NCBI GenBank assembly: GCA_963820825.1
Contig: CAWGBN010000002.1
Span: 347,949 to 411,948, forward strand
Length of the DNA stretch: 64,000 nucleotides
DNA from: Vulcanimicrobiota bacterium
GTDB lineage: Bacteria; Vulcanimicrobiota; Vulcanimicrobiia; Vulcanimicrobiales; Vulcanimicrobiaceae
Direction: 5' to 3'
Position numbers and translations under genes: made by a program
The notes under the pieces: generated by a model
What the model was told of the DNA's origin: nothing
Databases searched by the model: none
The model's input: only the letters and a program-made list of their open reading frames with translations
Shown here: positions 1 through 64,000 of the stretch, one piece after another
Numbering within the stretch: position 1 is the first letter of the stretch
Layout: every line of letters starts with the position of its first letter

Positions 1-396
1 GAGGCGATCGCAAAGTACGGCTGTCCTGAAATCTTCAACACCGATCAAGGATGCCAATTCACCGACAAGGATTTCGTCGGCATGCTCAAGACTACGAGAT
101 CGCGATCAGCATGGACGGCCGGGGCGCCTGGCGCGACAACGTCTTCGTCGAACGCTTCTGGCGCTCGATTAAGTACGAAGAGGTCTATTTGCGTGCTTAC
201 GACTCTGCGAGCGAGGGTAAGCACTTCATCGGCCGCTACGATCGATTCTATAACGCAAACCGACCGCATTCGTCGCTCGGCGGCCAAACGCCGGACGCGG
301 TATACTTCAGTCAGGCCGACCAAAAAGGCGGCGTAACTGGCGGAGTCATCACATAACGGGTGCCGATTTCGTGTCCAAAAAACCGGCGCCACCTCT
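1..396 (+). mobile_element. 3' end of IS3-family insertion sequence (integrase core C-terminus plus right end)
   Basis: Frame 1 reads EAIAKYGCPEIFNTDQGCQF, then shifts near 90 into ISMDGRGAWRDNVFVERFWRSIKYEEVYL...YNANRPHSSLGGQTP (stop 356), typical of IS3 OrfB. TGTCCAAAAAACCGGCGCCACCTC at about 372-395 resembles an IS3-family right end. Confidence 0.85.
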
Positions 397-791
397 GTAT
401 GCGAACAAGTTCTAAAATGACACCTGCTCACAGTTCCTCCTTATGCTAAAGACCACCTCACGTCAGAGCCGCCATCTTGTTTCCAACCAGAGCCTGGATA
501 GGGGTAGATTGGCATAAGTGCCATGCCGCTTTGCAAAATCGCGAGTGCCTCAGTAACCGTAAGGTCGCCATCGGTCCAGCCATGATACGGTACGTAGCGT
601 AAGCGACATTTGTACTTGCTGGCAAGCGAACTGATCCTTCCCGTGCTGAGGTTATACAGAACGCGTGTCGTTCCAGCTCAGATCTTTACGATTCCTTGAA
701 GGTTTCACTGTAGAGTTAGCCTAACGGCTAGGCGCGTGGACGCTTTTGAGCCCCACGACTGCGTAGCGACCGATTCAGAAGGAGATTAGCT

Positions 792-1772
792 GTGCGATTT
801 CATCTGCTAGCCAGCCTGGTTATCGCCGCAGCATTTGCCGGATGCTCGAGCGCGCAACTACAACGCGGAAACCCGGCGCTGCCGAGTTCGCCGTCAAAAA
901 GCGTGCCGGCCGCCATCGGGCCGACGCCCGCGCCCATAGCGACGGCAAGTTGGGAGGACAGCATCTTTGTGGTCGACACCGGTGTCCCCGCCGTCAAGCT
1001 CTTTGCGCGCGGAACGTGGGCAGCCAATGGATCGTTCACCAATGGTGTGGCCAGTCCGTACGGCATCTGGAGTGATCAGAAATATCTCTACGTACCGAAC
1101 AGTATCAACAATGGCGCGAACGTAGAGGAGTATCGCCCCGACGATACGACTCCAATTTTTACCTATACGAACGGCCTCTCGGGCAACGCGATTAATGTTT
1201 CGACTCAGGACCTTGGCGGGGTTCACTACGTGTTCGTCGTCGTTGGCAGTACCGGCTTCGGTAACGGCTACGTTCGGCAGTTTCGTCGTGACACGAATAC
1301 GGTCATAGCGACGTGCACGCCTAACGGCCAGGGGCAGTTTGGAGTTGCTGGCGTTGCGGTCGACCCCAACGGCAACGTATTTGTTTCGTACTACGGCTCC
1401 GACAGCTCTACGCACATTGTCGAGTACGTTGGGGGCCTGGGCGGATGCGCTCAAACTCCGCTGATCACGCTACCGACAGAGGGAGCAGATATGGTTCTAG
1501 ATCATGCCGGTAGGCTGGTCCTTTGCGACGGTGTAAGCACCTGCGACATCATCAATCCGCCGTATACGAGCATATCAGGGACGCTCGGCTCCGGCTTCGA
1601 TGCTCCATTTTATGTTACGATAAATGCAACTAACCAACTCGCCTACGTGACCGACGGCTTAGGCGTTCACGTCCTCAGCTATCCCAGCGGCGCGCCGCTA
1701 CATACAATCGGTGCTTCTGCTGGCCTACATAATCCCGTCGGCGTCGTAGATTGGTTCAACTACGGTTTTTGA
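792..1772 (+). CDS. Lipoprotein, probable beta-propeller
   Basis: GGAG upstream, lipobox FAGC, NHL/SMP-30-like blades (GVAVDPNGNVFV). Confidence 0.8.
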   Translation: MRFHLLASLVIAAAFAGCSSAQLQRGNPALPSSPSKSVPAAIGPTPAPIATASWEDSIFVVDTGVPAVKLFARGTWAANGSFTNGVASPYGIWSDQKYLYVPNSINNGANVEEYRPDDTTPIFTYTNGLSGNAINVSTQDLGGVHYVFVVVGSTGFGNGYVRQFRRDTNTVIATCTPNGQGQFGVAGVAVDPNGNVFVSYYGSDSSTHIVEYVGGLGGCAQTPLITLPTEGADMVLDHAGRLVLCDGVSTCDIINPPYTSISGTLGSGFDAPFYVTINATNQLAYVTDGLGVHVLSYPSGAPLHTIGASAGLHNPVGVVDWFNYGF

Positions 1773-2134
1773 TCCGCCGCGGCCGTTTGCGTTGGCCAAT
1801 CGAACTCGGGGCAGGCAACAATGCTGCTCCAAATGCTCTGCCGCGGCAACACCGGCGCGCGCGAACCAAACCCGGAAGTGAGCGACGTGGAAGCGCCGCG
1901 CGACCAGAAGTGTTTCAACGTGCGCGCCCGTAGCCTCAAACTGTATAGAGCAGGGACTCCTAAAGCCTTAGAGCGTAGCCGTGCGTAGTCGCCGACGGTG
2001 CAAAAGCCCGTAAAGTACCCGCTTTTTCGGACGCCACCGGCAGCGCTGACGCCTTAGGGGCCTTAGGGCAACCAACCAGTCGCGTCGAACATCTTAGGGC
2101 GCTGATCCGTTCCGGGAGCTAGGAGGCACGGCCC

Positions 2135-2419
2135 ATGAGAAGGTTCGCACTCAATCGCTTCGCTCTAACCATGATCGTCGCGGGTGCATTCCTCGCGAGC
2201 TGCGACGGATCGCAACCGCAGATCGGCGCACCTGGCGCGACGAACCTGCCCATTGTCAATCGTGAGCGAAAGCGTTCCCGAACGTTGAGCTATTCGGGAA
2301 GCCCACAAAGCTTCAACGTGCCGTTCGCGCGCTGGTACCCGTATCTCCACCTATTTCCGGCGGCGTCAGTGCTGCCGGCGCTCGCCGCTGCCAGAGGCGA
2401 AGTCTTTATTATTTCTTGA
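2135..2419 (+). pseudogene. Truncated lipoprotein remnant (SQPQIGAPGA leader)
   Basis: AGGAGG RBS, lipobox LASC, leader DGSQPQIGAPGA like those of 55868-57133 and 57174-58160, then only a short body (LSYSGSPQSFNVP...). Confidence 0.5.
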
Positions 2420-2497
2420 CTATTGTGAGGTAGCTTTAGCTGTTAAGCAAACAGGCGCCATTTAGGCCCCGACGCTAGCTTCTATCGGGAGTGGCTC

Positions 2498-3523
2498 ATG
2501 CGATTTCATCGGACACTTCTGACCGCGACGATCGGGGCCATGCTGATCGCTGCGTGCACGAACGCGCAGTCTGAGATAGGTAGCTCGACGTTGCCTCGCT
2601 CGCCCGTACGTGTCGGGCCGGACGCGCCCGGGCCAACGCCGGCACCGCTGGCAACAGCGAGCTGGGAGCAGAGCCTCTTCATTAACGACGTCGTGACCGT
2701 GAACAACGGTGTGTGCAGCACCTCTTGTCCGACCAAGCTCTTCAAGAACGGTACCTGGACTGCTAACGGATCTTTCAACACCAGCGGATACCCCATGGGC
2801 CTCTGGAGCGATCAGAAATATTTGTACGTCCCCAACTTCGTTAACGCGACCACCGCAAGTGTAAACGAGTATCGCCCCAACGATCCTTCACCGATCTTCT
2901 CCTATTCGAACGGTTTGACATTCGTCACATCTGTGTCGACCCAGCTGCTGGGGAACGTACATTACGTGTTCGTTACGGGAGGATACAACACGAACTACGA
3001 GGCGAACTTCGTTCAGCAGTACCAGCGGGACACAAACACGATTATTGCCACGTGCTACCCCCATGGCAACGTAAATCTCATGGGCGTCGCCGTCGCTCCT
3101 AACGGAAACGTATTCGTCGACTACAACGACAGTCTCGACGTCGGGCACCTCGTCGAGTACGTCGGGGGCCTGGCCGGATGTAACGCAACGCCGTTGCCGA
3201 TGACCTTCCTGGGACATGTGACCGGGATAGCGCTCGACAACGCCGGAAGGCTCTTGATTTGCAACACTCACGGTGCGGCGGCCATCGACGTCATCGACCC
3301 GCCGTATACCAGCATATCCGGAACGCTTGGCTCGGGCTTCATGTTCCCGGATTCCATCTCGATCAATGCAAACAATAACCTTGCCTTCGTTGCCGATGGG
3401 CTCCTTGAGCAAGTCAGAGTGCTCCAATACCCAAGCGGCGCACTCGTTCAGACGATTGGTACCGCCAATGGGTTGAACGGGCCGCGCGGTGGCGCCGTGG
3501 AGTGGGTCAACTACGGCTTTTAG
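2498..3523 (+). CDS. Lipoprotein, beta-propeller, paralogue of 792-1772
   Basis: Lipobox IAAC. Shares GPTPAP.ATASWE, G.WSDQKYLYVPN, PPYTSISGTLGSGF and terminal W.NYGF with 792-1772. Confidence 0.8.
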   Translation: MRFHRTLLTATIGAMLIAACTNAQSEIGSSTLPRSPVRVGPDAPGPTPAPLATASWEQSLFINDVVTVNNGVCSTSCPTKLFKNGTWTANGSFNTSGYPMGLWSDQKYLYVPNFVNATTASVNEYRPNDPSPIFSYSNGLTFVTSVSTQLLGNVHYVFVTGGYNTNYEANFVQQYQRDTNTIIATCYPHGNVNLMGVAVAPNGNVFVDYNDSLDVGHLVEYVGGLAGCNATPLPMTFLGHVTGIALDNAGRLLICNTHGAAAIDVIDPPYTSISGTLGSGFMFPDSISINANNNLAFVADGLLEQVRVLQYPSGALVQTIGTANGLNGPRGGAVEWVNYGF

Positions 3524-3730
3524 TCGGTCTACGGCTTAACCAGCTCGAACGAAATCGTCGTGCCTGTAGAGAGCGCCGGCAACAGCGGCAGCGGCGTATA
3601 CGGCGACGTGCCGGCGCCGATGCCGATCGGCGAATGCTTCTGTTCCATCGGATTCGATCTAATAGCGCTCTGGCTGGACCGGCCGAGTTCCAATCTTGGC
3701 TGACTTAGGCTGCACATGGCTGCACCCAAG

Positions 3731-3764
3731 ACAAAAGGCCCGCTTCGTAAACGGGCCTTTGTTT
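3731..3764. terminator. Intrinsic terminator downstream of tRNA-Asn, possibly bidirectional
   Basis: ACAAAAGGCCCG-CTTCGTAAA-CGGGCCTTTGTTT hairpin with A/T tracts on both sides. Confidence 0.8.
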
Positions 3765-3766
3765 AA

Positions 3767-3842
3767 TGGCTCCGGATGCTGGACTCGAACCAGCGACCCG
3801 CTGATTAACAGTCAGCTGCTCTACCAACTGAGCTAATCCGGA
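3767..3842 (-). tRNA. tRNA-Asn (GTT)
   Basis: Reverse complement is TCCGGATTAGCTCAGTTGGTAGAGCAGCTGACTGTTAATCAGCGGGTCGCTGGTTCGAGTCCAGCATCCGGAGCCA: 76 nt, anticodon GTT, encoded CCA. Confidence 0.97.
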
Positions 3843-3902
3843 ACGTGCCGGGTGGTCGAAATGACCGGCGGACCGGGTTCCACAGGTCCGGCGGAGCCCC
3901 TT

Positions 3903-4391
3903 CTAGCGGCCGAAGTGGCGCCCTGCCAACGAGTTATCGACCATCATGGCCACGGGGACGCCGAAAAAGAGCGTATGCGCCACGAGGATGTTAATCAGGT
4001 GCGGCGTCGACAACGGGACGCGGACGGCGTGGCCGAGCGGTACGACGCCATAGATCATCACGACCATGACAACGATGCCATAGCAAAGGCCCATGATGGC
4101 CGGATAGCGGCGCACGAGCGGCAACGCCTCATATAACATCGTAAAGATGATTGCCCAGACCAACGAGACGACGAAGTCGGCCCCGAGACCCCGCAGCGCC
4201 ATGCCCCAGCCGCCGCGGAAGGCAGCGACCCCGTAGAAGTTCGAGGCGTCCCATTGCAAGACTTGCAGGAAGGATTGTATGAGCCGAACGTGCTCCACAA
4301 GGCAACGCTCGACCGCGAGATAAACGGTAATCGCGATCAATCCGGCAATGGCCGCGGCGATGGATGCACTGAGGAATCGAGAGGTCGTCAT
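3903..4391 (-). CDS. Hypothetical membrane protein (about 4 TM)
   Basis: Four hydrophobic segments, C-terminal AHTLFFG. Confidence 0.7.
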   Translation of the reverse strand: MTTSRFLSASIAAAIAGLIAITVYLAVERCLVEHVRLIQSFLQVLQWDASNFYGVAAFRGGWGMALRGLGADFVVSLVWAIIFTMLYEALPLVRRYPAIMGLCYGIVVMVVMIYGVVPLGHAVRVPLSTPHLINILVAHTLFFGVPVAMMVDNSLAGRHFGR

Positions 4392-4420
4392 CTAGCTCAG
4401 ACCTTCGAGCCGATGCCTAC

Positions 4421-5416
4421 GTGACGCCTTCAGCGGAGAAGCCGCAGCTCCGGAAGTATACTCCCGCCATGGTGGAGCGTACGAAGCGCGGTCGCGCAAC
4501 GGTGGAGATTCCGGCGGACGTCGACGACGCGGCCGTCGAGGTCGACGGACGCCAGGTCGCGCTGACGAATCTGCGCAAGATCTACTTTCCGAAGCTTAAG
4601 CTGACCAAAGGTGATCTTCTTCGCTACTACGCGAGCGTCGCCGGCGTGCTGCTGCCGCATATCCGCAACCGCGCCATGGTCATGAAGCGCTATCCGCACG
4701 GCGTTACCGGCGACTTCTTCTACATGAAGCGCACGCCGTCGCCGCGGCCGCCCTGGATCCGCACCTGCCCGATCGAGCACCGCTCGGGCAACGTCATCGA
4801 CTTTGCGGTCATCGACGATCTGCCGTCGCTGCTTTGGCTGATCAACCTCGGCTGCATCGACCTCAATCCCTGGTACTCGCTCTGCGACGATCCGGACCGG
4901 CCGCTCTACATCCACTTCGACATGGACCCCACCGCCGAGACGCCGTTTGCCGTCGTCCGCGAAGGCGCGTTGATCGTCGCCGAGGTGCTCCGCGGGCTGG
5001 GGATGACGCCGTTCGTCAAGACGACCGGCAGCCGCGGCGTTCACATCTACGTCGGCATTCGCCGCGGCCCGACGCAGCATGAGGTTTGGGCGATCGCCAA
5101 AGAGATCGGCCATCAAATCGCGCGCGCGCATCCCGACGTGCTCACCGCCGAGTATCGCATCGCCAAACGCCCGCATAACCGCGTGCTCGTCGACTACAAC
5201 CAGAACGCATGGGGCAAGACTCTCGCGTCGATCTACTCCGTGCGCGCAAACGAAGAAGCGGCCGTCTCGACGCCGATCACGTGGGAGGAGCTCGAAAACG
5301 GCTGCGAGATCGAAGATTTCACGGTCTTCAACGTTCCCGAGCGCGTCGCGCGCATCGGCGATCTGTGGAAGCCGCTGCTGAGCGATCGCAAGCGGTTCGT
5401 GCTCGATGGCGTTTGA
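4421..5416 (+). CDS. Stand-alone LigD polymerase-domain (PolDom/Prim-Pol) protein
   Basis: LTNLRKIYFP, TKGDLLRYY, KRYPHG, FDMDP, KTTGSRGVHI, DYNQN, VSTPITWEEL. Confidence 0.92.
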   Translation: MTPSAEKPQLRKYTPAMVERTKRGRATVEIPADVDDAAVEVDGRQVALTNLRKIYFPKLKLTKGDLLRYYASVAGVLLPHIRNRAMVMKRYPHGVTGDFFYMKRTPSPRPPWIRTCPIEHRSGNVIDFAVIDDLPSLLWLINLGCIDLNPWYSLCDDPDRPLYIHFDMDPTAETPFAVVREGALIVAEVLRGLGMTPFVKTTGSRGVHIYVGIRRGPTQHEVWAIAKEIGHQIARAHPDVLTAEYRIAKRPHNRVLVDYNQNAWGKTLASIYSVRANEEAAVSTPITWEELENGCEIEDFTVFNVPERVARIGDLWKPLLSDRKRFVLDGV

Positions 5417-6419
5417 CGGCTTGCTCCTGCGGCCGCCGGTCGAGCCGATGGAGACACGCCAGACGCCGAAGATCCCCGAGGGCGCGGAGTGGTCGTACGA
5501 GCCGAAATGGGACGGCTTTCGCTGCCTCGCCTTCCGCGACGGCACCGCGATCGAGCTGCAATCGAAATCGGGCGAGACGCTCACGCGCTACTTCCCCGAG
5601 ATCGTCGCCGCCCTCGCAAAAGCGCGCTCGCAGAAGTTCGTCATCGACGGCGAGCTCTTGATCGCGGGCGAAACCGAATCCGATTTCGACGCACTGCTGC
5701 AGCGGATTCATCCCGCCGAAAGCCGCGTGCGCAGACTCGCCGTCGAGACCCCGGCGGCCTACGTGCTCTTCGACTTGCTCGTCGACGGAGGCGACGCGCT
5801 CTACGAGCGTCCGCTGCGCGCGCGGCGGGAACGGCTCGAAGCGTACGTCGAGCGTAACTTCGCCGAGAATCGCACGATCCGGCTCTCACCGGCAACCGAC
5901 GATGCGGCGCTGGCAAAGCGCTGGCTCGGAGGAAGTCTCGCCCGTCTCGACGGGATCATCGCCAAGCGCGACGTGCCCTATGCGTTCGGCACTCGCGATG
6001 CCGTCGTCAAAATCAAACGGCGCTACACCGCCGATTGCGTGGTCGGCGGATTCCGCGCGGCAAAAGACGGTTCGATCGCCTCGCTCTTGCTCGGCCTATA
6101 CGACGATGACGGGAAACTCCATCACGTCGGTTTCGTCGGCTCGATGAGTGCCGCCGAGCGCAAGCGCGCCGGCGAGCTGCTGCGCCCGATCGTCGAACCG
6201 CCCGGATTCACCGGCAACGCGCCCGGCGGTCCGAGCCGCTGGCGGCGCGAGCAAGACGCACCGTGGTTTCCGGTGCGGCCGGAGATCGTGGTCGAGGTCT
6301 CCTTCGATCACGTGACCGGACACCGTTTTCGTCACGCGACGCGGCTCTTGCGCTGGCGCGCCGACAAAGCGCCGCGCCAGTGCACGATGGAGCAGTTACT
6401 CTCCCCTACGGAATCGTGA
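5406..6419 (+). CDS. ATP-dependent DNA ligase, LigC-like
   Basis: [46 protein letters not shown]. Overlaps the upstream gene. Confidence 0.92.
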
Positions 6420-7032
6420 GGTTCTGCTGGAGCTCGACGGTGACGGGCTGGCCCTTAGGAACGATAATCGGCTCGTTGTCGGCCTGCGCGTAAATGTATC
6501 CGCCGACCGTCGTTGAGGGTCGGTTCGAAACGCTGACGCTTCCGCCGCTGCCGATGCGCGCTTGCCATGCAATCGGTCCCGGCGTCACAAAGCCGTTGGG
6601 CACCGTCCCCGCCGACATCATCTGCTGACGGGCCGCGCTCTGGCCGGCCGGATTGAACGGCGTGACGCGTTTGCTCACGACGTAAGCCACGATCGGTTTT
6701 TTCGTGCCGTTCGGCAGCACGATCGTCGTTAAGAAGAAACCGACCTTCGTTCGCGTCGAGCCGGACGGCTGCACGACGTCGGTAATGTAGCCGTGAATCT
6801 CGGCACCGACGAGTGCGGGATGCGACGGGTCGGTGACCTTCAGTTTGAACTCGTCGCCGTATTTTGCCGTCGCCGAGTTGAACGACTCGTCGAGCACGGT
6901 GTTGATCTTCGTTCCGGCCTTATAGGTCTGCGAGGGAACGAGCGTCGTTGCGCCCGCCGGCGCCAATGCCGCGGCGCAGACCGAGGCCATCAGCGCGAAC
7001 GCCGCGATTTTAACTTGCAAAGTTCGGAACAC
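6406..7032 (-). CDS. Hypothetical secreted protein
   Basis: GTG start at 7032, signal peptide [20 protein letters not shown], beta-rich body ending [17 protein letters not shown]. Confidence 0.7.
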
Positions 7033-8239
7033 GTAGTTGCTCCCCATCGAACGCGGTCGCCGCCCGGAGCGCTTCAACGCGATCGACGCGCTCCCACGGC
7101 AGATCGAGGTCCGGACGGCCGAAGTGACCGTACGCCGCCGTTTGCTTGTAGATCGGACGGCGCAGATCGAGATGATGGATGATCGCCGCCGGCCGCAGAT
7201 CGAAGAGTTCGAGCACGGCCTTTGCGATCCGCTCTTCGGCGATGCTGTCCGGTGCCGAACGTTTCGACGAGCACGCTCATCGGGTGCGCGACGCCGATCG
7301 CGTAGGCGACCTGGACTTCGCAGCGGTCGGCAAGCCCCGCGGCGACGATGTTCTTCGCGACCCAGCGGGCGGCGTAGGCGCCGGAGCGGTCGACCTTGGT
7401 CGGGTCCTTGCCGGAGAAGGCGCCGCCGCCGTGGCGGGCCATGCCGCCGTAGGTGTCGGCGATGATCTTGCGGCCGGTCAGACCGGCGTCGCCCTTCGGA
7501 CCGCCGATGACGAACCGGCCGGTCGGGTTGACGTAGACGCGCGTCTGCGCGTCCGCATGGACTGCGGAATGACGTGATCGATGACGCGCTCGGTGATCTC
7601 GCGACGGATCTCCTCGAGCGGAATCGTCGGGATCGTGCTGGGTCGAGATGACGACCGCGTCGACGCGCACCGGCCGGTCGCCGTCGTACTCGACCGTTAC
7701 CTGCGATTTGCCGTCGGGACGCAGGTAGGGGATGTCGTCGTTCTTGCGCACCGCGGCCAGATGACGGGTGAGATTGTGCGCGAGCACGATCGGCAGCGGC
7801 ATCAGCTCGCGCGGTCTCGCGGCAGGCGTAACCGAACATCATGCCCTGGTCGCCGGCACCGAGCAGCTCGAACTCATCGTGTATCGCCCGCTCTTTGGCT
7901 TCGAGCGACTTGTCGACGCCCATGCGCGATGTCGGGCGACTGCTCGTCGATCGAGACGCTGACGCCGCAGGTCTCGGCGTCGAAGCCGATCGCGCGAGCG
8001 CGTGTAGCCGATGTCGCGCACCGTCTCGCGCACGATCCGCGGGATGTCGACGTAGGTCTTGGTCGTGACCTCGCCGGCGATGTGGATCTGGCCGGTGATC
8101 GCGAACGTCTCGACCGCAACGCGCGAGTAGGGATCGTCTTTGAGGATCGCGTCGAGCACGGCATCGGAGATCTGGTCGGCGATCTTGTCGGGATGGCCCT
8201 CGGTCACCGACTCGCTGGTGAAGAGCCGCTTGTAGGCCA

Positions 8240-8240
<1 letters not shown>
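7010..8240 (-). CDS. metK: S-adenosylmethionine synthetase (frameshifted in this sequence)
   Basis: [47 protein letters not shown] and TAAYGHFGR are spread over several frames. Confidence 0.93.
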
Positions 8241-9517
<1,277 letters not shown>

Positions 9518-9583
9518 CTATAACTCCTGCAGGGCGAAAAAGGCTCGCGGGCTTTTCGCAACCTATCGGCCAACCCCTGGTGC

Positions 9584-10168
9584 GTGGAACGCTTCGACCT
9601 CTACCTCGAACGTCTCGCCTCGAGCGAGGCCGTCCCCGGAGGCGGAAGCGCCGCCGCCGTCGTCGCCGCAATCGCCGCCGCGCTCGTCGCGATGGTCGGA
9701 CGGATTACCGCGACCCCGGTGGAGGGACTCGTCGAACGCGCCGACCGCCTGCGAACCGAGCTCGACGAGGCCCGGCGGCGCGATGAGGAAGCCTATGCCG
9801 CGGTCGTCGCCGCGCAAGCTCTTCCCAAAGGAAGCGAGAGCGAACGCGCCGCGCGGCGCCACGCCGTCGAGGAAGCGCTCAGGCGCGCCGCGCAGGCCCC
9901 GCTCGATGCGGCCGCGCTTGCGCTCGGCGTTCTCGAGCTCGTCGAGCGGCTGATGAAAATCCACATGGGGGCGCTGGTGAGCGACGTCGGCTGCGCCGCC
10001 GAGTTCGCTCATGCCGCAGTGATTGCATGCGGCTACAACGTGCGCGTCAACCATCGCTACATGCGCGACGAGGAGGCGATTCGCGAACAAGCCGCGACGC
10101 TGGTTCGCTATGAGGGCAAGGCCTCTCGAATCTTGGAACGCGCCCGCGACGCCGTCGCTAAAGGTTGA
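9584..10168 (+). CDS. Cyclodeaminase/cyclohydrolase (FTCD C-terminal-like) family protein
   Basis: LASSEAVPGGGSAAA, SDVGCAA, NVRVN. Confidence 0.85.
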   Translation: MERFDLYLERLASSEAVPGGGSAAAVVAAIAAALVAMVGRITATPVEGLVERADRLRTELDEARRRDEEAYAAVVAAQALPKGSESERAARRHAVEEALRRAAQAPLDAAALALGVLELVERLMKIHMGALVSDVGCAAEFAHAAVIACGYNVRVNHRYMRDEEAIREQAATLVRYEGKASRILERARDAVAKG

Positions 10169-11702
10169 GGTAGGTCGCGGCGGCCATCCCGCCCAGGATC
10201 TGCCCGGCGACCTCGCCGGTATCCTCATCGTGCGGACCGTTCATCGCGCCGATGTAGAACGCGAAGGCCACGTGCCGGCCGCCCTTGGTTGTGATGTACC
10301 CCGCAAGGCCTTTCTCCACGATCCCGCCGTCGTTCAAATAGTTGGTGCTGCCGTCGGTTCCGGTCTTCGCAAAGACCTTGCCGGCCGCGGGAGACTTCTT
10401 TTGAATGGCGACCAGCGTACCGTCGACGCCCATGATCGGCAGACCGCGCAGCAAATACTGGTACCAGCTCTGCATCCGCGCCCAGGCCAGATAGCGGACC
10501 ATGAAATCGGGCGTGAAGTACGCGCCGCCGTAACCGTCCCATTGCGCGGCTTGATTCACGTCGAGTCCGGCATTACTCAACATCCGCGCCTCGAGCGCAA
10601 AACCAGCTTTGAGGTAATCGCTCTTGGCTTTCGCCAAATAGACGCCCCACATATACGGCATCAGCGCGGCGTGCAGATTGTCGCTGACCTTCAGCGTTAT
10701 ATACGCATCTTCCGATAGCGGCGGCGATACGTGTTTGGCGACGAGTTTCGAAGCGTCGTAATTGCGCATCACATCGGGGTTACCTAGTGACGGCCCCGGA
10801 AGAGAGCTCGTGACGTCGTGCGACAGCACAGTCATTTCTGACGGTTGGATGGCTACGCCGGCATCGGTCAAGGCAACCGTGAACGCTGCCTCGGCGAAGC
10901 GTTTGGGATCCGGCACGCGATAGGCGTACAAGACAGAAGGACCGACCGGCTGCGAACCGGCGATCGTGACGACGTGGTATCCGTCCGAATTTTTAGCGTC
11001 GGCGCTCATGTCGATCGTCGCGTCGCTCTTCGCGGCGCCCGTCGTCGCTTTGCTGACGAATCGAACATACGGCGTTTGCGGCGAGACCGAGATCGAAACC
11101 GGATCGCCCGGATGCGCGCCGGGCGTCACCGTGACGTCGACGACGTTGTCGTTGACGGTAATAGCGGAGAGCGTCGTGCCGGTTCCGTCCTCGCTTCCCT
11201 GATCCGGAAAGAGGCTCGTATCTACGACGACGCGCCCGCGGACGGTTTTGATCCCCGCCTTCGCGATCTGCGCCGCGAGGTCACGCAGCACCGCGAGCGG
11301 GTCGCCGGGAACGGCCTTCGTCTCCGGGGAGCCGTCGTAGGCGTGATCCTCGTTCTCGAAGGCGAGCGTGCCGTCGGGTTGGATGCGTTGCGAGAGATTC
11401 GGATCGCCGCTTGCAACGAGCACGAGATCACCGTGTAGCGCGCCCTGCGCGTCGATCGACCCTCGAACGTAGACCGGCGTCGTCCAGCGGAAGTCGTGGC
11501 CGAGCAGCGCGAGACTCGTCCCTTCCGTCAGGAGCTTCGTCGTGGAAGCCGGCACCATGAGGATGCCGGGGTTGCGCGCGTAGAGCACGCGATGGGAGTC
11601 GAGATCGTAGACTTCGCCGGCGACGACCGAGTTCTTGAGACGGAGCGTCCGCGTCGGCGCGTTGATGGCGAGTGCCAGCGCCGCCGTCGCGGCAGCGATC
11701 AC
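10158..11702 (-). CDS. dacB: D-alanyl-D-alanine carboxypeptidase/endopeptidase (peptidase S13, PBP4)
   Basis: PASTTKL (SxxK), SDN, AKTGT, GDLVLVASGDP. Confidence 0.9.
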   Translation of the reverse strand: MIAAATAALALAINAPTRTLRLKNSVVAGEVYDLDSHRVLYARNPGILMVPASTTKLLTEGTSLALLGHDFRWTTPVYVRGSIDAQGALHGDLVLVASGDPNLSQRIQPDGTLAFENEDHAYDGSPETKAVPGDPLAVLRDLAAQIAKAGIKTVRGRVVVDTSLFPDQGSEDGTGTTLSAITVNDNVVDVTVTPGAHPGDPVSISVSPQTPYVRFVSKATTGAAKSDATIDMSADAKNSDGYHVVTIAGSQPVGPSVLYAYRVPDPKRFAEAAFTVALTDAGVAIQPSEMTVLSHDVTSSLPGPSLGNPDVMRNYDASKLVAKHVSPPLSEDAYITLKVSDNLHAALMPYMWGVYLAKAKSDYLKAGFALEARMLSNAGLDVNQAAQWDGYGGAYFTPDFMVRYLAWARMQSWYQYLLRGLPIMGVDGTLVAIQKKSPAAGKVFAKTGTDGSTNYLNDGGIVEKGLAGYITTKGGRHVAFAFYIGAMNGPHDEDTGEVAGQILGGMAAATYLNL

Positions 11703-12514
11703 GCGGCCACTTCCTCCACCAGATTGAGAAACGGCTGGAGATCGGCGGCATCGACGTCCATGCCGACACCCTTGGTGTGATAGCGGATGTCGTGGAAGTC
11801 CATCCCGGCGGTCATCACCAAGCCGTAGCGTTTCGCGGTCTCGCGAAATTCACACGTATCCTCGGGCGAATGAAGCGGATAGAAGACTTCGAGCCCGCGC
11901 AAGCCGTGGCCGACGAGCTCGTCGATGAGCACGCGGTCCTTCAGCCGGCCTGGATGGGCGAGCACCGGAATGCCGCCGGCGGCGGCGATCTGGTCGATCG
12001 CGTGCTCCGGCGTCGTGTATAACTGCGGAACGTATCCGGGCTTGCCGGGAACGAGCGCCTCGCTGAAGGCCTCGTTGACGCTGTTGACGACGCCGAGGCG
12101 CACGAGCGCCTTGGCGACGTGCGGCCGTCCCATCGAGTGCGCGTCGCCCGCCTCGCGAACCACGTCTTCGATCGTGATCGAATAACCGGCGGCGCGCAGC
12201 CGTTCGACCATTGTCACCGCCCGCAGGCGGCGCTGCTCCTGATTGTACTCGAGCAGTTCGTTGATCGCCGACGGCCCCAGCGGGACGCAGTAGCCGAGCA
12301 CGTGGACTTCGTTCTGACGCCACGTCGTGTTGATCTCGATCGAGGGAATCACCCGCGATCCGGGAGGCGGCTCGAAGAGGCCGTACGCGCCGAGCGTATC
12401 GTGGTCGGAGATCGAGAAGAGCTCGACGCCCCGCTCGCCCATGAAATCGGCGAGCTCTTGCGGGCTGAGCGTACCGTCGCTCATCCGAGTGTGGGAGTGG
12501 AGATCAACCTTCAA
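11699..12514 (-). CDS. PHP domain phosphoesterase (YciV-like)
   Basis: DLHSHTRMSDG, SDHDT, GRPHVA, LAHP, GMDFH. Probable TTG start at 12514. Confidence 0.88.
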   Translation of the reverse strand: MKVDLHSHTRMSDGTLSPQELADFMGERGVELFSISDHDTLGAYGLFEPPPGSRVIPSIEINTTWRQNEVHVLGYCVPLGPSAINELLEYNQEQRRLRAVTMVERLRAAGYSITIEDVVREAGDAHSMGRPHVAKALVRLGVVNSVNEAFSEALVPGKPGYVPQLYTTPEHAIDQIAAAGGIPVLAHPGRLKDRVLIDELVGHGLRGLEVFYPLHSPEDTCEFRETAKRYGLVMTAGMDFHDIRYHTKGVGMDVDAADLQPFLNLVEEVAA

Positions 12515-12806
12515 CTTCGACCTTGTCCTCCAGCTTGCGCCGTTCGACGAAGAGTGATATGGCGGTCCGTTCGCTCTCACCGATCGCGACCACGACGAAC
12601 GACGGCGTGCAGACCAAATCGAGTCCCGCGCCGCGCAGATAGCTGCGCGCGATCGCGACCGCCTTGACGGCCTGGTTGATCGCGCCCGCGCCGACTGCCT
12701 GCAACTCGGAAGTCTCGCGTTCGCGCAACGCGGCAGCAAGAGCCCCGGCGACCGCGTTAGGGTTGCTCTTAGCGGATACCTTAAGGGTGACTGCTACGCT
12801 CATCAT
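12504..12806 (-). CDS. spoVS: Stage V sporulation protein S family
   Basis: LKVSAKSNPNAVAGALA, GAGAINQAVKAVAIAR. Confidence 0.93.
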   Translation of the reverse strand: MMSVAVTLKVSAKSNPNAVAGALAAALRERETSELQAVGAGAINQAVKAVAIARSYLRGAGLDLVCTPSFVVVAIGESERTAISLFVERRKLEDKVEVEG

Positions 12807-13588
12807 GCGATACCCCTTAGAAAGATGCGCTTAATCTCGTTGGCCCTACCGGAGGTGGGGTCAATGGCGACGACGGCGCCGCAGAACTGCTTCGGACCGG
12901 TCTTCTGGACGCTAAAGCGTTCCGAAATACCGGTCAGAAACCGATCCAGCACCGCACCGGCCTCCATGCCGATGATGCCCTCGCTGGGGCCCGTCATTCC
13001 TAGATCACTGATGTACGCCGTCCCGCCCGGAAGTATCTGCTCGTCGGAGGTCTGAACGTGGGTATGCGTCCCGAAAATGCAGGAGACCCGGCCGTCGAGG
13101 TACCGCCCGAGGGCGACCTTCTCCGAGGTCGCCTCGGCGTGGACGTCGACCAGAACGACCGGTGTACGGGCGCGAAGCTCCGAGACGAGCGAGTCCGCAC
13201 ACCGGAACGGGTCGTCTACCGGCGGCATGAAGGTCCGTCCCATCACGTTGAGGACGCCGACGGTCACGCCGTTGACGGTAAAGGTCGCGGCGCCGCGCCC
13301 GGGCACCGCCGGGGGGTAGTTCGCCGGACGGATGACGCGACCGCTGCTCTCGAGATATTCGCCGAAGTCGCGCTTATCGAAGATGTGATTGCCGCCGGTG
13401 ATAAAGTCGACACCGGTCGCAAATATCTCTTCGGCGGTCTGCGCGGTCAAACCAAAACCGCCCGCGGCATTTTCGCCGTTGGCGATGCAGGCGTGGATCT
13501 TGTGCTGTTCGCGAAGCAACGAGACGCAACGCTTGAGCACCTCCCGTCCCGGGGACCCCACGACGTCCCCGATGACCAGAAGGTTCAG
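12803..13588 (-). CDS. ymdB: YmdB-family metallophosphoesterase
   Basis: LVIGDVVGSPGR, NGENAAGG, GNH, HAEATSEK, GTHTHVQT, DLGMTG. Start approximate. Confidence 0.9.
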   Translation of the reverse strand: MNLLVIGDVVGSPGREVLKRCVSLLREQHKIHACIANGENAAGGFGLTAQTAEEIFATGVDFITGGNHIFDKRDFGEYLESSGRVIRPANYPPAVPGRGAATFTVNGVTVGVLNVMGRTFMPPVDDPFRCADSLVSELRARTPVVLVDVHAEATSEKVALGRYLDGRVSCIFGTHTHVQTSDEQILPGGTAYISDLGMTGPSEGIIGMEAGAVLDRFLTGISERFSVQKTGPKQFCGAVVAIDPTSGRANEIKRIFLRGIA

Positions 13589-13596
13589 GGGGCTAT

Positions 13597-14148
13597 CTAA
13601 CGGCGAGCCGAGGCCTTCGCTTTCTTTTGAGATTTGAGAAAGTAAACGAGGACGCGCTTCTCTTCTCTAAATCCCACCAAACTCTTCGACTGCGTCGGAT
13701 CGCGCAACGCCTCGACGGCATAGAGCGCGGCTTCATCCTCGGCAGCCGGATCGGCATCGAGCTGATCGTCGGGGTGCGGATTGCGAACCAGCGCCTCGCC
13801 GCAGCGATCGCTGAAGAGTCCCACCTGCAGCTCGAGCTCTTCCTTTGAGAAGGTCTCGAGATCGCGGGTCACGTGCACGAAGGTCAGCGTTCGATCCCCC
13901 TCGCACTCCACGCGCAACACGGCCGGCTCTTCCTTGCCGAACGCGAGAAAGCTGCGGACGTGCTCCTCAACGCCTTCGGCGAGTGCGGCCTGCGCCGACT
14001 TATCGAGACGCTGGCGCACGGCGAACGTCAATCGAAGCGTCCGGTCCGTCGGACCGGAGCGAATCGAGGCCAGTTCCGGAAAACGCACCAAGAGTGCGCA
14101 GACCAGACTGACGGTATCGGCGTTTTCGACCGGTGCTCGCGTGCTCAT
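13597..14148 (-). CDS. Hypothetical protein (183 aa)
   Basis: ATG at 14148 (MSTRAPVENADTVSLVCALLVRFPEL...), GC-biased codons, directly upstream of ymdB. Confidence 0.7.
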   Translation of the reverse strand: MSTRAPVENADTVSLVCALLVRFPELASIRSGPTDRTLRLTFAVRQRLDKSAQAALAEGVEEHVRSFLAFGKEEPAVLRVECEGDRTLTFVHVTRDLETFSKEELELQVGLFSDRCGEALVRNPHPDDQLDADPAAEDEAALYAVEALRDPTQSKSLVGFREEKRVLVYFLKSQKKAKASARR

Positions 14149-14262
14149 GATTCTCGGATCTTCTTTCCGCTTCCAATCCCCCGAGGGCGACGTGCGCCAA
14201 GGGGGAGGGTCGTACGACGCGGTGCCAAGGTCTCCCCTTGCCCCCGCCTGAAAAAGACCGGG

Positions 14263-14817
14263 GTGACCCCGCGGAAGGTTCCGGCCACCCTGATCCTCGG
14301 CTTGCTTGCCTCGTTGGCGGCCCACGCGGCGCTCTTCGGTCGCGGCCATGCCATGGGAGGCGGCTTCCACGCGGTGCTCGTTCAGCTGGCCCTCACCGGG
14401 GCGCTCTGCCTGTTGGCTTTCTTCGGCGCGCTCGCTTGGAACGGCTCGCAGGGTGCAGCGGACGGGAGCATCGTGGCGGCCCGGCTGCGGGCGCGCCTTC
14501 CGGGCCTTGGCACGCTCTTCGCCGGCACGCTGGCCTGGTATGCGGCGGCGGAGGCGCTCGAACCGCATCACGCTTCCGTCTCGCTGGTCGTCACGGGGGT
14601 TGCGGTCGCGGGCATTGCTTGGCTCGTCTTGCAGCTCGCCCGCGCGATCGTCACCATCGTCGCCGGCGCGGTTATCGCCGTATGCCGCGCCGCCTTCTCG
14701 CCGCGAGCGACCTCCCGGCACCGCCGTCCGCGCCAACACCTTATCGCGCGCCGCGCGCCGATCGCGCGCCGTCGCTTCGCCCGTCCTCCTCCGGTCTTTG
14801 CGTTGATCCGCGCCTAG
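14263..14817 (+). CDS. His-containing membrane protein with near-terminal RPPP; putative regulatory leader of the downstream TonB-dependent receptor
   Basis: GTG at 14263. AHAALFGRGHAMGGGFH and LEPHH motifs, about 4 hydrophobic helices, ends ARRRFARPPPVFALIRA 39 nt before the receptor ATG. Confidence 0.7.
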   Translation: MTPRKVPATLILGLLASLAAHAALFGRGHAMGGGFHAVLVQLALTGALCLLAFFGALAWNGSQGAADGSIVAARLRARLPGLGTLFAGTLAWYAAAEALEPHHASVSLVVTGVAVAGIAWLVLQLARAIVTIVAGAVIAVCRAAFSPRATSRHRRPRQHLIARRAPIARRRFARPPPVFALIRA

Positions 14818-14856
14818 CCGCGCACCCAACGCACTCTTTCATTAACCGGAGGGACC

Positions 14857-17286
14857 ATGACTCGCATTTCTGCGGCGCTCGTCGCCGTTCTCATCATGTT
14901 TTCGTACGCCCGACCGGCCGTCGCAGCCGTGAGCGGGCTCGTTCGGGGAACCGTAACCATCGACGGTACGCCGGCCGCCGGAGCGGCCGTAACATTGGAG
15001 GGCGAGGGCTCGAAATTCGCAACCAAAGCGGACTCGAAGGGAGAGTACGTCTTCTCCAACGTGCCGTTCGGCAGATATCGCCTCACCGCAAACATCCCGA
15101 ACGTTCCGCCGCTGCAGGTGGACGTCACCGTCACGAGCGGCGTGGTGGCGACCGTCGATCTGCCGCTCTCCAAGTTACGGCAAATCGCGCAAACCACCGT
15201 GACCGCGCACGCCGGCATAACGAGCTATCCACCCTCGGTCCATCTAATCGACCGCACCCAAATTCAAACGTCGCCCGCTCAAAATAGCCTCGATCGAACG
15301 CTCGAAACGCTGCCGGGCGTCATACCCTTCTCCTACAACGAGCCGGTGATTAACGGATTCCACGGCGTGACCTACAACATCGATGGCGCTCCGCTGCCGC
15401 TGGCAACCACCTCGAACTTCGCCGAAATCATCGATCCCAAGATCATCGACTCACTCGAACTCTACACCGGCGCGATTCCGGCCGAGTACGGTGGCGACCG
15501 GATGGGCGGCGTGGTGAACATCATCAGCAGCCGCCCGACAGACTTCGCCCCAGGCGTATACGGCATCGTCGAAGGGGGAATCGGCAATCAATCGCAGGGC
15601 GTGGGGCAAGTCGAAGCCGCCGCGCGCTTCGGTCAGAGCGAGGCTTTTCTGGATGCCAATACCCAGAGCACCGCGCGTGGCCTGGACGCGCCGACGTTCG
15701 ATGCCATCCACGATAACTCGTCGCAGAGCGACCAGTTCTTCCGCTTCATAACACAACTGACGCCGCGCAGCTCGCTGGCGTTCGACTACTCCAACCAACT
15801 CGCGCAGTTTCAAATACCGATCAACACCGACCCGAACAACCCGTACGACCCGATCTATACCCCGGCCGGAACCGACGACGTCCAGCGCGAGTACGATCGG
15901 TTTTCAAACCTCAACTACACGCTGACCTCCAAAGACGGCAACGGCGTGCTGCAGGTCATCCCCTGGTGGCGCTCAACGCGGATCAACTACGACGGTGACC
16001 TTTTTAACGACGTGCTCGGAGTTACCCCAAACTTCAGCGCCGACGCAATCTGCTTTATGTGCGGCTCGCCGCAAGACGGCTCGGGCTCGGGCTCCGGCAG
16101 CGGCCAGCTGCATAACGTCGGCCTGCTCTCGAACACCGACGCAAGCTATATCGGCTTGCGCGCCTCCGACTTCCGCGCGACGAAGAACCACGCGTGGAAG
16201 ATCGGCTTTGACGTTGACCGCGAATTCCTGGTCGCAAGCCAGGCCTTCGCCTGTTACTATCAACAAGGCTGCGGCGCGACGTACGGCACGCACGATCAGC
16301 CGTATTACCTTACCGCGCCCCCGCAGCAGGGGCAGGCGGGATCGCAGGTCGGCATTTACGGCCAAGATAGCTGGCAACTTTCAAAATACGTCCTCTTCAA
16401 CTACGGCCTTCGCTACGACCACTCGACCGGATACACGAGCGGCAATATGTTTGAACCGCGTCTCGGTCTCAATCTCTGGGACGGCGGCAAAAATACCTAT
16501 CACGTCTTCTACGGCCGGTTCTACGCGGCGCCACTGCTCGAGGACGTGCGACAGGATTGCGTGCTCTTGCAAGGATGCACGGGCGAGCCGGTCTACAACC
16601 TGCTGCCCGAGCAAGACGCCTACGCCGAAATGGGCTGGCAGTACGCGTTCAACCCCGCCTTTACCGGATCGATCAATCTCTTCCGCAAAACGTCGGTTAA
16701 CGTCCTCGACACCACGGAGCTGCTCAATACCCCGCTCTTTGCGGTTTTCAACAACGCGATCGGCATCGACAACGGTGCGGAACTCCGGCTGCAGCAGCGC
16801 CTTCCCAACAACGATCTCTGGTGGTTCACGATGACGTATTCCGGATCGTACGCCGCCTGCGTCTCCGGATCGACGTTTCTCTTTCCACCGAATACCAATG
16901 AACCCGGCGTTTCGTGCGTCGCTCAGCTAGCGCCCGAAGATCACGACGAGACCGTCGTCTCGAGCGCGGCATACACGTGGCGCTTCGGCAAAGGCGGAAA
17001 CTGGTTCACGACCCTGCAGGGTAACTACGGCAGCGGCTTCCCGGTCGCGTTCGAGAGTGCGAATGCGAACCTGAGTGGGCGCCTTCCGGCGCATACGACC
17101 TTCGATCTCGCGGCCGGGCACAACCTCGTCCTCGGCCGTCCCGGCGAAGACCGGGGCCTGGGCGTTCAGCTGATCCTCAACAACATACTGAACCACCAGT
17201 ACGTCATCAAGGTCGCCAACGGGTTCAACACCACGCAGATCTCTAACGGCACGAACTTCCTACTGCGGCTCTCGGCCCCGTTCTAG
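14857..17286 (+). CDS. TonB-dependent receptor
   Basis: Signal peptide, carboxypeptidase-regulatory-like N-domain, plug (YNIDG, PAEYG..MGGVVNI), YGLRYD, NILNHQY, terminal Phe. Confidence 0.9.
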   Translation: MTRISAALVAVLIMFSYARPAVAAVSGLVRGTVTIDGTPAAGAAVTLEGEGSKFATKADSKGEYVFSNVPFGRYRLTANIPNVPPLQVDVTVTSGVVATVDLPLSKLRQIAQTTVTAHAGITSYPPSVHLIDRTQIQTSPAQNSLDRTLETLPGVIPFSYNEPVINGFHGVTYNIDGAPLPLATTSNFAEIIDPKIIDSLELYTGAIPAEYGGDRMGGVVNIISSRPTDFAPGVYGIVEGGIGNQSQGVGQVEAAARFGQSEAFLDANTQSTARGLDAPTFDAIHDNSSQSDQFFRFITQLTPRSSLAFDYSNQLAQFQIPINTDPNNPYDPIYTPAGTDDVQREYDRFSNLNYTLTSKDGNGVLQVIPWWRSTRINYDGDLFNDVLGVTPNFSADAICFMCGSPQDGSGSGSGSGQLHNVGLLSNTDASYIGLRASDFRATKNHAWKIGFDVDREFLVASQAFACYYQQGCGATYGTHDQPYYLTAPPQQGQAGSQVGIYGQDSWQLSKYVLFNYGLRYDHSTGYTSGNMFEPRLGLNLWDGGKNTYHVFYGRFYAAPLLEDVRQDCVLLQGCTGEPVYNLLPEQDAYAEMGWQYAFNPAFTGSINLFRKTSVNVLDTTELLNTPLFAVFNNAIGIDNGAELRLQQRLPNNDLWWFTMTYSGSYAACVSGSTFLFPPNTNEPGVSCVAQLAPEDHDETVVSSAAYTWRFGKGGNWFTTLQGNYGSGFPVAFESANANLSGRLPAHTTFDLAAGHNLVLGRPGEDRGLGVQLILNNILNHQYVIKVANGFNTTQISNGTNFLLRLSAPF

Positions 17287-17306
17287 CGAGCCACGCCGCA
17301 CCTAAA

Positions 17307-19733
17307 CTAGGGCCGGAATCGCACGCCCATGCTGAGCTCGCGACCCGGCCCAAAGTGATTGCCTTGGGCGTTGATCAGCGTAACGTAGTATCGATCGTTG
17401 AGCAGGTTTTGGACGTCGAGCGTCAAGGCGGCCTTGGGCCACAGCGCGATCCCTTCTTCGACGTCAAAGGTTGTGTGCGGCGTCTGTTTGCAGTATCCAG
17501 GCGTACCGGGCGGACAGAAATCCGAAGAGAGGCCGCTCCCGTATTCGGCGTCGGCCGAGAACCAGCCGCCGCGCCGGTCGTTGAGCAAGATCCCGCCGGT
17601 AACTGTATACCGCTGCTCGTGGTCAGCCGGCGTAAATCCCGTATCCTGTCCGAAGCATGGAGCGAGCAGCTGCGTTTCGCATCCCGCATTGAGCGAGACG
17701 ACGTGAGCGAATGAAACGTACGCGCGGCCGTTGCGGGTTAGCGGCTGGGTATAAGTGACGGCTTCTTGCGACAACCGCCCAAGGACGTAGTTGATGTCTT
17801 GATGCAGCAGCGTCGCGCCGACTTGCGTGTCGTCGATGAGGTCGTTCGCGTTCTTCTGCCAAATGCGAAAGCCGAGATCGCCGGAGCCGATCGGGACGTG
17901 CCCGCCGAACTCGAGCTGCGTGTCGCGTTCCGGCTTGAGATCGAACTGCGCGAGCGTACGCTGTAACGGCAGGTTGAGCAGATGCGCCGTGTACGGGCTC
18001 ACGTTTTCGAATGAAAACGGCTCGAAGAACCGGCCGGCGTACGCGTAGAGGCTTGCCCTTCGGCCAAAAAGACGCGTTAGCTTGATCCGAGGGCTGAAGG
18101 CCCCGAAGCCTTGTCCGAAGTTAGGCGACTTGATGGTGAAGAAATCGTAGCGGATCCCATAATCGGCTTGCCAGCGATCACCCATGCGCCAGCTGTCTTG
18201 AAGGTACGTTTGGTAGGTGTTCCCGATATTTGGGGAATCGTCGACGACCGTCGCCGGCGCGAGGGGCGTGTTCGGGCTGAGAATAGGGGCGAGATAGTTA
18301 TTGGGCTGTAACGAGATCGCGTAATACTTCAAGATGCGGCTGAGATCGTATGACACTCCGGCTGCCACGTTATGCTGCCCGAAGACTTGAGTATAGTCCG
18401 CCTGCATGATGTAGTTGAGCTCGGTGCGCGTGTCGGCCAGCGAAACGCCGCACATCGTCGGGAACGCGCTCGGATTTGCGGGAGCCAGCGTGAACGCGTT
18501 GGCGCAATCCGTGGAGCTGCCGCTGTTGCCGAATGGCGCCGGCGTACGATTCAGCGATTCGCCGTAGGTCCAATCGTTGACCGGATCGCCGTAATCTTGA
18601 ATCCTCCCCGCGCTATACGCCGGGCCGTAGGTTAGCGCACCCATGCTTCCGATGGCGTGGTGAAACTGTACGCCGAGAAACGTGTCTGCCTGCGTTTCGT
18701 TGTCGTCGGTATCGCCCGGTTCCCCGTAGGCAGTGTCGTTGGGAATCTGAAAGGTGCTGTGGCTATTGATAAACGTGATGTTGGTAAAGTTGTTTGCGCC
18801 CGCCGGTAGGGTAAAGCGAGCGAACTGACCCAGGGAGCTCGTATCGTTGTGAGGCGAGTTCCAATCGGGAGGGTCGAGTCCGCGCGTGCTCGTCAATCCG
18901 CTGAACGCTACGTCGAAGCCGCCTCCGCCTTCCAGCGGTGCGTGATAGCCGAACGTGTACTGCGCGTTCGAGTACGATCCAAAGCTGGCGTAACCGTCGA
19001 CTCCTGGCGGCCCGGTCCCCGCCCTCGTCGACAAATTGAAGATTGCCCCGAATCGTAATCCATACTGCGCGGGGTACGCACCCTCGATGAGATCGACGAA
19101 GGAGAGGTCGTTGATGTTGATCTCACTGCCGATGTCTCGGTTCAGCTCCTGCGGCAGCTGCACGCCGTCGACCGTGTAGTTGATGACACCGTGGTCGCCG
19201 TTGATATGGACGACGCCGTTCGCGCCTTGAACGGCTCCGGGCATCTGCAGCTGCATTTGCGTGAAGTTGTTGTCGAAGGGAAGCCGCGTTAGGTCGGTAC
19301 CGTTCAACACGACGTCGCTGCCGCTCCCATGGATCGCGAGCGATTGCGTTCGGCTAACGACCGCGTGGGCGATCTCCGTGAGTTTCGCAAGCGGGATGAC
19401 GATCTCGGCGCCGCCGCCGGCAAGGTCGACCCGGACGAGTCCGAGCAGGTCTCCCGTTTTCGCCTCGACGTCGTACGTGCCCGGCGCGAGCGGCGGAAAC
19501 GAGAAGCGTCCGGCGGCATCGGTCGTCGCCCTTACGGTTAGATTGTTTCCCGAGGCCGTGACCGAGACGTTGGGTGCGGGCCTTCCCTCGTTCGTCACCC
19601 TGCCCCGTATGAATGCGCTCGCATTTACCGCATATGCCGGTGATGCGCAGAGGAAAATTAGGAGAGCCGCGATCGATGCGGCGAGCGGCGCTCCGCTCGT
19701 CGCGCGCACGCAGGCGCGAAGCCATGACACCAT
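17307..19733 (-). CDS. TonB-dependent receptor
   Basis: AGGAG RBS, N-terminal domain, plug (YTVDG, YPAQYGLRFGAIFNL), YGIRYD, LKPERD, NLLNDRY. Confidence 0.9.
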   Translation of the reverse strand: MVSWLRACVRATSGAPLAASIAALLIFLCASPAYAVNASAFIRGRVTNEGRPAPNVSVTASGNNLTVRATTDAAGRFSFPPLAPGTYDVEAKTGDLLGLVRVDLAGGGAEIVIPLAKLTEIAHAVVSRTQSLAIHGSGSDVVLNGTDLTRLPFDNNFTQMQLQMPGAVQGANGVVHINGDHGVINYTVDGVQLPQELNRDIGSEININDLSFVDLIEGAYPAQYGLRFGAIFNLSTRAGTGPPGVDGYASFGSYSNAQYTFGYHAPLEGGGGFDVAFSGLTSTRGLDPPDWNSPHNDTSSLGQFARFTLPAGANNFTNITFINSHSTFQIPNDTAYGEPGDTDDNETQADTFLGVQFHHAIGSMGALTYGPAYSAGRIQDYGDPVNDWTYGESLNRTPAPFGNSGSSTDCANAFTLAPANPSAFPTMCGVSLADTRTELNYIMQADYTQVFGQHNVAAGVSYDLSRILKYYAISLQPNNYLAPILSPNTPLAPATVVDDSPNIGNTYQTYLQDSWRMGDRWQADYGIRYDFFTIKSPNFGQGFGAFSPRIKLTRLFGRRASLYAYAGRFFEPFSFENVSPYTAHLLNLPLQRTLAQFDLKPERDTQLEFGGHVPIGSGDLGFRIWQKNANDLIDDTQVGATLLHQDINYVLGRLSQEAVTYTQPLTRNGRAYVSFAHVVSLNAGCETQLLAPCFGQDTGFTPADHEQRYTVTGGILLNDRRGGWFSADAEYGSGLSSDFCPPGTPGYCKQTPHTTFDVEEGIALWPKAALTLDVQNLLNDRYYVTLINAQGNHFGPGRELSMGVRFRP

Positions 19734-19790
19734 AAGATGCTCCTAGCACAAGAGAGAGTTGAGTACGGCCGGCGAGGCCGCGCTAAGTGG

Positions 19791-19955
19791 CTAGGAGCGA
19801 GGCGGAGGACGGTTCCCCCGCGTTGATGCGAAGGTTGCATAGGTCGGAGTGACGTCGGCGACGGCGAACCGTGGGATGGAATGCGCCGCGTGGTCGCACA
19901 CCGACCCCGAGAAAACCAATGCCGGGCAGACCGGGCAGCCTCTCCAATGCTGCAT
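19791..19955 (-). CDS. 54-aa CxxC/RPPP leader peptide (CruR/DUF2946-like), not in the ORF track
   Basis: Hand translation: MQHWRGCPVCPALVFSGSVCDHAAHSIPRFAVADVTPTYATFASTRGNRPPPRS*. Stop lies 57 nt before the receptor ATG. Confidence 0.75.
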   Translation of the reverse strand: MQHWRGCPVCPALVFSGSVCDHAAHSIPRFAVADVTPTYATFASTRGNRPPPRS

Positions 19956-19957
19956 AC

Positions 19958-19974
19958 TTGCAACTTATTCGCAA
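19958..19974. promoter_or_regulatory. Imperfect AT-rich palindrome, possible Fur-family operator
   Basis: TTGCAACTTATTCGCAA (minus strand TTGCGAATAAGTTGCAA), between a -10-like TATATT and the leader ATG. Confidence 0.5.
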
Positions 19975-20029
19975 ATATAGCCGGGAGGACCTTTGGCTAC
20001 CGGGAGTAGATTAAGATTTTTTGGAGCAG

Positions 20030-21061
20030 ATGCACGACCTTAGCCGCGGAAGAGTGATCGTCACGGGGGGCGCCGGCCTTATTGGCAGCGCCGTTCTTTG
20101 GGCCTTGAACCGGCGCGGGATCGACGACGTTCTCGTAATCGACCGCCTGGACGCTTCCGAAAAGTGGAAGCATCTGGTCCCGCTTCGCTTCATCGACTAT
20201 ATGGATGCCGATGAGTTCGAGCGCGCCGCCGAATCCGGGCGCACCTGCGGCGACGTACGGACCGTCATTCATCTCGGCGCCTGCTCATCGACGACCGAGA
20301 CCGACGTCGACTATCTCTTGAAGAACAACTACGAGTATACGAAGCGTATCGCGCGCTGGGCGATGGACGAGGAGGCGCGCTTCGTCTACGCGTCGTCGGC
20401 GGCGACGTACGGCGGGCTAGAAGCCGAGCTCTCCGACGAAGCCAACCTGCATTCGCTGCGGCCGCTCAATGCCTACGCCTATTCGAAGCACCTCTTCGAT
20501 CTCTACGCGGCGCGAACCGGACTCGACCAGCAGATCTGCGGACTCAAATACTTCAACGTCTTCGGTCCGAACGAGGACCATAAAGGCGAAATGCGCAGCG
20601 TCGTTCAGAAGGCCTTCGAGCAGATTCGCGAGAGCGGCTCGGTCCGGCTCTTCAAGAGCCACCGTCCGGAGTATCGTGACGGCGAACAGCAGCGCGATTT
20701 CATCTACGTCAAGGATGCGGTCGAGATGACCCTGCATCTCGCGGAGTCAGGCGCGACCGGGCTCTACAACATCGGCACGGGGACGGCGCACACCTGGCTG
20801 CAGCTCGTCCGGCCGATCTTCCACGCCCTCGAGCTTCCGGAACGAATCGAATTCGTGGAGATGCCGGTTCACCTCCGCAACAAGTACCAATATCACACCT
20901 GCGCGCGGATGGAGCGGTTCTATGCCGGCGGCTACAATCGTCCGATGACGCCGCTCGCCGACGCCGTGACCGATTACGTAACCAACTATTTGGTGCCGCA
21001 ACGGCCGCTCGAGCTCTCCGACGCTCCGGTGGCGGCCCCACTCCGACTAATGTCACCCTGA
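20030..21061 (+). CDS. hldD: ADP-L-glycero-D-manno-heptose 6-epimerase
   Basis: IVTGGAGLIGS, HLGACSSTTE, YASSAATYG, PLNAYAYSK, KYFNVFGPNEDHKGEMRS, RDFIYVKD. Confidence 0.92.
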   Translation: MHDLSRGRVIVTGGAGLIGSAVLWALNRRGIDDVLVIDRLDASEKWKHLVPLRFIDYMDADEFERAAESGRTCGDVRTVIHLGACSSTTETDVDYLLKNNYEYTKRIARWAMDEEARFVYASSAATYGGLEAELSDEANLHSLRPLNAYAYSKHLFDLYAARTGLDQQICGLKYFNVFGPNEDHKGEMRSVVQKAFEQIRESGSVRLFKSHRPEYRDGEQQRDFIYVKDAVEMTLHLAESGATGLYNIGTGTAHTWLQLVRPIFHALELPERIEFVEMPVHLRNKYQYHTCARMERFYAGGYNRPMTPLADAVTDYVTNYLVPQRPLELSDAPVAAPLRLMSP

Positions 21062-21079
21062 GCCTCTAGAAAGGATTCG

Positions 21080-21811
21080 ATGTCACAGTCCAACCGTCCC
21101 GAACGCCGCCGTCAACAACGCGGTGGCGCCGCTCCACCGCCGCGCCGCGACCCGATGCGACCGATCTACCTCGGCATCGGCGCCGCGGTTCTCGCGCTCA
21201 TCATCGCGTTCGTGCTCTTCAACTGGTGGCAGGGCCGCGTCGCGCAGCAGGCCCTGGCAACGCCGACGCCGGGTACGAATGCCAGCGCGAAACCGATCCA
21301 AATCAGCAACGGCGAGAATCTCGGGACGAAGTTCGACAAGGCGAAGTATCCCGATACGATGCATGGAGGCCGCGGTCAAGTCGTCGACGGCATCGGATGC
21401 GGAACGCAAGAGTACGCAACCCTGCACGTACACACCCATCTCGCGCTCTTCTATAACGGTAAGCAGATGCAGGTTCCGTCGTATATCGGTTTCGCGCCGA
21501 GTCTTGCAGGCGGATGCCTCTACTGGATCCACACGCACGACGGGAGCGGAATCATTCATGTCGAGGCCCCGGACATCAATCCACCGCAGGGCGGCCCCTA
21601 CACGCTCGGCATGTTCTTCGACATTTGGGGAGTCCCGCTGACGACGAACAACGTTGCCGGGCTCAAGGGCCCCGTGACCGTCTACGTCAACGGCACGCCG
21701 TATCAAGGCGATCTGCACGCGATTCCGCTCGGCGCGCATCAACAGATCGTTATCGAGGTCGGTGCGCCGCTGGTTCCGGCGCCGAACTACGCCTTCCCGC
21801 CGGGCGTCTAA
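21080..21811 (+). CDS. Membrane-anchored hypothetical protein with HxH motifs
   Basis: One TM helix; HVHTH, CLYWIHTHDGSGIIHVE, TLGMFFDIWG. Confidence 0.75.
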   Translation: MSQSNRPERRRQQRGGAAPPPRRDPMRPIYLGIGAAVLALIIAFVLFNWWQGRVAQQALATPTPGTNASAKPIQISNGENLGTKFDKAKYPDTMHGGRGQVVDGIGCGTQEYATLHVHTHLALFYNGKQMQVPSYIGFAPSLAGGCLYWIHTHDGSGIIHVEAPDINPPQGGPYTLGMFFDIWGVPLTTNNVAGLKGPVTVYVNGTPYQGDLHAIPLGAHQQIVIEVGAPLVPAPNYAFPPGV

Positions 21812-21817
21812 CGTACG

Positions 21818-22390
21818 TTAGCGCAGAACCTTATCGAGTGCGGCGGCGAGTTCCTGATACGAGAGCTCGCCGCTGTTCAGATAGGCGACCTTCTTGTCGC
21901 GCCCGACGATCGCAATCGTCGGGAAACCTCCCTGGAGATAGAGGTTGGCGACGTTGAGCAGCGGATCGTACGCAACCGGATACTCTGCGTGAAATCGCCG
22001 CTGCCAATCGAGCACGTCGAGTTGCGACGACGCCGAGGTTCCGTCCATTGCCGTCTGGCTCCCGGATACCGCGACGAACCTCACGCGGTTACGGTACGCC
22101 TGGTAGAGGCGATCGATGACGGTGGTCTCGCGCTGGCAGTGCGGACACCACGTCGCGAAGACCTCGAGAAATACGGGCTCGTTCGTCTTGCTCAAATCGA
22201 AGAGTCCGCCGGTCGTCGAGACGACGAAGTTCGGCGCCGGTTGGCCCACCTGTGCCTTGCCCACGATTGGCGATTGCGACGCGTTCTCGACGCTTCGGTG
22301 CCCGGGGCCGAAGAGATAGTAGAGCACCGCGGCGACGAGAATCAGCACGAGTGCGGCGAGGGTCGTGACGGCGAGTTGACGACGGGTCAT
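21818..22390 (-). CDS. TlpA-like thiol-disulfide oxidoreductase
   Basis: N-terminal TM, FATWCPHCQRE, GGFPT. ATG at 22390 overlaps the upstream stop. Confidence 0.85.
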   Translation of the reverse strand: MTRRQLAVTTLAALVLILVAAVLYYLFGPGHRSVENASQSPIVGKAQVGQPAPNFVVSTTGGLFDLSKTNEPVFLEVFATWCPHCQRETTVIDRLYQAYRNRVRFVAVSGSQTAMDGTSASSQLDVLDWQRRFHAEYPVAYDPLLNVANLYLQGGFPTIAIVGRDKKVAYLNSGELSYQELAAALDKVLR

Positions 22391-22824
22391 GCGTTGCGAA
22401 GCTTTCGATCGACGGCAAGCGCGCCCGGCGCCGCCCACGCGACAAAGATGGACGCACATGCGAGTGCAAGGTCGAACCCGACGTGCGGCCAATCCGCGAC
22501 CGCCGCGTCATTCGGTCCGAAACATCCGCAGTTTGCGGCAATGTGGCGGAGCACCGCCGACGCTACGGCGCCGGCATAACCGAGGAACTGCAGCGCGGCG
22601 ATCGCCGCGGCGACGCGCGTGAAGAGCCCGGCGATCAGGTACGCGCCAAGCGCGGTTTCCAGGAAGGGGAGCGCCAAGGCGAGCGGCCCGACGATCTGCG
22701 GCGGAAGCAGCCGAAAGCCGGCGATGTTGGCCGCAAGCTCGGCCGGATGGCCAACCTTAAGCGCGCCTGCAACGACAAGCAGACCGCCCAAAAGAACGCG
22801 GATGATTAAGACCGCAGCCTCCAT
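22387..22824 (-). CDS. MauE/DoxX family membrane protein
   Basis: RVLLGGLLVVAGALK, LPFLE, NCGCFG. Confidence 0.85.
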   Translation of the reverse strand: MEAAVLIIRVLLGGLLVVAGALKVGHPAELAANIAGFRLLPPQIVGPLALALPFLETALGAYLIAGLFTRVAAAIAALQFLGYAGAVASAVLRHIAANCGCFGPNDAAVADWPHVGFDLALACASIFVAWAAPGALAVDRKLRNA

Positions 22825-22900
22825 TGCGGAGCAGTCCTTTGCGCCCCGGCTCCCTCAACCCCTGGTAGAATAATCGCATGCGCCGAATCTTGGCGTCCCC

Positions 22901-23857
22901 ATGATCGCGCTGCTCGCGTCCGCGCTCTTAGCGCTCGTCCCCGTCCACGGGCTTCTCATCGAGAACCTCGCGGATCGTACGGCGATCGTCCGCACCGATG
23001 CGGTGGTCGGGATGTTTGCGGCGCGCACGCGCCGCTACCGATTCGTACCGCCGGTAACGCTGCGTGCCGGTACGACGCTCGACGCGATGCTCGATCCGGC
23101 GGCGAATCCCCCGGAGCTGCGCGATGCCGTCGCGGCCGGTGCCTTCGCGCCGGGATTGCCCGACGCCGGGCGCGTCGTTCCCGTTGCGCTTGGCTCGAAG
23201 CTTCCCAGGGCGATGCTGGTCGATCAGCAGCAACGCCCGGTCGAGCTCGACCGCGCCTTCAGCGGCAAGACGCTCTTGCTCTCGTTCGTCTTCACCCGCT
23301 GTCCCGATCGCACGCTCTGCCCCGCAATCAGCGGAAAGTTCGCCTATCTGCAGCAGCGTTTGGATCCCAGGCGCTTCGCGCTCGCCGAGATCACGCTCGA
23401 TCCGCAGTACGACTCACCCGCCGTCTTGCGCGCGTACGGTGCCGCCTACGGCGCGCGTCCCGAGTGCTGGCGCCTGCTCACGAGCACGGGCTCGACGATC
23501 GTCCGCCTGCTCGATGCATTCGGGGTCAGTTCGATGCGCGTGAGCGAGAGCAACTTTCTTCACAGCGACCGGCTCTTTATCGTCGCACCCACCGGACGGA
23601 TCGCCGACATCGTCGAGACCGGCGAGTGGGATCCGGGCGGCGTGCTCGCGCAGGCGCGAGCGGTCTCCGGTCTTGCGAACAACCCCTTCGAGCGCTTCAA
23701 GCTTGCGCTCATCGCCAATGCGATCGCGCTCTGCGGCGGGAGTCAGTTCGCCGGGATCGCGCTGCTCGAGCTCTCGCTCTTCACACTGATCGTGCTGGCA
23801 TCGGCGGCCGCGTTATGGACCGTCGCCCGCATCATCTGGCCGCGCGGGGCAGGATGA
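22901..23857 (+). CDS. SCO family copper chaperone with N- and C-terminal extensions
   Basis: FVFTRCPDRTLCP, ITLDPQYDSPAVLRAY, FLHS, C-terminal TM. Confidence 0.85.
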   Translation: MIALLASALLALVPVHGLLIENLADRTAIVRTDAVVGMFAARTRRYRFVPPVTLRAGTTLDAMLDPAANPPELRDAVAAGAFAPGLPDAGRVVPVALGSKLPRAMLVDQQQRPVELDRAFSGKTLLLSFVFTRCPDRTLCPAISGKFAYLQQRLDPRRFALAEITLDPQYDSPAVLRAYGAAYGARPECWRLLTSTGSTIVRLLDAFGVSSMRVSESNFLHSDRLFIVAPTGRIADIVETGEWDPGGVLAQARAVSGLANNPFERFKLALIANAIALCGGSQFAGIALLELSLFTLIVLASAAALWTVARIIWPRGAG

Positions 23858-23893
23858 CCTGGACCCCGGAGCAAGGAAGCCTGGGCGCAGCGC

Positions 23894-24392
23894 ATGGACC
23901 AGCAAGCTTTCCTAGAGCATGCAATCGAGCAGTATGGCAAAGCGACCTATAATTTTGCCTATCGCTTGACCGGCAATGCCGCCGACGCGAGCGATCTGAC
24001 GCAGGAAGCGTTCATTCGCGTCTATCGGGCCTGGCAAAGCTTCAAACCCGGAACGTCCTTCCTCTCCTGGATCTATCGAATCGTTACGAATCTCCACCGG
24101 GACGAACTTCGGCGCCGTAAGGGACGTTATCAAGAAGAAATCCCGGAGATCGCCGTTGCGCCCATCGAGGAGTACGTCGAAGGTCATCTCAGCGAACCCG
24201 TTTCCAAGGCCCTTGCCGAGCTCACGCCCGAACAGCGCCGAGATCGTCTTGCTCGCCGATATCGAGGAGTACAGTTATCAGGAGATTGCTCGGATCGTCG
24301 GATGCTCGGTGGGGACCGTCCGGTCGCGGCTCCATCGCGCCCGCGGGCAGCTCCGAAAACTCGTCAACCGCTATATGAAGTCATCGCCATGA
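23894..24392 (+). CDS. ECF RNA polymerase sigma factor (frameshift near 24240)
   Basis: DASDLTQEAFIR and SWIYRIVTN, then in another frame SYQEIARIVGCSVGTVRSRLHRAR. Confidence 0.9.
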
Positions 24393-24864
24393 ACGAAACG
24401 CATCCAAGCACCGATCGCATCGTCGATTACCTGCACGGCGAGCTTTCCGCAGCCGAAGATGCGGCGCTACACGCGCATCTCGCGAGCTGCCGCTCGTGCG
24501 AAGACGTGCGCGCCGACGAAGTCGCGATCACCGAGGCGCTCCGCGCGCACGCCCGCGCCGCGGAGCTCGAGTTTCCACCGGGGCTGGCCACGGGAATTCG
24601 CGTCACAGCCGAACGGCCGAGACCGCATTCGCTCTGGGAGGCGCTGCGCGCCGGCCTGCGTCCGCGCCCCGCACTGATCCTTCCCGCGGTCGCCGTGATC
24701 GCGATCGTCCTCTATTTCGGCTTCGCCGGCCGGCAAGGCGCGCCGGTGCCGATCGCGATCGATCCCTCATTTTACGTGCGAATCACGCGGTGATGGCTGC
24801 GAAAGCACCCTTCGCCCAAAACGACGCGCCGGTCGTATTGACGTCGAGCGATGAAACGCCTTAG
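24389..24864 (+). CDS. Zinc-binding (ZAS-type) anti-sigma factor (frameshift near 24780)
   Basis: DYLHGELS, HLASCRSC (HxxxCxxC), one TM helix. ATG overlaps the sigma stop. Confidence 0.82.
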
Positions 24865-25877
24865 CGCCGCCGCGCTCGCGCTCGCTGCGACGAGCTTCGC
24901 CTTCGCGGCCGCGAGGCCGGCGACCGATCCCATGGATGCGCTGCTGCGTGCGGCGATGAACGCTTCGCCCAACGTTTCGTACACCGGAATCGTCGAGGTC
25001 TTGCGCTTCGGAAGCCACGACGCAGAGGCAATCGGTCTATCGGGTCGAACATCGCGCCCCGGATTTCACGCGGCGCTACTACAACGCGCCCGGCGAACTC
25101 AACGGAGACTCGGTCCTTTCCAAGGGCCAGCTCGTCTTCGCGATCGATCCCAAGCGCAAGCGCATCGTGGAGCGCGAGGGCGAAGGGAGTGCGGATACGG
25201 CGACGCTCGGCGCCGACTACGCGCTGCTGCGCCGGAACTACCGGGTGCTCAACACCGGTAACGAGACGTTCGACGGGCGCCGCACGATCGACGTGACCCT
25301 AATCAACGATTATACCGGCAAGCGGACGATGCTGATGCGAATCGATGCGATCAGCAGAGTCGTGCTCGACCGGCAACTCTTCGCGGCAGACGGCGCGCTC
25401 GTGAGCGAAGTCCGCTTCGAAACGATTCGCTACGTTACGGAGCTTCCGCCGGGCGATTTCGAGCTTCCGTCGGGATACGAGCTGGTACGCGGCGCCACGT
25501 TTGGGGAACCCTCCGGGCAGCCCGATCGCGTCGTAAAGAGCGCCGGCTTTGCCGCGCGCGAACCGCGCGCGCTCCCCGAGGGATTCGCTCCGGTCGACGC
25601 TACGGTGGTCGAGTTTCGCGGAGTCCGCTCGCTGCATCTGCTCTACTCCGACGGCCTGCGCACCGTGTCGCTCTTCGAAAACGCGCAGGCCTCGACGCTC
25701 GATGTCGCGCAGCTCCGGCCGGAGACGCTGACGGTCGGCGGAACGAGCGCGCTCTACGCCGAGGATGGCGCGACGGCGCTGCTGGCGTGGAGCGATCGCA
25801 CGCTGCACTACACGCTCGTGGGCGACGTCGGACTCGTCGATCTGCGTCGTCTCGCCCAATCAATGGAGAAGCCCTGA
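24851..25877 (+). CDS. MucB/RseB-like periplasmic regulator (frameshifted)
   Basis: Signal peptide, VSYTG, LLRRNY, LPEGF, HLLYSDGLRTVSLFE. Third gene of the sigma operon. Confidence 0.8.
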
Positions 25878-25896
25878 TCGAATCGATCAGGGCTTC
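25868..25896. terminator. Hairpin between convergent genes
   Basis: GAAGCCCTGATCG-AAT-CGATCAGGGCTTC, a perfect 13-bp stem. Confidence 0.7.
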
Positions 25897-25914
25897 GTCC
25901 AATCGGAGTCTTCG

Positions 25915-28900
25915 CTAGAGCCGGACGTTCGCCGTTAGGTAGAACTGAAACGGCAGTTTGTGAGGAACCGTTGAGCGCTGAAATGATCGCCGGCCCCAAC
26001 TGCGGCTCGTACGGGTACTTCCGGAACGGTTGGATCTGCGAACCGGGATAGCCGGGCGGATTCACGATGGCGCCCGGCGTTCCGTAAGGAGCGACCGGAA
26101 AGACCGTTCCGCTCGACGTTACCGTACGAGCAGATATTGCCGTCGTTGAACGTCCACGGCAATTGCGTTCCGCCCCAGCAGTAGTTGACGATGTTGGTGA
26201 GCTGACCGACGAGTTGGATTCGCGGGCTCACGTCGTATGACAACTGCAGGTTGGCGATCAGCTCGTTGGGCTGCGTGAAGTCACCAATCGGGTCGAAGCC
26301 CCCGGTGAACGGATCGGGAATGTTTACTACGTTCGCACAATCCGTCGCGTTATAGCGATCGCCGAAGAGCGGTTTGCCGCAGCCGCTCGCCGGGTCGATG
26401 CCGGCTTCGGTGATCGGAATGCCGTACTTGCCGCCGCCTTGGAACTGCAACGAAGGCGTGATTGCGAACTTCTGATGACGGTAGTTCAGCATCAGCGTGC
26501 CGACGTACGGCGACCCAAAGCCCTGCGCGGCTAAGCCGAGCGAGCCCGGGAAGGTGTCGTAGGTCGGGAAGTTCTGCGCTGTATCGATCAGTGCTTGCGG
26601 CGGAGCGTTCCAATAGGGATTTGCGATGTCGTTGCGCGGACACCCGCCGCCCGGAAGTGCGCCGACCGGATTACCCGATGCGGTGTAGCACGCGTTGGCC
26701 GCCAAACCGTTCGTGGTGCTGCCGCCGCACATGCTGTTCGGAGCTCCCGGATGATTCGCACAGTATTTCGTGTAGGCATTATACTGCGCGATCGAGGCGT
26801 TGATCGGCGCGAGCACTGTCGAGCCCGAGGCACCGGCCGCGATCGGACCGTAGTGAATGTACGAGTTGGTGTAGGCAAACGACATCAAGCCCGACAAGCC
26901 GTCGCGCGAGAAGTCGCCCTTTTGCAGCTGGAACTCGACGCCTTCGCTGCGCTGGCTGCCGACGTTCAAGCCCGATACGAATCCGGTTTGCGCATTGAGG
27001 AAGAACTGCTGGATTTGATTCTGAGTCTGCCGCAAGAATGGCGTAAGCTTGAACGTGAAGTCCGTGTTTTTGAAGCGGTGCTCCCAAGAGAGATCGTAAT
27101 TGATCGAGGTCGGCGGTTGAATCGGATACCCGGGCGTGTTACGCCCGAACGCGAGGAAGTGCGAGCCGATATAGTCGGCGAGATCTTCCTGACGCGTATT
27201 GTACTGCTCGTAGGCGGTATTCGGCGCTTCCGTGTAACGCCCGTAGGAGAAGCGGAAGACGTCGTTCGGATTCGAGGTATAGGTGCCTGCGATACGCGGT
27301 TGATAAATGTTGTAGGTATAGGTCTGTGACGGCACGTTCTGCACGTTCGCGGCGTGCTGTCCTGCCGGGCAGGGCGCGCCGGGATTCGGGTTTGCTTGCG
27401 GGGCCCCGGTCTGATTGATGATGCAATTGTCGAGATTGTAGGCGTTGAACCAGAACTGGCGCACCGCGGCCGAGCCGCCGAGCGGTGGAACGAGCGTGTT
27501 TTGGCCGACGAAATTGAAGCTGTCTAGCCGAACGCCGACGTTGAGCAGCCACTTGTCGGTCGGACGGTATTGGTCGGTGATAGAGGCGCCCGCAAAGTTC
27601 GGTATCGTTCCGCTATAGGTTCCGTTGAGACCGTTCTCCGAGATCATGTATTTGCAGGCGCTGCCCGCTTGCGGCTTGCCCGGAATCGAACAAGATGAAC
27701 CTAGCCCTCCGACCGAGTAGTTGGGAGACAATGGGATCGTGTTCCGGTGACAGTTCACCACCGACGTTCCACTGGAGGTCGGGTTGAAGCAGTAGCCGCT
27801 GTACGGGTCGGTCGCGTTCACGATGTTGGCGAAGCTGCCCTCGCCGCCGAGGTTATAGAAGCCGTTGTTGTCTCGGACGATGCGCGCCGTCGTGTACGAT
27901 CCGGCGACGCTGAGCAGATTTTGCTGGTTGATCTGATCCTGGAACTCGGGCTGAGGCCCCGCGTGTGCGTGTTGAGCTCGTAGTCGGGTGCGAGCGGACA
28001 GAAAAAGTAGCAGAATCCGGTGTTGTACGGCCCGTTGAGGAACCAGTCGCTATAGAACGTGAAGCCGTAGAGGCGAAGGAACGCAGCTGACCCGAAGTTC
28101 TTCGTATACTGAATCTTCGTGATCGCGGTGTCGTTATAGGAATTGTCCCGCGCATCGGGCGGCACGACGTTCGGATTGGCCGGCGAGCCCACGTCGGTGC
28201 CGTTGGGGAAGCTGTAGGGCTTCACGCAGCCCGCAAGAGCGTTGAGTCCCGCTTTATTGAACGTGCCTGCCGACGTCCGAGCTGCAACCCCACGTATAGG
28301 TGTTCGTCCACGTTACCGGGATCGAAGTTCCATATGGAATTCCGCCGCCGGTCAGCGTGGAGAGCGTTTCGCCGTTTATAGCGTACATACACGCCGCACC
28401 TGAAACGGCGTTTGGCCCGGTGCAGAACGGCGATGCGATATCGTTGGCCGCGTAGAACTGATTCTTGAGCGCTTCGTCGTCCCAGAGCATCTGCACGTCG
28501 TCGCGTCCGGCATCGTTGCGGTGCGGGATTCCGATGTGGAGGTTCACGACGGTGTCTCGCCCGTAGATCGTGTTGGTACCCAGTGACGACTGACCGTTGG
28601 GATAGTTGCCCGCCGGGCCGAGCGGATAGTACGTGTTCCCGGAGTTGCCGTAATAAGAGCGACCAGCCGGGAGCGAAGGGCTGGCTGTACGGATTCTTAC
28701 CGTAGCCGTAGCCCAAAGGGCTGCCGACGATGCCGAGTACCGGCCCGAGCCAGTTGTCGTACTCGGAGCCGTTGTTGTTGTTGACGTAGTTGAACGCCTG
28801 ATTGCAACCGGCGACGCCGACGTAGTACGAGAAGAGCCGGTCGGGCGTCGCGCCGCCGATTTCGATGGCGGCGCGATGGTAGAAGGCGGGCGTCCAATGC

Positions 28901-29691
28901 CGAGCGAGCCGCTGCCGTAGCCGGGGTAGGTTCCGGTCTTGATGACTTGATTGATGAAGCCCGAGAGGCCTTGGCCCTCGGAGTTGGCCGGGATTCGCGC
29001 CGGTGTAGACCTGGACTTCGGCGTTGCCGAGCGACGATGCCGAGCTCGACGCGTAGTTGTCGAACGACCGGTTGACGGGGACGCCGTCGAACTCGTAGCC
29101 GACTTGGTCGTAATCGCCGCCGCGAATGTTGACCGTCGCGTAGTACCCGTTTGGTTGGGGATGACGTACGCACCCGGAACCGTCGAGATCGCCGAGTAGG
29201 CCTGAGTTGATGAGGCCGCCGCCGCCCAAGCGCCGCCGTTGCGGCCTGCGTGGTGGCGTTGATCGAGTAGACGTCGGCCGTCGTACCGGACTTGACCAGC
29301 GACGCCGGCCGCCGTCGGCGGTGACGTGCGCGATGGTTCGCAGCGCCTTGAGCATCCGAACCGAAACCGTTTGCACCGTGTCGGCAAAGACGATCTGACC
29401 CGGAACGCTGACGACTTGGTAACCGCTCTTGGCTGCGGTTACCGTATACGTATCCGGAGCAAGCGTCGAGAAACGTAAAATGCCCGCGCCGCGTCGGTCG
29501 TGGTCGGTCGCGGATTGCGACGGACTTGTGGCGGTGACTTGCGCTCCCGCGATGGGAGCCGAGGTTTCGGCATCGAGAACGGTACCGGTGAGACCGCCCG
29601 TCGTGCCTGCCAGTGCCCATGTTCCCTGGCAAACGAATGCGACGAGCAGCACCAGCGCGGTAACGAGATGCCGGAGTGATCTCCGGATCAT
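25915..29691 (-). CDS. Large TonB-dependent receptor (multiple frameshifts in this sequence)
   Basis: Signal peptide, carboxypeptidase-regulatory-like domain, plug (IRGGDYDQVGYEFDGVPVN), VGVRLD, YGRY. Reconstructed end PFQFYLTANVRL* at 25915. Confidence 0.85.
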
Positions 29692-29773
29692 TCGTACCTC
29701 CTCGAGTTTTCAAAATTGCGAGAGGCGAGAGGGCCAATGCGGCGCTAAACCCGGCTGCTTCGTCAGCTCACTT

Positions 29774-30810
29774 CTAGGGCCCGCTGGAGCGCGCTTGATA
29801 TCGCTGAGGCTCGTCGAACGAGCTCGCGCGCGCTCGCAGGAATTGCGTCTGCAACGGCCGCGCTGGGCGCGGCGCGACGGCTCGTCGCTGGCAATCGCGG
29901 CAATCGCCGCGATCGAGCCGGTTAGCGCGTCGAGGCCGTAACCGCCCTCGAGCACGTAGGCGACCGGCCACCGCAGAACGCATCGGCAGTCGCGGCGGAT
30001 CGCCGCGGCGAGCGGACCGGCGGCCTCGCACGCCGACGCCGAGGTCGCCGACCGACGTCGCCCGCGACGTAGTCGAAGCCCGCGCTGACGACGAGCAGCG
30101 TCGGGACGCACGGCTGCCGCCACGAGCGGCAGCAGCTCCTCCCAGACCGCGACGAAGCGCCTCGGTCGAGACGCCACGCGGCCGGAAGCGGAACGTTCAC
30201 GACGAGATCGTCGCCGCGGCGGATAGCTGCGCGTGCCCGTGCCCGGATAGGCCGGATAGGCGTGCGTCGAGACGTAGGAGAGCCCGTCGCCGGCGACCGC
30301 TTCGGTACCGTTGCCGTGGTGGTAGTCGAAGTCGACGACCAGGACGCGCCCGCCGTCCGCTGCCTGAAAGGCGCGCGCGGCGATGGCGACGTTGTTGAAG
30401 AGGCAGAAGCCCATGCCGCGATCCGGTTCGGCGTGATGGCCGGGCGGACGCACGAGCGCAAAGACCGCCTCGCGGCCGGCGACGCGCAGCCTCGACGGCG
30501 ACGATCGCGCCGCCCGGCCGCGCGCCGAGCGGCGCGCATACGAGCCGCGTCGACGACCGTGTCGCCGGTCGAGAGATAGCGCGCCGCCTCGCAGGCCGGC
30601 GGTCTCGCGCTTGACGAGCTCGAGGTACGCGGCGAGTGTGCACGCGCTCGATCTTCAGCGTCGCTCGCGTCGCGCGCAGCGAAGACGTCTGCCGAAGTAC
30701 GCCTTGCGGCGCGCAAACGCTCGGCGACCACTTCGACGCGCTCGGGGCGTTCGGGATGCGCGACGCCGCGCAGGTGCTGCGCCGTAGAGCGGATCGGTGA
30801 CGAACTTCAG
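29774..30810 (-). CDS. Histone deacetylase family protein (frameshifted)
   Basis: [46 protein letters not shown] across frames. Ends approximate. Confidence 0.88.
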
Positions 30811-32350
30811 CGCCAGTGCTTCGCTCCGGAGTGGCACGGTTCCGATGCCGCCTTGCTGCACGTCGTCGTAATCCTTCGTGCCCTTCTTCATCATCGGCAG
30901 CAGCCGCTTGTAGGTCGCCACGGCTTTCGTGCACTGATTCGATCCGGCATACGATTTCGCGGCGATGTAGAGCAGCGTCGGGATTGCCGTCGAGGAATCC
31001 CTTCGCCGCCTTGTCGAGCGCGTCGAAGATCTGCGCCGCTTCCTTATAGTTTTTCAGCTCGAAGTCGGCGCCCGCGACGCAGCTCAGCGTAACGGGCGAG
31101 CGCTGGATCTCGAAGCTCTTCCCGCAGGCGTCGCGCGCGCCCGAATAGTCGTGCACCCGCGAATAGGCCTGGCCGAGGAGCGCGAAACCCTGCGCGTCGG
31201 GCGAGACCTGCGTGTAGTGCTTGCAGATAGGTGATGCTGTCGTTGAGGCTTGCCCGATCTGCATCGAGACCTCACCGATGCCCAAGCAGTGCGCCCGGAG
31301 TTATTCGGATCGAGGGCCAGCGCGGCTTGCCACTGCGCGGTCGCCTTGTCCCACTGGCGCTGGCGCGCGTAGTAGTTGCCGTAGCGCGACGAAGCCCGCC
31401 GGGACTTTCGGAAACTGCGTGGTGGCCTGCTGCAGAATCGGCTACGCCCTGCGCGTCCTTCTTCTCGCTGACGAAGTAGCTCGCTTTACGAACCATGATC
31501 GCGACCTTCTCATCGTCGGTCGGCGCTGCGACGATCGCGTCGTCGTACGCGGCGATCGCCCGGACGTCGTCGTGCTGACGCGCGTAGAGATCGGCCTTGA
31601 AGACGAGCGCCTGAACGTTGCGCGGATCGATCGCGAGCGCGCGGCCGATCGTCTGCAGCGGCCATCGGGATGTTATTCTGCTGCGCGTACGTCGTCGCGA
31701 TCTGAAAGATCGGTGCCGTATCTTTGGGATTGAGCGCGTAGGCCGCTTCGAACTGGGCGCGCGCGTCGTCGAAGTGCTGCTCGGCGGCGTAGACGCTGCC
31801 GAGCGTCATCAGCGCGCCGGGGTCGGTCTTGTTGAACGTCACGGCGCGTTTGGCGATGCGCTCGGCGTCGTTGAACCGGTTCGTCTTGAGATAGATGTCG
31901 GACAGCTGCGCGAGCACGCCCAGGTTGGTCGGATCGAGATTCGAGGCTTGCTCGAGATCGTAGGTCGCCGGCAGCGAGTTGACCCAACTGCTCGTGAGCG
32001 AAGCCGTCGTAGTAGTAGACCTGCGCGGTCTTGTCGCCCATCTGCAACAGGTGCTGCGTGTACTGCAGCGTCGATGTCCGGCCGATTGACCTGCAAGATA
32101 TTGCGGCGGCGAGCTGCGCGAGCGTCGACTCTGATCGTTCGGATTCGCCTTCAACTTTGCGTCCAGTCGTGGAATCGCGACGCTGGGCGGCTCCGGACTC
32201 GCCGTCGGCAAGTGCCGACGGCGACGGTGAGGGGGACGGCGACGCGGCCTTCTTCCCGCCGAAGAGTCCGGCTTGCGCGCGTCGGCGTCGTGGCGGCAAC
32301 GCCGACGAACCAGCGAGCACGATGAGAGCGAAGAGACCGAATCGTTTCAA
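30807..32350 (-). CDS. Secreted tetratricopeptide-repeat protein (frameshifted)
   Basis: Signal peptide [14 protein letters not shown] and repeated TPR helices ([22 protein letters not shown]) in several frames. Confidence 0.78.
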
Positions 32351-32364
32351 GAGACCGATGTCCT

Positions 32365-33341
32365 TTAGCTGTTTCGATCAATTTCGTCAGTTCGGGAACG
32401 ATGCGAAAGGCATCGCCGACGACGAGCAGATCGGAGAACTCGGCAATCGGCGCGGCCGCGTCTTTATTGATCGCGACGATCGTGCCGGACGCGCGCATGC
32501 CGACCTTGTGTTGGATCGCACCCGAGATGCCGACCGCGATATAGAGATTCGGGCGTCACCGTCTTGCCGGTTTGTCCGATCTGAAGATTGTACGGCACCC
32601 ATCCGGCATCGGCCGCTGCGCGCGATGCGCCGACCGCTCCGCCAAGCGCACGCGCTAGAGGCTTCAGCAGCGTATCGAACGGTTCCGGCCCGCCAAGCCC
32701 GCGGCCGCCCGCAACGACGACCGGCGCTTCCTCGAGCGCGAGCTCGCCCGCGCCCTCTTCGACGTCGCGCTCGATCGCGCGCGACATAACTCTTGGCCGG
32801 CTTTTCGAGCGGTCACGATCTCCGCACCCGCGCCGCCCGGCGCGGCGGCAAAGGCGTTCGGGCGCACGGTCACGACGCCGTACTCGCCCGGGCGCAGCGC
32901 GCAGGTCGGTAATCACGGCGCCGCCCATCTTCGGCGAAACGCAGACGACTTCGCCGCCGTCGATCTGCGACGTCGACCACGTCGGCGACGATGCCGGCGC
33001 CCAGACGCGCCACGAGACGGCCGGCGACGTCGCGGCCGGAGAGCGTGTTGGGAATGAGCAGCAGCGACGGCCCGACGCGCTGCGCGGCGGCTTGCAGATA
33101 GTCGACGACCGGATCGAGCACGTAGGCGTCGACGTCGCCGATCGTCGTTGACGTAGATCGCGTCGAGCGGATAGCTTCGCAGCTGCTCGGCCAGCTCGCG
33201 CGGCGCCCGCGCCGAGGACGACGGCGTGGGCCTTGCCGCCGAAGCGCGTCGGCGAGACGCGCGCGCCTCGCTCGCGAGCTCGAAGGTGACTTTGCGCGTT
33301 GCGCCTTGGCGATGCTCGACGTAAACGATGACGTTTTTCAC
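32365..33341 (-). CDS. etfA: Electron transfer flavoprotein alpha subunit (frameshifted)
   Basis: [46 protein letters not shown]. 3' end approximate. Confidence 0.9.
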
Positions 33342-33343
33342 GG

Positions 33344-34144
33344 CTACACCAGCTTCTTCTCTTGAAGAAATTCGAAGATGGCCTGCGCGCCCGCGGCTCC
33401 GTCGGCGGCTTCGACCGTCGCTGCCCTTGCCGCGCGCCGGCGGCGGCGCGAACTGCACGCAGCTCGCGTCTTCGAGCCGCTCGCGTCCGACCGGGCGGTC
33501 GAGCGCGAGATCGGCCGAGCGTCGATCGTGGCAATCGTCTTTTTCTTCGCGCCCATGATGCCTTTGAGCGATGCGTAGCGCGGTTCGCCGAAGGTCAGCG
33601 CGGTCGTCAAGCAGCGCCGGCAGCGGCGCCCGCACGATTTGATAGCCGACATCGGTCTCGCGTTCGACTTCGAGCGCGCCGTCGGCGATTTCGACTTTGC
33701 GCGCGTTGGTGACGCAGGGCAGGCCCGAGATGCTCGGCGAGCGCGCCCGGCACCGCGCCGGTGCTGCTGTCGTCGGTGAGGCCGCCGACGATCGAGCAGA
33801 TCGAAGTCGAGCTTGCGCAACGCGCCGGCGCATCGCGTACGCGGTCGCCCAGACGTCGCTGCCTTCGAGTCCCGCGTCGGTGAGGATCACCGCATCGTCG
33901 GCGCCCATCGCCAGCGCTTTGCGCAGCGTCTCCTTGAGCGCTTCGGGCGCCATCGAAAAGACCGTCACGTCGCGCCTCGCCGCCGGCGCGTTCCTTTAAC
34001 TGAAGGGCCGCTTCGAGCGCGTACTCGTCGTAGGGATTGAGAACCGTCTCGACGCCGGTGCGCACCAGGCGTTTCGTTTGGCGGATCGATGCGCTTTTCG
34101 GCATTCGGATCCGGAACGAGTTTAACCGTCACCACGATCTTCAC
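33344..34144 (-). CDS. etfB: Electron transfer flavoprotein beta subunit (frameshifted)
   Basis: [52 protein letters not shown]. Confidence 0.9.
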
Positions 34145-34302
34145 GTGGTTACTAGCGACCTCCGTCGGAAGAGGGGATGGAGGAAAAGAACCGTGGGCAC
34201 TTTGGTGGTCCGCCCGCCGGACCTGCCGCCGCACTGAATCTGCCGTGGCGCAGCGAACGGCCGCAGAGTGCCGCGCTTGAGCACGGTCAGAACCCGATCG
34301 GG

Positions 34303-36204
34303 ATGCTTCGCTCCGATCCTTGCGCGCCGCCGCCGGCGCCCGCGGCGGCGACTAGCGCGTACGCCACCGCAGCGGCACGCCCGGCCACGCTGGTCGTCGA
34401 CGCCTCGCGTGCAGCGCGACGGAATGATGTACGTGCACGAGCGGATCCCGGTCGCCGCCCGGCAGCTTCACCCTCGTCTATCCGAAGTGGATTCCCGGCG
34501 AGCACGGCCCGACCGGGACCGCTCAACGATCTCGCCGCGATGCGCGTCTCCGCCGGCGGCGCGCCGCTGGACTGGCGTCGCGATGCGGATCGATCTCTAC
34601 GCCTTTCACGTCGACGTGCCGCGCCGGCGCTACCAGGCGCTCGACGTCGACTTCGACGTGCTGCTCAATGCGCCCGGCGACAACATGTCGTCGCATTCGC
34701 TCGCCGTTCTCAACTGGAATCGCGCGCTGCTCTATCAGGACGGGATCGACTCGCACCATTACTTCGTGAAGCCGTCGATCGTGCTCCCCACGGGATGGGA
34801 TTACGCGACCGCGCTGCGCGGCGCTGCGCGCGAGCGGGGAACCGCGTCGACTTCGCCGTGACGCCGCTCGAACATGCTGGTCGATTCGCCGCTCGATATG
34901 GGACGCTTCGTCAGGAAATGGGATCTATGGCGTGACGGCTCGGCCTTCGTGCAGCTCGACGCCTTCGCCGACTATCCGCAGAACCTCGACATCCCGGCGA
35001 AGCTGCTCGAGGCCTACCAGCGCGTACCGGCCGAGGCCTTCGCGATGTACGGCTCGCGTCATTTCGACGACTATCACGCGCTGCTCACGCTCAGCGACAC
35101 GATCGACTTTCAAGGCATCGAGCATCACCAATCGAGCGACGATCGCGCGCCGGACGACTTTCTGACCGATCCGCGCAGACTCGACTTTCCGACGGCGATC
35201 TGGTTACGCACGAGTTCTCGCACTCGTGGAACGGCAAGTACCGCCGCCCGGCAGATCTGACGACGCCGAACTTTCAAGTACCGCAGAAGACCGATCTGCT
35301 CTGGGTCTACGAGGGCATGAATCAGTATCTCGGCGACCTGCTCTCGTTTCGCGCCGGGCATTCGCGAGCCCAAGATCAGTTTCCGGAGTACATCGCCACG
35401 GTCTACGCCGACATGGATTACGAGACGGGGCGCGCGACGACGCCGCTGATCGATCTGACGACCGGAGCGCCGTATTATCTATTTTGCGCGCGGCATCTAC
35501 GCGCACATTCGCCGCAGCTCCGGCGACTTCTACACCGAAGGCGAGCTGCTCTGGCTCGACGTCGACACGATCATTCGCGAACGCTCGCACGGCGCGCGTT
35601 CGCTCGATACCTTCCTCCATCGCTTCACCGAGCCGTCGACGACCGGGCCGATCGTCGAGACGTACACGCGCGACGCAGGTCGAGAGTCTGCTCAACGACG
35701 TCGAGCCGTACGACTGGCACGCGTTCTTCGAGAAATACGTCTACCACGTCGACGCGCATCCGCCGACCGACGAACTCGCGCGCGCCGGTTGGCGGCTCGT
35801 CTATACGATCAAGCCGAACGCGTTCGTCTCTTCGCAGCGAGGCCGACGAACGATCGGTCGTCGGATGGTATTCCTACGGTGCGAACTCACCGACGAGGGC
35901 ATCGTGACGAGACGTGCGGGAGAACTCGCCGGCGTGGAAGCGCCGGACTCGCGCCCGACATGCGCGTCCTCGCCGTCAACGGCCAGCAGTTCTCCCCGAG
36001 GTGCTCGAATACGCCGTGAAGCGCGCGCAGCACTCGGCCGGCGCCGATCGTCGCTGATCGTCACGCAGACGGGCTGGTATCAGACGCTCTCGCTCGACTA
36101 TCACGACGGCATTCGCTATCCGCATCTCGAACGCATCGCCGGCACGCCCGGATATGCTCGCCCTCATCGCCGCACCACACGCCAAACGGGACGGGAGCGA
36201 GTAG
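34303..36204 (+). CDS. M61 family (glycyl) aminopeptidase with C-terminal PDZ (frameshifted)
   Basis: LVYPKWIPGEH, LVDSP, GIEHHQSS, HEFSHSWNGKYRRP, LWVYEG, YPHLERI across frames. Confidence 0.85.
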
Positions 36205-36244
36205 GCAAGCGCCGAACGATTCGATCACCAAGGAGGTACTCAAG

Positions 36245-36682
36245 ATGTTTCGTTCACGCGTTTGTTAACGGCTCTCCTGTGTGCGGCGCTCACGCGCGTC
36301 GGGCAGCCGCAACGACTCCTACGATGGTCACTCCGGAGACCGCCAAGTGGGCACCCGGTGCCGGAATTCAAAGGATGGGAGATGGCCGTCGTCGTCGGCG
36401 ATCCCAGCAAGGCCGGCGCGTACTACGCCTATTTCTTGAAAGTCCCCGACGGCGGAAAAGCCATGCCGCACTCACACGGCATGACCGAAAACGTCGTCGT
36501 GATTAGCGGTTCCGGAATGGTCGGATTCGGCGACACGATGAATACGGCGAAGATGATGTCGGTCGGCGCGGGCAGCGTCGTCTCGGTTCCGGCCGGCGTG
36601 CATCACTACGCGATGACCAAAGGGAATGGTGATCGAGATTAGCGGCATCGGCCCCGATACAACAACGATGCTCCACAAATAA
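36245..36682 (+). CDS. Secreted cupin-domain protein (frameshifted)
   Basis: GGAGG RBS; VVGDPSKAG, PHSHGMTE, VPAGVHHYA. Confidence 0.75.
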
Positions 36683-36749
36683 ATCACGTCGCGCGCGCCC
36701 GAATGCTGCCGCCGTACTGCTGCTCGTCGGTTGCGTCGCCGCCTGCACC

Positions 36750-37739
36750 GTGCACGCGCTCGTGCCCCTCGCCGGGAGGCGCTGCGGTGTTTCCCCGCCC
36801 TTCAACGCGCACGCGATCATCGGCTTCAGCGTCGACACGCCCAAGCGCGCGGCGACCGCGGCCGAGCAAGGAATCGACACGACGATTCTCTATGGCGGCT
36901 CGCCGGCGCCGGGCAGCGCGTTGGAAAAGGCGCTTACGTGCACACGGCATCTCAGTCGTCGATGCCGGCATATCGGAAGTGCTCTTCTTTTGGGAGTGCC
37001 ATCGCACGCATACCGTCAAGCTCCGCCTCCGAAGAGCTATGGCTACGATCCATACTGCCGCACCGACGAGGATCCACACGTAAACTCGGAGACGGTCGCC
37101 TTGCGCTACGTCGACGCCATTCTCGAACGCGACGCAAACCGTCCGTACGTCGTCGGCCATTGGGTGCTTGACGACTGGGCCTGGTGGGATCCGGGAAGCG
37201 CCCACGAGCTGTTGCAGCGCGTTCACGCTCTGATCGTCGCGAAGACGCCCGGGTTACCGGCAATCTGCGGCTTTGGCGCCGGCGTCACCCGGCCCGGAAA
37301 GGTTCATTGGGATTCCGGCACGGCGGCAAACTACTCGAATGGCGGCTGCGATATCGTCGGCTGGTACAACTATTCGCCGTTCGGTAACCGCCATCGCAAC
37401 AATGGAAAGCGGCTCGACTGGAGCATGAAGGCCTTGCTGCCCGCGATGCAGCGCAGTCTCGCGCGCAAAGGCTGGAGGATCGCTCATACTCCCCTCTACG
37501 GCATCGGTCAGGCCTGGGCCGGTTCGTACGGTCGCAAATACTATCAGCCCGGATTGACGCGCGACGAGATGCTCGCACAGGCAAAAGCCTTCTGCGATTT
37601 CGGAGCGAGCTACATCGGCTGGTACGCGTGGGACGATAGCGGCTTCGAATCGCGAACGAAGACGCCGAACGATTCCCCGGCCATTAGCGCGGGGATCGCT
37701 CTCGGCATCAAAGCCTGTCAGCGAGTCTGGAACTCGTAG
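36750..37739 (+). CDS. Hypothetical exported protein, possible glycoside-hydrolase-like TIM barrel
   Basis: VVGHWVLDDW, DIVGWYNY, IGWYAW. A frame disturbance near 36940 is likely and the start is uncertain. Confidence 0.55.
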   Translation: MHALVPLAGRRCGVSPPFNAHAIIGFSVDTPKRAATAAEQGIDTTILYGGSPAPGSALEKALTCTRHLSRRCRHIGSALLLGVPSHAYRQAPPPKSYGYDPYCRTDEDPHVNSETVALRYVDAILERDANRPYVVGHWVLDDWAWWDPGSAHELLQRVHALIVAKTPGLPAICGFGAGVTRPGKVHWDSGTAANYSNGGCDIVGWYNYSPFGNRHRNNGKRLDWSMKALLPAMQRSLARKGWRIAHTPLYGIGQAWAGSYGRKYYQPGLTRDEMLAQAKAFCDFGASYIGWYAWDDSGFESRTKTPNDSPAISAGIALGIKACQRVWNS

Positions 37740-38623
37740 AGCCGCGCGGCGCCGCGCACGCCGCTCGAGTCGCCGTGCAGCGCCGGTAGGATCGTTACGC
37801 CAGCCTGATTCGAGAAGACGTAGCGCTGCATGAGGCGCGGAACGTTGGCGAAGAGCCGCGCGACGTTCGAAAGGCCGCCGCCTACGACGAAAACGTCGGG
37901 GTCGAGGATATTGGCAACGTGCGCGAGACCGCGTGCGAGACGATCCTCATACGCGGCGAGCGCGGCGGCGGCGCGCGGGTCACCGCAGCCGGCAGCCTCG
38001 GCGATTTCGCGCGCGGTGATGGCACGGCCGGCCATGCGTTCGAACTCCATCGCAAGCGCCGGTCCGCAGAGAAACGCTTCGATGCAGCCGCGTTTTCCGC
38101 AATAGCACACGGGGCCCGGAGCCTCGTCCGCCGTCATCCATGGCAGCGGGTTATGCCCCCACTCGCCGGCGATGCGGTTTCTCCCATCGACGATGCGGCG
38201 GTCCACCGCGATCCCGCCGCCGACGCCGGTTCCGAGAATAACGGCAAAGACGACGCGCGCGCCGGCCCCCGCACCGTCGATCGCCTCGGATAGCGCCAGA
38301 CAGTTCGCGTCGTTTGCCATCCGAATCTCGCGACCGAGCCGCTGCGCGATGTCGCGCGCGAGCGGCTTGCCGTTGAGCACGACGCTGTTGGAGTTCTGCA
38401 GCAAACCGGTCGCCGGATGAATCGCCCCCGGCGTTCCGATGCCGATGGTCGCGCTGCGCCCTGACTCGGTCTCCACGTCGAATACGAGCTTTGCAATGGC
38501 AGAGATCGTTGCTTCGTAATCGCCGGCCGGCGTCGGAATTCGCCGCCGAACGAGCTGCGAGCCGTCGCCGGCAAGGGCGACGATCTCGATCTTCGTCCCG
38601 CCCAGATCGATTCCGATTCTCAC
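37718..38623 (-). CDS. ROK family sugar kinase (Mak/fructokinase-like)
   Basis: GIDLGGTKIE, ANDANC, ILGTGVGGG, GEWGH, CYCGKRGCIE, HGDSSGVRGAA. Confidence 0.92.
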   Translation of the reverse strand: MRIGIDLGGTKIEIVALAGDGSQLVRRRIPTPAGDYEATISAIAKLVFDVETESGRSATIGIGTPGAIHPATGLLQNSNSVVLNGKPLARDIAQRLGREIRMANDANCLALSEAIDGAGAGARVVFAVILGTGVGGGIAVDRRIVDGRNRIAGEWGHNPLPWMTADEAPGPVCYCGKRGCIEAFLCGPALAMEFERMAGRAITAREIAEAAGCGDPRAAAALAAYEDRLARGLAHVANILDPDVFVVGGGLSNVARLFANVPRLMQRYVFSNQAGVTILPALHGDSSGVRGAARLYEFQTR

Positions 38624-38635
38624 GGATCGGCCCAG

Positions 38636-40576
38636 CTACGGCGCCGGCATGGTTGCGTGCAAATCGTAACCGTCGACGCTCCCGTCGAGCACTGCTATCG
38701 CCGAGCTCCCCAGCGCCGGCCAGGTAACGTCGATCGTCCCGGTCGAGGCGCCCGCAAGGGTCAGGTGCGCGCTCGCGCGCGCGCGGCGAGCATCGAAGTG
38801 CGCGCTGCCGGAGACGGCGAGATCCTTCGTCCAGCGAACGCCGTCGAGCGTCACGTGGTCTCGCGCGTTTGCCGGCGCCGCCGAGTAGCTTCCGCCGCGT
38901 AAGCCCGACCCGGAAGTAAGACCGAACTCATAAGAACGCGCGAGCACGTCGGCCGCGGCGAGTACGGCGCCGGCTGCCGCGCGTCGCTCTTTCACCGGCG
39001 CGGTATTGCCGGAGAGCGGCGTTGCCGGGGAGACCTCTTCAACCGTTGCCGAGAATGACGGTACGAGATGCATCGCGGGAACTTGCGAGGCACACTGCGC
39101 GTCGACGACTTTCGATTGAGTAAATCGGCGGACGATATTCGCGGCACATCCGCCGAAGTCGTCGAGTGCCGTCACGTGCCCGGTGTTAGCGACGATCACG
39201 TGCGAAGACCGAGGAAAGAGCCGCGCGGCCTTTCCGCCCTCCTCCGGCGTGGTGATCGTATCCAGGTCGCCGTTGAGCACGAGCACCGGCACGCTGGGAA
39301 AGCGCGTGTCGGGCGGCACGGGCCGCCCCGCCGGATGTTGCGGCGAGGCGACGGGCCACGTTTGACAGAGTGGAACGTATACGTAGTCAAGCGGGATGCC
39401 GAGATATTCGTCGATCGTAAACGGCGCGAAGAGTCGCGGATTCTCGGCGCGCTTTCGCTCCAAGGTGTCGTGCCACGCGAGCCGGCGCTGCTGCGGCGGC
39501 AGACGCATGTCGTAGGCTTGCGGGTTGTCCGCACAGCTCGCGGCGACGAAGAGTCCCTGGCTATAGAATCGTGCACGACCGCTTACGCCCTCTTCTTCCG
39601 CGTAGGCCTCATCCACGAGCCGCTTTAGCGGCATGGCGTCCTGCGCGCCGAGGTACGCGCGCGCCGCGGCGTCTAAGTCGCGATACGATAGCGGATCGAG
39701 GCCGGCCGAGTCCATCACGAACGCCACGTCGGACGGGGTAATACGGCCGCGTTCGGCTCGCAGTCTCTCGACCAATCGCTCGATACGGTCGAGTGACGAG
39801 CCGTGCAGCTGCGCGCAGACCGGCGAGCGCGTGCAAACGTTGTCGAATGCGTCGCGCAGCGTCGGTGCCGTGCTCGGGTACCACGGATCGCCGCCGATCA
39901 CTTGATACGCGCCGTCGAGCACGATCGAACGGACGAGCTTGGGATGGCGGCCGGCAAAGGCTTGCACGAAGAACGAGCCGTACGAATCGCCGTAGATATC
40001 CACAACGCGAATATTCATGGCCGAGAGCACGGCCGCCATATCGTCGGCGGCGAGACCCGTTCCGTAGAGGTCCGACGTTTTGCCGAGGTGCTGACCGCAG
40101 CGCGTCGCTTGCCACAGTTTCATCAGCGGCGCTCGCTGCAGCGCATCGCAGACGATCGCACCCGAGCGGCCGGTGCCGCGATTATCGACCATCAGCAGAT
40201 CGCGCGTCTGGAGCAGCGGTGCGTACAGTCCGCGGTAGACCGAACGCGAACCGATCGACGGATAGCCGGGACCACCCTCCACCGCAACGATCGTGCCGGC
40301 CGAGCGTGCCGCACGGTTGGCATGCGGCAACCAGGCGAACGCAATGTCGATCTTGCCGGGAACGCGCCCGCTTGGATCGAGCGCGACGCGCAGTGTGCCG
40401 CAGTAATAATCGCCTCCGAGACACTGGCGCAGCTGGACCGAACCAACGCGCCGTGCGCTTTCGCCGTTTGTCGAGGTGGCGACGCGGGACGAAGGCGCAA
40501 GCCGGAACGCGGTGCAGCCGGCAAGTATCGCCGGTGCCAGTAAGACGAGGATCTTTAACGTGCGCACGGCAGCCAT
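38636..40576 (-). CDS. Secreted alpha/beta hydrolase (TAP-like peptidase)
   Basis: Lipobox LAGC, EGGPG, DNRGTG, GDSYG nucleophile, GDLDTITT, GH. Confidence 0.87.
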   Translation of the reverse strand: MAAVRTLKILVLLAPAILAGCTAFRLAPSSRVATSTNGESARRVGSVQLRQCLGGDYYCGTLRVALDPSGRVPGKIDIAFAWLPHANRAARSAGTIVAVEGGPGYPSIGSRSVYRGLYAPLLQTRDLLMVDNRGTGRSGAIVCDALQRAPLMKLWQATRCGQHLGKTSDLYGTGLAADDMAAVLSAMNIRVVDIYGDSYGSFFVQAFAGRHPKLVRSIVLDGAYQVIGGDPWYPSTAPTLRDAFDNVCTRSPVCAQLHGSSLDRIERLVERLRAERGRITPSDVAFVMDSAGLDPLSYRDLDAAARAYLGAQDAMPLKRLVDEAYAEEEGVSGRARFYSQGLFVAASCADNPQAYDMRLPPQQRRLAWHDTLERKRAENPRLFAPFTIDEYLGIPLDYVYVPLCQTWPVASPQHPAGRPVPPDTRFPSVPVLVLNGDLDTITTPEEGGKAARLFPRSSHVIVANTGHVTALDDFGGCAANIVRRFTQSKVVDAQCASQVPAMHLVPSFSATVEEVSPATPLSGNTAPVKERRAAAGAVLAAADVLARSYEFGLTSGSGLRGGSYSAAPANARDHVTLDGVRWTKDLAVSGSAHFDARRARASAHLTLAGASTGTIDVTWPALGSSAIAVLDGSVDGYDLHATMPAP

Positions 40577-40673
40577 CTTCGCGCCGAATCGTCCGACGCT
40601 TGCTTATGCGGGGAAATCGCGAATCGGCCGCTGAAACTGCCGCACTCTCTCTGCTGCTGAGGAGGTCCCGTTC

Positions 40674-42497
40674 ATGCGTCTTACTCTTCGCTCATTCTTA
40701 GCAGTCGCCGCAGCGCTCGTTGCGGCGGCGAGCCTGACCGCGTGTGCCGGTCATAACGGAGTTACGCCGGGAATGCCCGGCTCCGCGACACAGAATGCTC
40801 AAGCAAGCGGACCGCTTTCGATGGAACGCGCCACGCAGCGCATTCGCGCCATGATGAAAGGCGGCCCCGGCGCGACGATGCCTGCACACGGCGGCGCCGG
40901 ATATCCGGTCGCGGCGACGCCGCGCGTCAGAGTTCCGGCCGAGGCGCCGTGCGTTGACGTGCTTTTCACGCCGCATACGCCGCCGCTCAACCCTAGTGGG
41001 CTGCCGGTCGGCGATTTCGCCGACTATTCGGATCACCCGTTCAACTACACGCCGCCGGCGAACTGTCCCGGGCCCTACGCCAAAATCGTGCTGAGAGTTC
41101 ACTTCAGCGTCACGGCGGGCGTGCAGTACGATCGCACCGGCGCGATCTGGGTCGGCGCCACCAACATCTTCTTCGGCACGACCGCCGAGCCGGGTGAGAA
41201 TGCCAGCCCGCAGTGGGAGATCCAGCGCGACGTCAGCGAGTACGCGCCGATCTTCGCACAGCCCTCGGTCGGTCAGGCCTCGGTCTATAACATCGTAAAC
41301 TCGCAGTATACCGGCATCATCCACGGCACGGCCGAGCTCGACTTCTATCCGGCGACTTCGCAGTTCCCGGCAGCGCACGCCGCCGATGCCGTCTACCCGC
41401 TCTCCGGCGGCGCGGACGGCGGCTACGTCTATCTCGACAACCCGAGCTCGCAGATGACCGGTACCTTCACCTTTCCAACCAACGTCGAAGCGGCCTATCT
41501 CGACGTCTTCCTCGAGTCGCAATCGAGCGACGAGTTCTGGTACACGTGCTTCCCGAACGATCTCGCGGGAGAGTTCTACAACTGCGGCAACACGGGCTTT
41601 CGCGAAGGCGAGGTACTCGTCGACAACCAGCCCGCCGGCGTCGTTCCCGTCTATCCCTGGATCTACAGCGGCGGCATCGACCCGTATCTCTGGGTACCGA
41701 TTCCGGGCGTCGAGACGCTGAACTTCGTGCCGTATCGCGTCGACCTCACGCCATTTGCGGCGCAGCTCGACGACGGCAACCCGCATACGATCGCGGTCTC
41801 CGTCTACAACGATGACAACTACTTTGCAACCAACGCCGCGCTGCTCGTCTACCAAGACCACGGCTCGTCGCACGTAACCGGCGCGCTCGTCAGCGACGGC
41901 ACGCCGAGCGCGCCCAATGAGAGCGTCACCGAGCACGTGAAGGGCCTTCCGTCGGGCGGCGCGCGCGGTACGATCGACGTAACCGCCACCCACCCGGTCC
42001 ATCTCGACGGTTACGTGATGACGTCACACGGGCGCGTCGATACGCACGTGTCGCAGAGCATCAAGTTCTCCAACGTTCAGAAGATCGATCTTACGTCGAA
42101 TCAGTTCCTACAGGACATAACTCAAGATACGACGGTCGTATCGAAGACGACGACCACCGCCAAGGGCCATAGCACCGCCTCGCTCGAGGAGCGGAACTGG
42201 CCGCTGACGGTCAACTACAATTACGTCGCCGGCGCGAGTAGCGCGAAGCAGACTGCCGACATCGTTCAAGTAAAGAACGAAAGCGGTACGGAGCCCAGCG
42301 AGCATGGGCTGCTGCCGTGGGCCCTGCTCAACAGAATCCACTCGTCGGATACGCTCACCTTCACCGCTTACGGCTTCACGCCGTCGAACGGCAAGAGCGC
42401 TCAGGAGTACAAGACGCGCAACATCCAAGGCCCCTGCTACCACCGGAACCTCACCTCGCTCGAGTACGTACTCACCGGGGATGCGAGGAAATGCTAG
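40674..42497 (+). CDS. Peptide-N-glycosidase A (PNGase A) family lipoprotein
   Basis: Lipobox LTAC; GVQYDRTG, DEFWY, FREGEV, YPWIYSGGIDPYLW.PI, VDLTPF. Confidence 0.85.
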   Translation: MRLTLRSFLAVAAALVAAASLTACAGHNGVTPGMPGSATQNAQASGPLSMERATQRIRAMMKGGPGATMPAHGGAGYPVAATPRVRVPAEAPCVDVLFTPHTPPLNPSGLPVGDFADYSDHPFNYTPPANCPGPYAKIVLRVHFSVTAGVQYDRTGAIWVGATNIFFGTTAEPGENASPQWEIQRDVSEYAPIFAQPSVGQASVYNIVNSQYTGIIHGTAELDFYPATSQFPAAHAADAVYPLSGGADGGYVYLDNPSSQMTGTFTFPTNVEAAYLDVFLESQSSDEFWYTCFPNDLAGEFYNCGNTGFREGEVLVDNQPAGVVPVYPWIYSGGIDPYLWVPIPGVETLNFVPYRVDLTPFAAQLDDGNPHTIAVSVYNDDNYFATNAALLVYQDHGSSHVTGALVSDGTPSAPNESVTEHVKGLPSGGARGTIDVTATHPVHLDGYVMTSHGRVDTHVSQSIKFSNVQKIDLTSNQFLQDITQDTTVVSKTTTTAKGHSTASLEERNWPLTVNYNYVAGASSAKQTADIVQVKNESGTEPSEHGLLPWALLNRIHSSDTLTFTAYGFTPSNGKSAQEYKTRNIQGPCYHRNLTSLEYVLTGDARKC

Positions 42498-42520
42498 CCG
42501 GATAGACCCAAACCGCAAAG

Positions 42521-42560
42521 GCAAAACGCGGTCTCGCCGGGCGAGGCCGCGTTTGCTTTT
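42521..42560 (+). terminator. Intrinsic terminator
   Basis: GCAAAACGCGGTCTCGC-CGG-GCGAGGCCGCGTTTGC followed by TTTT. Confidence 0.75.
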
Positions 42561-42666
42561 CTTCCCGCACAGTTTCCCGTACACCGTCGCTTCTTCAGAC
42601 TTTCTTCATCCCTGCGCGTGACAGTCTAGGTCTCGTCTCTTACCGAGCTACATTTGAGGTAATCCG

Positions 42667-43803
42667 ATGAACATACGCATGCATCAGAACGTCATGGTCG
42701 GTGCGGCACTTGCGTCGTTGGCGGTTGCCGGTTGCAACGGAGGTCAAAACTCCGTTTCGCCTTCGTTACCGGCAACGACGGCGCAGAGCCAAGTCCGCAA
42801 TCAGAGCGGCACACCGGCAGGCGGGGGGATCCTCGGCCAACTCAGGCACCAGGTCGTCATCGGATCGACGATCGATCCGGTTTACGGCCAACTCAATCCA
42901 TACGGTCTCGACGTCGCCAAGACGACCAACGGCGCTTTTAGCAAAGGCGACCTCGCCGTCTGTAACTTCAACGACAACACCAATACCCAGGGAACCGGGT
43001 ATACCGTCGTCGCGCTCCATCCAAAACCCGGATCGGCACCGTTGCTCGTAACCGCCGATCCGACAAACCTGGTTGGTTGCAACGCGCTGGCCCTTACGCA
43101 TAACGATACCATCTGGGCCGCCGCCTTTGCTTCGAACGACAATCCCTGGTACACGTCGGCCGGAGCGTTTATCGCCACCTACTCCGGTTCGCCGTTCAAT
43201 CATCCGTTCGGACAGATCTGGGCACACCCCAGGCAAGGACCGGAGGCAATTTACGAGAGCAACGCGGGCGATGGATCGATCGTGCGGATCAATCTGCACA
43301 CCGGGAGCACCGAAGTCATCGCAACGGGCTTTCCGATCAACGGCGGACCGCCTGGAAGTATTCTAGGGCCCTCTGGACTCCAATACGAAGCGAACAAAGA
43401 TACGCTCTTTGTCGTTGATGGACAGAATAACTCCGTCACGACCATCTCACACGTTACCAGCCTTCATGCCGGATGCCTTACCGTGCTGGCAAAGGGCAAA
43501 CAGTTCGGCGGGCGCTGCAAGTCGCGCGCGCGGGTCCTCTTCTCCGGGCCGCCCCTAAACGGGCCAATTAGCTCGGCCCTGCTCTTCAACGGCAGCATCG
43601 TCATCGGCAACACCCTCGATCCGGACGGCGAGAACCTGATGGTCGAGATCAATCCGGGCGGGCACGTTATGCAGGTGCGCAACGTCGACACGGGCCCCGC
43701 GGGTTCGCTCTTCGGCATGGTCGCAACGGGAAACAATGCCGCCAATACCAAGCTCTACTTCAACGACGACAACAACAACAATCTCCAGGTGCTCGAGCGG
43801 TAG
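42667..43803 (+). CDS. Lipoprotein, probable beta-propeller
   Basis: Lipobox VAGC; NPYGL, VCNFND, GPSGL, LYFNDDN. Confidence 0.8.
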   Translation: MNIRMHQNVMVGAALASLAVAGCNGGQNSVSPSLPATTAQSQVRNQSGTPAGGGILGQLRHQVVIGSTIDPVYGQLNPYGLDVAKTTNGAFSKGDLAVCNFNDNTNTQGTGYTVVALHPKPGSAPLLVTADPTNLVGCNALALTHNDTIWAAAFASNDNPWYTSAGAFIATYSGSPFNHPFGQIWAHPRQGPEAIYESNAGDGSIVRINLHTGSTEVIATGFPINGGPPGSILGPSGLQYEANKDTLFVVDGQNNSVTTISHVTSLHAGCLTVLAKGKQFGGRCKSRARVLFSGPPLNGPISSALLFNGSIVIGNTLDPDGENLMVEINPGGHVMQVRNVDTGPAGSLFGMVATGNNAANTKLYFNDDNNNNLQVLER

Positions 43804-43899
43804 CCCGATGCAACGGTAGGGTGCCGCCACGATGCGCGCGAAGGAGCCCCTCCGTTAGGCCCGGTCTACCCCGGGCCCCCTGCGCGTTGGGAGGTACTT

Positions 43900-44583
43900 A
43901 TGTTCCACTTACGTAGGCCGGGATCACCGAATTGGCATGCGATGACGGTCGTCGTCGCGAGCGCGCTGCTCGCCGGTTGTGCGGGCAGCGCCGCTCTCGT
44001 CCCGCAGCAAATAACCGCAATTCCACCCGGTGGGGTCGCTGGACTCGGGGCCGTCCCCAGCGTCGTAGCGCCACCGAAATGCAAAGGCCAAAAGAACACT
44101 AAAGAATATGCGACCGTCGCAAAGCAAACCATGAAGGCCGCCGGCGGCGGATTGTGCGTTCCCGCGTTCGGCGGTTGGGGCGGTGCACTACAGTATCCGA
44201 GCATCAACATGGGTTACACCGTTGCGTTGACCAGCAGCACGAAGGCCTATAAGCCGAGCTTGTTTCCTCCGCCAGGATCGTCCAAACCCATCTACTATCT
44301 CCAGTATACCTTCAACGGCTTCCCGTCGTTCGGCGGAACTCTTCCTAAAGGGAGCCCGCTCGTCAGCGCGCACGTCAGTGCGAAGAAGAAATATACGATT
44401 CAACTCTGGGAGAACGTGATCGTCGGCTGGTCGGAGTTGAGCTCGTGCTACGCGGTCGCGGCGAAATCGAAATACGGTGGCGCGCTCTCGAAAGTCGGCC
44501 AGGTCTTCGCAGGACAGTTCTATCGTGAGACGTCCGGCGTCATCGAGGTCTTCGGCGGGCAGCTCGCAAGCAACCAGTGCTAG
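43900..44583 (+). CDS. Hypothetical lipoprotein
   Basis: GGAGG RBS, lipobox LAGC, four further Cys residues. Confidence 0.75.
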   Translation: MFHLRRPGSPNWHAMTVVVASALLAGCAGSAALVPQQITAIPPGGVAGLGAVPSVVAPPKCKGQKNTKEYATVAKQTMKAAGGGLCVPAFGGWGGALQYPSINMGYTVALTSSTKAYKPSLFPPPGSSKPIYYLQYTFNGFPSFGGTLPKGSPLVSAHVSAKKKYTIQLWENVIVGWSELSSCYAVAAKSKYGGALSKVGQVFAGQFYRETSGVIEVFGGQLASNQC

Positions 44584-44584
44584 C

Positions 44585-45034
44585 GTGGAGGATCCGGGCG
44601 TCGCGCATAGGCAGGAGTTCCTCGGCTTCGATCACGTCGACGCGCGCGTTTCGTCGCTCGCGCTGGTCGAAACATTCTACGATCGTTTGATGCCGCTCTT
44701 GGGGCTTACCCGCAAGCGCACGGCTTTCGTCGATGGCGAAGGCGATTGGCTCGACGCCGGCCCGCTCGGCGAGTACAACGCGATCGAGTACTACACACCG
44801 CCAGTTGCGGGAGCGGCGTCGTACTTCATCGGATTCATCGAGAACCGCGATCACGTTCCACCGCTGACGCGCATCGCGTTTCGCGTTGCGAGTCCCTCAG
44901 CGTGGTTATCGACGCTCGAAGAGCTCGGTGCACGAAACGTCGAGCCGTCGGCCGAAATGTCGGTATATCCGGCGATCTTCTTCGAAGACCCGGCCGGCAC
45001 TAAGCTCGAGCTCGTCGCACGCAAGCCGGAGTAA
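44585..45034 (+). CDS. VOC (glyoxalase/bleomycin-resistance) family protein
   Basis: FDHVDARV, RIAFRV, YPAIFFEDPAGTKLE. Confidence 0.8.
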   Translation: MEDPGVAHRQEFLGFDHVDARVSSLALVETFYDRLMPLLGLTRKRTAFVDGEGDWLDAGPLGEYNAIEYYTPPVAGAASYFIGFIENRDHVPPLTRIAFRVASPSAWLSTLEELGARNVEPSAEMSVYPAIFFEDPAGTKLELVARKPE

Positions 45035-45143
45035 TCACACGAGCCCTCAGGGGGTGGCTCGGTGCAAGGTCGGGTCAACGGCCTCCGCTACCCGATAGGT
45101 GCAACCGTGAGCCTGGCCAAGTAGAGAGCGGAGGTTTTCGACC

Positions 45144-46172
45144 GTGAAGTACTTTGCTATTCTGGCCATTTTGTCGCTGCCCGTCCTGACCGGCTGCGGG
45201 GGGAGGCTTGGTAATCAACTCCCGACGGAAGGCACACCGGCGATGAGCCGAAGCGTAGGCACCGGAACCGCTCCCGATGCGGCAGGCAAAGCCTACTGGA
45301 CGCTGTTCTACTCGCAGCCCAAACCTCAGGTCGAGATCGCAAGCCTTCCGCTGAAAAAGTCTTCCAAGGCGACCGACATTGACGGCAACGGCACGAACCG
45401 GCTCGTCTGTGCGAACGCGCTTCGCTTCGTCGGGTCGAAGCTATGGATCATGAATCTTTCACCGTGCCACGCTTCGGATTTGAGCATCGTGCAAGTCTAT
45501 TCGTTGCCGCTCAAGTCAAACAGCCAACCGGAGAAGACGTTCACGCTCTCCGGACCACTCGATGCCGACCACATGGCTTTCGACGCGTCGGGGAACCTTT
45601 GGGTGCCTTCCTACGGAAACAGTACCGTGTACGAGTACATGGGGCCCTTCACGTCGAGCGGGACACTCGTGCCGGCGACGACCCTCACGATGGGGCTCAA
45701 CGTACCACAAGGCTTGGGCTTTGACTCTAAAGGTAATCTCTACGTTGCCAACACTGGCACCAACGACGGGAAGCAGGCCATCACCGTCTTCAAGGCGCCG
45801 ATCTCCAATCGCAAACCATACTTCTTAAAAGGCGTCGTCGCGCCAAGTGGGCTGGCGTTCGATCACAGCGGCAACCTTTACGTGTCATCGAATGCGGCGG
45901 CGGGTGCAATTGCGCAGTACGCGAGCAATCACCTCAAAGCGGGCGCTTCGCCCAGCGTGGTGGACAAGACGGGGCTCGCGGCGAGTCCGTACGGCGCCGA
46001 TCTCAACTTCGACAGCGCCGGCAATCTCTACGATGCCGACTGCGGCAACTCGCCGGGCATCTACTCGTATCCGACGGCTAATAAGAAATTCACCTCCACG
46101 CTCGCACCCACGTTCTACACGAATTCGACGATCAAATCGATCGGTTGCGTCTGGGGAGTCGCCACCCTCTAA
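45144..46172 (+). CDS. Lipoprotein with NHL/SMP-30-like propeller repeats
   Basis: Lipobox LTGC; four F-D-x-x-G-N-L-[WY] repeats. Confidence 0.85.
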   Translation: MKYFAILAILSLPVLTGCGGRLGNQLPTEGTPAMSRSVGTGTAPDAAGKAYWTLFYSQPKPQVEIASLPLKKSSKATDIDGNGTNRLVCANALRFVGSKLWIMNLSPCHASDLSIVQVYSLPLKSNSQPEKTFTLSGPLDADHMAFDASGNLWVPSYGNSTVYEYMGPFTSSGTLVPATTLTMGLNVPQGLGFDSKGNLYVANTGTNDGKQAITVFKAPISNRKPYFLKGVVAPSGLAFDHSGNLYVSSNAAAGAIAQYASNHLKAGASPSVVDKTGLAASPYGADLNFDSAGNLYDADCGNSPGIYSYPTANKKFTSTLAPTFYTNSTIKSIGCVWGVATL

Positions 46173-46175
46173 GGG

Positions 46176-47531
46176 TTACTCGTAATCGGGCGCTTGGTAC
46201 TGACCGTATTGGTGCACGAAGAACTTCGCAGGTTCCGGCGCTTTGATCTTCACGAACGGGTGCGGCTGCTGCGAAAAGTCGAAGCAATCGCCCGCGGGAG
46301 AGGTCGCGCGCTTGTCGGCCGCCGCGAGTTGAGCGAGGCCGAATAAGTCCTCGGCGAAGCGCAGAACGCTCGCCGTTTCGTACTGCACGTGCGAGACGTA
46401 GTTTGGCTTGGCATACGGCGAGAGCACGATCAAGGGAACGCGGAACCCGAGGCCATCGTAGTCCTTGAAGGGCGGCGGGACGTGGTCGTAGAGACCGCCC
46501 CAGTCGTCCCATTGAATGAATATCGCGGTCGAATCCCAGAACTTGCTCTTGCCGACGGCATTCACCAGTGCCGCAACCCATGAGGGCCCGTAGCCGCCAC
46601 CGCAACCCACGTGATCGGAATCGTCGCATACAGGCGTAATCCAGGTAAAGCTCGCGAGTTTGCCCGCGCGGACGTCGGTAATGAACCTCCAATTCGGCGA
46701 GCGCACGTTCTTCCAATCGGGCCCGTAAAAGATGTGTTTGACGGCCTGATAGCTCGACCAATAACTTGCGTCGCCGCTGGAGCGGCTCCCGTATGCGCTT
46801 GCGTAGAAGCGCCATGAAAGTTTGGCGTTATCGAGTTCGTCGCCGAGCGTCTGATAGTCGAAGCACGCCGGCTGCTGGTCGCCGTAGGTCCGCTTATGCG
46901 TGATCGTCGAGACGGTATCGCCCGAACCGCCGGAGCAGCCCCACGCTCCATACGGAAGATCGACGCTCGAGGCGGCCTGAGCCGCGATGATGTATTGATG
47001 GCTCACGAAACTCTCATCGAGGTGCGACTGGAACATTCGGTCGGCTAAGGCGCCTTCATGCGCCATGTCGAAGTACGGCTTTGAGTCGTCGTGGGGAACG
47101 TACACATACATCGGGTACTTGATTCCGCGCGGACCGCTTCCGAAATACTCCTTGTTGAATCCGTCCATCCGGCAGTGCGTTCCGGGAAGCTCGCCGGTTC
47201 CGCGGCAAGCGGCGAACATCGCGGCCGCCGAGTGGTCGATCTCATACGGTGTCTCCGAGAGTCGAACCGGCTGCAGCTTGATCGTTTGCCCCCGCGAATC
47301 TTTGCCGCTCGAGACCGTGTCCGCGTGAGGATAGCCTTGGAAGAGATTATCGAAGCTGCGGTTCTCTTGAACGATGTAGACGACGTGCTGGATCTTGCCT
47401 GCGCCGGTTACATTCAGCGCGTGCAGCGGCGCCGCATCGATCATGTACGGCAATATGGAGGTGTCGCCCTGAGCCCGTCGAGGGCCGAACGAGCATCCGG
47501 CCAGCGCGCAGACGCTGCCGATCGCAACCAA
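46176..47531 (-). CDS. Phosphoesterase / phospholipase C (PlcN/AcpA) family lipoprotein
   Basis: IQHVVYIVQENRSFDN, SHQY, WDDWGG.YDHV, GFRVPLIVLSPYAK. Confidence 0.9.
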   Translation of the reverse strand: MVAIGSVCALAGCSFGPRRAQGDTSILPYMIDAAPLHALNVTGAGKIQHVVYIVQENRSFDNLFQGYPHADTVSSGKDSRGQTIKLQPVRLSETPYEIDHSAAAMFAACRGTGELPGTHCRMDGFNKEYFGSGPRGIKYPMYVYVPHDDSKPYFDMAHEGALADRMFQSHLDESFVSHQYIIAAQAASSVDLPYGAWGCSGGSGDTVSTITHKRTYGDQQPACFDYQTLGDELDNAKLSWRFYASAYGSRSSGDASYWSSYQAVKHIFYGPDWKNVRSPNWRFITDVRAGKLASFTWITPVCDDSDHVGCGGGYGPSWVAALVNAVGKSKFWDSTAIFIQWDDWGGLYDHVPPPFKDYDGLGFRVPLIVLSPYAKPNYVSHVQYETASVLRFAEDLFGLAQLAAADKRATSPAGDCFDFSQQPHPFVKIKAPEPAKFFVHQYGQYQAPDYE

Positions 47532-47571
47532 TCGAGAAACGAACGACGTCGTCAGCGAGCCCCTTTTGGCA

Positions 47572-48999
47572 TTAATTAGTGTCGACCGGCCGGTAATCCG
47601 GGGGTTGATGCAAGAAGTAACGCTCGCCGTACTTCGATCCGATCGGAACGAACTTACGCGGCCGCTTCGAGAAATCGAAGCAATCCGCTGCGGGCGACGT
47701 TGCGCGCGTATCGCTTGCCGCTAACTGTCCCAGTCCGAAACGGTCCTCGATGAACCGTAGGATGCTGCCGTGCTCGTAGTGCACGTGCGAGACCCAGCCC
47801 TTCTTTGCGTACGGCGAAACGATCAGCATTGGGATCCGCATGCCCAGACCGTCGTAGTCGACGTAGGCGGGCGGCTCCGGATCGTACAAGCCGCCGGGAT
47901 CGTCCCAGAATATGAAGATCGCCGTCGAGTTCCAGAAGGGCGACTCGCCGATCGCGTTGACGAGCGAGGTCACCCACGACGGCCCCGTATCGGAATTGCA
48001 GCCCGGGTGATCCGAATTCGCACACGTCGGGGTGATCCACGTGACGTCTCGAAGCGTGCCGCCGGCGACGTCGGTCAAGAACTGACTCGGCGGAGTGATG
48101 ACGTCGCTACTCCAGTCGGGGCCGTAACAGATGTGTCTGATCGCCTGGTACGAGCTCCAGATACCGCGCTCCGCGTAGGCATGCTTAACGCCCGTTCCGC
48201 ACGTCGTTCCTCCCGGACCAACCTTTCCAAGAGGATTTGCGTAAAAGGCCCAACTCAGCCCCGCCGCATCCAGTTCGTCGCCCAGCGTCTGATAATCGAA
48301 GCAATCTACGACCGCTCCGCCGTAGCCGCGCGGCGGATTCGTCGTGATCGTCGGTATCGTATCGTACGAGCCGCCGGGACAGCCCCAGTTTGCGACCGGA
48401 TAGTTCGTCGTCTGCGCCGCTTGCGCGGCGATGATATATTGATGCGAAACGTAACTGCTGATGTCGAAGTTCGAGGCGTACATCTCGTCGGCAACGACGT
48501 ATTGCTTGCCCATCGTGAAGTACGGCGTAATTTCCGAATGCGGCACGTAGCTATAGGCTGGATATTTTACCGGACATGCGGGGTAGCCCGGCTGCCCGCA
48601 TTGCGCCGTGACCTTATCGAAGCCGTTCATCTGGCAGTTCGTGCCCGGAATCGATCCCGTGCCGTTGCAGGCCGCATAGAACGCCTGCGAGTTGTGCGAG
48701 AGATCCCAGGTCGTCGCTAAATCGACGGGTTTGATCTTGACCTGCTTATTCTTGCTATTGTAACCATACGTCGCCGTCGTCGCGCCCGGGAAGCCGTAAA
48801 AGAGATTATTGAAGCTACGGTTCTCCTGGACGACGATGACGACGTGATCGATCTTGTCGATTGGATCGCTGAGCCGCCCAGCGCGTACGAGCTCGCGCGG
48901 CGAACCCGGTACCGTTGCAAAATCGCCGCCGCATCCCGCTAGAACTGCAGTACCGATGACGATCGCCAACGACCGGCGCCCAAACCAAACGCGATTCAT
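47572..48999 (-). CDS. Phosphoesterase / phospholipase C family lipoprotein (paralogue)
   Basis: IDHVVIVVQENRSFNN, SHQY, WDDPGGLYD, GMRIPMLIVSPYAK. Confidence 0.9.
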   Translation of the reverse strand: MNRVWFGRRSLAIVIGTAVLAGCGGDFATVPGSPRELVRAGRLSDPIDKIDHVVIVVQENRSFNNLFYGFPGATTATYGYNSKNKQVKIKPVDLATTWDLSHNSQAFYAACNGTGSIPGTNCQMNGFDKVTAQCGQPGYPACPVKYPAYSYVPHSEITPYFTMGKQYVVADEMYASNFDISSYVSHQYIIAAQAAQTTNYPVANWGCPGGSYDTIPTITTNPPRGYGGAVVDCFDYQTLGDELDAAGLSWAFYANPLGKVGPGGTTCGTGVKHAYAERGIWSSYQAIRHICYGPDWSSDVITPPSQFLTDVAGGTLRDVTWITPTCANSDHPGCNSDTGPSWVTSLVNAIGESPFWNSTAIFIFWDDPGGLYDPEPPAYVDYDGLGMRIPMLIVSPYAKKGWVSHVHYEHGSILRFIEDRFGLGQLAASDTRATSPAADCFDFSKRPRKFVPIGSKYGERYFLHQPPDYRPVDTN

Positions 49000-49162
49000 G
49001 GCCGATAGTTATCGTCCACTCAGATAATAACCTATACCCCGCACCGCTGATCGCCGCCCGGGCAGGACGATCGGGCGTGCCAGGCGCGGGACTGGGAAGA
49101 GTGCCCTGATGAGATGCCGTCAGTTCGCCGGCATGACCCACTGCTTCGCAATCGGGCGCGCT

Positions 49163-49756
49163 TTAGAACTCTGGGGCTAAGTCGGTGTAGATCGAGATAG
49201 CCGAAACGCGCTGGCCGTCCACGACGATCGTCACCGTTTGTGGCAGCGAGACCTTCTTCTTTGGCGACCCCACCGTCTCACCCGGCACGGTCGAGCTATA
49301 CTCCACGACAAAGTGGCTCGCGGTCTTTTTGGGACCGCCGCCATAGATCGATCGGACGGTCTCGTAACTGCTTCCGATGTGCAATCCGAGCCTCGTCGAG
49401 TAGCCCGAAAGATCGGCGTTCGGTACTGTGACCGAAGGCGCGGGCGCTCGGAAGAGCGCGATACTGCACTGATCGGTGGTCGCGGTCGCGAACGCGATGT
49501 TGTGCGTGCGATCGTACATCAGCAGTTGCCAAACGCCCGCAAGTCCCGGCCGGCCTTCCTCGTAGCGGCACCTCATGCTCTGCGGCTTTCCGGGAAGCAG
49601 CTCGGGCTTCAACATCTTGATCGTGGTACTTTCGGTGTTGTAGGCCGTTGCGCGTATGAACCAAGCGGTGAGCGCATCGGATGCGCCCGCAGCCCCCTGA
49701 GACGAGACCGCACACGCGATGACGGCCAGCGCCATACCCAAAATCCGACCCTTCAT
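49163..49756 (-). CDS. Hypothetical secreted protein
   Basis: GAGGAG RBS and ATG at 49756, signal peptide, TRLGLHIGSSYETVRSIYG motif. Confidence 0.7.
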   Translation of the reverse strand: MKGRILGMALAVIACAVSSQGAAGASDALTAWFIRATAYNTESTTIKMLKPELLPGKPQSMRCRYEEGRPGLAGVWQLLMYDRTHNIAFATATTDQCSIALFRAPAPSVTVPNADLSGYSTRLGLHIGSSYETVRSIYGGGPKKTASHFVVEYSSTVPGETVGSPKKKVSLPQTVTIVVDGQRVSAISIYTDLAPEF

Positions 49757-49877
49757 CTGGCTCTCCTCATGCGACCCGCGATTTCGGCAATCGAGAATCG
49801 CCACCCCCTGTTTTAGTCGGTCGGTCGGAGTATAATGGTTTCGAGCCCGAACCACAGCTACTACAAGGAGTATCGAT

Positions 49878-50822
49878 ATGCGACTACGTTCTGGCATGGT
49901 CCTAATGGCTGTCGGCGCTGTCTTGTTGGGGACAAGTTTGGCGCTTTTGAGCGCCGGCGGCGTTTCGGCGTCAACTGCGCTTGCCGATCAAATTCAACGC
50001 GACGCGAGTTGCCACTCGGGTGGTTATTGCCTCATTGAATCTAACGGCGGGGGCGGCGGGGCCATCAAAGGCACCAGCGGAGGAAGATCCGCGGCTGCCG
50101 CAATTTTCGGTCAGGGACGTGGCTTTGACAGCTTTGGCGTCGAGGGGCAAAGCACCGGCTCGGGAGGGACCGGCGTCTATGGTCTCTCGACCACTGTTTC
50201 CGACGGCGTTGGCGTTTACGGCGTCGGTGCGGGCGAAGCCCTTTTGGCATACAACCCAAGCTGTTGCAACACGTTCTCGTATGGACTCTTCTCCTCCGTG
50301 AACGATCCCAGCAGCTTTCCAATCTACACGTACGGTGCCGGCACCTCGGCGGGATCGTTTAGCGTCGACGCGGCCGGCGACGGCACGTTTGACGGAGCCG
50401 TCACTGCCTTTGGCGGATACTACACGGCCGTTCCGACTCGTGAAGGCGTCCAGGTAAGAGCGAGCGCGCCGGTCGCGCCGCGCGGAACGATCGAAGATAC
50501 GGGCACCGCGCGGCTGAACGGCGGCGTTGGCGTCGTCCGTCTGGCGCGGGACTTCGCAAGCATGATTGACACGGGCCGGGATTACCAGGTCTTCATCACG
50601 CCGGACGGGGATACGCGCGGCTGGCTTTACGTCGCAACGAAGTACCAAGGGGGCTTCGTCGTTCGCGAGGCCGAGCGCGGGCGTTCTTCAACGTATTTCG
50701 ACTATCGCGTGGTCGCGCACATTGCCGGTTCGCCCGAGGAACGGTTCCCCATTCTCCATCTGAATCGACCGCGTCGTCCGCACCTGCCTGCGTATCTGCA
50801 GCACCCGCCGAACGGCGACTAA
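49878..50822 (+). CDS. Secreted Gly-rich repeat protein with fibre-like C-terminal domain
   Basis: AAGGAG RBS, signal peptide, GV.G repeats, then EDTGTARL..G...V.L...F, YQVFITP.GD, FDYRVVA. Confidence 0.7.
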   Translation: MRLRSGMVLMAVGAVLLGTSLALLSAGGVSASTALADQIQRDASCHSGGYCLIESNGGGGGAIKGTSGGRSAAAAIFGQGRGFDSFGVEGQSTGSGGTGVYGLSTTVSDGVGVYGVGAGEALLAYNPSCCNTFSYGLFSSVNDPSSFPIYTYGAGTSAGSFSVDAAGDGTFDGAVTAFGGYYTAVPTREGVQVRASAPVAPRGTIEDTGTARLNGGVGVVRLARDFASMIDTGRDYQVFITPDGDTRGWLYVATKYQGGFVVREAERGRSSTYFDYRVVAHIAGSPEERFPILHLNRPRRPHLPAYLQHPPNGD

Positions 50823-50844
50823 CGCTCCAAACCCGCTGTTTTAC

Positions 50845-50870
50845 GAGGGCTCGCTACGGCGAGCCCTCTT
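50845..50870. terminator. Hairpin between convergent genes
   Basis: GAGGGCTCGC-TACG-GCGAGCCCTC-TT. Confidence 0.75.
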
Positions 50871-50871
50871 C

Positions 50872-51807
50872 TTATTTTTGGGCAAAGCTGACCACCGCCG
50901 AGTAGGCGTTGTTCGGCCTGATAAGCTTCGTCTTTTCGCCGCCCGCCGGATACTTGAAGAAGCCGACCAGACCGATCGTCGAGACGACCCGCCGGCCCTG
51001 TCTGGTGCCCTTGGTAACTACGAAGTAATTATGGGCGTTCCACTGGTGGCCGGACCAAGAGAGCCTCGTCGTTCCGATGACGTCGGCTTTGGAGCCCTTG
51101 ATGCGCAGCCGATAAATCTTATTGTCGGCTCCGATGGTAAGGTAAGTCCCATCGTACTGCACGCCGCTGGCGCCGCCGGTAACGCTTGTCGCGATCTGCT
51201 TCAGGGACGCACCACTCCGCGGCAGTTCGAAAAGCGCTAAATGGGTCTTGCCCTCATGCCGCGCGTAACCTTCGATGAAGAGGTTGCCAGCGTTGTCGTA
51301 GCCACACCACACCGGGCTGTTGAAGTTCCGGGCTGTGTAATACTGCGTCTCGCCGGTAGCTTTGTCCCAGACCCAAATGAAGCCATGACCTCCATACGGA
51401 CTGCTAGCGATGGGATTCGCCACTGCGAGATTTCCGGTCGTCGGGTCGACCGCGCACCCCACCGGCGAGCTATATACGTTCCAGGACTTAATGGGCTTGG
51501 CGCTGCCGTGCGGATACTCGACGGTCGCGCCGTAACTAAAGTTGACATACACGTTGCCGGTCGAATCGACACACGCACCGTTGGCATACCCCGAGCCGGC
51601 TCCGTAGAACGATCGCACCGGTTCGCCTCTGGGGTACGTGTAGACGTCGATGGAACTGTCATCGGTTACGTAGAGCAGATCCTGCTTCGCATGCAGCTCC
51701 GGCGACGCGCCGTGCACGGCCTCATGAAAAGCGGATGAGCCGACCGGCGAGAGCGAACCTCCGCCGCACCCTGAAAGAAAAACAATAGCTCCCATCGCCC
51801 ACTTCAC
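50872..51807 (-). CDS. Lipoprotein, beta-propeller
   Basis: Probable GTG at 51807, lipobox LSGC, LLYV, CVDSTGNVYV, CAVDPTTGNLAV, GVQYDG.YL. Confidence 0.8.
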   Translation of the reverse strand: MKWAMGAIVFLSGCGGGSLSPVGSSAFHEAVHGASPELHAKQDLLYVTDDSSIDVYTYPRGEPVRSFYGAGSGYANGACVDSTGNVYVNFSYGATVEYPHGSAKPIKSWNVYSSPVGCAVDPTTGNLAVANPIASSPYGGHGFIWVWDKATGETQYYTARNFNSPVWCGYDNAGNLFIEGYARHEGKTHLALFELPRSGASLKQIATSVTGGASGVQYDGTYLTIGADNKIYRLRIKGSKADVIGTTRLSWSGHQWNAHNYFVVTKGTRQGRRVVSTIGLVGFFKYPAGGEKTKLIRPNNAYSAVVSFAQK

Positions 51808-52013
51808 GGCGCCATTATAACATGCCGGAGAATTCGAGCCACCGCATATTCCCGCAGCCTTTCCGCCCGCCGGCATCCGGGTCGCCAAAAGGCCTGACGG
51901 GCGTCCTTTTTGAACCTCTCACCGTGGCGGTTGGGAAGCGCTCCCGAGCGGAACGATCGAGCAGTGCGGCGGCCACGGATTCAAATAGCAGCAATGAATA
52001 GGAGCAGACTCGG

Positions 52014-52409
52014 ATGAACCGCTTTCCCCTTCTCGTCATCGCCTTCGCAATCGCTCTCCTCGGTCCGGCTTCAGCGGGAACATTTTACCGCTTTGGTGCG
52101 CCGGTCGCGACGAGCGTTAGCATTGCGGGCCTCGTCGCCGACAACGGCGCGATTATTAACGGTAAGCGATTTTCCGTACAGCACCTTAACACGGGCCATT
52201 ACCTCATTGAATTCGATCCTGGAGTTTTTCCGTCGGGATGTGCGGCAATGGTAGTCGAAGGCTACGAGCACGTTATCGCCAGCGAAGTGTTCATGTACCC
52301 CACCGATTGCCGCCACACCGAATGGCACGTGGGCATCAGGGACCCCAAGACGCACGAACTCATGGATGCCAATTTCCAGTTCATCGCGGTGGAGGAACCG
52401 CGGCACTAA
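52014..52409 (+). CDS. Small secreted hypothetical protein
   Basis: AGGAG RBS, signal peptide, beta-rich body ending FQFIAVE. Confidence 0.7.
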   Translation: MNRFPLLVIAFAIALLGPASAGTFYRFGAPVATSVSIAGLVADNGAIINGKRFSVQHLNTGHYLIEFDPGVFPSGCAAMVVEGYEHVIASEVFMYPTDCRHTEWHVGIRDPKTHELMDANFQFIAVEEPRH

Positions 52410-52592
52410 ACGGCTTCCGACGCTCAGCTTAAAAACGCATAACGCGCCCAATGAACTTGAAACTGACCGCTTGCGGCTAAGCAAAACGCACCCCAAACCG
52501 ACAGTGAAGCAGCCAGATGCGGGACTTGTACGGAGGCGGTACGCAACGGGCAGTAAGGCACCCGGCGTAAGCCGAACGTAAAGCGGCCGGAG

Positions 52593-53642
52593 GTGACAAG
52601 CGTGTCTCGTTTGAGTCGGTGGAGCTTTCCATGGATCGTCGTAAGCGCCCTTTGCGCAGGCTGCGGTACAAATGCTATAACCGTCCCACAGCCCTCGAGT
52701 TCTCCGTCGCCGCCGAACGTGCTTAGTCGCGGCACGGTTGCGGTGATCGAGCGCAGTTCCACCGTCACGCGCGTCTTGGTCTTTCCGCCGCACAGCGACA
52801 AGTTCACCCGCGAAATTCCGATCCATGGTTCGCACCTCATCGCCAACTCGCTTGCGTTTGACCGGCGAGGTCACTTGTACGTCGGTATCAACGACGCGTC
52901 TCGCAACGGCCGGTACCACATCGTCGAGTTCAACCTTCGAGATTGGAAGGTCGTCCGCGAGATAAATGACATTCCGCAATGGTCCCACAGTTCGATCGCC
53001 ATCGACGACCAAAGCGTTCTCTATGTCAACACGAAGGCGTTTGTCGGCGGCGACGTCAAGCTTTTCCGCCGAGGAGACACAAAGCCGTGGATCGAGATCA
53101 AAGATCACCGTAGCCCGGTGACGATGCTCCTCGCCCGTGAGTCTCTCTGGGTGGGATACGAAGGAGCGCTAGCCGATGCGTTGGCGGGATATCGTTTACG
53201 CTCCACGGACCGGACCTGGTTCCAGACCGTCGGCGCGAATTTGCCACTCAAGCTCGCGGTAAATCCGGAAGCTTCGTTGATTGCAGCGAAGTTGCGGGGA
53301 AAGTCAAAAAACACCATTGAAGCGATCGACGTTCAGTCGGGTAAACGCGCGCGCCTTCTGGACGGTACCGGCGTAGAAGCAATGGTGAGCGACGACTCGG
53401 GCCACCTCTACATCGCGCAACTCCAGGGCATCATTCACCGTTGCAGTTTCCAAAGTTGTTCGCATTCGTTCGACACCGGTTCCACAGTTCTGGCGCTCGC
53501 ACTCAGTCCACTCGATGGGATGCTCTATGTTGCGGCAAACGGCAAACCAAGCATACAAGTTTACGACCCGCAAACCGGCAGCCGGGTGATGTATATCCCG
53601 ATCCACGGCGGCTTTCCGAGCCGCCTCGCCATCGAGCCGTAA
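52593..53642 (+). CDS. Lipoprotein, beta-propeller
   Basis: GGAGG RBS, CAGC lipobox, LAFDRRGHLYV, SDDSGHLYIA, DGMLYVA. Confidence 0.78.
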   Translation: MTSVSRLSRWSFPWIVVSALCAGCGTNAITVPQPSSSPSPPNVLSRGTVAVIERSSTVTRVLVFPPHSDKFTREIPIHGSHLIANSLAFDRRGHLYVGINDASRNGRYHIVEFNLRDWKVVREINDIPQWSHSSIAIDDQSVLYVNTKAFVGGDVKLFRRGDTKPWIEIKDHRSPVTMLLARESLWVGYEGALADALAGYRLRSTDRTWFQTVGANLPLKLAVNPEASLIAAKLRGKSKNTIEAIDVQSGKRARLLDGTGVEAMVSDDSGHLYIAQLQGIIHRCSFQSCSHSFDTGSTVLALALSPLDGMLYVAANGKPSIQVYDPQTGSRVMYIPIHGGFPSRLAIEP

Positions 53643-53716
53643 GCGATTGGCACGACCCTCGTACGTGGAATCCGCGTCCGAAAGCCCTTAAAACAAGACA
53701 AACCGACTTTTTAGGC

Positions 53717-53790
53717 TGGCCGGGAGTCGAATCCAAGCCCGGGGATTCCAGCCGATGCCGCCCGTTACCGAAAAGTGTTATTCTGTAACG
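53717..53790 (+). repeat. Copy A of a 74-bp imperfect direct repeat (att-like)
   Basis: Ungapped hand alignment to 55461-55534 gives 55/74 identities, including an identical TGGCCGGGAGTCGAA. Confidence 0.85.
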
Positions 53791-53814
53791 CTATTCCGCC
53801 GCACTTATCCCCAA

Positions 53815-54020
53815 CAAGTTTCACAAGCGACACACCGTCGCTCGATCCATCGAGCAGATCGGCTCCAGCTTGCAACGCGAGGCGCGTTTTGCCGACACTA
53901 CCCGTACCGATGAGCGTCGCGGACGAGGGCTTCGATCTCGGCCAGCACGTCTTCGCGACCGATGAGCGGTGTGGCTTGCCTTGGCAAGATTGTTGGGTAG
54001 TGATCCGAGAGACGCAAGCG
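53815..54020 (-). pseudogene. Fragment of a STAND/P-loop ATPase
   Basis: LPRQATPLIGREDVLAEIEAL, then frameshifted TLIGTGSVGKTRLALQ..ADLLDG..DGV. Confidence 0.7.
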
Positions 54021-54131
54021 GGCCGCGGCCGATGCGGAGATCGCGTCATGCTCATCTTTGAAAGCCGGATCGATTTCCGATAGCCTTACCGCGCTCTCAG
54101 GCGGAACCTTGAAAAGATCGCTATACTTCAT
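54020..54131 (-). pseudogene. N-terminal fragment resembling a polyphosphate kinase 2 family protein
   Basis: MKYSDLFKVPPESAVRLSEIDPAFKDEH resembles PPK2 N-termini as I recall them; short match only. Confidence 0.45.
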
Positions 54132-54147
54132 CTGACCTGATTTAGGT

Positions 54148-54791
54148 TCAGTAAGTGAGTTTGTCGCGCCGTTCAAAGAGCCTCGCGAAGACGGCGCCGA
54201 ACATAAAGCCGCCGATGTGCGCCAAGTAAGCCACGTCGTTCGGCGTCTGCGGCGCGATCTGCCCGGCGCTCCAAAGCTGTAGTAAGAACCAAAAACCGAT
54301 CAGAATTACTGCCGGTATGTAGGCAACCCGAATAAATATAGCGATGATCAAAATCGAACGAATATTATCGGTCGGAAACGTAACCAAAAATGCGCCCATG
54401 ACCGCGGCGATAGCACCGCTCGCGCCAAGGTTGGGTTCCGTTGAGTGCGGAGCGAATGCAATCTGGGCCGCGGCTGCCGCCACTCCACCCAAGAGATAGA
54501 AAATCAAATAGCGCCACGATCCCATCGTATCTTCGATGATGGGGCCGAATGCCCAGAAGAAGACCATGTTCCCGATGAGGTGCGCCCAGCTCGCGTGCAT
54601 GAACATCGCGGTGAGAATCGTGATCAAATCGCGACCCGCGGCGACTTCCGCCGGAGTCATCGCCCATTTCCGAACGAACGCATCGCCGTTCGTCAGCTCC
54701 AGCACGAAGACTCCTACATTCACCGCCACGATTAGTAGCGTGACGATCGGGAAATTGTCGGGCGCCGCGAGACGTCGCTTAATGGAATCAT
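54148..54791 (-). CDS. Rhomboid family intramembrane serine protease (1-nt frameshift near the start)
   Basis: MIPLSD.., MFMHASWAHLIGNM, LGASGAIA, AHIGGF. The ATG at 54791 is one base out of frame with the body. Confidence 0.85.
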
Positions 54792-55009
54792 GCGCGGTGA
54801 AGATTACCGAGCGAACACAGAGTCGCCTGCAATCACGGCCAACTTCCCGCGCGGCACAGGAAAGCGTTATAAATCAGGCAACGCCGACTCCCGCCGCGGT
54901 CGCACCAGTGCGGACTTCGGCGCGGATGTCGGCCCGATTCTCAGCAAGCGGTTCTGACCTAACAAAGGCAAGGCGCACGCGGGGGCGGGAGTGAGTCGGA
55001 CTCCCACTG

Positions 55010-55290
55010 TTGCGTTCTTCGATCTGAAGCGCAGATTGCATCACCAGGCCCAGCAGCGCAGGCCGCACTTGGCGATAGTCGCTGATGGCGACGAGCACGC
55101 CCGAGACGCGGCCGGCCGCATCGCGGATCGGCGCTCCGGTGCACGCTAGCGACTGGCCTCCCTTCGCAAAGTGCTCCGCGCACATCAGTTGCAGCGGGCG
55201 CGACTCGGCGATCACCGTACCCACGCCATTTGCCCCGTTCCGGGGAATGTGCTTGGGGCCCACTCCACAGAGAAAGTCTTCGCGACCAAG
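55010..55290 (-). pseudogene. Isolated GAF-domain fragment of an AcoR-like transcriptional activator
   Basis: GANGVGTVIAESRPLQL..AEHF, CTGAPIRDAAGRVSGVL, LGLV..SA.QIE; no start or AAA+ domain. Confidence 0.65.
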
Positions 55291-55460
55291 CTCGAGTCGC
55301 CATGGTGGCGATTCTTAACGGGGCGTCCGAAGCGTACGACAACTCTTACGACAAATTTCGCGCGGAAACCGGCGGAATGCGCGAACGCTAGCGGACGAAA
55401 AAATCGGCCTCGAGCCGCCGACGCGGCAAGGAAAATAAACTATTTCTTGTTATTTTGGGA

Positions 55461-55534
55461 TGGCCGGGAGTCGAACCACTGCTCGGGGGTTCCGGTGAGT
55501 CCCGTCTGCTACCGAAACGTGTTACTTTGTAAGG
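55461..55534 (+). repeat. Copy B of the 74-bp imperfect direct repeat (att-like)
   Basis: Matches 53717-53790 and is followed by a GTTAGAAA direct repeat at 55597 and 55607. Confidence 0.85.
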
Positions 55535-55867
55535 CTTCTTCGTCACCCTAGTTCCCGACCCGCTACCGTCCAATACCCACCATTCTCGACCGCTCCGTTA
55601 GAAAATGTTAGAAACTCAGCCTCGGTGGGTCGAGATTTCCACTGCACGTCAAGTCCGAGGTGATGCGCCATCCGATAGAGGAGGGCAGCGTTACCCGGGG
55701 ATAGGGGATAAGGGCGCAAAGACGAGACACCCCCAGCCGGCAATGCCGCATGGTTCAAAGCCCCCAATGCGATCGGGGCCGCTAAGCCGGCTACGCGATC
55801 GGCGCCACTATGCTGCGCGGCGGCGATGCCCGCTCAGCCAACGGTGCGGGCTGGGCGGCGGGGGGGG

Positions 55868-57133
55868 TTAAGGTGATAACAAGAAAACCGTGCCGTATCC
55901 GGCTCCACCGCCAGATCGAGTGGTACCATAGAGCCTGCGGTTTATGTTGATCAGCGCAGCGTCGGGCTCCGCGCCGTCCCCGCCTACGAAAGCAAACAGC
56001 ACGACTTCCGTGTGCAGGTTCAAGATCGCAAAGATTGTGCCGTACCCGCTTGCACCACCGCTATCGGTCACGCCAAACAGTGTGCCGTGGACGTTGGTAA
56101 GAGCAGCTTTCGGGTAGCTGCCGTCAGCACCACTCTTGAAACTATAAACCATGGTTTCCTGGCCGGAGAGTGTCATCTTAAAGACGGTGCCCCAATTGCC
56201 GATGCCACCTTCAACGGTTGTGCCGTAAAGCGTACCGCCGACATTGGTTAGGCTTGCCTCTGGTGCTGTACCGTCGGGCGCACCTGCAAAATTGTAAAGG
56301 ACGGTCTCGTTGCCGGATTTTGTGATTTCAAAGACCACGCCGTTGCCGCTTGTCCCACCTGCAGTGGTTGTGCCATAGAGCTTGCCATTGACATTGGTTA
56401 GTCCGGCAATTGGGGCTGAACCATCGGCCCCGCTTAAGGCACCGAAGCTGTGGAGCACCGTTTCTCCGCCCGAGGTCGTGATCTTAAAGACGGTCCCGGT
56501 CCCGAGACCGCTTGCGCCGCCCTGAGAGGTTGTGCCGTAGAGCGTGCCGTGCACGTCGGTCAGACTTGCCCAAGGATACAGACCGTCTGTTTCTGTTACC
56601 TTGCCGAAGCTGTGAATCACGCTTTCCGTGCCGGAGGTCGTGATCTCAAAGACGGTACCGGTGTCGTTTACGCCGCCTTCAGTGGTGGTGCCGTAGAGCG
56701 TACCGCCCACATTGGTCAGACCGCCATAGGGACTTTGGCCATCCGTCCCAGTGCCGAAGCTGTGAACCACGGTTTCGCTGCCGGACCTCGTGATTTTGAA
56801 GACGGTCCCAAAACCGTATGCCCCACCTTGATTCGTCGTGCCATAAAACGTGCCGCCCACATTGGTCAGACTTGAGGTCGGTACTGCGCCGTCAGCCCAG
56901 GAGAAAGTGTGTAGAACGGTTTCAGTCTGGACGTTCTTTTTCATCGCTGTCGGCTGAGCTTGTTGTACGCTAAATAACGCGCGCGACCCGCCGCGCTCGG
57001 CGTGCGTGGATATGGCGCGGCCTTGCGGCATTGCGCCCGGCGCGCCGATCGGCGGCTGCGATCCGCCGCAAGCTGTGAGCAATACTGCGGTGGCGACGCT
57101 TAGCGCGTAGCGGATTAAGGCTAGGGGTTTCAT
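55868..57133 (-). CDS. Lipoprotein with tandem GloVer-type (TIGR03803-like) repeats
   Basis: Lipobox LTAC and about seven repeats of DG..P...LTNV.GTLYGTT..GG....GTVF.IT.SG.ETV.HSF. Confidence 0.88.
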   Translation of the reverse strand: MKPLALIRYALSVATAVLLTACGGSQPPIGAPGAMPQGRAISTHAERGGSRALFSVQQAQPTAMKKNVQTETVLHTFSWADGAVPTSSLTNVGGTFYGTTNQGGAYGFGTVFKITRSGSETVVHSFGTGTDGQSPYGGLTNVGGTLYGTTTEGGVNDTGTVFEITTSGTESVIHSFGKVTETDGLYPWASLTDVHGTLYGTTSQGGASGLGTGTVFKITTSGGETVLHSFGALSGADGSAPIAGLTNVNGKLYGTTTAGGTSGNGVVFEITKSGNETVLYNFAGAPDGTAPEASLTNVGGTLYGTTVEGGIGNWGTVFKMTLSGQETMVYSFKSGADGSYPKAALTNVHGTLFGVTDSGGASGYGTIFAILNLHTEVVLFAFVGGDGAEPDAALININRRLYGTTRSGGGAGYGTVFLLSP

Positions 57134-57173
57134 CTTGCGTTGAAGGCCATTGAAAGTTCGCAGCCTCTATGGC

Positions 57174-58160
57174 TTACTGAGTTGGCACGACACTGACGGC
57201 GACACCTTTTAAATTCGATCTCGCCTTGGGCAGCTTTGCGATTACAGCGCCCCTGCCGCCGGCGGGGTAGGGCCAAATACCGATGTGCGTAGGAGGCCCG
57301 GAACGCACTCCAAACGGTACGACCACGCTGCCACCCTGAATCCATGACGTGCCAGCTTCGTGGGCGACGCCGTCAAAGGTTGTTTTTCCAACAACCGTCG
57401 CCTTGGTACCATGAATGCTAAGGCGGTAGATCGCCACGCCGTTGAAGAGCGTTTCAATCGTGATATAGTTGCCGTCCCACTGAACTTGCCCTAAACGGTT
57501 GCGGAGCTTCCTATCAAGCGCAAATCTAACAAACGTGTCGCTACCTGATCGCAACTCTGCAAGTTTTGGCGCGTTGTACCATGTACCATCGACAAAGAGA
57601 TTTCCAACACTATCATATGAAAGATATGCTGGAACTAAGCGGACGGTGTAATATCTTGGCGTGCCGGAGCCGTTTGGCACGATGGCGACCTGGTTGTTAA
57701 GATTCAAAGAGATAGCGACATTACCGGTCACTGGGTCGACAGAACATGCAAGGGATTCGTAACCATCGACTTGCACCGTCCCCATCGGTTGTGTTGCGCC
57801 GTGGGCGTAGTGCTCCAGCACAATAGCGCGTGAACTGTTCGCGGTAAGCTCGTAAAAGCTCCCGTCTGGGGCGGGGCAGATGCCACCACTGCCGTCCAAA
57901 GAGCCCGCTGGTTCACCCGAAGGGTACGAATAGATACATACGCCGCTACACCCAGCATACGCATACAAAAGAGCATCGGGGGAGTCTCCCGCGATTCTCT
58001 GCCATCCACCATCCGCCGCGGCCGAGTGCGTGGCGATCGTGCGGCTTTGCGGCATCGCGCCCACCGCGCCGATCGGCGGCTGCGATCCGCCGCACCCGGC
58101 CAGCATTGCCGCAACGGCAAAGCCGTCAAGCGCATAGCGTCCGAAATCTAAGCTCTTCAT
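57174..58160 (-). CDS. Lipoprotein, beta-propeller
   Basis: GAGGAG RBS, LAGCGGSQPPIGA, CSVDPVTGNVAI, YDSVGNLFVDG, VQWDGNYI. Confidence 0.83.
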   Translation of the reverse strand: MKSLDFGRYALDGFAVAAMLAGCGGSQPPIGAVGAMPQSRTIATHSAAADGGWQRIAGDSPDALLYAYAGCSGVCIYSYPSGEPAGSLDGSGGICPAPDGSFYELTANSSRAIVLEHYAHGATQPMGTVQVDGYESLACSVDPVTGNVAISLNLNNQVAIVPNGSGTPRYYTVRLVPAYLSYDSVGNLFVDGTWYNAPKLAELRSGSDTFVRFALDRKLRNRLGQVQWDGNYITIETLFNGVAIYRLSIHGTKATVVGKTTFDGVAHEAGTSWIQGGSVVVPFGVRSGPPTHIGIWPYPAGGRGAVIAKLPKARSNLKGVAVSVVPTQ

Positions 58161-58367
58161 CTACCTTGCTCCTCGCTGCATGAACGGACCAGCGGCTGAG
58201 AACGTTCGGTGCTTGGCGCCGCGCCCCCGCGCAACGACCAGGAACTCAGGCCTCTCGGTCCATGCTGCCGCGCCGGGAGCGCGCACCGGTCGATGGCGAA
58301 GGCGAGCGCGACATCGCTCGCTAATCGCAACCTCGATTCCAGACCGTGCGCTATAATCGACCTTGAA

Positions 58368-59264
58368 ATGACCGAGGAGCAAGAAGCCTGGGCGAAGTTT
58401 GAGCGCCGCTTACGGGCCAAGCTTAGAGAACATCAGAGGCAGGGGAAGGGTCCCAACGACCCGCTCTTTGTTACGGGATACCCGCAGGGCTCCGCCGTTA
58501 TAACGCAGCGTAGCGCATTGTATGACCAGATCCTGAACGGGCTGTTCGACGCAGCCAAGGCAGCCGATGAGTTCGAGTATGCCTGTTCATTGCTGAACTT
58601 CGATGGGCTGAAAGACAGCGGGTGGTTTCCGGAAGTCGAGAGTTGGACACTTATTAACGAGGTCTCTAGTTACGTTCACCTCCCGACGGTAACGCACGCC
58701 AAGCTTAGGCTTGGGATGCTGCAATACTCCCACATTGCAGAAATGGATATTACATATACTCTGATTATGAACATGCTCCGCGTCATATCAGGAGCCCGCT
58801 ACTCCATGATTCCTTTTGTGGACAAGAAAGGACAGCGCATCGACAAATCAGCTACGAAGATTCAGCGGATCTGTACTGCCGCGGCGAAAGTGGGCCTCGA
58901 AGGAGTCTGTGATCTTTTTGACTGGTATGAACCGCGCATACGGAACAGTTTCGCGCATTCAAACTATCAATTCCATGGAGACCAGTATAACATTGCACGT
59001 GGCCCCGGCATCGTAGCCGAAGGGGTAGTCAGAGGAGGGCTTTCCATCGAGCGGGAGATCCTTCCGAGAATCAACGGCGCGCTTCGCTTCTTCGTCACCT
59101 TCTACGGTGCGCGCGACCATGCAAGAGCAAACTATAAGACCAATGTTGTCGTAAAAGGTCGCCTAGGGCCGAACGAGGCGTACGTTGATGTTGAACTGCT
59201 TACGCGGCCGGAAGGTGGTTTGATCGGCGTCCGGACGCCACCCGAGGCACCCGCTAAAACATAA
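58368..59264 (+). CDS. Hypothetical protein with HEPN-like RxxxxH motif
   Basis: TATAAT at 58352-58357, ATG at 58368, helical protein with RIRNSFAHSNY, visibly lower GC than the core genes. Confidence 0.7.
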   Translation: MTEEQEAWAKFERRLRAKLREHQRQGKGPNDPLFVTGYPQGSAVITQRSALYDQILNGLFDAAKAADEFEYACSLLNFDGLKDSGWFPEVESWTLINEVSSYVHLPTVTHAKLRLGMLQYSHIAEMDITYTLIMNMLRVISGARYSMIPFVDKKGQRIDKSATKIQRICTAAAKVGLEGVCDLFDWYEPRIRNSFAHSNYQFHGDQYNIARGPGIVAEGVVRGGLSIEREILPRINGALRFFVTFYGARDHARANYKTNVVVKGRLGPNEAYVDVELLTRPEGGLIGVRTPPEAPAKT

Positions 59265-59312
59265 GCGAGGACCAAGCTAATAAACAGCCCACTAACCGCT
59301 ACTGAGCGCGCT

Positions 59313-62300
59313 TCAACCTAAGCTCTTAAGGGTCTCGATTAGCTTGTCTTTAGTACGACCGTATAAGTTGCGCCCGGCCCTGGCAGCGTAAATCGTTGCT
59401 CGCGATACGTCTTGCGCAAGCAACTGTGGGACCGGCGTCGCTCGCAGCATCGGCAGCCACTTGGTCTCCCACTCGTCGCGTCGCGGATCGCGGAAGACCG
59501 TGTACACGTCGCTTTCGGCTGGAACGCCGCCCTCCTCGACCTGTTCGACCTTGTTCGACTCCTTGCCGATATAGTCGAAGCCGTCGATCGCGACGTGGCG
59601 GCGAGCGAGTAGCCCGGCGGTCTGCTTCCCGCACGGCTTTCCGTCGGCACCAGCGCACTTGGCTTCCGGATGATACTCGTACTCGCGCAGCACGTCGCCG
59701 TAGCTCTTCACCCGCGCCATTGTGCGCGAACCGTGCGGCGCCGATGCCGTAATGCTATACCGCTTGGCGTCTTTTGAGTACTGGTCGATCCATCGCATGT
59801 CTTCCCACTTACGCGGATCGGTCTCATACGGCGCGATTAGATGGAACCGCTCCGGATCGGCGCCGATCGGGTGGCCGAGTTTGCGGACATGGCAGTTTAG
59901 AATGAAGTTGAATGGTTTGATTTGCTTCGCGTACGTCTTACCATTGTTGAGCGTCCGAAGCGGCTTCATAACGGCCGGGCTGCTCACCGTCGTGCGGCCA
60001 ACAGCAACGCGCTTCTCGAACCCAAGCGGGTCCGTGGATCGCCCCAGCGATCGGCGCACGATCGACAGCCACGCCTGCGCGATCCAGCCGCGATCGTCGC
60101 TTTTCGGATCGGTCGGATTGAGGAGATGCCCGAGGCCATGCTCGGAGTAGCGGTCCTCCTTGTTGTTAAGGCCCTCGCGCAGCAATGCTGGCTCGCCGTT
60201 TAGATCTCGGACGAAGAGCGCGTAACGCTTGGCGGAAATCGCCAGGCACCACAACTGCCGCCGCTTGCCGGTGATCGGGTCGCGGTTGTCCTCCTCAATC
60301 TTCAGGACGGACCCTTTGATCGCGGCGCGGTCGTACGGGTTCAACTGCTCGAAGCTCCCCGCGATCGCATCAACCTGCGCCCAGGATAGCGCCCGGATCG
60401 CGGGCTTCCCGCGCTTTCGGTTGGCACCACCCGGGCACTCGATTAGGCCGCCGCGCCGCGTCGCGACCATCGCCATGGAGTCGGTATCTTCCATCGCGTA
60501 CGTGCCGCCCAGGTCGGTCACGCAGCGTTCCAGCAGCGCCAACGTCAGACGCGCCGCGGCGGTAATCAGCGACGCCAGCGGCGGGAAACAATACTCTCCC
60601 GCGCGTTCAGGGTTCGCGACTTCGCACCGGAACGGCGTCGGATCGATGCCGTAGCACGTCGCCGGCACCTTTTTGGCGGTCTCCTCGCGGATCATCTCTG
60701 CGAAGATGCCGTAACTGGTCGCGTTGGCGAGCACCTTGAGCGCCTTGTCCAGCCGCGTCCGTTCCTGGTCCGGGAGTGCCGTATTGTTCGCAAGGCGTTT
60801 GCGCTCTTCGATCACCTTGCGGAAGAAATCGTCGCGTCGCGGGTCGATCGGCACCGTACCGCGCAGCGTGATCGGCCGTAGACCCGGCAGCTGTCCCTTC
60901 GGTGCGATCGCAAACGCCTCGACGATTTTGGGAACTCGGCCGGTCAGCAGCACGGACGCGGCCAGATCGGGCAGCGCGAACCAGAGACCGTCCTTCGGGT
61001 CGTCGCTGGTCGCGGAGACGTAGTTCAGACCAACCTGGTAGTCGTTGCTTTCGCGGCCGTACTTGGCGCGCGTCGGGAGAATGTCTCCGGACGGTATCAC
61101 GCGCGCGAACGCGGGAAGTTTTGTCCACGTCGCCGGGCTGAACAGTTTTTCAGGCGTAATCGTGCGGAGAAACTCGGTCGTCTCGGAGACTTCCACGGGA
61201 ACCACGGAGACTTCCGCGGCGACTACGAACCGCCACAGACCCATGAGGGCGTTCACGGTGGGATACATGGAAAGAAAGTCCGTGTACACGACGGGAACGG
61301 CGACTTTCCGAATATGCGCGCTCGTCCGTCCACCGAAGAACGCGGACTCCGCGTAGCCGAGATACCGCTTCTCGAAGTGTTGCCGCTCCATGATCGGCGC
61401 AATACCCATTTTGCGTAGGTGCGCCTTGCCCAGGGAGGCCGGCGAATAGGCCTGCGTCTCTTGCAGTTCCACGTCGAAGCGGTCGTACTCGTCCAGCAGC
61501 TTGAACGACAGTTCCGCGGTCGCCGCGACGTCTTGCCGGTTGTAGTCGATATATGCAGGTGTGACGACGCCGTGGCGATCGACGGTGCCTTTTCCCTGTT
61601 CGACGCCGAACGCTTTGCTCGCCGAATCGAGACTGTGCCCGCGATCGGTCAGCACGAACGCTAGCGTCCGCAGATCGAGAAAGTGCCCGCGAAACTTATA
61701 GTCGTCCTCGGGGTCGCCGGTCTCCGATCCCTCGGGAATCAGATCGACCGGGTCGGCGTCCAGCGTGCCGGTGAACCCCTTGAGCGCGCGTTTACTGTCG
61801 ATGTGCTTAATCGCGATCCGCGGGCGCTGACGACGCTCGTGACGTGCCCCTTCCACGTCGGCGTAGTCCCACATTACCAGCGAAAAACCGCCGGCGAACC
61901 GCCGATCGCTGCGGCTGCGCGCGTCGCCAAAGTCCACGGCGAGTCGGGACAGGTCGAAGGGCAGATTGAAGCCGACGATCAGCCCGCGCCCGTCGTATCC
62001 GGCAGCGTAGAACTTTTCAAGAAATGCGCGCCGGTCGAGCAGCCGCAGCTGCGGCACGCCGCGCCGCCGATCGGTGGCGGCCGCATGCGTCGCGACGTAG
62101 GCTTCGAGTTTCGCGCGATCGGCGCGCGGCAGATCGTCGCCGAAGAACAAGCCCTCTTCCAGGCAAATGCGATCCTCGAAATAGCGGTAGCTGCCGAACG
62201 TCAGCGCCTGGGCCGTGTCGGTGCGGGTCTCGGTATCGAAGACGAGCATCCGCGACGGCCGCCGCCAATGCCGCAGTTTCTTACGATCGCGCTGCTCCCG

Positions 62301-62363
62301 CTGCGGTTCCGGGTAGACACGGATCGCCAGCTTCAGCGGAGTCGACGTTACGCCGCTTGCCAT
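59313..62363 (-). CDS. Family B DNA polymerase of mobile-element type (1016 aa)
   Basis: ExoI VFDTET, ExoII GFNLPFD, ExoIII YNRQD, motif A DFLSMYP, motif B KVLANATSYG, motif C DTDS, KRY, and an HTH-like C-terminus. Confidence 0.92.
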   Translation of the reverse strand: MASGVTSTPLKLAIRVYPEPQREQRDRKKLRHWRRPSRMLVFDTETRTDTAQALTFGSYRYFEDRICLEEGLFFGDDLPRADRAKLEAYVATHAAATDRRRGVPQLRLLDRRAFLEKFYAAGYDGRGLIVGFNLPFDLSRLAVDFGDARSRSDRRFAGGFSLVMWDYADVEGARHERRQRPRIAIKHIDSKRALKGFTGTLDADPVDLIPEGSETGDPEDDYKFRGHFLDLRTLAFVLTDRGHSLDSASKAFGVEQGKGTVDRHGVVTPAYIDYNRQDVAATAELSFKLLDEYDRFDVELQETQAYSPASLGKAHLRKMGIAPIMERQHFEKRYLGYAESAFFGGRTSAHIRKVAVPVVYTDFLSMYPTVNALMGLWRFVVAAEVSVVPVEVSETTEFLRTITPEKLFSPATWTKLPAFARVIPSGDILPTRAKYGRESNDYQVGLNYVSATSDDPKDGLWFALPDLAASVLLTGRVPKIVEAFAIAPKGQLPGLRPITLRGTVPIDPRRDDFFRKVIEERKRLANNTALPDQERTRLDKALKVLANATSYGIFAEMIREETAKKVPATCYGIDPTPFRCEVANPERAGEYCFPPLASLITAAARLTLALLERCVTDLGGTYAMEDTDSMAMVATRRGGLIECPGGANRKRGKPAIRALSWAQVDAIAGSFEQLNPYDRAAIKGSVLKIEEDNRDPITGKRRQLWCLAISAKRYALFVRDLNGEPALLREGLNNKEDRYSEHGLGHLLNPTDPKSDDRGWIAQAWLSIVRRSLGRSTDPLGFEKRVAVGRTTVSSPAVMKPLRTLNNGKTYAKQIKPFNFILNCHVRKLGHPIGADPERFHLIAPYETDPRKWEDMRWIDQYSKDAKRYSITASAPHGSRTMARVKSYGDVLREYEYHPEAKCAGADGKPCGKQTAGLLARRHVAIDGFDYIGKESNKVEQVEEGGVPAESDVYTVFRDPRRDEWETKWLPMLRATPVPQLLAQDVSRATIYAARAGRNLYGRTKDKLIETLKSLG

Positions 62364-62827
62364 CCGTCAAAATCCGTGCCCTTCCACCACGACGGATTCA
62401 TATGCTCGCGCAGCCAGGCATCGAGTTTGCGAAGGAACTCGGCGACGTAGCGCAGCCCGTTGACAACTAGATGCTCGATGCAGTCGGCTGCTCCGCACAA
62501 AAACCCGGCTGCAGCCAATAGTGGGCTGCCGTCAGCGTTGGACAGCACCCCCGGCGGCCACTCGTACTGTGCTTCGCTCAACGTGCGGTGGGCAGTTATC
62601 GGAACCTCGATGGTGATCGGCGAGTTCGCTTCGCCAGCAACATGGTTCGTCTCTGTCGTCTTCTTGCGATTTTTGAGTGCATAGCATCTCAGGCAACGCT
62701 TCGGACGACTTCTGCGGACGAGCATCTCCTCGCGGCCGCAGTCCGTGCAAGATGCTCCTTGGCCGACGCGGCGCTGCGTTTTCGCCCTGCGCGCGCCGGT
62801 CTTGATGGGATCGGTCGAGCGTGCCAT
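62348..62827 (-). CDS. Zinc-finger / degenerate HNH-like protein
   Basis: CTDC...CLRC, then ETNHVAGEANS.....VPITAHR. Overlaps the PolB start. Confidence 0.65.
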   Translation of the reverse strand: MARSTDPIKTGARRAKTQRRVGQGASCTDCGREEMLVRRSRPKRCLRCYALKNRKKTTETNHVAGEANSPITIEVPITAHRTLSEAQYEWPPGVLSNADGSPLLAAAGFLCGAADCIEHLVVNGLRYVAEFLRKLDAWLREHMNPSWWKGTDFDGWQAA

Positions 62828-63327
62828 CAGCTGACCCTCGCGTACATGGACTGAAATGACAGGATGCCAGCCGACCCCAGGCGTTCGAGCTCGTCGGTGT
62901 CGGTCAGTAGCGGCACGGCGTTGCCCCGAGCATCGATGATTGAGACGCCGTGGAACCGCACAAGCTCGGTCTCGTCGCCGGTCTCCAGGTAATGGTTGAC
63001 CGCGTTCCAGTACTCGCCGACGATCGAGGCCGAGCGCGAGTCCACGGTGGCGATTTCCGCCAGCCCCTCCAGCGTTGGAAGCACCAGGACCCGCAAGAGC
63101 CGGTCGGACGCGCGGGCCTTGTAGGTGCCGCGGGAATTCTTCCGCAACGCCCCCTTCGCATGCCGCAGTACCGTCGCGGGGCTGACGCTCTCCTCGCGCG
63201 CGGCCCGACTGAGTGAGATGTCCTCCGAGCGCATCGCCGTGACGACGCGCGCCAGCTTCAGTTTCGTGGCTTGTCGCGGCTTCGGTTTGGCTTGACCGGT
63301 GCGCCGCTTTGTCTTACGCTTTGCCAT
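62827..63327 (-). CDS. Basic protein with N-terminal helix-turn-helix
   Basis: SLSRAAREESVSPATVLRH. TGATG coupling to the next gene. Confidence 0.7.
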   Translation of the reverse strand: MAKRKTKRRTGQAKPKPRQATKLKLARVVTAMRSEDISLSRAAREESVSPATVLRHAKGALRKNSRGTYKARASDRLLRVLVLPTLEGLAEIATVDSRSASIVGEYWNAVNHYLETGDETELVRFHGVSIIDARGNAVPLLTDTDELERLGSAGILSFQSMYARVS

Positions 63328-63387
63328 GGTAGTGAAATCCCTGAGGGCCGCGCGAGTCGGATCGCCGGTCCTCCGTTTTTGAGTCCA

Positions 63388-63747
63388 TTAGGTATCGCGA
63401 GCCTCCCGGAAATAGAAGGCGCTGCCGTGCTTGGCCAGCCTCACGCTAGCAATCGCGCCCTTTGCGGTGATGTGGTTCTTGGCGGCTCGCATCTGCGCGT
63501 CGCGCTTGTCGTTGCTGGGTAGCGTGATGATTTCAAATGCGCCGGTATCGTCGCGCGCGACGGTGACTTTCCAGCGGGCTTCGCCCGTGAAGCTACCCTT
63601 TGGATCGAAGTCCACGGCAGCGATCGTGAAGGTTACGTCGCCGGCGATGTATTCGTCCTTCTTCGCGTAGCGAGCGCCGTCGGACGAGAACGAAAACTCG
63701 GTGGGCTCTTGCGCGGCATTCTTGCGCTTGCGTGTGGTGGTTTTCAT
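63388..63747 (-). CDS. Small beta-rich protein (119 aa), possible ssDNA-binding protein
   Basis: GGGAGG RBS before the ATG at 63747; aromatic, beta-strand-rich sequence; upstream of the PolB operon. Confidence 0.6.
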   Translation of the reverse strand: MKTTTRKRKNAAQEPTEFSFSSDGARYAKKDEYIAGDVTFTIAAVDFDPKGSFTGEARWKVTVARDDTGAFEIITLPSNDKRDAQMRAAKNHITAKGAIASVRLAKHGSAFYFREARDT

Positions 63748-64000
63748 GATGCCTCCCGAAATATCTGCTTGCGCCGCCTTGGCGACGCTGAGTATGAACC
63801 GCGCGTCAATGGCGACGTTGTGTAACATCTCACTCGCTCGTTTAGCTCCCATCGCGACGCACGCCTGTGCGATCTCAGCCGGATCGTCGGGCCACCGGTC
63901 GAGCGACGAGCCGTCTTCGTACGGATCGCCCAGCGCGATCGCCAAGTCGCGCGACGTAGCCCGCGATCGCCTTTTGATCCTTCGTCGCTTTCGCGCGACG

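Follow-up and report, generated by a model that had tools for sequence, protein, structure and literature searches.

Two leader peptides of the DUF2946 family offer the closest precedents for the locus described here. CruR from Bordetella pertussis (Bp2923, DUF2946/PF11162) is an upstream ORF of the kind that heads metal-uptake operons with a TonB-dependent transporter, and it has one export signal and a CxxC motif placed at a fixed distance of 45 residues from a terminal RAPP; its intergenic region measures 162 bp, and termination is Rho-dependent (PMC9426467). The toeprint of CruR places its Pro-Pro in the P and A sites (PMC12992588). CutF, the DUF2946 protein of Rhodobacter capsulatus, is secreted and carries CxxxC; its nascent chain senses outside the cytoplasm, and a copper-induced stall at a PPP run leads to production of a detoxifying oxidase by way of an SD hairpin that is opened by the stalled ribosome (bioRxiv 10.1101/2025.02.05.636593). 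Even for these two leaders, the question of how extracytoplasmic metal binding reaches the stalled ribosome is described as open (PMC12992588). A wider group of arrest peptides, ApdA, ApdP, ApcA and SecM, has the RxPP arrest chemistry and a localization signal and precedes sec or yidC genes (PMC12992588, PMC10951233). Finally, SLIV_18480 from Streptomyces lividans has four TM segments and a predicted 3His+Met copper site; its arrest was shown in vitro and in vivo, and metal sensing was proposed (PMC12992588). The first-pass annotation of the DNA studied here knew of no characterized His-type polytopic leader, a statement that SLIV_18480 corrects.

The ORF analyzed here lies in a window of 64,000 nucleotides, the whole stretch of DNA under study, directly ahead of a gene for a TonB-dependent receptor (Table 1). 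On re-checking, the coordinates first given for the ORF, its motif, the anti-SD and SD arms and the start were all correct. We think this ORF very likely encodes a regulatory arrest leader, and likely one that responds to metal, as judged from its sequence and that of its relatives. Our preferred reading, of which we are fairly confident, is that it is a cis-acting arrest-peptide leader that senses an extracytoplasmic transition metal, with copper as the likeliest candidate, and controls how the downstream gene is translated.

Table 1 Features of the leader and the receptor gene, with positions in the window
Feature	Position	Strand	Basis or comment
Probable -10 element TGAAAA, 8 nt 5' of GTG	14249..14254	+	TAGAAA in relatives; copy here degenerate
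Leader gene, 184 aa, four-TM, candidate arrest peptide and metal sensor	14263..14817	+	GTG start; ORF, relatives and prediction
H21 (TM1 end), H29, M31, H36 (outer loop 1), candidate metal site, first half	14323..14370	+	conserved: H21 100%, H29 99%, M31 55%, H36 82%
E97-x-x-E100-x-x-H103 (TM3 end, outer loop 2), candidate metal site, second half	14551..14571	+	99%, 98%, 95% conserved
Arg-rich unstructured linker, residues 144-173	14692..14781	+	little predicted structure; presumed to fill the tunnel
RPPP, candidate arrest motif, codons CGT CCT CCT CCG	14782..14793	+	RPPP in 218/237 relatives, RAPP in 7
Anti-SD arm CCTCCGGT	14788-14795	+	in expected P- and A-site codons, placed by analogy with the CruR toeprint
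Inner stem-loop around leader stop codon	14799..14833	+	folding
Receptor SD arm ACCGGAGG	14845-14852	+	exact reverse complement of CCTCCGGT
TonB-dependent receptor, 809 aa, ATG 14857	14857..17286	+	Pfam PF00593, PF07715, PF13620

The leader had no match above cut-off in Pfam and none in NCBIfam, and its matches in the ESM Atlas were only unnamed Vulcanimicrobiota clusters. We collected 121 relatives from the 90% collection, where the source names are mostly Ca. Cybelea, Tumulicola, Baltobacteraceae and Eremiobacteraeota, and 155 among the 50% representatives. A profile of 105 diverse rows matched 165 of the 301 Vulcanimicrobiota genomes in the phylum-wide set, a tally that takes in six genomes marked unpublished; a match is carried by 162 of the 206 genomes of the source organism's own family, and two weak matches fall outside that family. 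Upstream of the leaders, 42 of 112 loci have a -10-like hexamer 7-10 nt 5' of the start and only 8 of 112 an SD-like word; translation from a leaderless transcript is probable. Literature searches found no paper on this family. The leader belongs to a conserved, unnamed family of four-TM RPPP leaders, new among the members of a kind of switch that was described only recently.

The terminal motif was counted, together with residue conservation, in 237 proteins of 140-215 aa out of the 263 collected at that stage. Besides the RPPP and RAPP tails listed in Table 1, the last 30 residues hold other RxxP words in three proteins and no such motif in nine, several of which look truncated or frameshifted. 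R174, P176 and P177 are invariant in 105 diverse relatives with a mean column identity of 31%. RPPP is a plausible arrest word, because an Ala-to-Pro change in the RAPP of ApdP kept arrest almost fully in B. subtilis (2.4 vs 1.9 units), with arrest partly kept for ApdP in E. coli and for the same change in ApdA (PMC12992588), and because RPPP is scarce in the long ORFs of the host, with 9 occurrences against 35 for APPP. The leader shows two marks of the RAPP-like peptides: an RxPP near the C terminus with an invariant Arg, and a membrane signal in the form of four predicted TM helices. The published survey (PMC12992588) gives RAPP and RGPP lists only, and the searched part of its supplement contains neither RFARPPP nor FSRPPP nor the name of the phylum, although the RAPP subfamily may be listed there. 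RPPP leaders lie outside these lists, so this class of regulator may be undercounted.

AlphaFold2 predicts helices at residues 3-25, 33-64, 68-76, 82-98 and 108-143 with a mean pLDDT of 91, which gives four TM helices, the number estimated in the first-pass annotation, plus an amphipathic helix between TM2 and TM3. From the charge distribution, the N terminus, the 59-82 loop and the tail are predicted to lie inside and the two ligand-bearing loops outside; outer loop 1 has nearly no Lys or Arg, and residues 144-174 contain about nine across the family. A Foldseek search with this model returned no match at E 0.001 or better, a result that does not imply a new fold. FtsX/MacB-type bundles were considered as fold relatives and rejected, as their best Z of 8.0 is within the background for helical proteins.

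The protein had been called His-rich, with His taking the place of CxxC. Part of this holds: of the seven His, H21, H29 and H103 are near-invariant, and no Cys is conserved. However H36 is less well conserved (Table 1), H102 reaches only 41%, H153 and H159 are not conserved at all, and E97 and E100 are kept as strictly as the conserved His. Hence the candidate site is His3-Glu2 rather than simply His-rich. Hydropathy and charge put the five candidate ligands on one predicted face, the outer one, and we infer that they cluster in space. R174, the Arg of the motif, lies 71 residues after H103 in 152 of 209 relatives and 69-76 residues after it in all 209. Natural variants occur: H36 is absent from the leaders that precede CopC-CopD operons, and H103 is replaced in the subfamily ending in RAPP, which has Asn or Gly near that position. 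An arrest leader of this shape could instead read a cue other than metal, such as insertion activity in the manner of MifM or ApcA, external pH through protonation of His and Glu, or heme through His ligation. Polytopic peptides that monitor insertion by arrest are known, and ApcA has TM segments (PMC12992588); TM3 of our leader has no more than moderate hydrophobicity, and two Glu stand at its end. Yet the five polar residues on two outer loops suggest a coordination site, and the downstream genes described below also bear on this alternative.

The leader would work like CruR and CutF, yet it is no member of DUF2946: it gave no match to PF11162 at E up to 1, and its family has no conserved CxxC or CxxxC (conservation of C49 is 8%, and Cys is not one of the most frequent residues in the column of C141). 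With CruR it shares the position before the same type of operon, the terminal RxPP and a fixed spacing between sensor and motif; with CutF it would share nascent-chain sensing outside the cytoplasm, a PPP run and an SD hairpin opened by the stalled ribosome. In contrast to CruR, the leader has four TM helices, a His3-Glu2 set, no conserved Cys, a 71-residue spacing, RPPP, a 39-bp gap between its stop codon and the receptor, and a hairpin that masks the SD. Unlike CutF, it is polytopic, uses His and Glu, and stands mostly before uptake genes. A neighboring leader in the window does have CxxC, and the two had been called unrelated; indeed only RPPP is common to both.

The receptor gene has the same orientation as the leader, and prediction and comparison both have its SD masked near the expected stall site. 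The two eight-base arms are exactly complementary, as first reported, and in the predicted fold of 14780-14865 the outer stem pairs the Pro codons with the SD. This fold has an energy of -29.9 kcal/mol and a z of -3.68 (0/200 shuffles) in a window that was picked post hoc, and the wider segment 14740-14900 has a z of -2.13 (7/200 shuffles). An Rfam scan of 13500-20500 gave no match. We then turned to 119 distinct leader loci, of which 116 could be folded, for codon and pairing counts; one locus anchored to the wrong start (L056) is included in these totals. CCT serves as the third codon of the motif in 84 of 119 loci, and 75 of 119 have CCTCCG as its last two codons. In the 1,232 long ORFs of the source genome, by comparison, CCT makes up 5.6% of the 33,729 Pro codons and CCTCCG 4.8% of the 2,083 Pro-Pro pairs; at the other Pro codons within the leaders, CCT is used in 67 of 854 cases. 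On average, 6.4 pairs are predicted to join the motif to the SD, compared to 2.5 after synonymous recoding, and the native value is the higher one in 96 of 116 loci. Fewer than four such pairs are predicted in 23 of 116, and several lineages that lack CCT and use common Pro codons have a pyrimidine anti-SD a few bases further downstream.

A compensatory change could be followed at one stem pair, in which the base following CCG meets a partner that lies before the SD. Of 51 loci, chosen for their common stem register, 39 have A-U here, 7 have G-C (the source locus is one of these), 2 have G-U and 3 are mismatched, and on the tree of these loci the G-C state needs six changes. This tree-based count replaced a first covariation count over 70 of the 119 loci, in which registers were mixed owing to 18 loci whose SD is bulged; an exact-pattern chance test was post hoc and is given no weight. 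Taken as evidence from sequence, these counts argue that SD pairing is under selection. How sharply a ribosome would switch this hairpin is a separate matter: when the part covered by the ribosome was deleted, predicted SD pairing fell from 0.74 to 0.44 at the source locus and was lower in 100 of 116 loci, however the average fell only from 0.73 to 0.59, a small drop that counts against a clean switch. It might also be supposed that the leader is no more than a membrane accessory protein that binds metal and shares a transcript with the receptor, and that its tail and hairpin are non-regulatory. The predicted bundle is indeed well folded and conserved, and once completed the protein may have a role of its own; this supposition, however, leaves unexplained the invariant terminal RxPP, the choice of a rare codon, the repeated compensatory pair, the fixed spacing and the first place that the leader takes in eight kinds of operon, and we hold it to be very improbable.

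The receptor consists of plug, barrel and carboxypeptidase-regulatory Pfam domains, with conserved residues H169, H549, C568, C574, H696, H746 and H780. Its NCBIfam comparison gave no subfamily above cut-off, the best being a heme-receptor model far below it (57 vs 317 bits); a PDB search for its ligand gave generic matches only, and the passages on the copper TonB-dependent transporter CrtA (PMC12914433) hold no motif usable as a test. The first gene after the 119 leaders encodes this receptor in 92 loci. Nine times it encodes an unnamed 302-aa exported protein, seven times a CopC-CopD-signal-peptidase fusion, four times a CxxCH cytochrome protein and three times a thioredoxin-like protein; SCO, a CusF-like protein and an unnamed protein occur once each, and one gene is unassigned. 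The 302-aa gene is followed by CopC and CopD-cytochrome c in the scanned loci L032, L034 and L072, the fusion is followed by YcnI, and two of the three thioredoxin-like genes are followed by a multicopper oxidase or a YcnI fusion. Copper-type operons are thus headed by the leader in 18 of the 26 assigned non-receptor loci, which represent a handful of independent operon types from related genomes, and CopC/CopD-type operons in 16 of 119. Together with the 92 receptor loci, these 18 copper-operon loci put the leader where CruR and CutF are found, as first gene before a TonB-dependent transporter or copper genes. The receptor and CopC/CopD-type targets are best read as serving uptake. The first-pass annotation had proposed looking among relatives for the His residues, the RxPP tail and a position upstream of metal importers. 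The tail, the outer-face ligands and the position before receptor or metal genes are conserved, and its proposal passes the computational tests that it set for itself.

In Paraburkholderia atlantica, a DUF2946 gene with CxxC and RAPP precedes a relative of the 302-aa gene together with CopC and CopD, and in Bradyrhizobium a receptor of 24% identity lies behind a DUF2946 gene with CxxC and RGPP. DUF2946 scored above cut-off in none of 101 genomes of the source family, and the leader thus fills the slot of CruR there. Other receptor relatives that are equally distant (23-24% identity) lie in clusters with Fur/Zur-family regulators and zinc or metal-ABC transporters, which counts against our preferred reading. 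So does the search for CopC in the source genome, which is 85% complete, as it found none. In favor of that reading, an ad hoc pattern found no Fur/Zur-like box 5' of the 119 leaders. His3-Glu2 is also an atypical ligand set for Cu(I), and this too counts against copper sensing. If the signal is a metal, we lean towards copper. As for a cue other than metal, the heme-receptor model as best NCBIfam hit and the four leader paralogues before CxxCH cytochrome proteins speak for it; against it, sec or yidC is found nowhere among the 118 assigned downstream genes, in contrast to the genes behind ApdA, ApdP, ApcA and SecM, and the family occupies the slot of the CxxC copper leader of the Paraburkholderia operon. 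We regard such a cue as unlikely.

Our preferred reading, a metal-sensing arrest leader, can be set out as a series of steps. The leader would be inserted into the membrane co-translationally, and the ribosome would pause with P176 and P177 in the P and A sites when the four helices are already beyond the tunnel. Some 35-40 residues occupy the ribosome tunnel, so all four helices and both ligand loops would be outside and able to bind metal. A ribosome paused on 14788-14793 would cover the anti-SD at 14788-14795, leaving the SD free for synthesis of the receptor; since a ribosome with Pro-Pro in the P and A sites would hold the anti-SD, the stall would switch the receptor on. Metal bound to H21, H29, E97, E100 and H103 would then fold or pull the nascent bundle and release the stall, the hairpin would re-form and receptor synthesis would drop. 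This joins the logic of CruR, where metal shuts off import, to an SD hairpin of the CutF kind, carried by another protein.

Most of the targets are genes for uptake, which favors a stall released by metal, and we consider release, rather than induction, the probable sign. The opposite sign would have metal induce or prolong the stall against EF-P and turn the downstream gene on, as for CutF, where the stall at PPP is described as overriding EF-P and the SD hairpin as melting with copper (bioRxiv 10.1101/2025.02.05.636593). The motif of our leader does contain a PPP run and the source genome does encode EF-P; in addition, one leader paralogue before a thioredoxin-like gene and multicopper oxidase, and another before a CusF-like gene, would fit copper induction instead. 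However, the receptor and CopC/CopD-type operons that make up most of the targets are best read as uptake, and the invariant Arg, together with the ability of RAPP to stand for RPPP, points to an RxPP-type arrest; control by CruR, for its part, is described as independent of EF-P (PMC9426467). We therefore judge the opposite sign to be quite unlikely, and somewhat more so than a cue other than metal. The leader family is a compact test case for how metal binding reaches a stalled ribosome: it combines five candidate ligands with a ruler of 71 residues, its short hairpin has compensatory variants in nature, and so do the ligands have natural variants. It also points to a candidate metal importer in an uncultured soil phylum.

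We compared the family with other four-TM leaders that carry conserved His. The actinobacterial leaders before YcnI, which by their length, motif and neighbor are probably the SLIV_18480 family, are likewise four-TM proteins with conserved His and a terminal RAPP/RGPP-type motif, placed before metal genes (PMC12992588). Their His fall within TM1, TM3 and TM4, with a Met near the TM4 His, whereas our leader has His at TM1 and in loop 1, ExxExxH after TM3 and none in TM4. The hhalign probabilities between the two were 1.0% and 1.2%, from shallow profiles of 16-row alignments that may miss a remote kinship. A broader and more tentative idea, which we put at somewhat less than even, is that a whole bacterial family has replaced CxxC leaders of the CruR/CutF type by an independently evolved membrane sensor, in which metal binding to His3-Glu2 from two outer loops releases the RPPP stall. 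Such sensors, their RAPP subfamily in which H103 is lacking and the four-TM leaders with RGPP from the same genome would then form a set for different metals, each gating its own receptor. When our leader was aligned with RGPP four-TM leaders of the same genus, the probability was 7% with an E of 0.005, and the TM3 Glu and the tail were aligned.

The receptor that converges on the first TonB-dependent receptor has a much shorter leader of its own, which carries a CxxC and in which no export signal is evident. Its C-terminal tail, RGNRPPP, is also that of a 189-aa four-TM His leader found with a relative of the convergent receptor in another genome (G172), and because the two tails are identical, the 54-aa leader may be a shortened derivative of a four-TM His leader. 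An AT-rich inverted repeat immediately precedes the 54-aa leader and resembles a Fur/Zur box. Similar boxes lie upstream of convergent-type receptors at five loci (L256, L257, L259, L262 and L263), where no RxPP leader was seen within the stretch examined, and Fur-like genes adjoin this receptor type at two others (L037 and L042).

A second family of four-TM leaders, ending in KRGPP, lies upstream of another TonB-dependent receptor in the same genome. It is present in 38 of the 41 genomes of the genus, often in tandem, and its CCTCCT pairs with AGGAG. This family is possibly remote kin of the 184-aa leader family, the comparison of the two giving a probability of 7%. An RGPP-ended frame on the same contig, which looks frameshifted, contains CCTCCC, with GGAGG downstream, ahead of a 299-aa gene.

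Leaders of the 184-aa family also precede other genes, among them one of unusual make-up in which CopC and CopD are fused to signal peptidase S26. At four loci (L091, L114, L118 and L120) divergent leaders of this family are followed by a protein that resembles Cyc2-type cytochrome-porins: it has a CxxCH at its N terminus, a Met-rich segment and, further on, a cytochrome c domain.

The conserved inverted repeat upstream of the 184-aa leader was not seen upstream of several paralogous leaders, and for this reason it probably belongs with the divergent 183-aa gene. Elsewhere in the window, many housekeeping genes (6400-9500 and 23900-36500) are broken across reading frames, which suggests sequencing indels; the 184-aa leader and both receptors are intact.

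Features of the window and of the loci compared
Feature	Position	Strand	Remark
Divergent gene, 183 aa, unnamed	window 13597-14148	-	
Inverted repeat around GTCGTACGAC palindrome	window 14199-14239		between 184-aa leader and divergent gene
Convergent receptor	window 17307-19733	-	25% identical to first receptor
54-aa CxxC leader	window 19791-19955	-	
AT-rich inverted repeat	window 19958-19974	-	
Thioredoxin-like, MauE/DoxX, SCO1/SenC genes	window 21818-23857		~2-4 kb from receptor pair
189-aa four-TM His leader	L260:1466-2032 (G172)		
KRGPP four-TM leader	L253:546-1217 (G000 C6); G000:C6:585149-585769		
RGPP-ended frame	L254, G000 C6 near 549133	-	upstream of 299-aa gene
CopC-CopD-signal peptidase S26 fusion	L048:892-2928; L073:1932-3956		followed by YcnI

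Follow-up and report, generated by a model that had tools for sequence, protein, structure and literature searches.

Organization of the Locus

The window (the whole 64,000-nucleotide stretch of DNA that was analyzed) carries two leader-receptor units that face one another, leader L1 with receptor R1 on the forward strand and leader L2 with receptor R2 on the reverse strand. The features of the two units and their surroundings are the following:

14263-14817, + strand: leader L1, 184 aa with a GTG start, an open reading frame with its translation
14782-14793, + strand: RPPP codons of L1
14785-14795, + strand: anti-Shine-Dalgarno (anti-SD) arm of L1, the RPPP codons themselves, predicted to pair with 14845-14853
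14845-14853, + strand: Shine-Dalgarno (SD) arm of R1, predicted to pair with the L1 RPPP codons
14857-17286, + strand: R1, TonB-dependent receptor, 809 aa
17287-17306: gap of 20 nt between the convergent stop codons of R1 and R2
17307-19733, - strand: R2, TonB-dependent receptor, 808 aa, paralogue of R1
19739-19747, - strand: SD arm of R2
19790-19798, - strand: anti-SD arm of unit 2, covering the final L2 codons with their stop and lying downstream of the RPPP codons
19811-19800, - strand: RPPP codons of L2
19955-19791, - strand: leader L2, 54 aa with an ATG start at 19955
19958-19974: 7-1-7 palindrome immediately before the L2 ATG, putative Fur-family (probably Zur) operator
20021-21061, + strand: NAD-dependent epimerase, presumably HldD-like, a neighbor outside the switch and one end of the proposed inverted segment

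The leaders are separated from their receptors by 39 nt (L1-R1) and 57 nt (L2-R2). The convergent arrangement of the 809- and 808-residue receptors, with 20 nt between their stops, agreed with the initial annotation. The L2 start that it gave, 19979, was discarded because there is an in-frame TAA at 19967-19965; the operator-like palindrome lies there instead. No terminator-like site was called in the stop-to-stop gap, scans for sigma-70 promoters and terminators found no more than chance, and no riboswitch or other Rfam element reached its gathering score within 13500-21000.

The mirror-image layout had been proposed to be meaningful, and a synteny check showed that it is not conserved. The two units were convergent in 13 of 73 genus genomes, as compared to tandem in 35 and unlinked in 14, and a back-to-back layout was present in 9 of 29 other loci. 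Given that all four arrangements (convergent, tandem, unlinked and divergent) are found, a function for the mirror image was ruled out and the layout itself is of no importance. The head-to-head arrangement probably arose when a local segment between R1 and the epimerase gene was inverted.

The Receptors Are Distant Paralogues

Analyses of R1 and R2 identified the plug and beta-barrel of TonB-dependent receptors, and the genome encodes TonB and ExbB as well as EF-P and Rho. PF00593 matched above cut-off in both proteins and PF07715 above cut-off in R1 and weakly in R2; each has an N-terminal carboxypeptidase-regulatory-like domain (PF13620). The two receptors are 25% identical (E 1e-38), as expected of the distant paralogues they had been taken for. 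The motifs said to be shared between them are present, but with small slips, as R2 has TPHTTFD and there is one extra residue after ING.HGV. Near-invariant histidines were found in R1 (H169, H549, H696 and H746) and in R2 (H176, H181, H644, H705, H753 and H793), and R2 also has three Cys pairs.

Matches of R1 and R2 to the characterized NCBIfam receptor subfamilies (OprC, BtuB, siderophore/heme receptors and PqqU) were all far under cut-off, TIGR01778 (OprC type) was absent among their NCBIfam matches at E 0.01, and sequence searches of the PDB gave weak matches to plug regions only. A distant R2 homologue in Paraburkholderia adjoins zigA and a Fur-family gene, and another, in Bradyrhizobium, directly follows a DUF2946 gene; of four annotated receptor homologues, two offered no hint of the metal.

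The Leaders Belong to One Family

L1 is predicted to be a four-helix membrane bundle with a basic tail that ends in RRRFARPPP. The AlphaFold model (pLDDT 82.8) places helices at residues 3-25, 34-64, 82-99 and 108-141, with a short helix at 68-76. An alignment of 87 sequences showed that H21, H29, H36, E97, E100 and H103 are conserved, that RPPP is kept in 86 of them and that CxxC occurs in none; the last ligand lies 70-71 residues ahead of the motif Arg. An L1 match was present in all 44 genus genomes sampled. L1 matched no Pfam or NCBIfam family above cut-off, and a Foldseek search of the PDB with the L1 model had no match at E 0.001.

L2 of this genome is a 54-residue soluble stub with no membrane helix, whereas its relatives have a four-helix leader of about 195 residues. 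The stub keeps a CPVC, 38 residues ahead of the Arg (72-73 residues separate ligand and motif in the L2 family), and a GNRPPP tail. By comparison with these relatives, L2 here is a deletion stub and no typical sensor. The stub form occurs in only 2 of 73 genus genomes. Of 73 genus R2 genes, 65 lack a leader altogether, as do those of three close relatives in the stub's own clade (placement from the FastTree result, with no one-clade test). The second stub, in the sister genome G059, is an in-frame 52-residue leader with four Cys. At the DNA level the CPVC descends from the family sequence GEGCPxC, with a score that 1 of 300 shuffles reached. The two stubs do not align at their Cys positions, and the N-terminus of the G059 leader did not match the family motif significantly, its score being reached by 77 of 300 shuffles. 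The 27-codon tail common to both stubs has 11 silent versus 7 amino-acid differences. No short L2 forms beyond that of G059 were found in 91 genus genomes, in metagenome contigs or, with a single-sequence query, in a protein collection.

The leaders had been described as two independent sensor kinds, one Cys-based and one His-based. This was not borne out. L1 and full-length L2 matched with 96% probability in a profile comparison in which their His/Glu residues align, and the membrane part alone matched at E 1.7e-4 versus 0.06 or worse for one reversed and five shuffled controls. L1 and the full-length L2 of relatives are, by these alignments, paralogues with a common His/Glu core. CxxC is missing from 15 of 48 receptor-linked L2 copies, and among 142 distant representatives of the L2 family just 20 have it; so distributed it is an add-on to the shared core of the leader family. 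RPPP was found in 95 of 96 L2-family sequences, and RAPP in 3 of the 142 distant representatives. Across the leaders there is almost no variation in RPPP or in the His/Glu residues, and the distance between them is constant.

Literature searches recovered no paper on this RPPP leader family, aside from possibly a few RAPP-ending members in the supplementary tables of PMC9426467 and PMC12992588. Among named Atlas families DUF6412 came nearest, a weak lead at 0.78-0.81, and an Actinomycetota cluster matched full-length L2 at 0.95.

The RPPP Codons and a Predicted SD-Hiding Stem

Both leader-receptor junctions are predicted to fold over the receptor SD. Both RPPP motifs had been placed at an anti-SD stem, which holds for L1, where the anti-SD is formed by the RPPP codons, but the L2 anti-SD lies just 3' of them. 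The shared coding of the two motifs, CGT CCT CC, is likewise real in this genome but kept in only 2 of 14 L2 relatives. The rare Pro codon CCT (4.4% genome-wide) encodes the first motif Pro in 17 of 23 L1 junctions.

In 17 genus junctions the L1 stem helix was 88% paired in whole-structure predictions, versus 24-50% for slid partners; covariation in the same junctions was not above shuffles, with one two-sided change. With the footprint of a stalled ribosome masked, the start site was predicted to open at a cost lower by 5.7 (R1) and 8.1 (R2) kcal/mol; among 203 background genes, 4.4% and 0.5% showed drops this large. A drop of at least 3 kcal/mol was obtained in 12 of 14 L2 and 10 of 23 L1 junctions, the other 13 L1 junctions falling below it. 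In a full-ensemble model the stall lifted the probability that the SD is unpaired from about 0.01 to only 0.25 (R1) and 0.23 (R2). The SD-hiding stem is predicted to be kept in both leader families.

When the whole genome was scanned loosely for short RPPP-ending ORFs before SD-led long ORFs, three hits were obtained, two of which were L1 and L2. That scan alone proves little because control tetrapeptides gave 0-7 hits. The initial annotation had considered chance unlikely on the strength of two independent occurrences; as the units are paralogous the occurrences are not independent, but chance is nonetheless unlikely because of the conservation of L1, of RPPP in both families and of the CCT codon.

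In PMC4176338, RPPP was the strongest stalling XPPP motif tested in the context of E. coli NlpD, and its stalling in E. coli is relieved by EF-P; RAPP and RGPP, unlike RPPP, are not EF-P-relieved (PMC12992588). Judged by their features, L1 and full-length L2 fit the definition of small membrane proteins encoded by Arg-x-Pro-Pro uORFs with the next gene on the same strand.

Metal Context

The palindrome before L2 is the second-best site for its box in the genome; the best lies before a fur-znuA-type operon. This box precedes the fur-znuA-type operon in 24 of 30 genus loci and is absent before L1 in all 27 genus loci. It marks a fur-ZnuA/AztC-ABC operon, R2 sharing its operator with a Fur-family gene and a cluster A-I metal ABC operon, and it precedes only 2 of 19 more distant L2 copies. 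Most R2 orthologues are leaderless and behind Fur-family operators. The binding protein of the ABC operon scored 170 bits for AztC (Zn) versus 166 for MntC (Mn), both below cut-off, and the best NCBIfam matches of the Fur-family regulator were Fur/PerR, not Zur. The operator before R2 is probably read by Zur, and R2 is probably mainly zinc-repressed.

A different context surrounds L1. Fifteen of 16 additional, receptor-less L1 copies have CopC, CopD, YcnI (DUF1775), a multicopper oxidase or SCO within two genes. It is these other copies and not R1 that supply the copper link, and in this genome, which is 85% complete, neither CopC nor YcnI had a match. L1 is a candidate copper-sensing arrest peptide. 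The metal links run opposite to what CruR would lead one to expect, the Cys leader being zinc-linked and the His leader copper-linked.

Comparison with Known Arrest Peptides

The CruR (Bp2923, DUF2946/PF11162)-BfrG pair of Bordetella pertussis (PMC9426467; arrest in PMC12992588) is also a uORF with a C-terminal Arg-x-Pro-Pro before a TonB-dependent receptor. As there, a leader here is the gene immediately ahead of a TonB receptor or of copper genes, its putative metal ligands keep a set distance to the motif and, in L2, it has a CxxC. They differ from CruR in having RPPP rather than RAPP, four membrane helices, a spacing of 70-73 (stub 38) rather than 45 residues, and a CxxC tied to a Zur-like context; their gap is short and has a predicted anti-SD stem, whereas that of CruR is long and goes with Rho termination. 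PF11162 matched none of L1, L2, the 96 full-length L2 proteins or the genome, and the Caulobacter control was positive.

CutF-CutO of Rhodobacter capsulatus (PMC9973294) likewise has an exported leader, a proline-rich end and a stem-loop over the SD of the next gene, and L1 copies similarly precede multicopper oxidases. CutF has a cleaved signal peptide and a CxxxC, and copper prolongs its stall, whereas L1 is polytopic, lacks CxxC and is mostly before a receptor. The four-TM RAPP/RGPP leaders of Streptomyces lividans, such as SLIV_18480 (PMC12992588), share four predicted helices, conserved His, an arrest motif near the C-terminus and a metal-related gene downstream; TM leaders are tied to YcnI genes in PMC12992588, and L1 copies head YcnI too. 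RPPP is absent from the main text of that paper, and the likeness is one of described features. ZnuK/ZnuL of Caulobacter crescentus are TonB receptors with a Fur-family operator in common with an ABC operon; in the available part of PMC4176598 their operator, of a different sequence from that here, is GTTA-N5-TAAC and no leader is seen. The resemblance to R2 is one of arrangement.

A Model for the Two Units

We consider it reasonably likely that the locus works by translational attenuation of the SecM/CutF type, with L1 sensing periplasmic copper and R2 mainly zinc-repressed. This retains the earlier proposal that attenuation tunes the receptors, since both leaders look like arrest-peptide uORFs with an SD-hiding stem and point to different metals, but not its independent sensor kinds. 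The model draws on the anatomy, conservation, paralogy, predicted pairing, operator distribution and gene context described above. We infer the stalling, the topology, the identity of the metals, the polarity and the role of the stub.

The ancestral module would have been a four-helix RPPP membrane leader, an SD-hiding hairpin and a TonB-dependent receptor, duplicated early in the Vulcanimicrobiota, with the copies then specializing. In unit 1, a ribosome stalled on the L1 RPPP would cover the anti-SD codons, and the R1 start site would therefore be free and R1 made. The His/Glu site would at that moment have just been completed on the periplasmic face, because 70-71 residues separate the last ligand from the Arg. 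Binding of metal, probably copper, may then alter the pull on the L1 chain and end the stall, whereupon the hairpin would close and R1 translation drop. By analogy with CutF, the L1 copies before oxidases would allow the opposite polarity. In unit 2, a Fur-family protein, probably Zur, would repress transcription, and the stub, its membrane helices lost, would probably be mostly a constitutive stall that holds the R2 start open, an intermediate toward the leaderless state of most relatives.

An unlikely alternative for unit 2 is that the 54-residue L2 is a working cytoplasmic sensor, in which zinc (or copper), bound at the tunnel exit by CPVC, C20, H22 and H25, would relieve the stall and so provide a second check behind Zur. 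CruR regulation does persist without an export signal (PMC9426467), and the ancestry of the CPVC, the four-Cys G059 leader and the excess of silent over amino-acid differences in the shared tail are all in keeping with a working stub. Its rarity, the non-aligning Cys, the unmatched G059 N-terminus, the leaderless close relatives and a spacing that fits neither the family nor CruR argue against it.

It is less probable still that Rho-dependent termination controls the receptors, with the hairpins secondary. Rho is present, the leader 3' ends are C-rich and CruR, ahead of a TonB receptor, is proposed to act in this way (PMC9426467), but cruR-bfrG has a gap of 162 nt where those here are short, and both families are predicted to retain a stem over the SD, a feature of CutF and SecM-type leaders too. 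We give an equally low standing to the leaders watching membrane insertion or envelope state (SecM/MifM-like), or sensing Ni, Co, Mn or Fe, with a Fur-family sensor of Mn or Fe acting at the operator. RAPP-like ends are found on membrane leaders that monitor Sec/YidC (PMC10987492), and the weak DUF6412 lead and the MntC score of the binding protein are compatible with such a role; invariant His/Glu residues on one face and a copper-gene context would be unexpected of a pure insertion monitor.

Significance

The RPPP family of the attenuation model has no name and no Pfam entry, and it is widespread in a soil phylum that has received little study. The metals suggested by its two paralogues differ, and the second paralogue ranges through every stage from a full leader to pure repressor control. 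The metal-sensing arrest peptides previously known are two copper cases, CruR and CutF, and the RAPP and RGPP motifs have recently been surveyed. If confirmed, the family would extend the motif set to RPPP, add a polytopic, periplasm-facing sensor design and supply matched natural variants for how metal specificity and polarity are set.

A bolder reading, which we regard as doubtful, is that duplication retuned a single, lineage-wide family of polytopic RPPP arrest peptides, so that one copy came to sense periplasmic copper through His/Glu and the other zinc, through His/Glu and in some cases also CxxC, and that the zinc copy here has shrunk to a still-working minimal sensor, a 54-residue cytoplasmic CxxC-RPPP peptide. 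If this were true, it would be the first zinc-responsive arrest peptide among the literature searched, and the family would offer a natural series, from full membrane sensor to soluble stub to no leader, for the choice of metal and compartment.

Leader ORFs, receptors and their junctions

Two convergent TonB-dependent receptor genes (R1 and R2) are each preceded by a short leader ORF ending in RPPP (L1 and L2), forming units 1 and 2:

14263–14817, + strand: L1, 184-aa ORF, C-terminal end RRRFARPPPVFALIRA, 39 nt ahead of R1
14857–17286, + strand: R1, 809 aa, TonB-receptor barrel family match over cut-off
17307–19733, − strand: R2, 808 aa, TonB-receptor barrel family match over cut-off
19955–19791, − strand: L2, 54-aa ORF, C-terminal end RGNRPPPRS, 57 nt ahead of R2

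The receptors (809 and 808 aa) have 20 nt between their stops and are distant paralogues (25% identity, E 1e-38), as the initial annotation had described, and both have an N-terminal carboxypeptidase-regulatory-like domain. Three histidines common to both (H169/H181, H696/H705, H746/H753) were 97–100% conserved in 33 and 89 sequences and may bind metal. Neither leader matched Pfam or NCBIfam over cut-off; in the Atlas, L1 fell among unnamed clusters, most commonly from Vulcanimicrobiota. An L2 start at 19979 was excluded by an in-frame stop. No SD-like sequence was found at either leader start (14263 and 19955), and both transcripts may be leaderless. Thioredoxin-like, MauE/DoxX and SCO1/SenC genes are at 21818–23857, 2–4 kb past L2.

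The RPPP motif was also confirmed to lie at a predicted anti-SD stem in both units. L1 Pro codons are predicted to pair with the R1 SD (14785–14795 with 14845–14853), and the final L2 codons and stop with the R2 SD (19798–19790 with 19747–19739). The unpaired probability of the SD was at most 0.20 in every folded junction (23 L1, 14 L2). Masking the stretch that a ribosome would cover when stalled at the Pro codons lowered the opening cost by 5.7 (R1) and 8.1 (R2) kcal/mol, drops matched by 4.4% and 0.5%, respectively, of 203 roughly length-matched background genes, and the drop was at least 3 kcal/mol in 10 of 23 L1 and 12 of 14 L2 junctions. Counting against SD opening, the full-ensemble fold reached an SD opening of only ~0.25 under stall. 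Among 17 genus junctions, the L1 structure was 88.7% paired versus 24–50% with slid partners, and its stem had a single two-sided change and covariation no higher than shuffles; two-sided changes occurred in 2 of 9 pairs of the L2 stem (8 sequences). In the long ORFs of this genome (G000), 4.4% of Pro codons are CCT, yet CCT is the first motif Pro in 17 of 23 L1 junctions, and the keeping of this rare codon points to selection on RNA. The sharing of CGT CCT CC by both motifs, noted initially, holds here but extends to only 2 of 14 L2 junctions.

Probable attenuation and copper tuning in unit 1

Of the XPPP motifs assayed in E. coli lacking EF-P, RPPP stalled ribosomes most strongly in the NlpD context, as described in PMC4176338. 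Opening of an SD stem by a stalled ribosome is described as demonstrated for SecM-type leaders (PMC10987492) and as proposed for CutF, leader of the CutO oxidase in Rhodobacter capsulatus (PMC9973294). Based on these precedents, unit 1 very likely works by translational attenuation, which would be tuned by periplasmic copper, the metal we moderately favor. Stalling under metal shortage would suit a receptor; alternatively, L1 copies ahead of oxidases would allow the CutF polarity.

In 16 of 36 further loci an L1-type leader stands before a non-receptor gene, and 15 of these 16 loci, which are related rather than independent, have CopC, CopD, YcnI, multicopper oxidase or SCO within two genes. 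L1-type leaders precede a CopC-CopD-signal peptidase S26 fusion (~675 aa) and then YcnI (DUF1775) at L244–L249 and L252; at L258, L260 and L276 they precede a ~303-aa unannotated secreted protein with an HVVCGDR-like start and no Pfam match, then CopC. G000 also has a third leader-receptor unit (L263:~800–3945; contig C6, leader stop near 525519), whose membrane leader bears His residues, ends in RLAKRGPPQTRFA and stands 42 nt ahead of an 861-aa TonB receptor; an orthologue is in a related genome, G096 (L262).

L1 and L2 as related leaders

Six of the convergent genus genomes have a full-length L2 (192–208 aa), as do many relatives in the class, with H22, E26, H43, Q98, E109, CxxC and NRPPP; the conserved L1 residues are H21, H29, H36, E97, E100 and H103. 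The L1 and L2 profiles matched at 96% probability, and without the tail at E 1.7e-4 (probability 50%) versus at least 0.06 in six controls, pairing H21/H22, H36/H43 and E100/E109. Both predicted folds (pLDDT 82.8 and 84.0 for L1 and full-length L2) combine four long helices and one or two short helices with an unstructured tail; the L1 model had no match in a PDB fold search. By the positive-inside rule, the ligands would sit on periplasmic loops. The distance from last ligand to Arg was 70–71 (L1) and 72–73 (L2; 10th–90th percentile); the ribosome tunnel holds 30–40 residues.

An HMM search of the L2 family gave 181 clusters at 50% identity, and among the 142 new clusters listed any CxxC occurred in 20, an RPPP end in 115 and an RAPP end in 3. 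With one locus from an unpublished genome left out, 48 of 49 L2-family loci stand before an R2-type receptor, with CxxC missing from 15 of these 48. This kinship and the frequent absence of CxxC weaken the proposed contrast between Cys-based and His-based sensors. At L207 (G096 C1:711916–712380), an L2-family RPPP leader precedes a gene that, by eye from its N-terminus, looks like RND efflux (CusA/CzcA-like).

The 54-aa L2 stub in G000 and full-length L2 share their start position relative to the upstream palindrome, and the stub retains the tail. Its QHWRGCPVC aligns at the DNA level to the family QLGEGCPLC (1 of 300 shuffles was as good), and no hydrophobic helix was found in it. An in-frame stub of 52 aa also occurs in the sister genome G059; its four Cys are placed differently, and the common tail has 11 silent versus 7 amino-acid differences over 27 codons. 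Among 73 genus genomes, R2 follows a full leader in 6, a stub in 2 and the palindrome alone in 7; the other 58 lack a leader and have a Fur-family gene in divergent orientation, or the promoter box of that gene. A FastTree phylogeny of 95 receptors placed the two stub genomes as sisters (100) and grouped them in a clade (90) alongside five genomes of the fur type and three that have the palindrome alone. The gradation from full leader through stub to no leader suggests that the leader is being lost. The stub would need translation as long as the hairpin remains, and we lean slightly towards an opener or remnant over a sensor.

Probable operator control of unit 2

A matrix trained on palindromes from other genomes found two clear sites in G000: C6:701335 (27.2) and the 7-1-7 palindrome before L2 (19958–19974; 22.0), with the next best at 16.4. 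Fur-family boxes are often 7-1-7 repeats. The better site heads genes for a Fur-family protein, a ZnuA-family binding protein, an ATPase and an ABC-3 permease (L126:4366–7257, C6:701366–704257; ZnuA/AztC-type); the binding protein apparently has Glu at what we take to be the usual first His ligand position. Of 30 genus loci, 24 have this box ahead of the fur-ABC operon; R2 has it in 3. The box reads as a Zur operator; NCBIfam scores for the operon proteins do not separate Zn from Mn. The box scored at least 15 before most of the 29 closest L2 loci (24; 8 in the training set) versus 2 of 19 distant ones, and it preceded none of 27 genus L1 loci. Of 19 plasmid-borne receptor homologues (24–27% identity), four contexts comprised one after a DUF2946 gene, one beside zigA and a Fur-family gene, and two uninformative; a zinc-receptor precedent is described in PMC4176598. 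From these sequence comparisons, it is highly probable that unit 2 is chiefly operator-controlled by a Fur-family protein, and the operator metal is probably zinc.

Most genus genomes carry a second Fur-family gene back-to-back with R2 (L032–L046, L067–L120), and the R2 promoter box there is distinct, highly conserved and GATAAT-N8-ATTATC-like. The query used for this regulator had no match in G000 (85% complete).

Locus layout and known systems

In a hand tally of the 73 genus genomes where the 5' end of R2 could be read, the commonest layout was tandem (L1-R1-(fur)-R2, 35 genomes), followed by unlinked (14) and convergent (13); 9 were undetermined and 2 had another layout. The mirror-image architecture thus counts for less than first claimed: R1-R2 linkage is common and orientation free. 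Genomes flagged as unpublished (G036, G125, G135) were counted in raw tallies alone, and none of the conclusions depends on them. In 9 of 29 further loci both units stand back-to-back around one common palindrome. A neighboring epimerase gene (20021–21061, +) is often 3' of R2 in tandem loci and back-to-back with the R2 promoter in convergent ones; based on this difference, we infer that the convergent layout arose by inversion between R1 and the epimerase gene. At L087 (G088) a shortened L1 lies upstream of a fur-R2 pair, with R1 absent from the locus.

The L1/L2 system appears to work like CruR, the DUF2946 (PF11162) arrest-peptide leader of the BfrG receptor in Bordetella pertussis (PMC9426467), but differs from CruR/DUF2946 in profile, motif and spacing, and the DUF2946 profile had no match in the whole G000 genome. 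It also appears to work like the four-TM His leaders of Streptomyces (PMC12992588), in the main text of which RPPP and the phylum names are absent. Literature searches of papers without their supplements found none on the L1/L2 family. The L1/L2 leader system is real and conserved.

Follow-up and report, generated by a model that had tools for sequence, protein, structure and literature searches.

The window, the whole stretch of 64,000 nucleotides from a Vulcanimicrobiota bacterium that was analysed here, carries two paralogous TonB-dependent receptor genes that converge on one another, and upstream of each, on the same strand, lies an open reading frame (ORF) with Arg-Pro-Pro-Pro near its C terminus. 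The features of the first module, followed by those of the second, are listed below.

19974-19979, minus strand: TATATT, a possible -10 element judged from sequence only, just upstream of the operator
19959-19973, no strand: putative operator of the Fur family (Zur-like), the 7-1-7 palindrome TGCGAATAAGTTGCA, with 3 nt between its end and the leader ATG
19791-19955, minus strand: leader ORF of 54 aa, UAG stop included, a short form of the NRPPP leader family
19926-19937, minus strand: CxxC codons (C7-P-V-C10), aligned with EGC(P)xC of the long forms
19800-19814, minus strand: NRPPP codons (N48-R49-P50-P51-P52), the presumed stall site, a motif conserved across the family
19790-19798, minus strand: anti-Shine-Dalgarno (anti-SD) arm GCUCCUAGC, made of codons R53 and S54, the UAG stop and one further nt (sequence and folds)
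19765-19781, minus strand: G+C-rich inner hairpin, formed within the loop that the anti-SD stem encloses (minimum free energy, MFE, fold)
19739-19747, minus strand: Shine-Dalgarno (SD) arm GCUAGGAGC, which holds AGGAG at 19744-19740 (sequence and folds)
17307-19733, minus strand: TonB-dependent receptor of 808 aa, with signal peptide, CarboxypepD_reg, Plug and barrel (domain matches)
14263-14817, plus strand: second, full-length leader of 184 aa, ending in ...RRRFARPPPVFALIRA and stop, upstream of the paralogous receptor gene
14787-14795, plus strand: anti-SD of the second module, formed by the Pro codons themselves (CCU CCU CCG G; MFE fold)
14845-14853, plus strand: SD arm ACCGGAGGG of the paralogous receptor gene, whose ATG is at 14857 (sequence and fold)

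Re-reading and translating 19955-19791 on the minus strand gave MQHWRGCPVCPALVFSGSVCDHAAHSIPRFAVADVTPTYATFASTRGNRPPPRS followed by the stop codon, exactly the 54-residue ORF named in the initial annotation. The ORF is set in a divergent spacer of ~300 bp, across which the neighbouring gene encodes an ADP-glyceromanno-heptose 6-epimerase (TIGR02197, 370.9 bits). Taken by size alone it is no better than chance, with 103 ORFs of at least 40 aa overlapping the 12 kb from 14000 to 26000, and its significance comes only from its relatives, because ORFs of such size are common in the G+C-rich DNA here. Within the peptide, 38 residues separate C10 from R49. Inspection of the translation by eye revealed no hydrophobic stretch among the 54 residues, and no SD of the leader's own was found. 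A search of 19400-20300 against Rfam at E ≤ 10 returned no family, just two sub-threshold chance matches.

Beyond the NRPPP codons, GCTCCTAGC (19798-19790) and GCTAGGAGC (19747-19739) are perfect reverse complements over 9 bp. As first reported, the stem buries the receptor's AGGAG, which lies 6 nt before the receptor ATG (19733), and its anti-SD arm takes up nt 2-10 past the last Pro codon. The fold of 19830-19720 has an energy of -45.2 kcal/mol (z -3.31), with 1 of 200 shuffles as stable, and the stem is present in the MFE and centroid folds of this segment as well as in the fold of the whole 321-nt intergenic region. Leader and receptor gene are separated by a spacer of 57 nt that is C-rich and pyrimidine-rich. 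No U tract follows the inner hairpin, and a consensus scan of 19650-20150 gave 0 terminators.

The NRPPP leader family

The receptor was used as the query in 41 related genomes and the regions upstream of its orthologues were read. At 13 same-genus loci there is a divergent Fur-family gene with a TTGACT...GATAATGATA promoter/box and no leader. At seven loci from other genera, a same-strand upstream gene ends in ...NRPPPxL.. before its stop and carries GCPFC(G/A)HD inside. The product of this gene, the long form of the leader, is a protein of ~200 aa. Neither the long forms nor the window peptide gave a relevant match in Pfam or NCBIfam. An AlphaFold2 model of one long form has four long helices and a disordered tail of ~40 residues (pLDDT 83), and a Foldseek search of this model against the PDB returned nothing at E ≤ 0.001 and no fold assignment. 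Profile searches against DUF2946 (PF11162), a check proposed in the initial annotation, found no match in the window peptide (E ≤ 1), in seven long forms (E ≤ 10) or in a six-frame search of the whole genome, 85% complete (E ≤ 1).

A profile built from seven members placed the long form in 73 of the 301 genomes of the class, divided by genome family into 27 of 32 in one, 46 of 263 in that of the window and 0 of 5 in a third. Among 1.84 billion representative proteins, just 160 clusters match at E ≤ 0.001, and the named members are all called 'hypothetical protein' in metagenome genomes of Candidatus Eremiobacterota, Baltobacteraceae or Tumulicola. As far as these searches show, the NRPPP leader family is new, together with its RPPP motif, its phylum, its fixed anti-SD geometry and its reduced forms. 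Among the papers listed by our literature searches there was none on arrest peptides of Eremiobacterota, which is no proof that none exists.

All 39 long-form matches within the fetched loci end in NRPPP, and the motif is present in 33 of 33 loci examined. Because it is written there in 29 distinct 15-nt codings, the comparison argues that NRPPP is selected as a peptide; RPPP had already been singled out as the key motif, and it proved invariant while its codons varied. The endings of 264 database relatives comprise 189 NRPPP, 45 other xRPPP (26 of them SRPPP), three xRAPP (NRAPP or DRAPP) and two other R-x-P-P, and the 25 relatives that have no RxPP-type ending may be fragments. A receptor homologue lies directly downstream of the leader on the same strand at 36 of 36 loci. 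The locus counts include one or two from genomes flagged as unpublished, L053 (G076) and L045 (G063), and dropping these takes one or two off n and changes no conclusion.

Invariant His, Glu and Asp residues are spread over the helices and the stretches between them in the long forms (alignment A4), with His/Glu in helix 1 and the Asp in EG(C)xx(C)xxD, a motif set between the third and fourth helices. The CxxC itself is found in 25 of 29 long forms and is absent from the other four; among database relatives matching the pattern EG....D, it occurs in 123 of 170. In 29 of 29 long forms, 68-71 residues separate the invariant Asp from the Asn of NRPPP, in a tail that is otherwise poorly conserved. 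The tail closes with ...T-Y-S/A-T-F-A-x-T-x-G-N-R-P-P-P, 2-9 residues from the stop. The window ORF has this ending.

The second leader of the window, which reads as a polytopic membrane protein, lies 39 nt before 14857-17286, the gene of the paralogous receptor, whose product matches CarboxypepD_reg, Plug and barrel domains. The Pro codons of this leader pair with CCGGAGGG of the SD (z -2.90; 2/200 shuffles). With this single protein as query, homologues were found in 22 of 24 same-genus genomes. Motif and pairing were counted in 17 of 20 loci: F(A/V)RPPP is present in all 17, and the SD core pairs with nt 3-10 from the Arg codon, fully in 16 of them and with a single unpaired base in the remaining one. 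In one genome (G030), three leaders of this second type alternate with two receptor genes in a row.

Reduced forms of the leader

Residues 27-52 of the window ORF are identical to a 193-aa long form (L059) at 17 of 26 positions (65%; BLASTP, E 2e-10), and the ORF matches the 29-sequence family profile with an E of 1.7e-5 (hhalign); the A2 profile did not detect it at E ≤ 0.01. Its G-C-P-V-C aligns with the EGCPxC of the long forms. The operator, start codon, Cys pair, last ~26 residues, stop and anti-SD have been kept, and helices 1-3 with most of helix 4 have been deleted. The marks of a four-helix member, its invariant His/Glu in the first helix together with EG(C)xx(C)xxD, are missing from the ORF. 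Its surroundings are those of the family: a CarboxypepD_reg-type receptor gene comes next, the anti-SD stands directly behind PPP, and the start has the 7-1-7 operator. Judged by this alignment and by the shared operator and ATG, the window ORF appears to be an internally deleted derivative of the four-helix membrane family of ~200 aa and not a full member, nor the independent tiny leader that had first been described.

Three further short forms were found, in G194 (same genus) and in G058 and G365 (two other genera), all of them with CxxC, NRPPP and the anti-SD stem. The G194 version, of 52 aa, adjoins the same epimerase gene and has the same 9-bp stem, with a hairpin of another sequence at the place of the inner hairpin. 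Its receptor is 84% identical to that of the window, and the 331-nt region is 68% identical at the DNA level. Over the last 30 codons, window and G194 have 12 identical, 11 synonymous and 7 non-synonymous codons, and the differences at codon positions 1, 2 and 3 number 7, 4 and 14, an excess at the third position that points to a coding pattern of substitution. The homologues and this synonymous excess support the original view of the leader as a conserved coding ORF, and 19955-19791 looks like a real one. Gene annotation is corrected in this respect, as gene callers miss such short ORFs and their regulatory role.

The CxxC, whose conservation the initial annotation proposed to test, is present in four of four short forms and missing from the four long forms noted above. 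In G194 both cysteines are kept (CLRC) and the two middle residues are changed. The spacing from CxxC to the Arg is 38, 28, 21 and about 46 residues in the four short forms (our count). The frame in G365 changes between the CxxC part and the NRPPP part, and both frames stop in or beside the anti-SD; this genome is 65% complete, and the frame change may come from sequencing error or from decay.

Deletions of this kind could also be read as decay, in which case the window ORF would be the remnant of a deleted long-form gene, the stem a leftover and the receptor independent of leader translation. Some three quarters of the parental protein is gone, and with it all the invariant His and Glu residues of the membrane domain; there is the frameshift in the G365 short form, a leader-receptor deletion fusion is present in the database (P0233), and the 13 same-genus orthologous receptor loci have no leader. 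We nevertheless regard decay as unlikely. The ORF, start, CxxC, last ~26 residues, stop and 9-bp stem are common to two species in a region just 68% identical, and the substitutions between window and G194 follow the coding pattern. In other genera, too, the short forms retain the reading frame and NRPPP, with an anti-SD whose sequence differs (G058), and the stem, if formed, would block translation of the receptor unless opened. Read as functional, the natural deletion series of 200 aa, about 80 aa and 52-54 aa would mark the minimal functional unit.

SD pairing and the proposed mechanism

To follow the pairing across the family, 33 non-redundant loci were folded from the Asn codon to 15 nt beyond the receptor start. 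One (L024) was left out of the count, having no SD-like motif at the chosen start. The SD core is fully paired with nt -3 to +30 of the last Pro codon in 27 of the 32 others. Its partner mostly sits at 0 to +10 from that codon, and the stop ranges from +7 to +34. The arms vary by locus (GCUCCGU/ACGGAGC, CCCUCUCGA/UCGAGAGG, UCUCCAAUC/GAUUGGAGA and, in G058, GUCCCUUC/GAAGGGAC), and native arm pairs have a mean of -20.2 kcal/mol against -14.9 kcal/mol for swapped arms (0/10,000 permutations). After the five loci with the longest loops had been dropped, the other 28 of 33 were aligned, and in this alignment the window's nine stem pairs are 80.4% paired against 70.1 ± 1.7% in shuffled alignments (0/500 shuffles), a count that in related genomes is not a probability. 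Cells changed on both sides number 32 against 11.2 ± 3.6 shuffled, and compensatory changes occur in six of the nine pairs. Sliding the partner by 1-3 columns left 36-54% paired, a comparison in which the nine-pair structure, taken from the window's stem, favours that stem somewhat. RNAalifold gave no consensus on the 28 intergenic regions, because MAFFT had set the 3' arms slightly out of register. The compensatory stem changes to which the initial annotation had looked are thus seen, with pairing after the prolines family-wide. Taken together, the comparison gives an unusually clean signal, in which the peptide motif is invariant and its codons are free, the anti-SD keeps its place relative to the presumed stall site, and the pairs covary.

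From the sequence features, homology, coding selection, conserved anti-SD position and covariation observed, we infer a stall, an unmasking and a repressor, and consider it likely that the ORF is a translated regulatory leader in which a stall at RPPP uncovers the receptor SD, similar to CutF and CruR and not of the DUF2946 family. On free mRNA, the bases just past the Pro-Pro-Pro codons would hold the receptor SD shut in a stem. A ribosome on the leader would slow or arrest at R49-P50-P51-P52; if its P site held Pro51 and its A site Pro52, the coordinates suggest that ~15 nt downstream would be covered, the whole anti-SD included. This stalled footprint would cover and unwind the anti-SD at 19798-19790 and a second ribosome could load at AGGAG. 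Once the leading ribosome had ended at UAG and departed, the stem would re-form. When the footprint of the stalled ribosome was masked in silico, the unpaired probability of the SD in the window rose from 0.00 in free RNA to 0.21-0.40, and over 32 loci the mean rose from 0.03 to about 0.3, exceeding 0.5 in just five of the 32; the modelled effect is in the expected direction and partial.

EF-P normally relieves PPP pauses. Because the genome has an EF-P gene, the conserved residues that precede NRPPP are probably required for a lasting stall. RPPP is described as the strongest XPPP staller in E. coli lacking EF-P (PMC4176338, accessible portion). As RPPP stalls E. coli ribosomes, the prediction is testable in the PURE system without culturing the organism.

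Control could instead be transcriptional, as in CruR, with a ribosome stalled at RPPP blocking Rho and its release leading to termination before the receptor gene. Such a mechanism has been published for the one TonB-dependent transporter whose leader is characterised (PMC9426467, accessible portion), and a C-rich, pyrimidine-rich spacer such as that of the window would suit it. It seems improbable to us here, as the spacer has 57 nt against 162 nt in CruR, the conserved and covarying feature is SD pairing at a fixed distance from PPP, and in the paralogous family the Pro codons are themselves the anti-SD. The Rho mechanism and SD unmasking could coexist. It is very unlikely that the RNA acts by itself, with the ORF incidental and some trans factor, be it a small RNA, a protein or temperature, opening the stem-loop: the stem is stable and buries the SD and the leader has no SD of its own, but the NRPPP peptide stays constant under changing codons, the anti-SD follows the Pro codons and not the stop, the substitutions obey codon structure, and no Rfam family matched.

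Transcription of leader and receptor gene would probably be set by a Fur-family (Zur-like) repressor on the palindrome 3 nt before the ATG. The same operator box lies 3-4 nt before the ATG in six long forms from the window's genome family (f1) and in four of four short forms. Its best match genome-wide (14 of 15, one mismatch) is 13 nt before a Fur-family gene at 701365-701757 of contig 6, which is followed by genes for a ZnuA-family binding protein (PF01297) and, as their translations read, for an ATPase and a permease. Among solved structures, this regulator is nearest to actinobacterial Zur/FurB, with 3mwm/7vo0 and M. tuberculosis FurB/Zur ahead of Fur; the entry 3mwm, which is titled just 'metal uptake regulation protein', we take to be Streptomyces Zur. 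The ZnuA-family binding protein is nearest to MntC. The canonical Fur 7-1-7 box TGATAATnATTATCA has 0 sites in the genome with up to two mismatches. At the place of the window's TATATT, G058 has TATAAT, and a consensus promoter scan of 19650-20150 gave 0 full sigma-70 sites. A leaderless mRNA was considered and set aside; the hexamer 7-12 nt before the ATG is, by eye, poor in two of three short forms.

In the window, the stretch 21818-23857 near the module encodes SCO1/SenC, a Redoxin/AhpC-TSA thioredoxin-like protein and MauE/DoxX, and some or all of these genes are also close to it in G194, G285, G037 and G032, in the last of which SCO1 overlaps the receptor's stop. From this gene context, copper is our best guess as the sensed metal. 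The evidence on the metal is mixed, as the context points to copper but the operator to a Zur-like regulator beside a ZnuA/MntC-like transporter. For the long forms, a membrane metal site that is read co-translationally is a reasonable inference, and the length of the stall would probably be tuned by co-translational insertion or metal loading of the four-helix domain. The short form of the window may be a cytoplasmic metal sensor, an ability we consider doubtful, or it may be a plain keeper of receptor translatability, that is, a constitutive 'opener' leaving control to the promoter. The proposal that metal binding releases the stall is weaker for the short form because the CxxC-RPPP spacing is not kept.

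A wider reading is possible, and we put it forward tentatively: two paralogous families of polytopic inner-membrane proteins in Eremiobacterota, neither described before, would share an invariant C-terminal (N/A)RPPP as a programmed arrest site with an anti-SD on or after the Pro codons, the metal state of the membrane domain would set synthesis of the cognate receptor, and a CxxC...NRPPP peptide of ~50 aa would be sufficient as a cytoplasmic metal-responsive leader. If this is true, the state of a membrane-embedded metal site, read co-translationally, sets the production of an outer-membrane transporter, and the repeated reduction to peptides of ~50 aa shows that a small module is enough for a cytoplasmic metal response. 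The ~200-aa 'hypothetical proteins' of Eremiobacterota gain a proposed function.

Comparison with known systems

To our knowledge, stalling leaders that respond to metal status are known from just two studied proteins, CruR and CutF, both of DUF2946. They are the closest analogues of the leader described here, and the analogy with CruR drawn in the initial annotation was well chosen. The wider logic is that of SecM, MifM and VemP, in which arrest of a nascent chain close to its C terminus exposes a downstream SD and force releases it, according to the accessible parts of PMC9973294 and PMC10987492. Those proteins monitor the Sec/YidC machinery and regulate its components, whereas here the target is an outer-membrane transporter and the input is presumed to be a metal.

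A 2025 study, as far as its accessible text goes, describes RAPP/RGPP arrest proteins, some with four transmembrane (TM) segments and predicted metal sites, that precede metal-homeostasis genes, Streptomyces lividans included (PMC12992588). Such proteins (PMC12992588, ApdA/ApdP) are membrane-bound or exported and have their arrest motif 3-10 residues short of the C terminus, and in this the family reported here resembles them. Its motif differs, the RAPP class (ApdA/ApdP/RQH) having R-A-P-P or R-G-P-P and the window R-P-P-P. The RAPP/RGPP survey also notes upstream ORFs before TonB-dependent receptors, almost all of them for signal-peptide proteins (PMC12992588). These surveys looked for RAPP/RGPP, and their accessible text makes no mention of RPPP families, of Eremiobacterota or of an anti-SD whose place is tied to the Pro codons.

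CruR of Bordetella pertussis (cruR-bfrG/crtA) regulates a TonB-dependent transporter through RAPP and CXXC (PMC9426467), and its arrest was later shown in vitro (PMC12992588), both as given in the accessible portions of these papers. In the same portion of the former, CruR homologues are syntenic with Sco and AhpC_TSA genes. In the window as in CruR, the first gene ahead of a TonB-dependent transporter is a leader that carries CXXC and, C-terminally, R-x-P-P, and there are neighbours of the SCO1/SenC and Redoxin/AhpC-TSA types. CruR itself is described there with Rho-dependent termination, a 162-nt spacer, RAPP, a CXXC-RAPP spacing of 45 ± 2 residues and an N-terminal export signal (PMC9426467). 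Unlike CruR, the window has RPPP, a 57-nt spacer with an SD stem and a spacing of 38 residues, and in the long forms the motif lies 68-71 residues from the invariant Asp. The spacing typical of DUF2946, about 45 residues from CXXC to the arrest motif, is thus found neither in the window nor in the long forms, and the N-terminal signal peptide or single Nin-Cout TM segment of that type is likewise not seen, the long forms being modelled as four helices and a tail.

Mechanistically, the closest match would be CutF of Rhodobacter capsulatus (cutFOG), in which a stall at PPP melts the stem-loop that shields the SD (accessible portions of PMC9973294 and bioRxiv 10.1101/2025.02.05.636593). As in CutF, the upstream ORF encodes a pair of Cys and, towards the C terminus, PPP, with an SD-occluding stem-loop behind it, deduced here from sequence and folds; the window has its poly-Pro/RxPP motif within ~10 residues of the C terminus and such a stem-loop after it. 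CutF, in the same accessible text, is secreted by way of a Sec signal peptide, carries CxxxC, controls a multicopper oxidase and is induced by copper. In contrast, the leaders described here have no Pfam or DUF2946 match, a four-helix membrane parent, NRPPP and an uptake receptor as target, and the window copy has no export signal. Of the suggestion that the leader was a minimal and mechanistically different variant, the first half stands; unmasking of an SD by a stall is not mechanistically new, having been published for CutF. The mechanism first proposed is otherwise largely upheld by these comparisons, with the metal step doubtful for the short form. By analogy, the leader would be of a known kind, that of the four-TM RAPP/RGPP arrest proteins before metal genes, would work like CutF and would have the gene context of CruR, an unrelated protein family in an uncultured phylum having reached the same wiring as CruR and CutF.

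Probable palindromic operator and leaderless receptor loci

A 7-1-7 palindrome, TG(C/A)GAATnATTC(G/T)CA, occurs both in the leader promoters and in that of a Fur-family (Zur-like) gene, and is likely to be a regulon operator.

Copies of the 7-1-7 palindrome (shared sequence)
19959-19973, window
701337-701351, contig 6 of the window's own genome (locus L100)

Downstream of the Fur-family gene at L100 lies a ZnuA-family ABC transporter operon, the ATPase of which carries a His-rich tail. The leader was absent at 13 orthologous receptor genes of the same genus (loci L002-L013 and L016), where another Fur-family paralogue is encoded divergently in its place. These leaderless loci also contain a TTGACT...GATAATGATA box. 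A close copy of this paralogue was not found in the window's genome, where the best match had 30% identity. The receptor seems to have switched between regulation by a repressor only and regulation through a leader.

Gene neighbourhood in the window

Several genes lie near the leader and its receptor gene, and SCO1/SenC, Redoxin and MauE/DoxX genes are also found beside leader-receptor modules in other genera.

Neighbouring genes in the window
20021-21061, plus strand, ADP-glyceromanno-heptose 6-epimerase (TIGR02197 match above cut-off)
21818-22492, minus strand, Redoxin/AhpC-TSA
22387-22824, minus strand, MauE/DoxX
22901-23857, plus strand, SCO1/SenC
23894-24793, plus strand, ECF sigma factor with a zf-HC2 anti-sigma domain either fused to it or next to it

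The epimerase gene is the same neighbour in two related genomes (G194 and G285), and points to a heptose-containing lipopolysaccharide in this uncultured lineage.

Separately, a third receptor-like gene (25935-29691, minus strand) looks split into three successive ORFs on the same strand, which may reflect a frameshift in a receptor gene or wrongly drawn gene limits.

Parts of the third receptor-like gene
28222-29691, minus strand, CarboxypepD_reg ORF
27818-28225, minus strand, 135-aa ORF
25935-27821, minus strand, barrel ORF

Further leader-receptor modules and irregular leaders

The window contains a second module, in which the receptor gene starts 39 nt past a leader-type gene and its Shine-Dalgarno pairs with the Pro codons CCUCCUCCGG of that gene.

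Second leader-receptor module
14263-14817, plus strand, full-length leader-type membrane protein ending in FARPPPVFALIRA and a stop
14857-17286, plus strand, paralogous TonB-dependent receptor

The family of this leader-type protein is separate from the NRPPP family and was found in 22 of the 24 same-genus genomes searched.

At one locus of genome G030 (L113, contig 11; locus positions 4564-11450), three RPPP-ending membrane proteins and two receptor genes alternate on one strand, in the order leader, receptor, leader, receptor and a last RPPP-ending protein. Of these RPPP-ending proteins, two out of three are members of the second family, the one found in the window's second module.

Two irregular forms were also seen. 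The short form at L080, in G365 from another genus, reads MQAWRALLLPFFPLVVPDGRCPLC... from its ATG on the minus strand of the locus, and a frame change is required to reach ...YATFAVTRGNRPPPLPLLA and the stop; the stops of both frames fall within or beside the anti-Shine-Dalgarno. Either this leader is broken or the assembly carries an indel here. The 81-aa database protein P0233 starts with the N-terminal part of a long-form leader and runs straight on into the final ~30 residues of a TonB-dependent receptor, an apparent deletion spanning the whole leader-receptor module.

Follow-up and report, generated by a model that had tools for sequence, protein, structure and literature searches.

The PolB-side half of a probable Cas1-type casposon at a contig end in Vulcanimicrobiota, and insertion of related elements into comM

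The window, a 64,000-nt stretch of a Vulcanimicrobiota bacterium assembly (GCA_963820825.1, contig CAWGBN010000002.1, positions 347,949 to 411,948; contig C2 below), ends in an operon that encodes a family B DNA polymerase (PolB) and four smaller proteins, the outermost of them cut by the end of the sequence. Three cargo genes lie on the other side of the polymerase gene, followed by a terminal inverted repeat (TIR) and a short stretch resembling comM (Table 1).

Table 1. Features of the window from the insertion site to the end of the contig.
Feature	Position	Strand	Basis
comM-like 'leader' of the landing site; in-frame translation ..EVMRHPIEE..	55656..55683	+	comM similarity
14 nt adjoining the terminus, GGCAGCGTTACCCG, in the target-site duplication (TSD) register of relatives	55684..55697	+	one junction
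Terminal inverted repeat at the PolB side, beginning GGGATAGGGGATAAGGGCGCAAAGACGAGACACCCCC; inner boundary uncertain	55698..55860	+	match to the TIR of L015
Cargo gene, 421 aa, phylum-specific paralogous family, internal ~150-bp repeats	55868..57133	-	cluster c2
Cargo gene, 328 aa, same paralogous family as the 421-aa gene, NHL/SBBP beta-propeller-like	57174..58160	-	language-model neighbours
Cargo gene, 351 aa, no family match	58209..59264	+	ORF; inside stretch duplicated on C9
Family B DNA polymerase, 3'-5' exonuclease motifs, 1016 aa, intact	59313..62363	-	ORF, Pfam, alignment
Zn-ribbon + HNH-like protein, 159 aa	62348..62827	-	conserved residues, AF2 model
Conserved protein, 166 aa, HTH-like (by eye only)	62827..63327	-	homologues in relatives
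Conserved protein, 119 aa, possibly OB fold	63388..63747	-	homologues in relatives
~250-aa HTH protein, C-terminal 84 codons; 5' part lost at contig end	63748..64000	-	

The polymerase reading frame has no internal stop along its 1016 aa; it overlaps that of the 159-aa protein by 16 nt, which in turn overlaps that of the 166-aa protein by 1 nt. In an alignment of 16 homologues, the exonuclease and polymerase motifs were all invariant: D43/E45, N133/F136/D137, Y274/D278, D362/S365/Y367, K543..S550/G552, D626-T-D-S629 and K712-R-Y714. Reading frames and motifs thus confirm the original prediction of an intact proofreading polymerase overlapping a Zn/HNH-like gene that itself overlaps an HTH-like gene. 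More than 3500 homologues of this polymerase were found. Neither the single sequence nor a profile of 16 sequences matched a polymerase among PDB sequences, and since no PolB of solved structure was significantly similar to it in sequence, the priming mode of this enzyme is an issue of interest. PADLOC and NCBIfam searches with the four operon proteins returned nothing useful.

In the 159-aa protein, C27, C30, C45, C48, H62, N68 and H80 were invariant among 20 homologues. Its AF2 model (pLDDT 87.7) places two strands (58–62 and 72–76) and a helix (77–89) around invariant residues, a predicted beta-beta-alpha unit, and its language-model neighbours in the ESM Atlas were all HNH clusters (score 0.85–0.89), which we take as a lead only. 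The Pfam HNH models matched none of the 20 family members, and fold searches with the model listed no HNH protein (Foldseek best E 2.0, VIA best Z 4.7) because matches to its long C-terminal helix fill the list. A profile search with this family collected 640 proteins, all unnamed or annotated as 'hypothetical' and free of Pfam domains. The 166-aa protein has 42 homologous ORFs in related loci, directly 5' of the HNH-like gene, and matched neither Pfam nor PDB sequences; profiles of the small operon proteins gave only chance-level rows against the PDB. What had been read as a single 'SSB-like' ORF (63388–63999) corresponds to two genes in relatives, the last two entries of Table 1, which are in frame with each other with zero stops in between. 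For the first of these, the AF2 model of the 119-aa product (pLDDT 70) recurrently retrieved OB/SSB folds at noise level (PrgE, E 0.13; Rim1, Z 5.2, rmsd 3.6, 74 aligned). The second matches residues 185–244 of a protein of about 250 aa in the related locus L015 (7860–8615; 78% identity), an HTH protein with weak TrcR and HTH_AsnC matches.

The two reverse-strand cargo genes matched nothing in Pfam or PADLOC. The cluster c2, to which the 421-aa product belongs, has 53 members in 19 loci, located both within and beside the relatives' casposons. The 328-aa product scored 0.98 to Vulcanimicrobiota clusters in the language-model comparison, with NHL annotated on 35% of the members of one of them, and the 351-aa product had no match in Pfam, PADLOC or PHROGs.

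The original prediction emphasized that no Cas1 gene lies beside the polymerase. This is true within the window, but the end of the window is also the end of contig C2, so that the visible sequence upstream of the polymerase gene is limited to 1637 bp. Of the 63 related loci whose upstream flank reaches 5 kb or more, 62 had a divergently oriented Cas1 gene 1.7–4.5 kb upstream of the polymerase gene; counting all loci irrespective of flank, Cas1 was matched in 69 of 78, one of the 69 being spurious. These Cas1 proteins belong to Pfam PF01867 (E 1e-35 to 4e-42). The gene order conserved in the relatives is Cas1 and HTH on one strand and, on the other, HTH, HTH, a 120-aa protein, a 170-aa protein, an HNH-like protein and PolB, and the window genes match the last five of this series. 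Complete relatives are elements of 12–17 kb with TIRs starting GGGATAGGAG and 14-bp target duplications, the latter being read in L015, L039 and L017. The four closest complete relatives have TIRs of 170–300 nt with 96–99% identity that bracket 14.6–16.5 kb. An inverted-repeat pair was present in 43 loci, and in about 36 of them, counted by eye, the arms start at a GGGATAGG-like terminus. The relatives reside in Eremiobacterota and Acidobacteriota.

The window contains one such end. Across the whole genome, the TIR of L015 matched once, at 55656–55741 of the window (BLAST, E 1e-11), and the motif that starts at 55698 is common to the relatives' TIRs. This terminus lies 3615 bp beyond the polymerase stop codon, the corresponding distance in L015 being 3786 bp; no second copy of this TIR was found in the assembly. 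From the terminus and the layout of the relatives, it follows that the element spans 55698 to 64000 and continues beyond. We therefore read this part of the window as the PolB-side half (8.3 kb) of a bacterial Cas1-type casposon of about 16 kb, with its Cas1 gene beyond the contig end (probability about 0.87). About 7.6 kb, Cas1 included, would be missing from the assembly, and the window copy would have a Cas1 and a second TIR of its own. The kinship with casposons suggested originally is thus borne out by Cas1 linkage, TIRs and TSDs in the relatives and by the homologous terminus in the window.

The further proposal, that the element lacks Cas1 and is moved by another recombinase, is not supported: Cas1 is probably missing from the window only because the contig ends 1.6 kb before the polymerase gene, at a distance shorter than that at which the relatives carry it. 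The original prediction had set against its own reading an ordinary casposon, with Cas1 and terminal repeats just outside the window, and this is the arrangement seen in the relatives. A casposon-derived replicon in which Cas1 was swapped for another recombinase, which would be a new element class, could be invoked from the visible 1.6 kb and from L066, the single locus among the 63 with enough flank that showed no Cas1 match within 10 kb upstream of its polymerase gene. Such a swap is very unlikely, given that no recombinase of any kind was found in the visible 8.3 kb, that the terminus and target site are those of Cas1-bearing relatives and that all but one of the relatives with enough flank keep Cas1.

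The genome itself offers some grounds for a different reading, in which the Cas1 half was truly lost and the window holds a truncated or rearranged remnant with a stranded polymerase operon. No intact Cas1 gene was found anywhere in the assembly, only a decayed one on contig C8 that adjoins decayed polymerase pieces. Solo termini occur at C8:42361 and C9:130233. A second, near-identical copy at C9:1–5610, whose polymerase gene is broken, showed no TIR within 14 kb; this genome does therefore hold copies that are rearranged or truncated. Against such a loss, the four visible genes and the terminus of the window copy are intact, every invariant polymerase residue is kept and the assembly is only 85% complete. 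Moreover, the window and C9 copies each run into a contig end within one and the same repeated module, as is typical of assemblies broken by repeats. A remnant is therefore improbable, albeit less so than a recombinase swap. Under the preferred reading of an intact casposon cut by the assembly, the apparent absence of Cas1 is an edge effect, and similar calls made at contig ends deserve caution.

Elements of other kinds are least likely of all. The only Pfam match of the polymerase, a weak one to DNA_pol_B_2 (PF03175, E 4e-6), is to an organellar/viral model, which could be taken to favour a pipolin, prophage, plasmid or cellular Pol II locus; the context found in the relatives already refutes these identities. 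Pipolins are likewise self-replicating bacterial elements with a PolB, but their polymerases have KTRG in place of KxY and they use tyrosine recombinases, according to the part of PMC5695915 that deals with these features. In contrast, the KRY motif is retained here in 16 of 16 sequences, as the original prediction had argued, the visible part holds no recombinase and the relatives use Cas1. The earlier remark that phage structural genes are lacking also stands: none of the 16 ORFs in 49163–64000 matched a structural PHROG, Pfam scans were equally negative, and neither an integrase nor a tRNA was found. A tblastn search with the polymerase against 72,556 plasmid records gave no match. Cellular PolB models of Pfam and NCBIfam did not match either, and a search for an empty site beside the rhomboid gene in six relatives found that gene alone in common and the locus unconserved.

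The tRNA-like att remnants proposed 4–6 kb downstream of the polymerase gene could not be recovered, as ARAGORN reported no tRNA and Rfam nothing in 52000–64000 at E ≤ 1; ten relatives' loci were also free of tRNA genes. The tail resembling a tRNA 3' end sits inside a multi-copy repeat of about 165 nt (55453–55614), outside the element. A reading of this repeat as an RNA found no support, with an RNAalifold covariation term of -0.54 and a compensatory change in 1 of 32 pairs.

Among known casposons the element is probably nearest to family 3, and it belongs to a large bacterial lineage in Eremiobacterota and Acidobacteriota. Family 3 comprises bacterial casposons such as AceAut-C1 and NitAL212-C1, with which the lineage shares, in the description by Krupovic et al. 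(2014, PMC4046053), a bacterial host, the core of Cas1, PolB, HNH (here HNH-like) and HTH genes, and TIRs with a TSD. In L031 and L079, the Cas1 domain is followed by a Zn ribbon and HTH_31, an arrangement described for AceAut-C1 (PMC4046053). Judged by eye, the polymerase has long motif strings in common with bacterial sequences that Table S2 of PMC7544198 places in the PolB_CDTDS group, but motif C reads EDTDS here rather than CDTDS. The hosts also differ, Eremiobacterota and Acidobacteriota not being among those named for family 3 in the relevant part of PMC4046053. A further difference lies in the targets, which here are comM, the 3' end of a SEC-C-motif gene and TTGAC-containing sites. 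Family 2 (Aciduliprofundum boonei, Methanosarcina mazei) has the same five-gene core and a TSD of about 14–15 bp, and 6opm, presumably the M. mazei casposase, is the nearest PDB entry to the Cas1 of the relatives (E 5e-20), with CRISPR Cas1 chains ranking behind it. Family 2 members are archaeal and target tRNA genes, in contrast to the bacterial host and protein-coding target gene seen here. As far as PMC5137440 and PMC6614799 cover it, the family 2 casposase is site-specific and recognizes a leader-like sequence that precedes the duplicated segment.

By analogy, a Cas1-type casposase encoded about 3.5 kb upstream of the polymerase gene, past the contig end, would join both GGGATAGG termini of the element to a specific target, generating the 14-bp duplication. 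The element's own family B polymerase would copy it, perhaps with help from the HNH-like and HTH-like proteins encoded by the coupled genes; every enzymatic step is proposed on this comparative basis. In one sublineage, the target would be a sequence of about 40 bp in comM (codons ~253–266), the window copy sitting at a putative relic of it. We found no published description of a casposon lineage in Eremiobacterota or Acidobacteriota; with more than 3500 polymerase homologues, these data point to a large one in soil members of both phyla.

Insertion into comM was read from three loci, G176, L078 and L022, with both junctions in the first. In G176, a genome of the same genus, comM residues 1–265 are followed by a 55-nt perfect TIR, a 15.9-kb element containing Cas1 and PolB, the second TIR and comM residues 261–443, with the TSD GGCACCGTGACGAT on both sides. 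In L078, comM 1–265 abuts a TIR, and in L022 a TIR abuts comM 261–443. A sublineage thus inserts into comM at about codon 265, a target that is new here. In Acinetobacter, comM is the site-specific landing gene of AbaR/Tn6022-type islands, which are Tn7-like transposons; the landing gene is the same, but the enzymes and the position in comM are unrelated.

The window copy appears to abut a comM-like relic of about 40 nt, not comM itself. From 55656, the flank is 85% identical over 40 nt to comM of two related genomes; against the genome's own comM, which is intact at C9:294323–295663, the best local alignment falls at codons 253–264 (29 of 38 nt). The 14 nt GGCAGCGTTACCCG have the same codon register as GGCACCGTGACGAT in G176 and the L022 junction, and the comM-like leader motif also flanks the elements in L015, L017, L039 and L023. 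We tentatively suggest, at somewhat less than even odds, that the Eremiobacterota sublineage homes to the ~40-bp comM segment (codons ~253–266) and that, apart from insertions in comM proper, it has also seeded or retained 'landing pads' of ~40 nt at other places in the chromosome, including those under the window, L015, L017, L039 and L023 copies. If so, the pads would mark the recognition footprint of the casposase, and a casposon could carry its own target, in the way that a CRISPR leader-repeat unit persists as a site of repeated insertion. In the published work considered here, how a casposase chooses its site has been established for archaeal enzymes of families 1 and 2, and comM provides a short coding-sequence target, precise to the base pair, for testing that of bacterial ones.

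On this proposal, the pads would be comM look-alikes in which the similarity ends exactly at the stretch that a casposase has to read, and those of the window, L015, L017, L039 and L023 would adjoin scars of older elements.

The window spans C2:347949-411948, so that its position 64000 is the physical end of contig C2 of the source genome (411,948 bases), and the polymerase operon lies directly beside it.

ORFs of the polymerase operon (window coordinates)
Feature	Position	Strand	Remark
ORF, 5' end open	63388-63999	minus	
ORF, 166 aa	62827-63327	minus	
ORF, 159 aa	62348-62827	minus	one base shared with the 166-aa ORF
PolB ORF, 1016 aa	59313-62363	minus	16-base overlap with the 159-aa ORF

Pfam gave a weak match of the family B polymerase (PolB) to the organellar/viral model PF03175 (E 4e-6, residues 269-370) and none above noise for the other three ORFs, and PADLOC, NCBIfam and a PDB sequence search on the operon proteins added no further identification. 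Despite the weak Pfam match, PolB is complete as judged from its sequence: in an alignment of 16 homologues (59-83% identity), the exonuclease motifs Exo I (D43, E45), Exo II (N133, F136, D137) and Exo III (Y274, D278), the polymerase motifs A (D362, S365, Y367), B (K543, S550, G552) and C (D626-T-D-S629) and the KxY motif (K712-R-Y714) are all invariant. The intact polymerase operon of the original prediction is thus borne out.

More than 3500 PolB homologues are present in a large protein collection, the named ones coming from Candidatus Cybelea and Tumulicola, and a scan of species-representative genomes yielded 78 loci in Eremiobacterota and Acidobacteriota, two cultured Tunturiibacter chromosomes among them. 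ORFs were called and clustered across all 78 loci. In the conserved module, the strand opposite to PolB carries two genes, one coding for a protein of ~520 aa and one for an HTH protein of ~340 aa. The PolB strand then has, in order, an HTH_31 protein (~75 aa), a further HTH protein (~250 or ~95 aa) and proteins of ~120, ~175 and ~165 aa followed by PolB. Pfam identifies the ~520-aa product as Cas1 (PF01867, E 1e-35 to 4e-42), with a zinc ribbon and HTH C-terminal of the Cas1 domain in acidobacterial examples; the best PDB match of the relatives' Cas1, above CRISPR Cas1 chains, is 6opm_A (E 5e-20), which we take to be the Methanosarcina mazei casposase. Cas1 was detected by tblastn in 69 of the 78 loci (the L020 match, of 50 aa, is spurious) and in 62 of the 63 whose flank upstream of PolB is 5 kb or longer, L066 being the sole exception. 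It lies on the opposite strand throughout, at a distance of 1.7-4.5 kb to the start of PolB (L026, where PolB is truncated, was excluded from these distances), and the eight loci without any Cas1 match each have an upstream flank below 4.2 kb. In the closest relatives, L015 (83%) and L017 (78%), Cas1 starts ~3.55 kb upstream of PolB, and since only 1637 bp are visible there in the window, the absence of Cas1 is expected. The PolB of another relative, L014, is 79% identical to that of the window, and its Cas1 is 39% identical to that of L015; judging by these sequences, polymerase and integrase modules seem to have been exchanged between sublineages.

In the four complete relatives that are closest, stretches of 14.6-16.5 kb are delimited by inverted repeats of 170-300 nt (96-99% identity), all of which begin GGGATAGGAG, and 14-bp direct repeats bracket the elements (GTATCGATGACCCT in L015, AGCGTTGTGTTTCC in L039 and GGCACAGTCACTCG in L017). 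A self-BLAST survey recovered an inverted pair in 43 of the 78 loci. Of these pairs, about 36 were judged by eye to begin at or within a few bases of a GGGATAGGAG-type terminus, and the remainder are internal repeats or cut contigs. The terminal inverted repeat (TIR) of L015 matches the source genome at a single place, C2:403604-403689 (window 55656-55741; BLAST, E 1e-11), where alignment places the terminus at window 55698 (GGGATAGGGGATAAGGGCGCAAAGACGAGACACCCCC). The distance from the PolB stop to this terminus is 3615 bp, compared with 3786 bp in L015. A search of the whole assembly for a further copy of the window TIR found none. On this alignment, the element is taken to occupy 55698-64000 and to continue past the contig end; scaled to L015, about 7.6 kb would be missing, comprising the remainder of the HTH gene cut by the contig end, two further HTH genes, Cas1, cargo and the TIR of the far end. 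Beyond the contig end we would expect HTH genes and a divergent Cas1, then the 55698 terminus in inverted orientation, adjoined by GGCAGCGTTACCCG. It is very probable (roughly 0.87) that the real, intact polymerase operon is part of an ordinary casposon with its recombinase half past the contig end. The alternative proposed originally, a Cas1-less element class moved by a different recombinase, is not supported, given the homologous terminus at 55698 and the linkage of Cas1 in the relatives.

In Krupovic et al. 2014 (PMC4046053), casposons are defined by Cas1, PolB, TIRs and a target-site duplication, bacterial family 3 has HNH and HTH genes, and the Cas1 of AceAut-C1 is fused to Zn-binding and HTH domains. 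Kazlauskas et al. 2020 (PMC7544198) place the polymerase of the A. boonei casposon in a separate group, PolB_CDTDS, related to main and protein-primed PolBs alike; the weak Pfam match to the protein-primed model fits this intermediate position. Bacterial members in their Table S2 include those of Nitrosomonas, Sphingomonas, Chloroflexi and an uncultured prokaryote, and comparison by eye shows long strings common to these and the window PolB (VGFNLPFDLSRLA, DF.SMYPTV..LMGLWRFV, NATSYGIF, KRYALF, SEHGLGHL and KPFNF), which supports the motifs named as casposon-type in the original prediction. Literature searches for casposons in Acidobacteria, Eremiobacterota or WPS-2 gave only two incidental papers; within the reach of these searches, this large lineage is not in print.

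Among the small proteins of the module, the 159-aa family keeps C27, C30, C45, C48, H62, N68 and H80 in 20 of 20 sequences, with the consensus HHVAG.ANS..T...P.NDHR. In its AlphaFold model (pLDDT 87.7) the conserved residues fall on two strands and one helix, after which comes a long helix. Protein language-model neighbours are exclusively HNH clusters, at scores of 0.85-0.89, under the 0.9 mark, and Pfam, PDB profile and fold searches gave no HNH match. We read it as a putative divergent HNH protein; an HNH-type gene is described at the corresponding casposon position in PMC4046053. The 166-aa protein is HTH-like to the eye only. The open ORF at the contig end, called SSB-like in the original prediction, corresponds to two separate genes in relatives, and the OB/SSB likeness of its 119-aa part is at noise level: the model (five strands and a helix, modest confidence, pLDDT 70) has weak OB-fold ssDNA-binding neighbours within the noise range of the tool (PrgE, E 0.13; Rim1, Z 5.2; Streptomyces SSB, Z 5.1; PriB, Z 4.8).

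Three cargo genes lie between the terminus and PolB and gave no matches for family assignment; two are paralogues from a beta-propeller-like family, specific to the phylum, whose members recur within and next to the casposons of relatives. Inside the 421-aa cargo gene, window 56139-56871 consists of tandem ~150-bp repeats of ~67% identity, and the stretch of ~80 nt that encodes the N-terminus of both paralogues occurs again at several sites of the source genome. One locus, L040, is a 15,747-bp long-read MAG contig made up of exactly one casposon, with its start 3 nt and its end 8 nt inside the two GGGATAGGAG termini; it may represent the element in free linear form, or an insertion that varies between strains and was assembled separately.

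New points are confined to homing to comM and putative detached landing pads. The 42 nt left of the window terminus read GAGGTGATGCGCCATCCGATAGAGGAGGGCAGCGTTACCCG, with the in-frame translation EVMRHPIEEGSVTR and a stop TAG contributed by the terminus. This motif, with third positions varying, adjoins the elements of L015, L017, L039 and L023 on either side. In a DNA search of 40 relatives, two genomes matched the window flank with 85% identity along 40 nt, in both cases inside a gene, and this gene is comM/yifB (Mg_chelatase, E 5e-94). True comM insertions at the matched spot were found at three loci. In G176, a genome of the same genus, comM residues 1-265 are followed by a perfect 55-nt TIR, an element of 15,885 bp, the other TIR and comM 261-443, with GGCACCGTGACGAT flanking the element on both sides; the element encodes a Cas1 (74% identical to the L015 protein) and a broken PolB, as well as the three small genes. 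In L078, comM 1-265 adjoins a TIR, and in L022, a TIR adjoins comM 261-443. The source genome's own comM is intact at C9:294323-295663. The five pad-type flanks, ~40-nt comM look-alikes, align best locally to one place in it, nt 749-794 (codons 250-264), with identities of 29/38 (window), 28/38 (L015), 27/39 (L017), 18/21 (L039) and 23/28 (L023), and similarity to it is absent farther upstream. The flank opposite the pad in relatives opens with a degenerate terminus (e.g. GGGATGGGAGCTAGCCGCAGAAAG in L015); therefore, new copies appear to insert between the pad and an older scar.

Identity of Cas1 to that of L015 splits the loci into a comM type (58-82%) versus a second group (~37-39%); the flank of the latter is a gene 3' end that encodes a terminal SEC-C motif, GSGKKFKRCHG. 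In acidobacterial loci, TTGAC adjoins the terminus. Five relatives' casposons (L011, L043, L048, L024 and L062; Cas1 ~38% identical to that of L015) sit at such a SEC-C-type gene end. In further genomes of the family (G126, G082, G181, G090 and G109), comM is split near residues 217-238, with the halves 26 kb apart in G126 and 39 kb in G082, and therefore a second site in comM is seemingly used by another kind of element. A whole-word literature search found no publication treating casposons together with comM.

Elsewhere in the source genome, window 63102 to 57504 has a second copy, C9:1-5610, which runs in reverse orientation. Like the window copy it breaks off at a contig end, and the two breaks fall within the same module, which points to a repeat-induced assembly break. 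The C9 copy differs by 224 substitutions and 38 indels, of which 164 substitutions and ~25 single-base indels fall within 1.2 kb of PolB, the remainder being ~99.7% identical; this copy may be a pseudogene or a mosaic, or an artefact of polishing. No terminus or TIR follows it within 14 kb. A third, decayed casposon (C8:379283-384577; Cas1 and PolB pieces at 29-36% identity) keeps the usual divergent layout, with stop-containing Cas1 fragments on the minus strand and PolB-like fragments (31-34%) on the plus strand. Two further termini, for neither of which a partner was found, are at C8:42361, where a casposon-type terminus (GGGATAGGAGTTAG...) directly adjoins the 3' end of a gene for an 827-aa protein with a C-terminal SEC-C motif, and at C9:130233, where a GGGATAGGGG terminus adjoins the tRNA-3'-end-like sequence GGGTTCGAATCCCACC.

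Outside the casposon, a ~165-nt repeat is located at window 55453-55614 and again at 53709-53792, with a 118-nt repeat at 55329-55449. On the minus strand the ~165-nt repeat begins TTTCTAACATTTTCTAACGGAGCGG, and its tail, of which there are two kinds, resembles a tRNA 3' end; the tRNA-like att remnants noted originally are probably this repeat. As an RNA it is without covariation support. It is multi-copy and clustered in related genomes (at most 8 matches per genome among 8 candidates scored), and an IS110-family transposase gene is found 43 nt from one of the copies.
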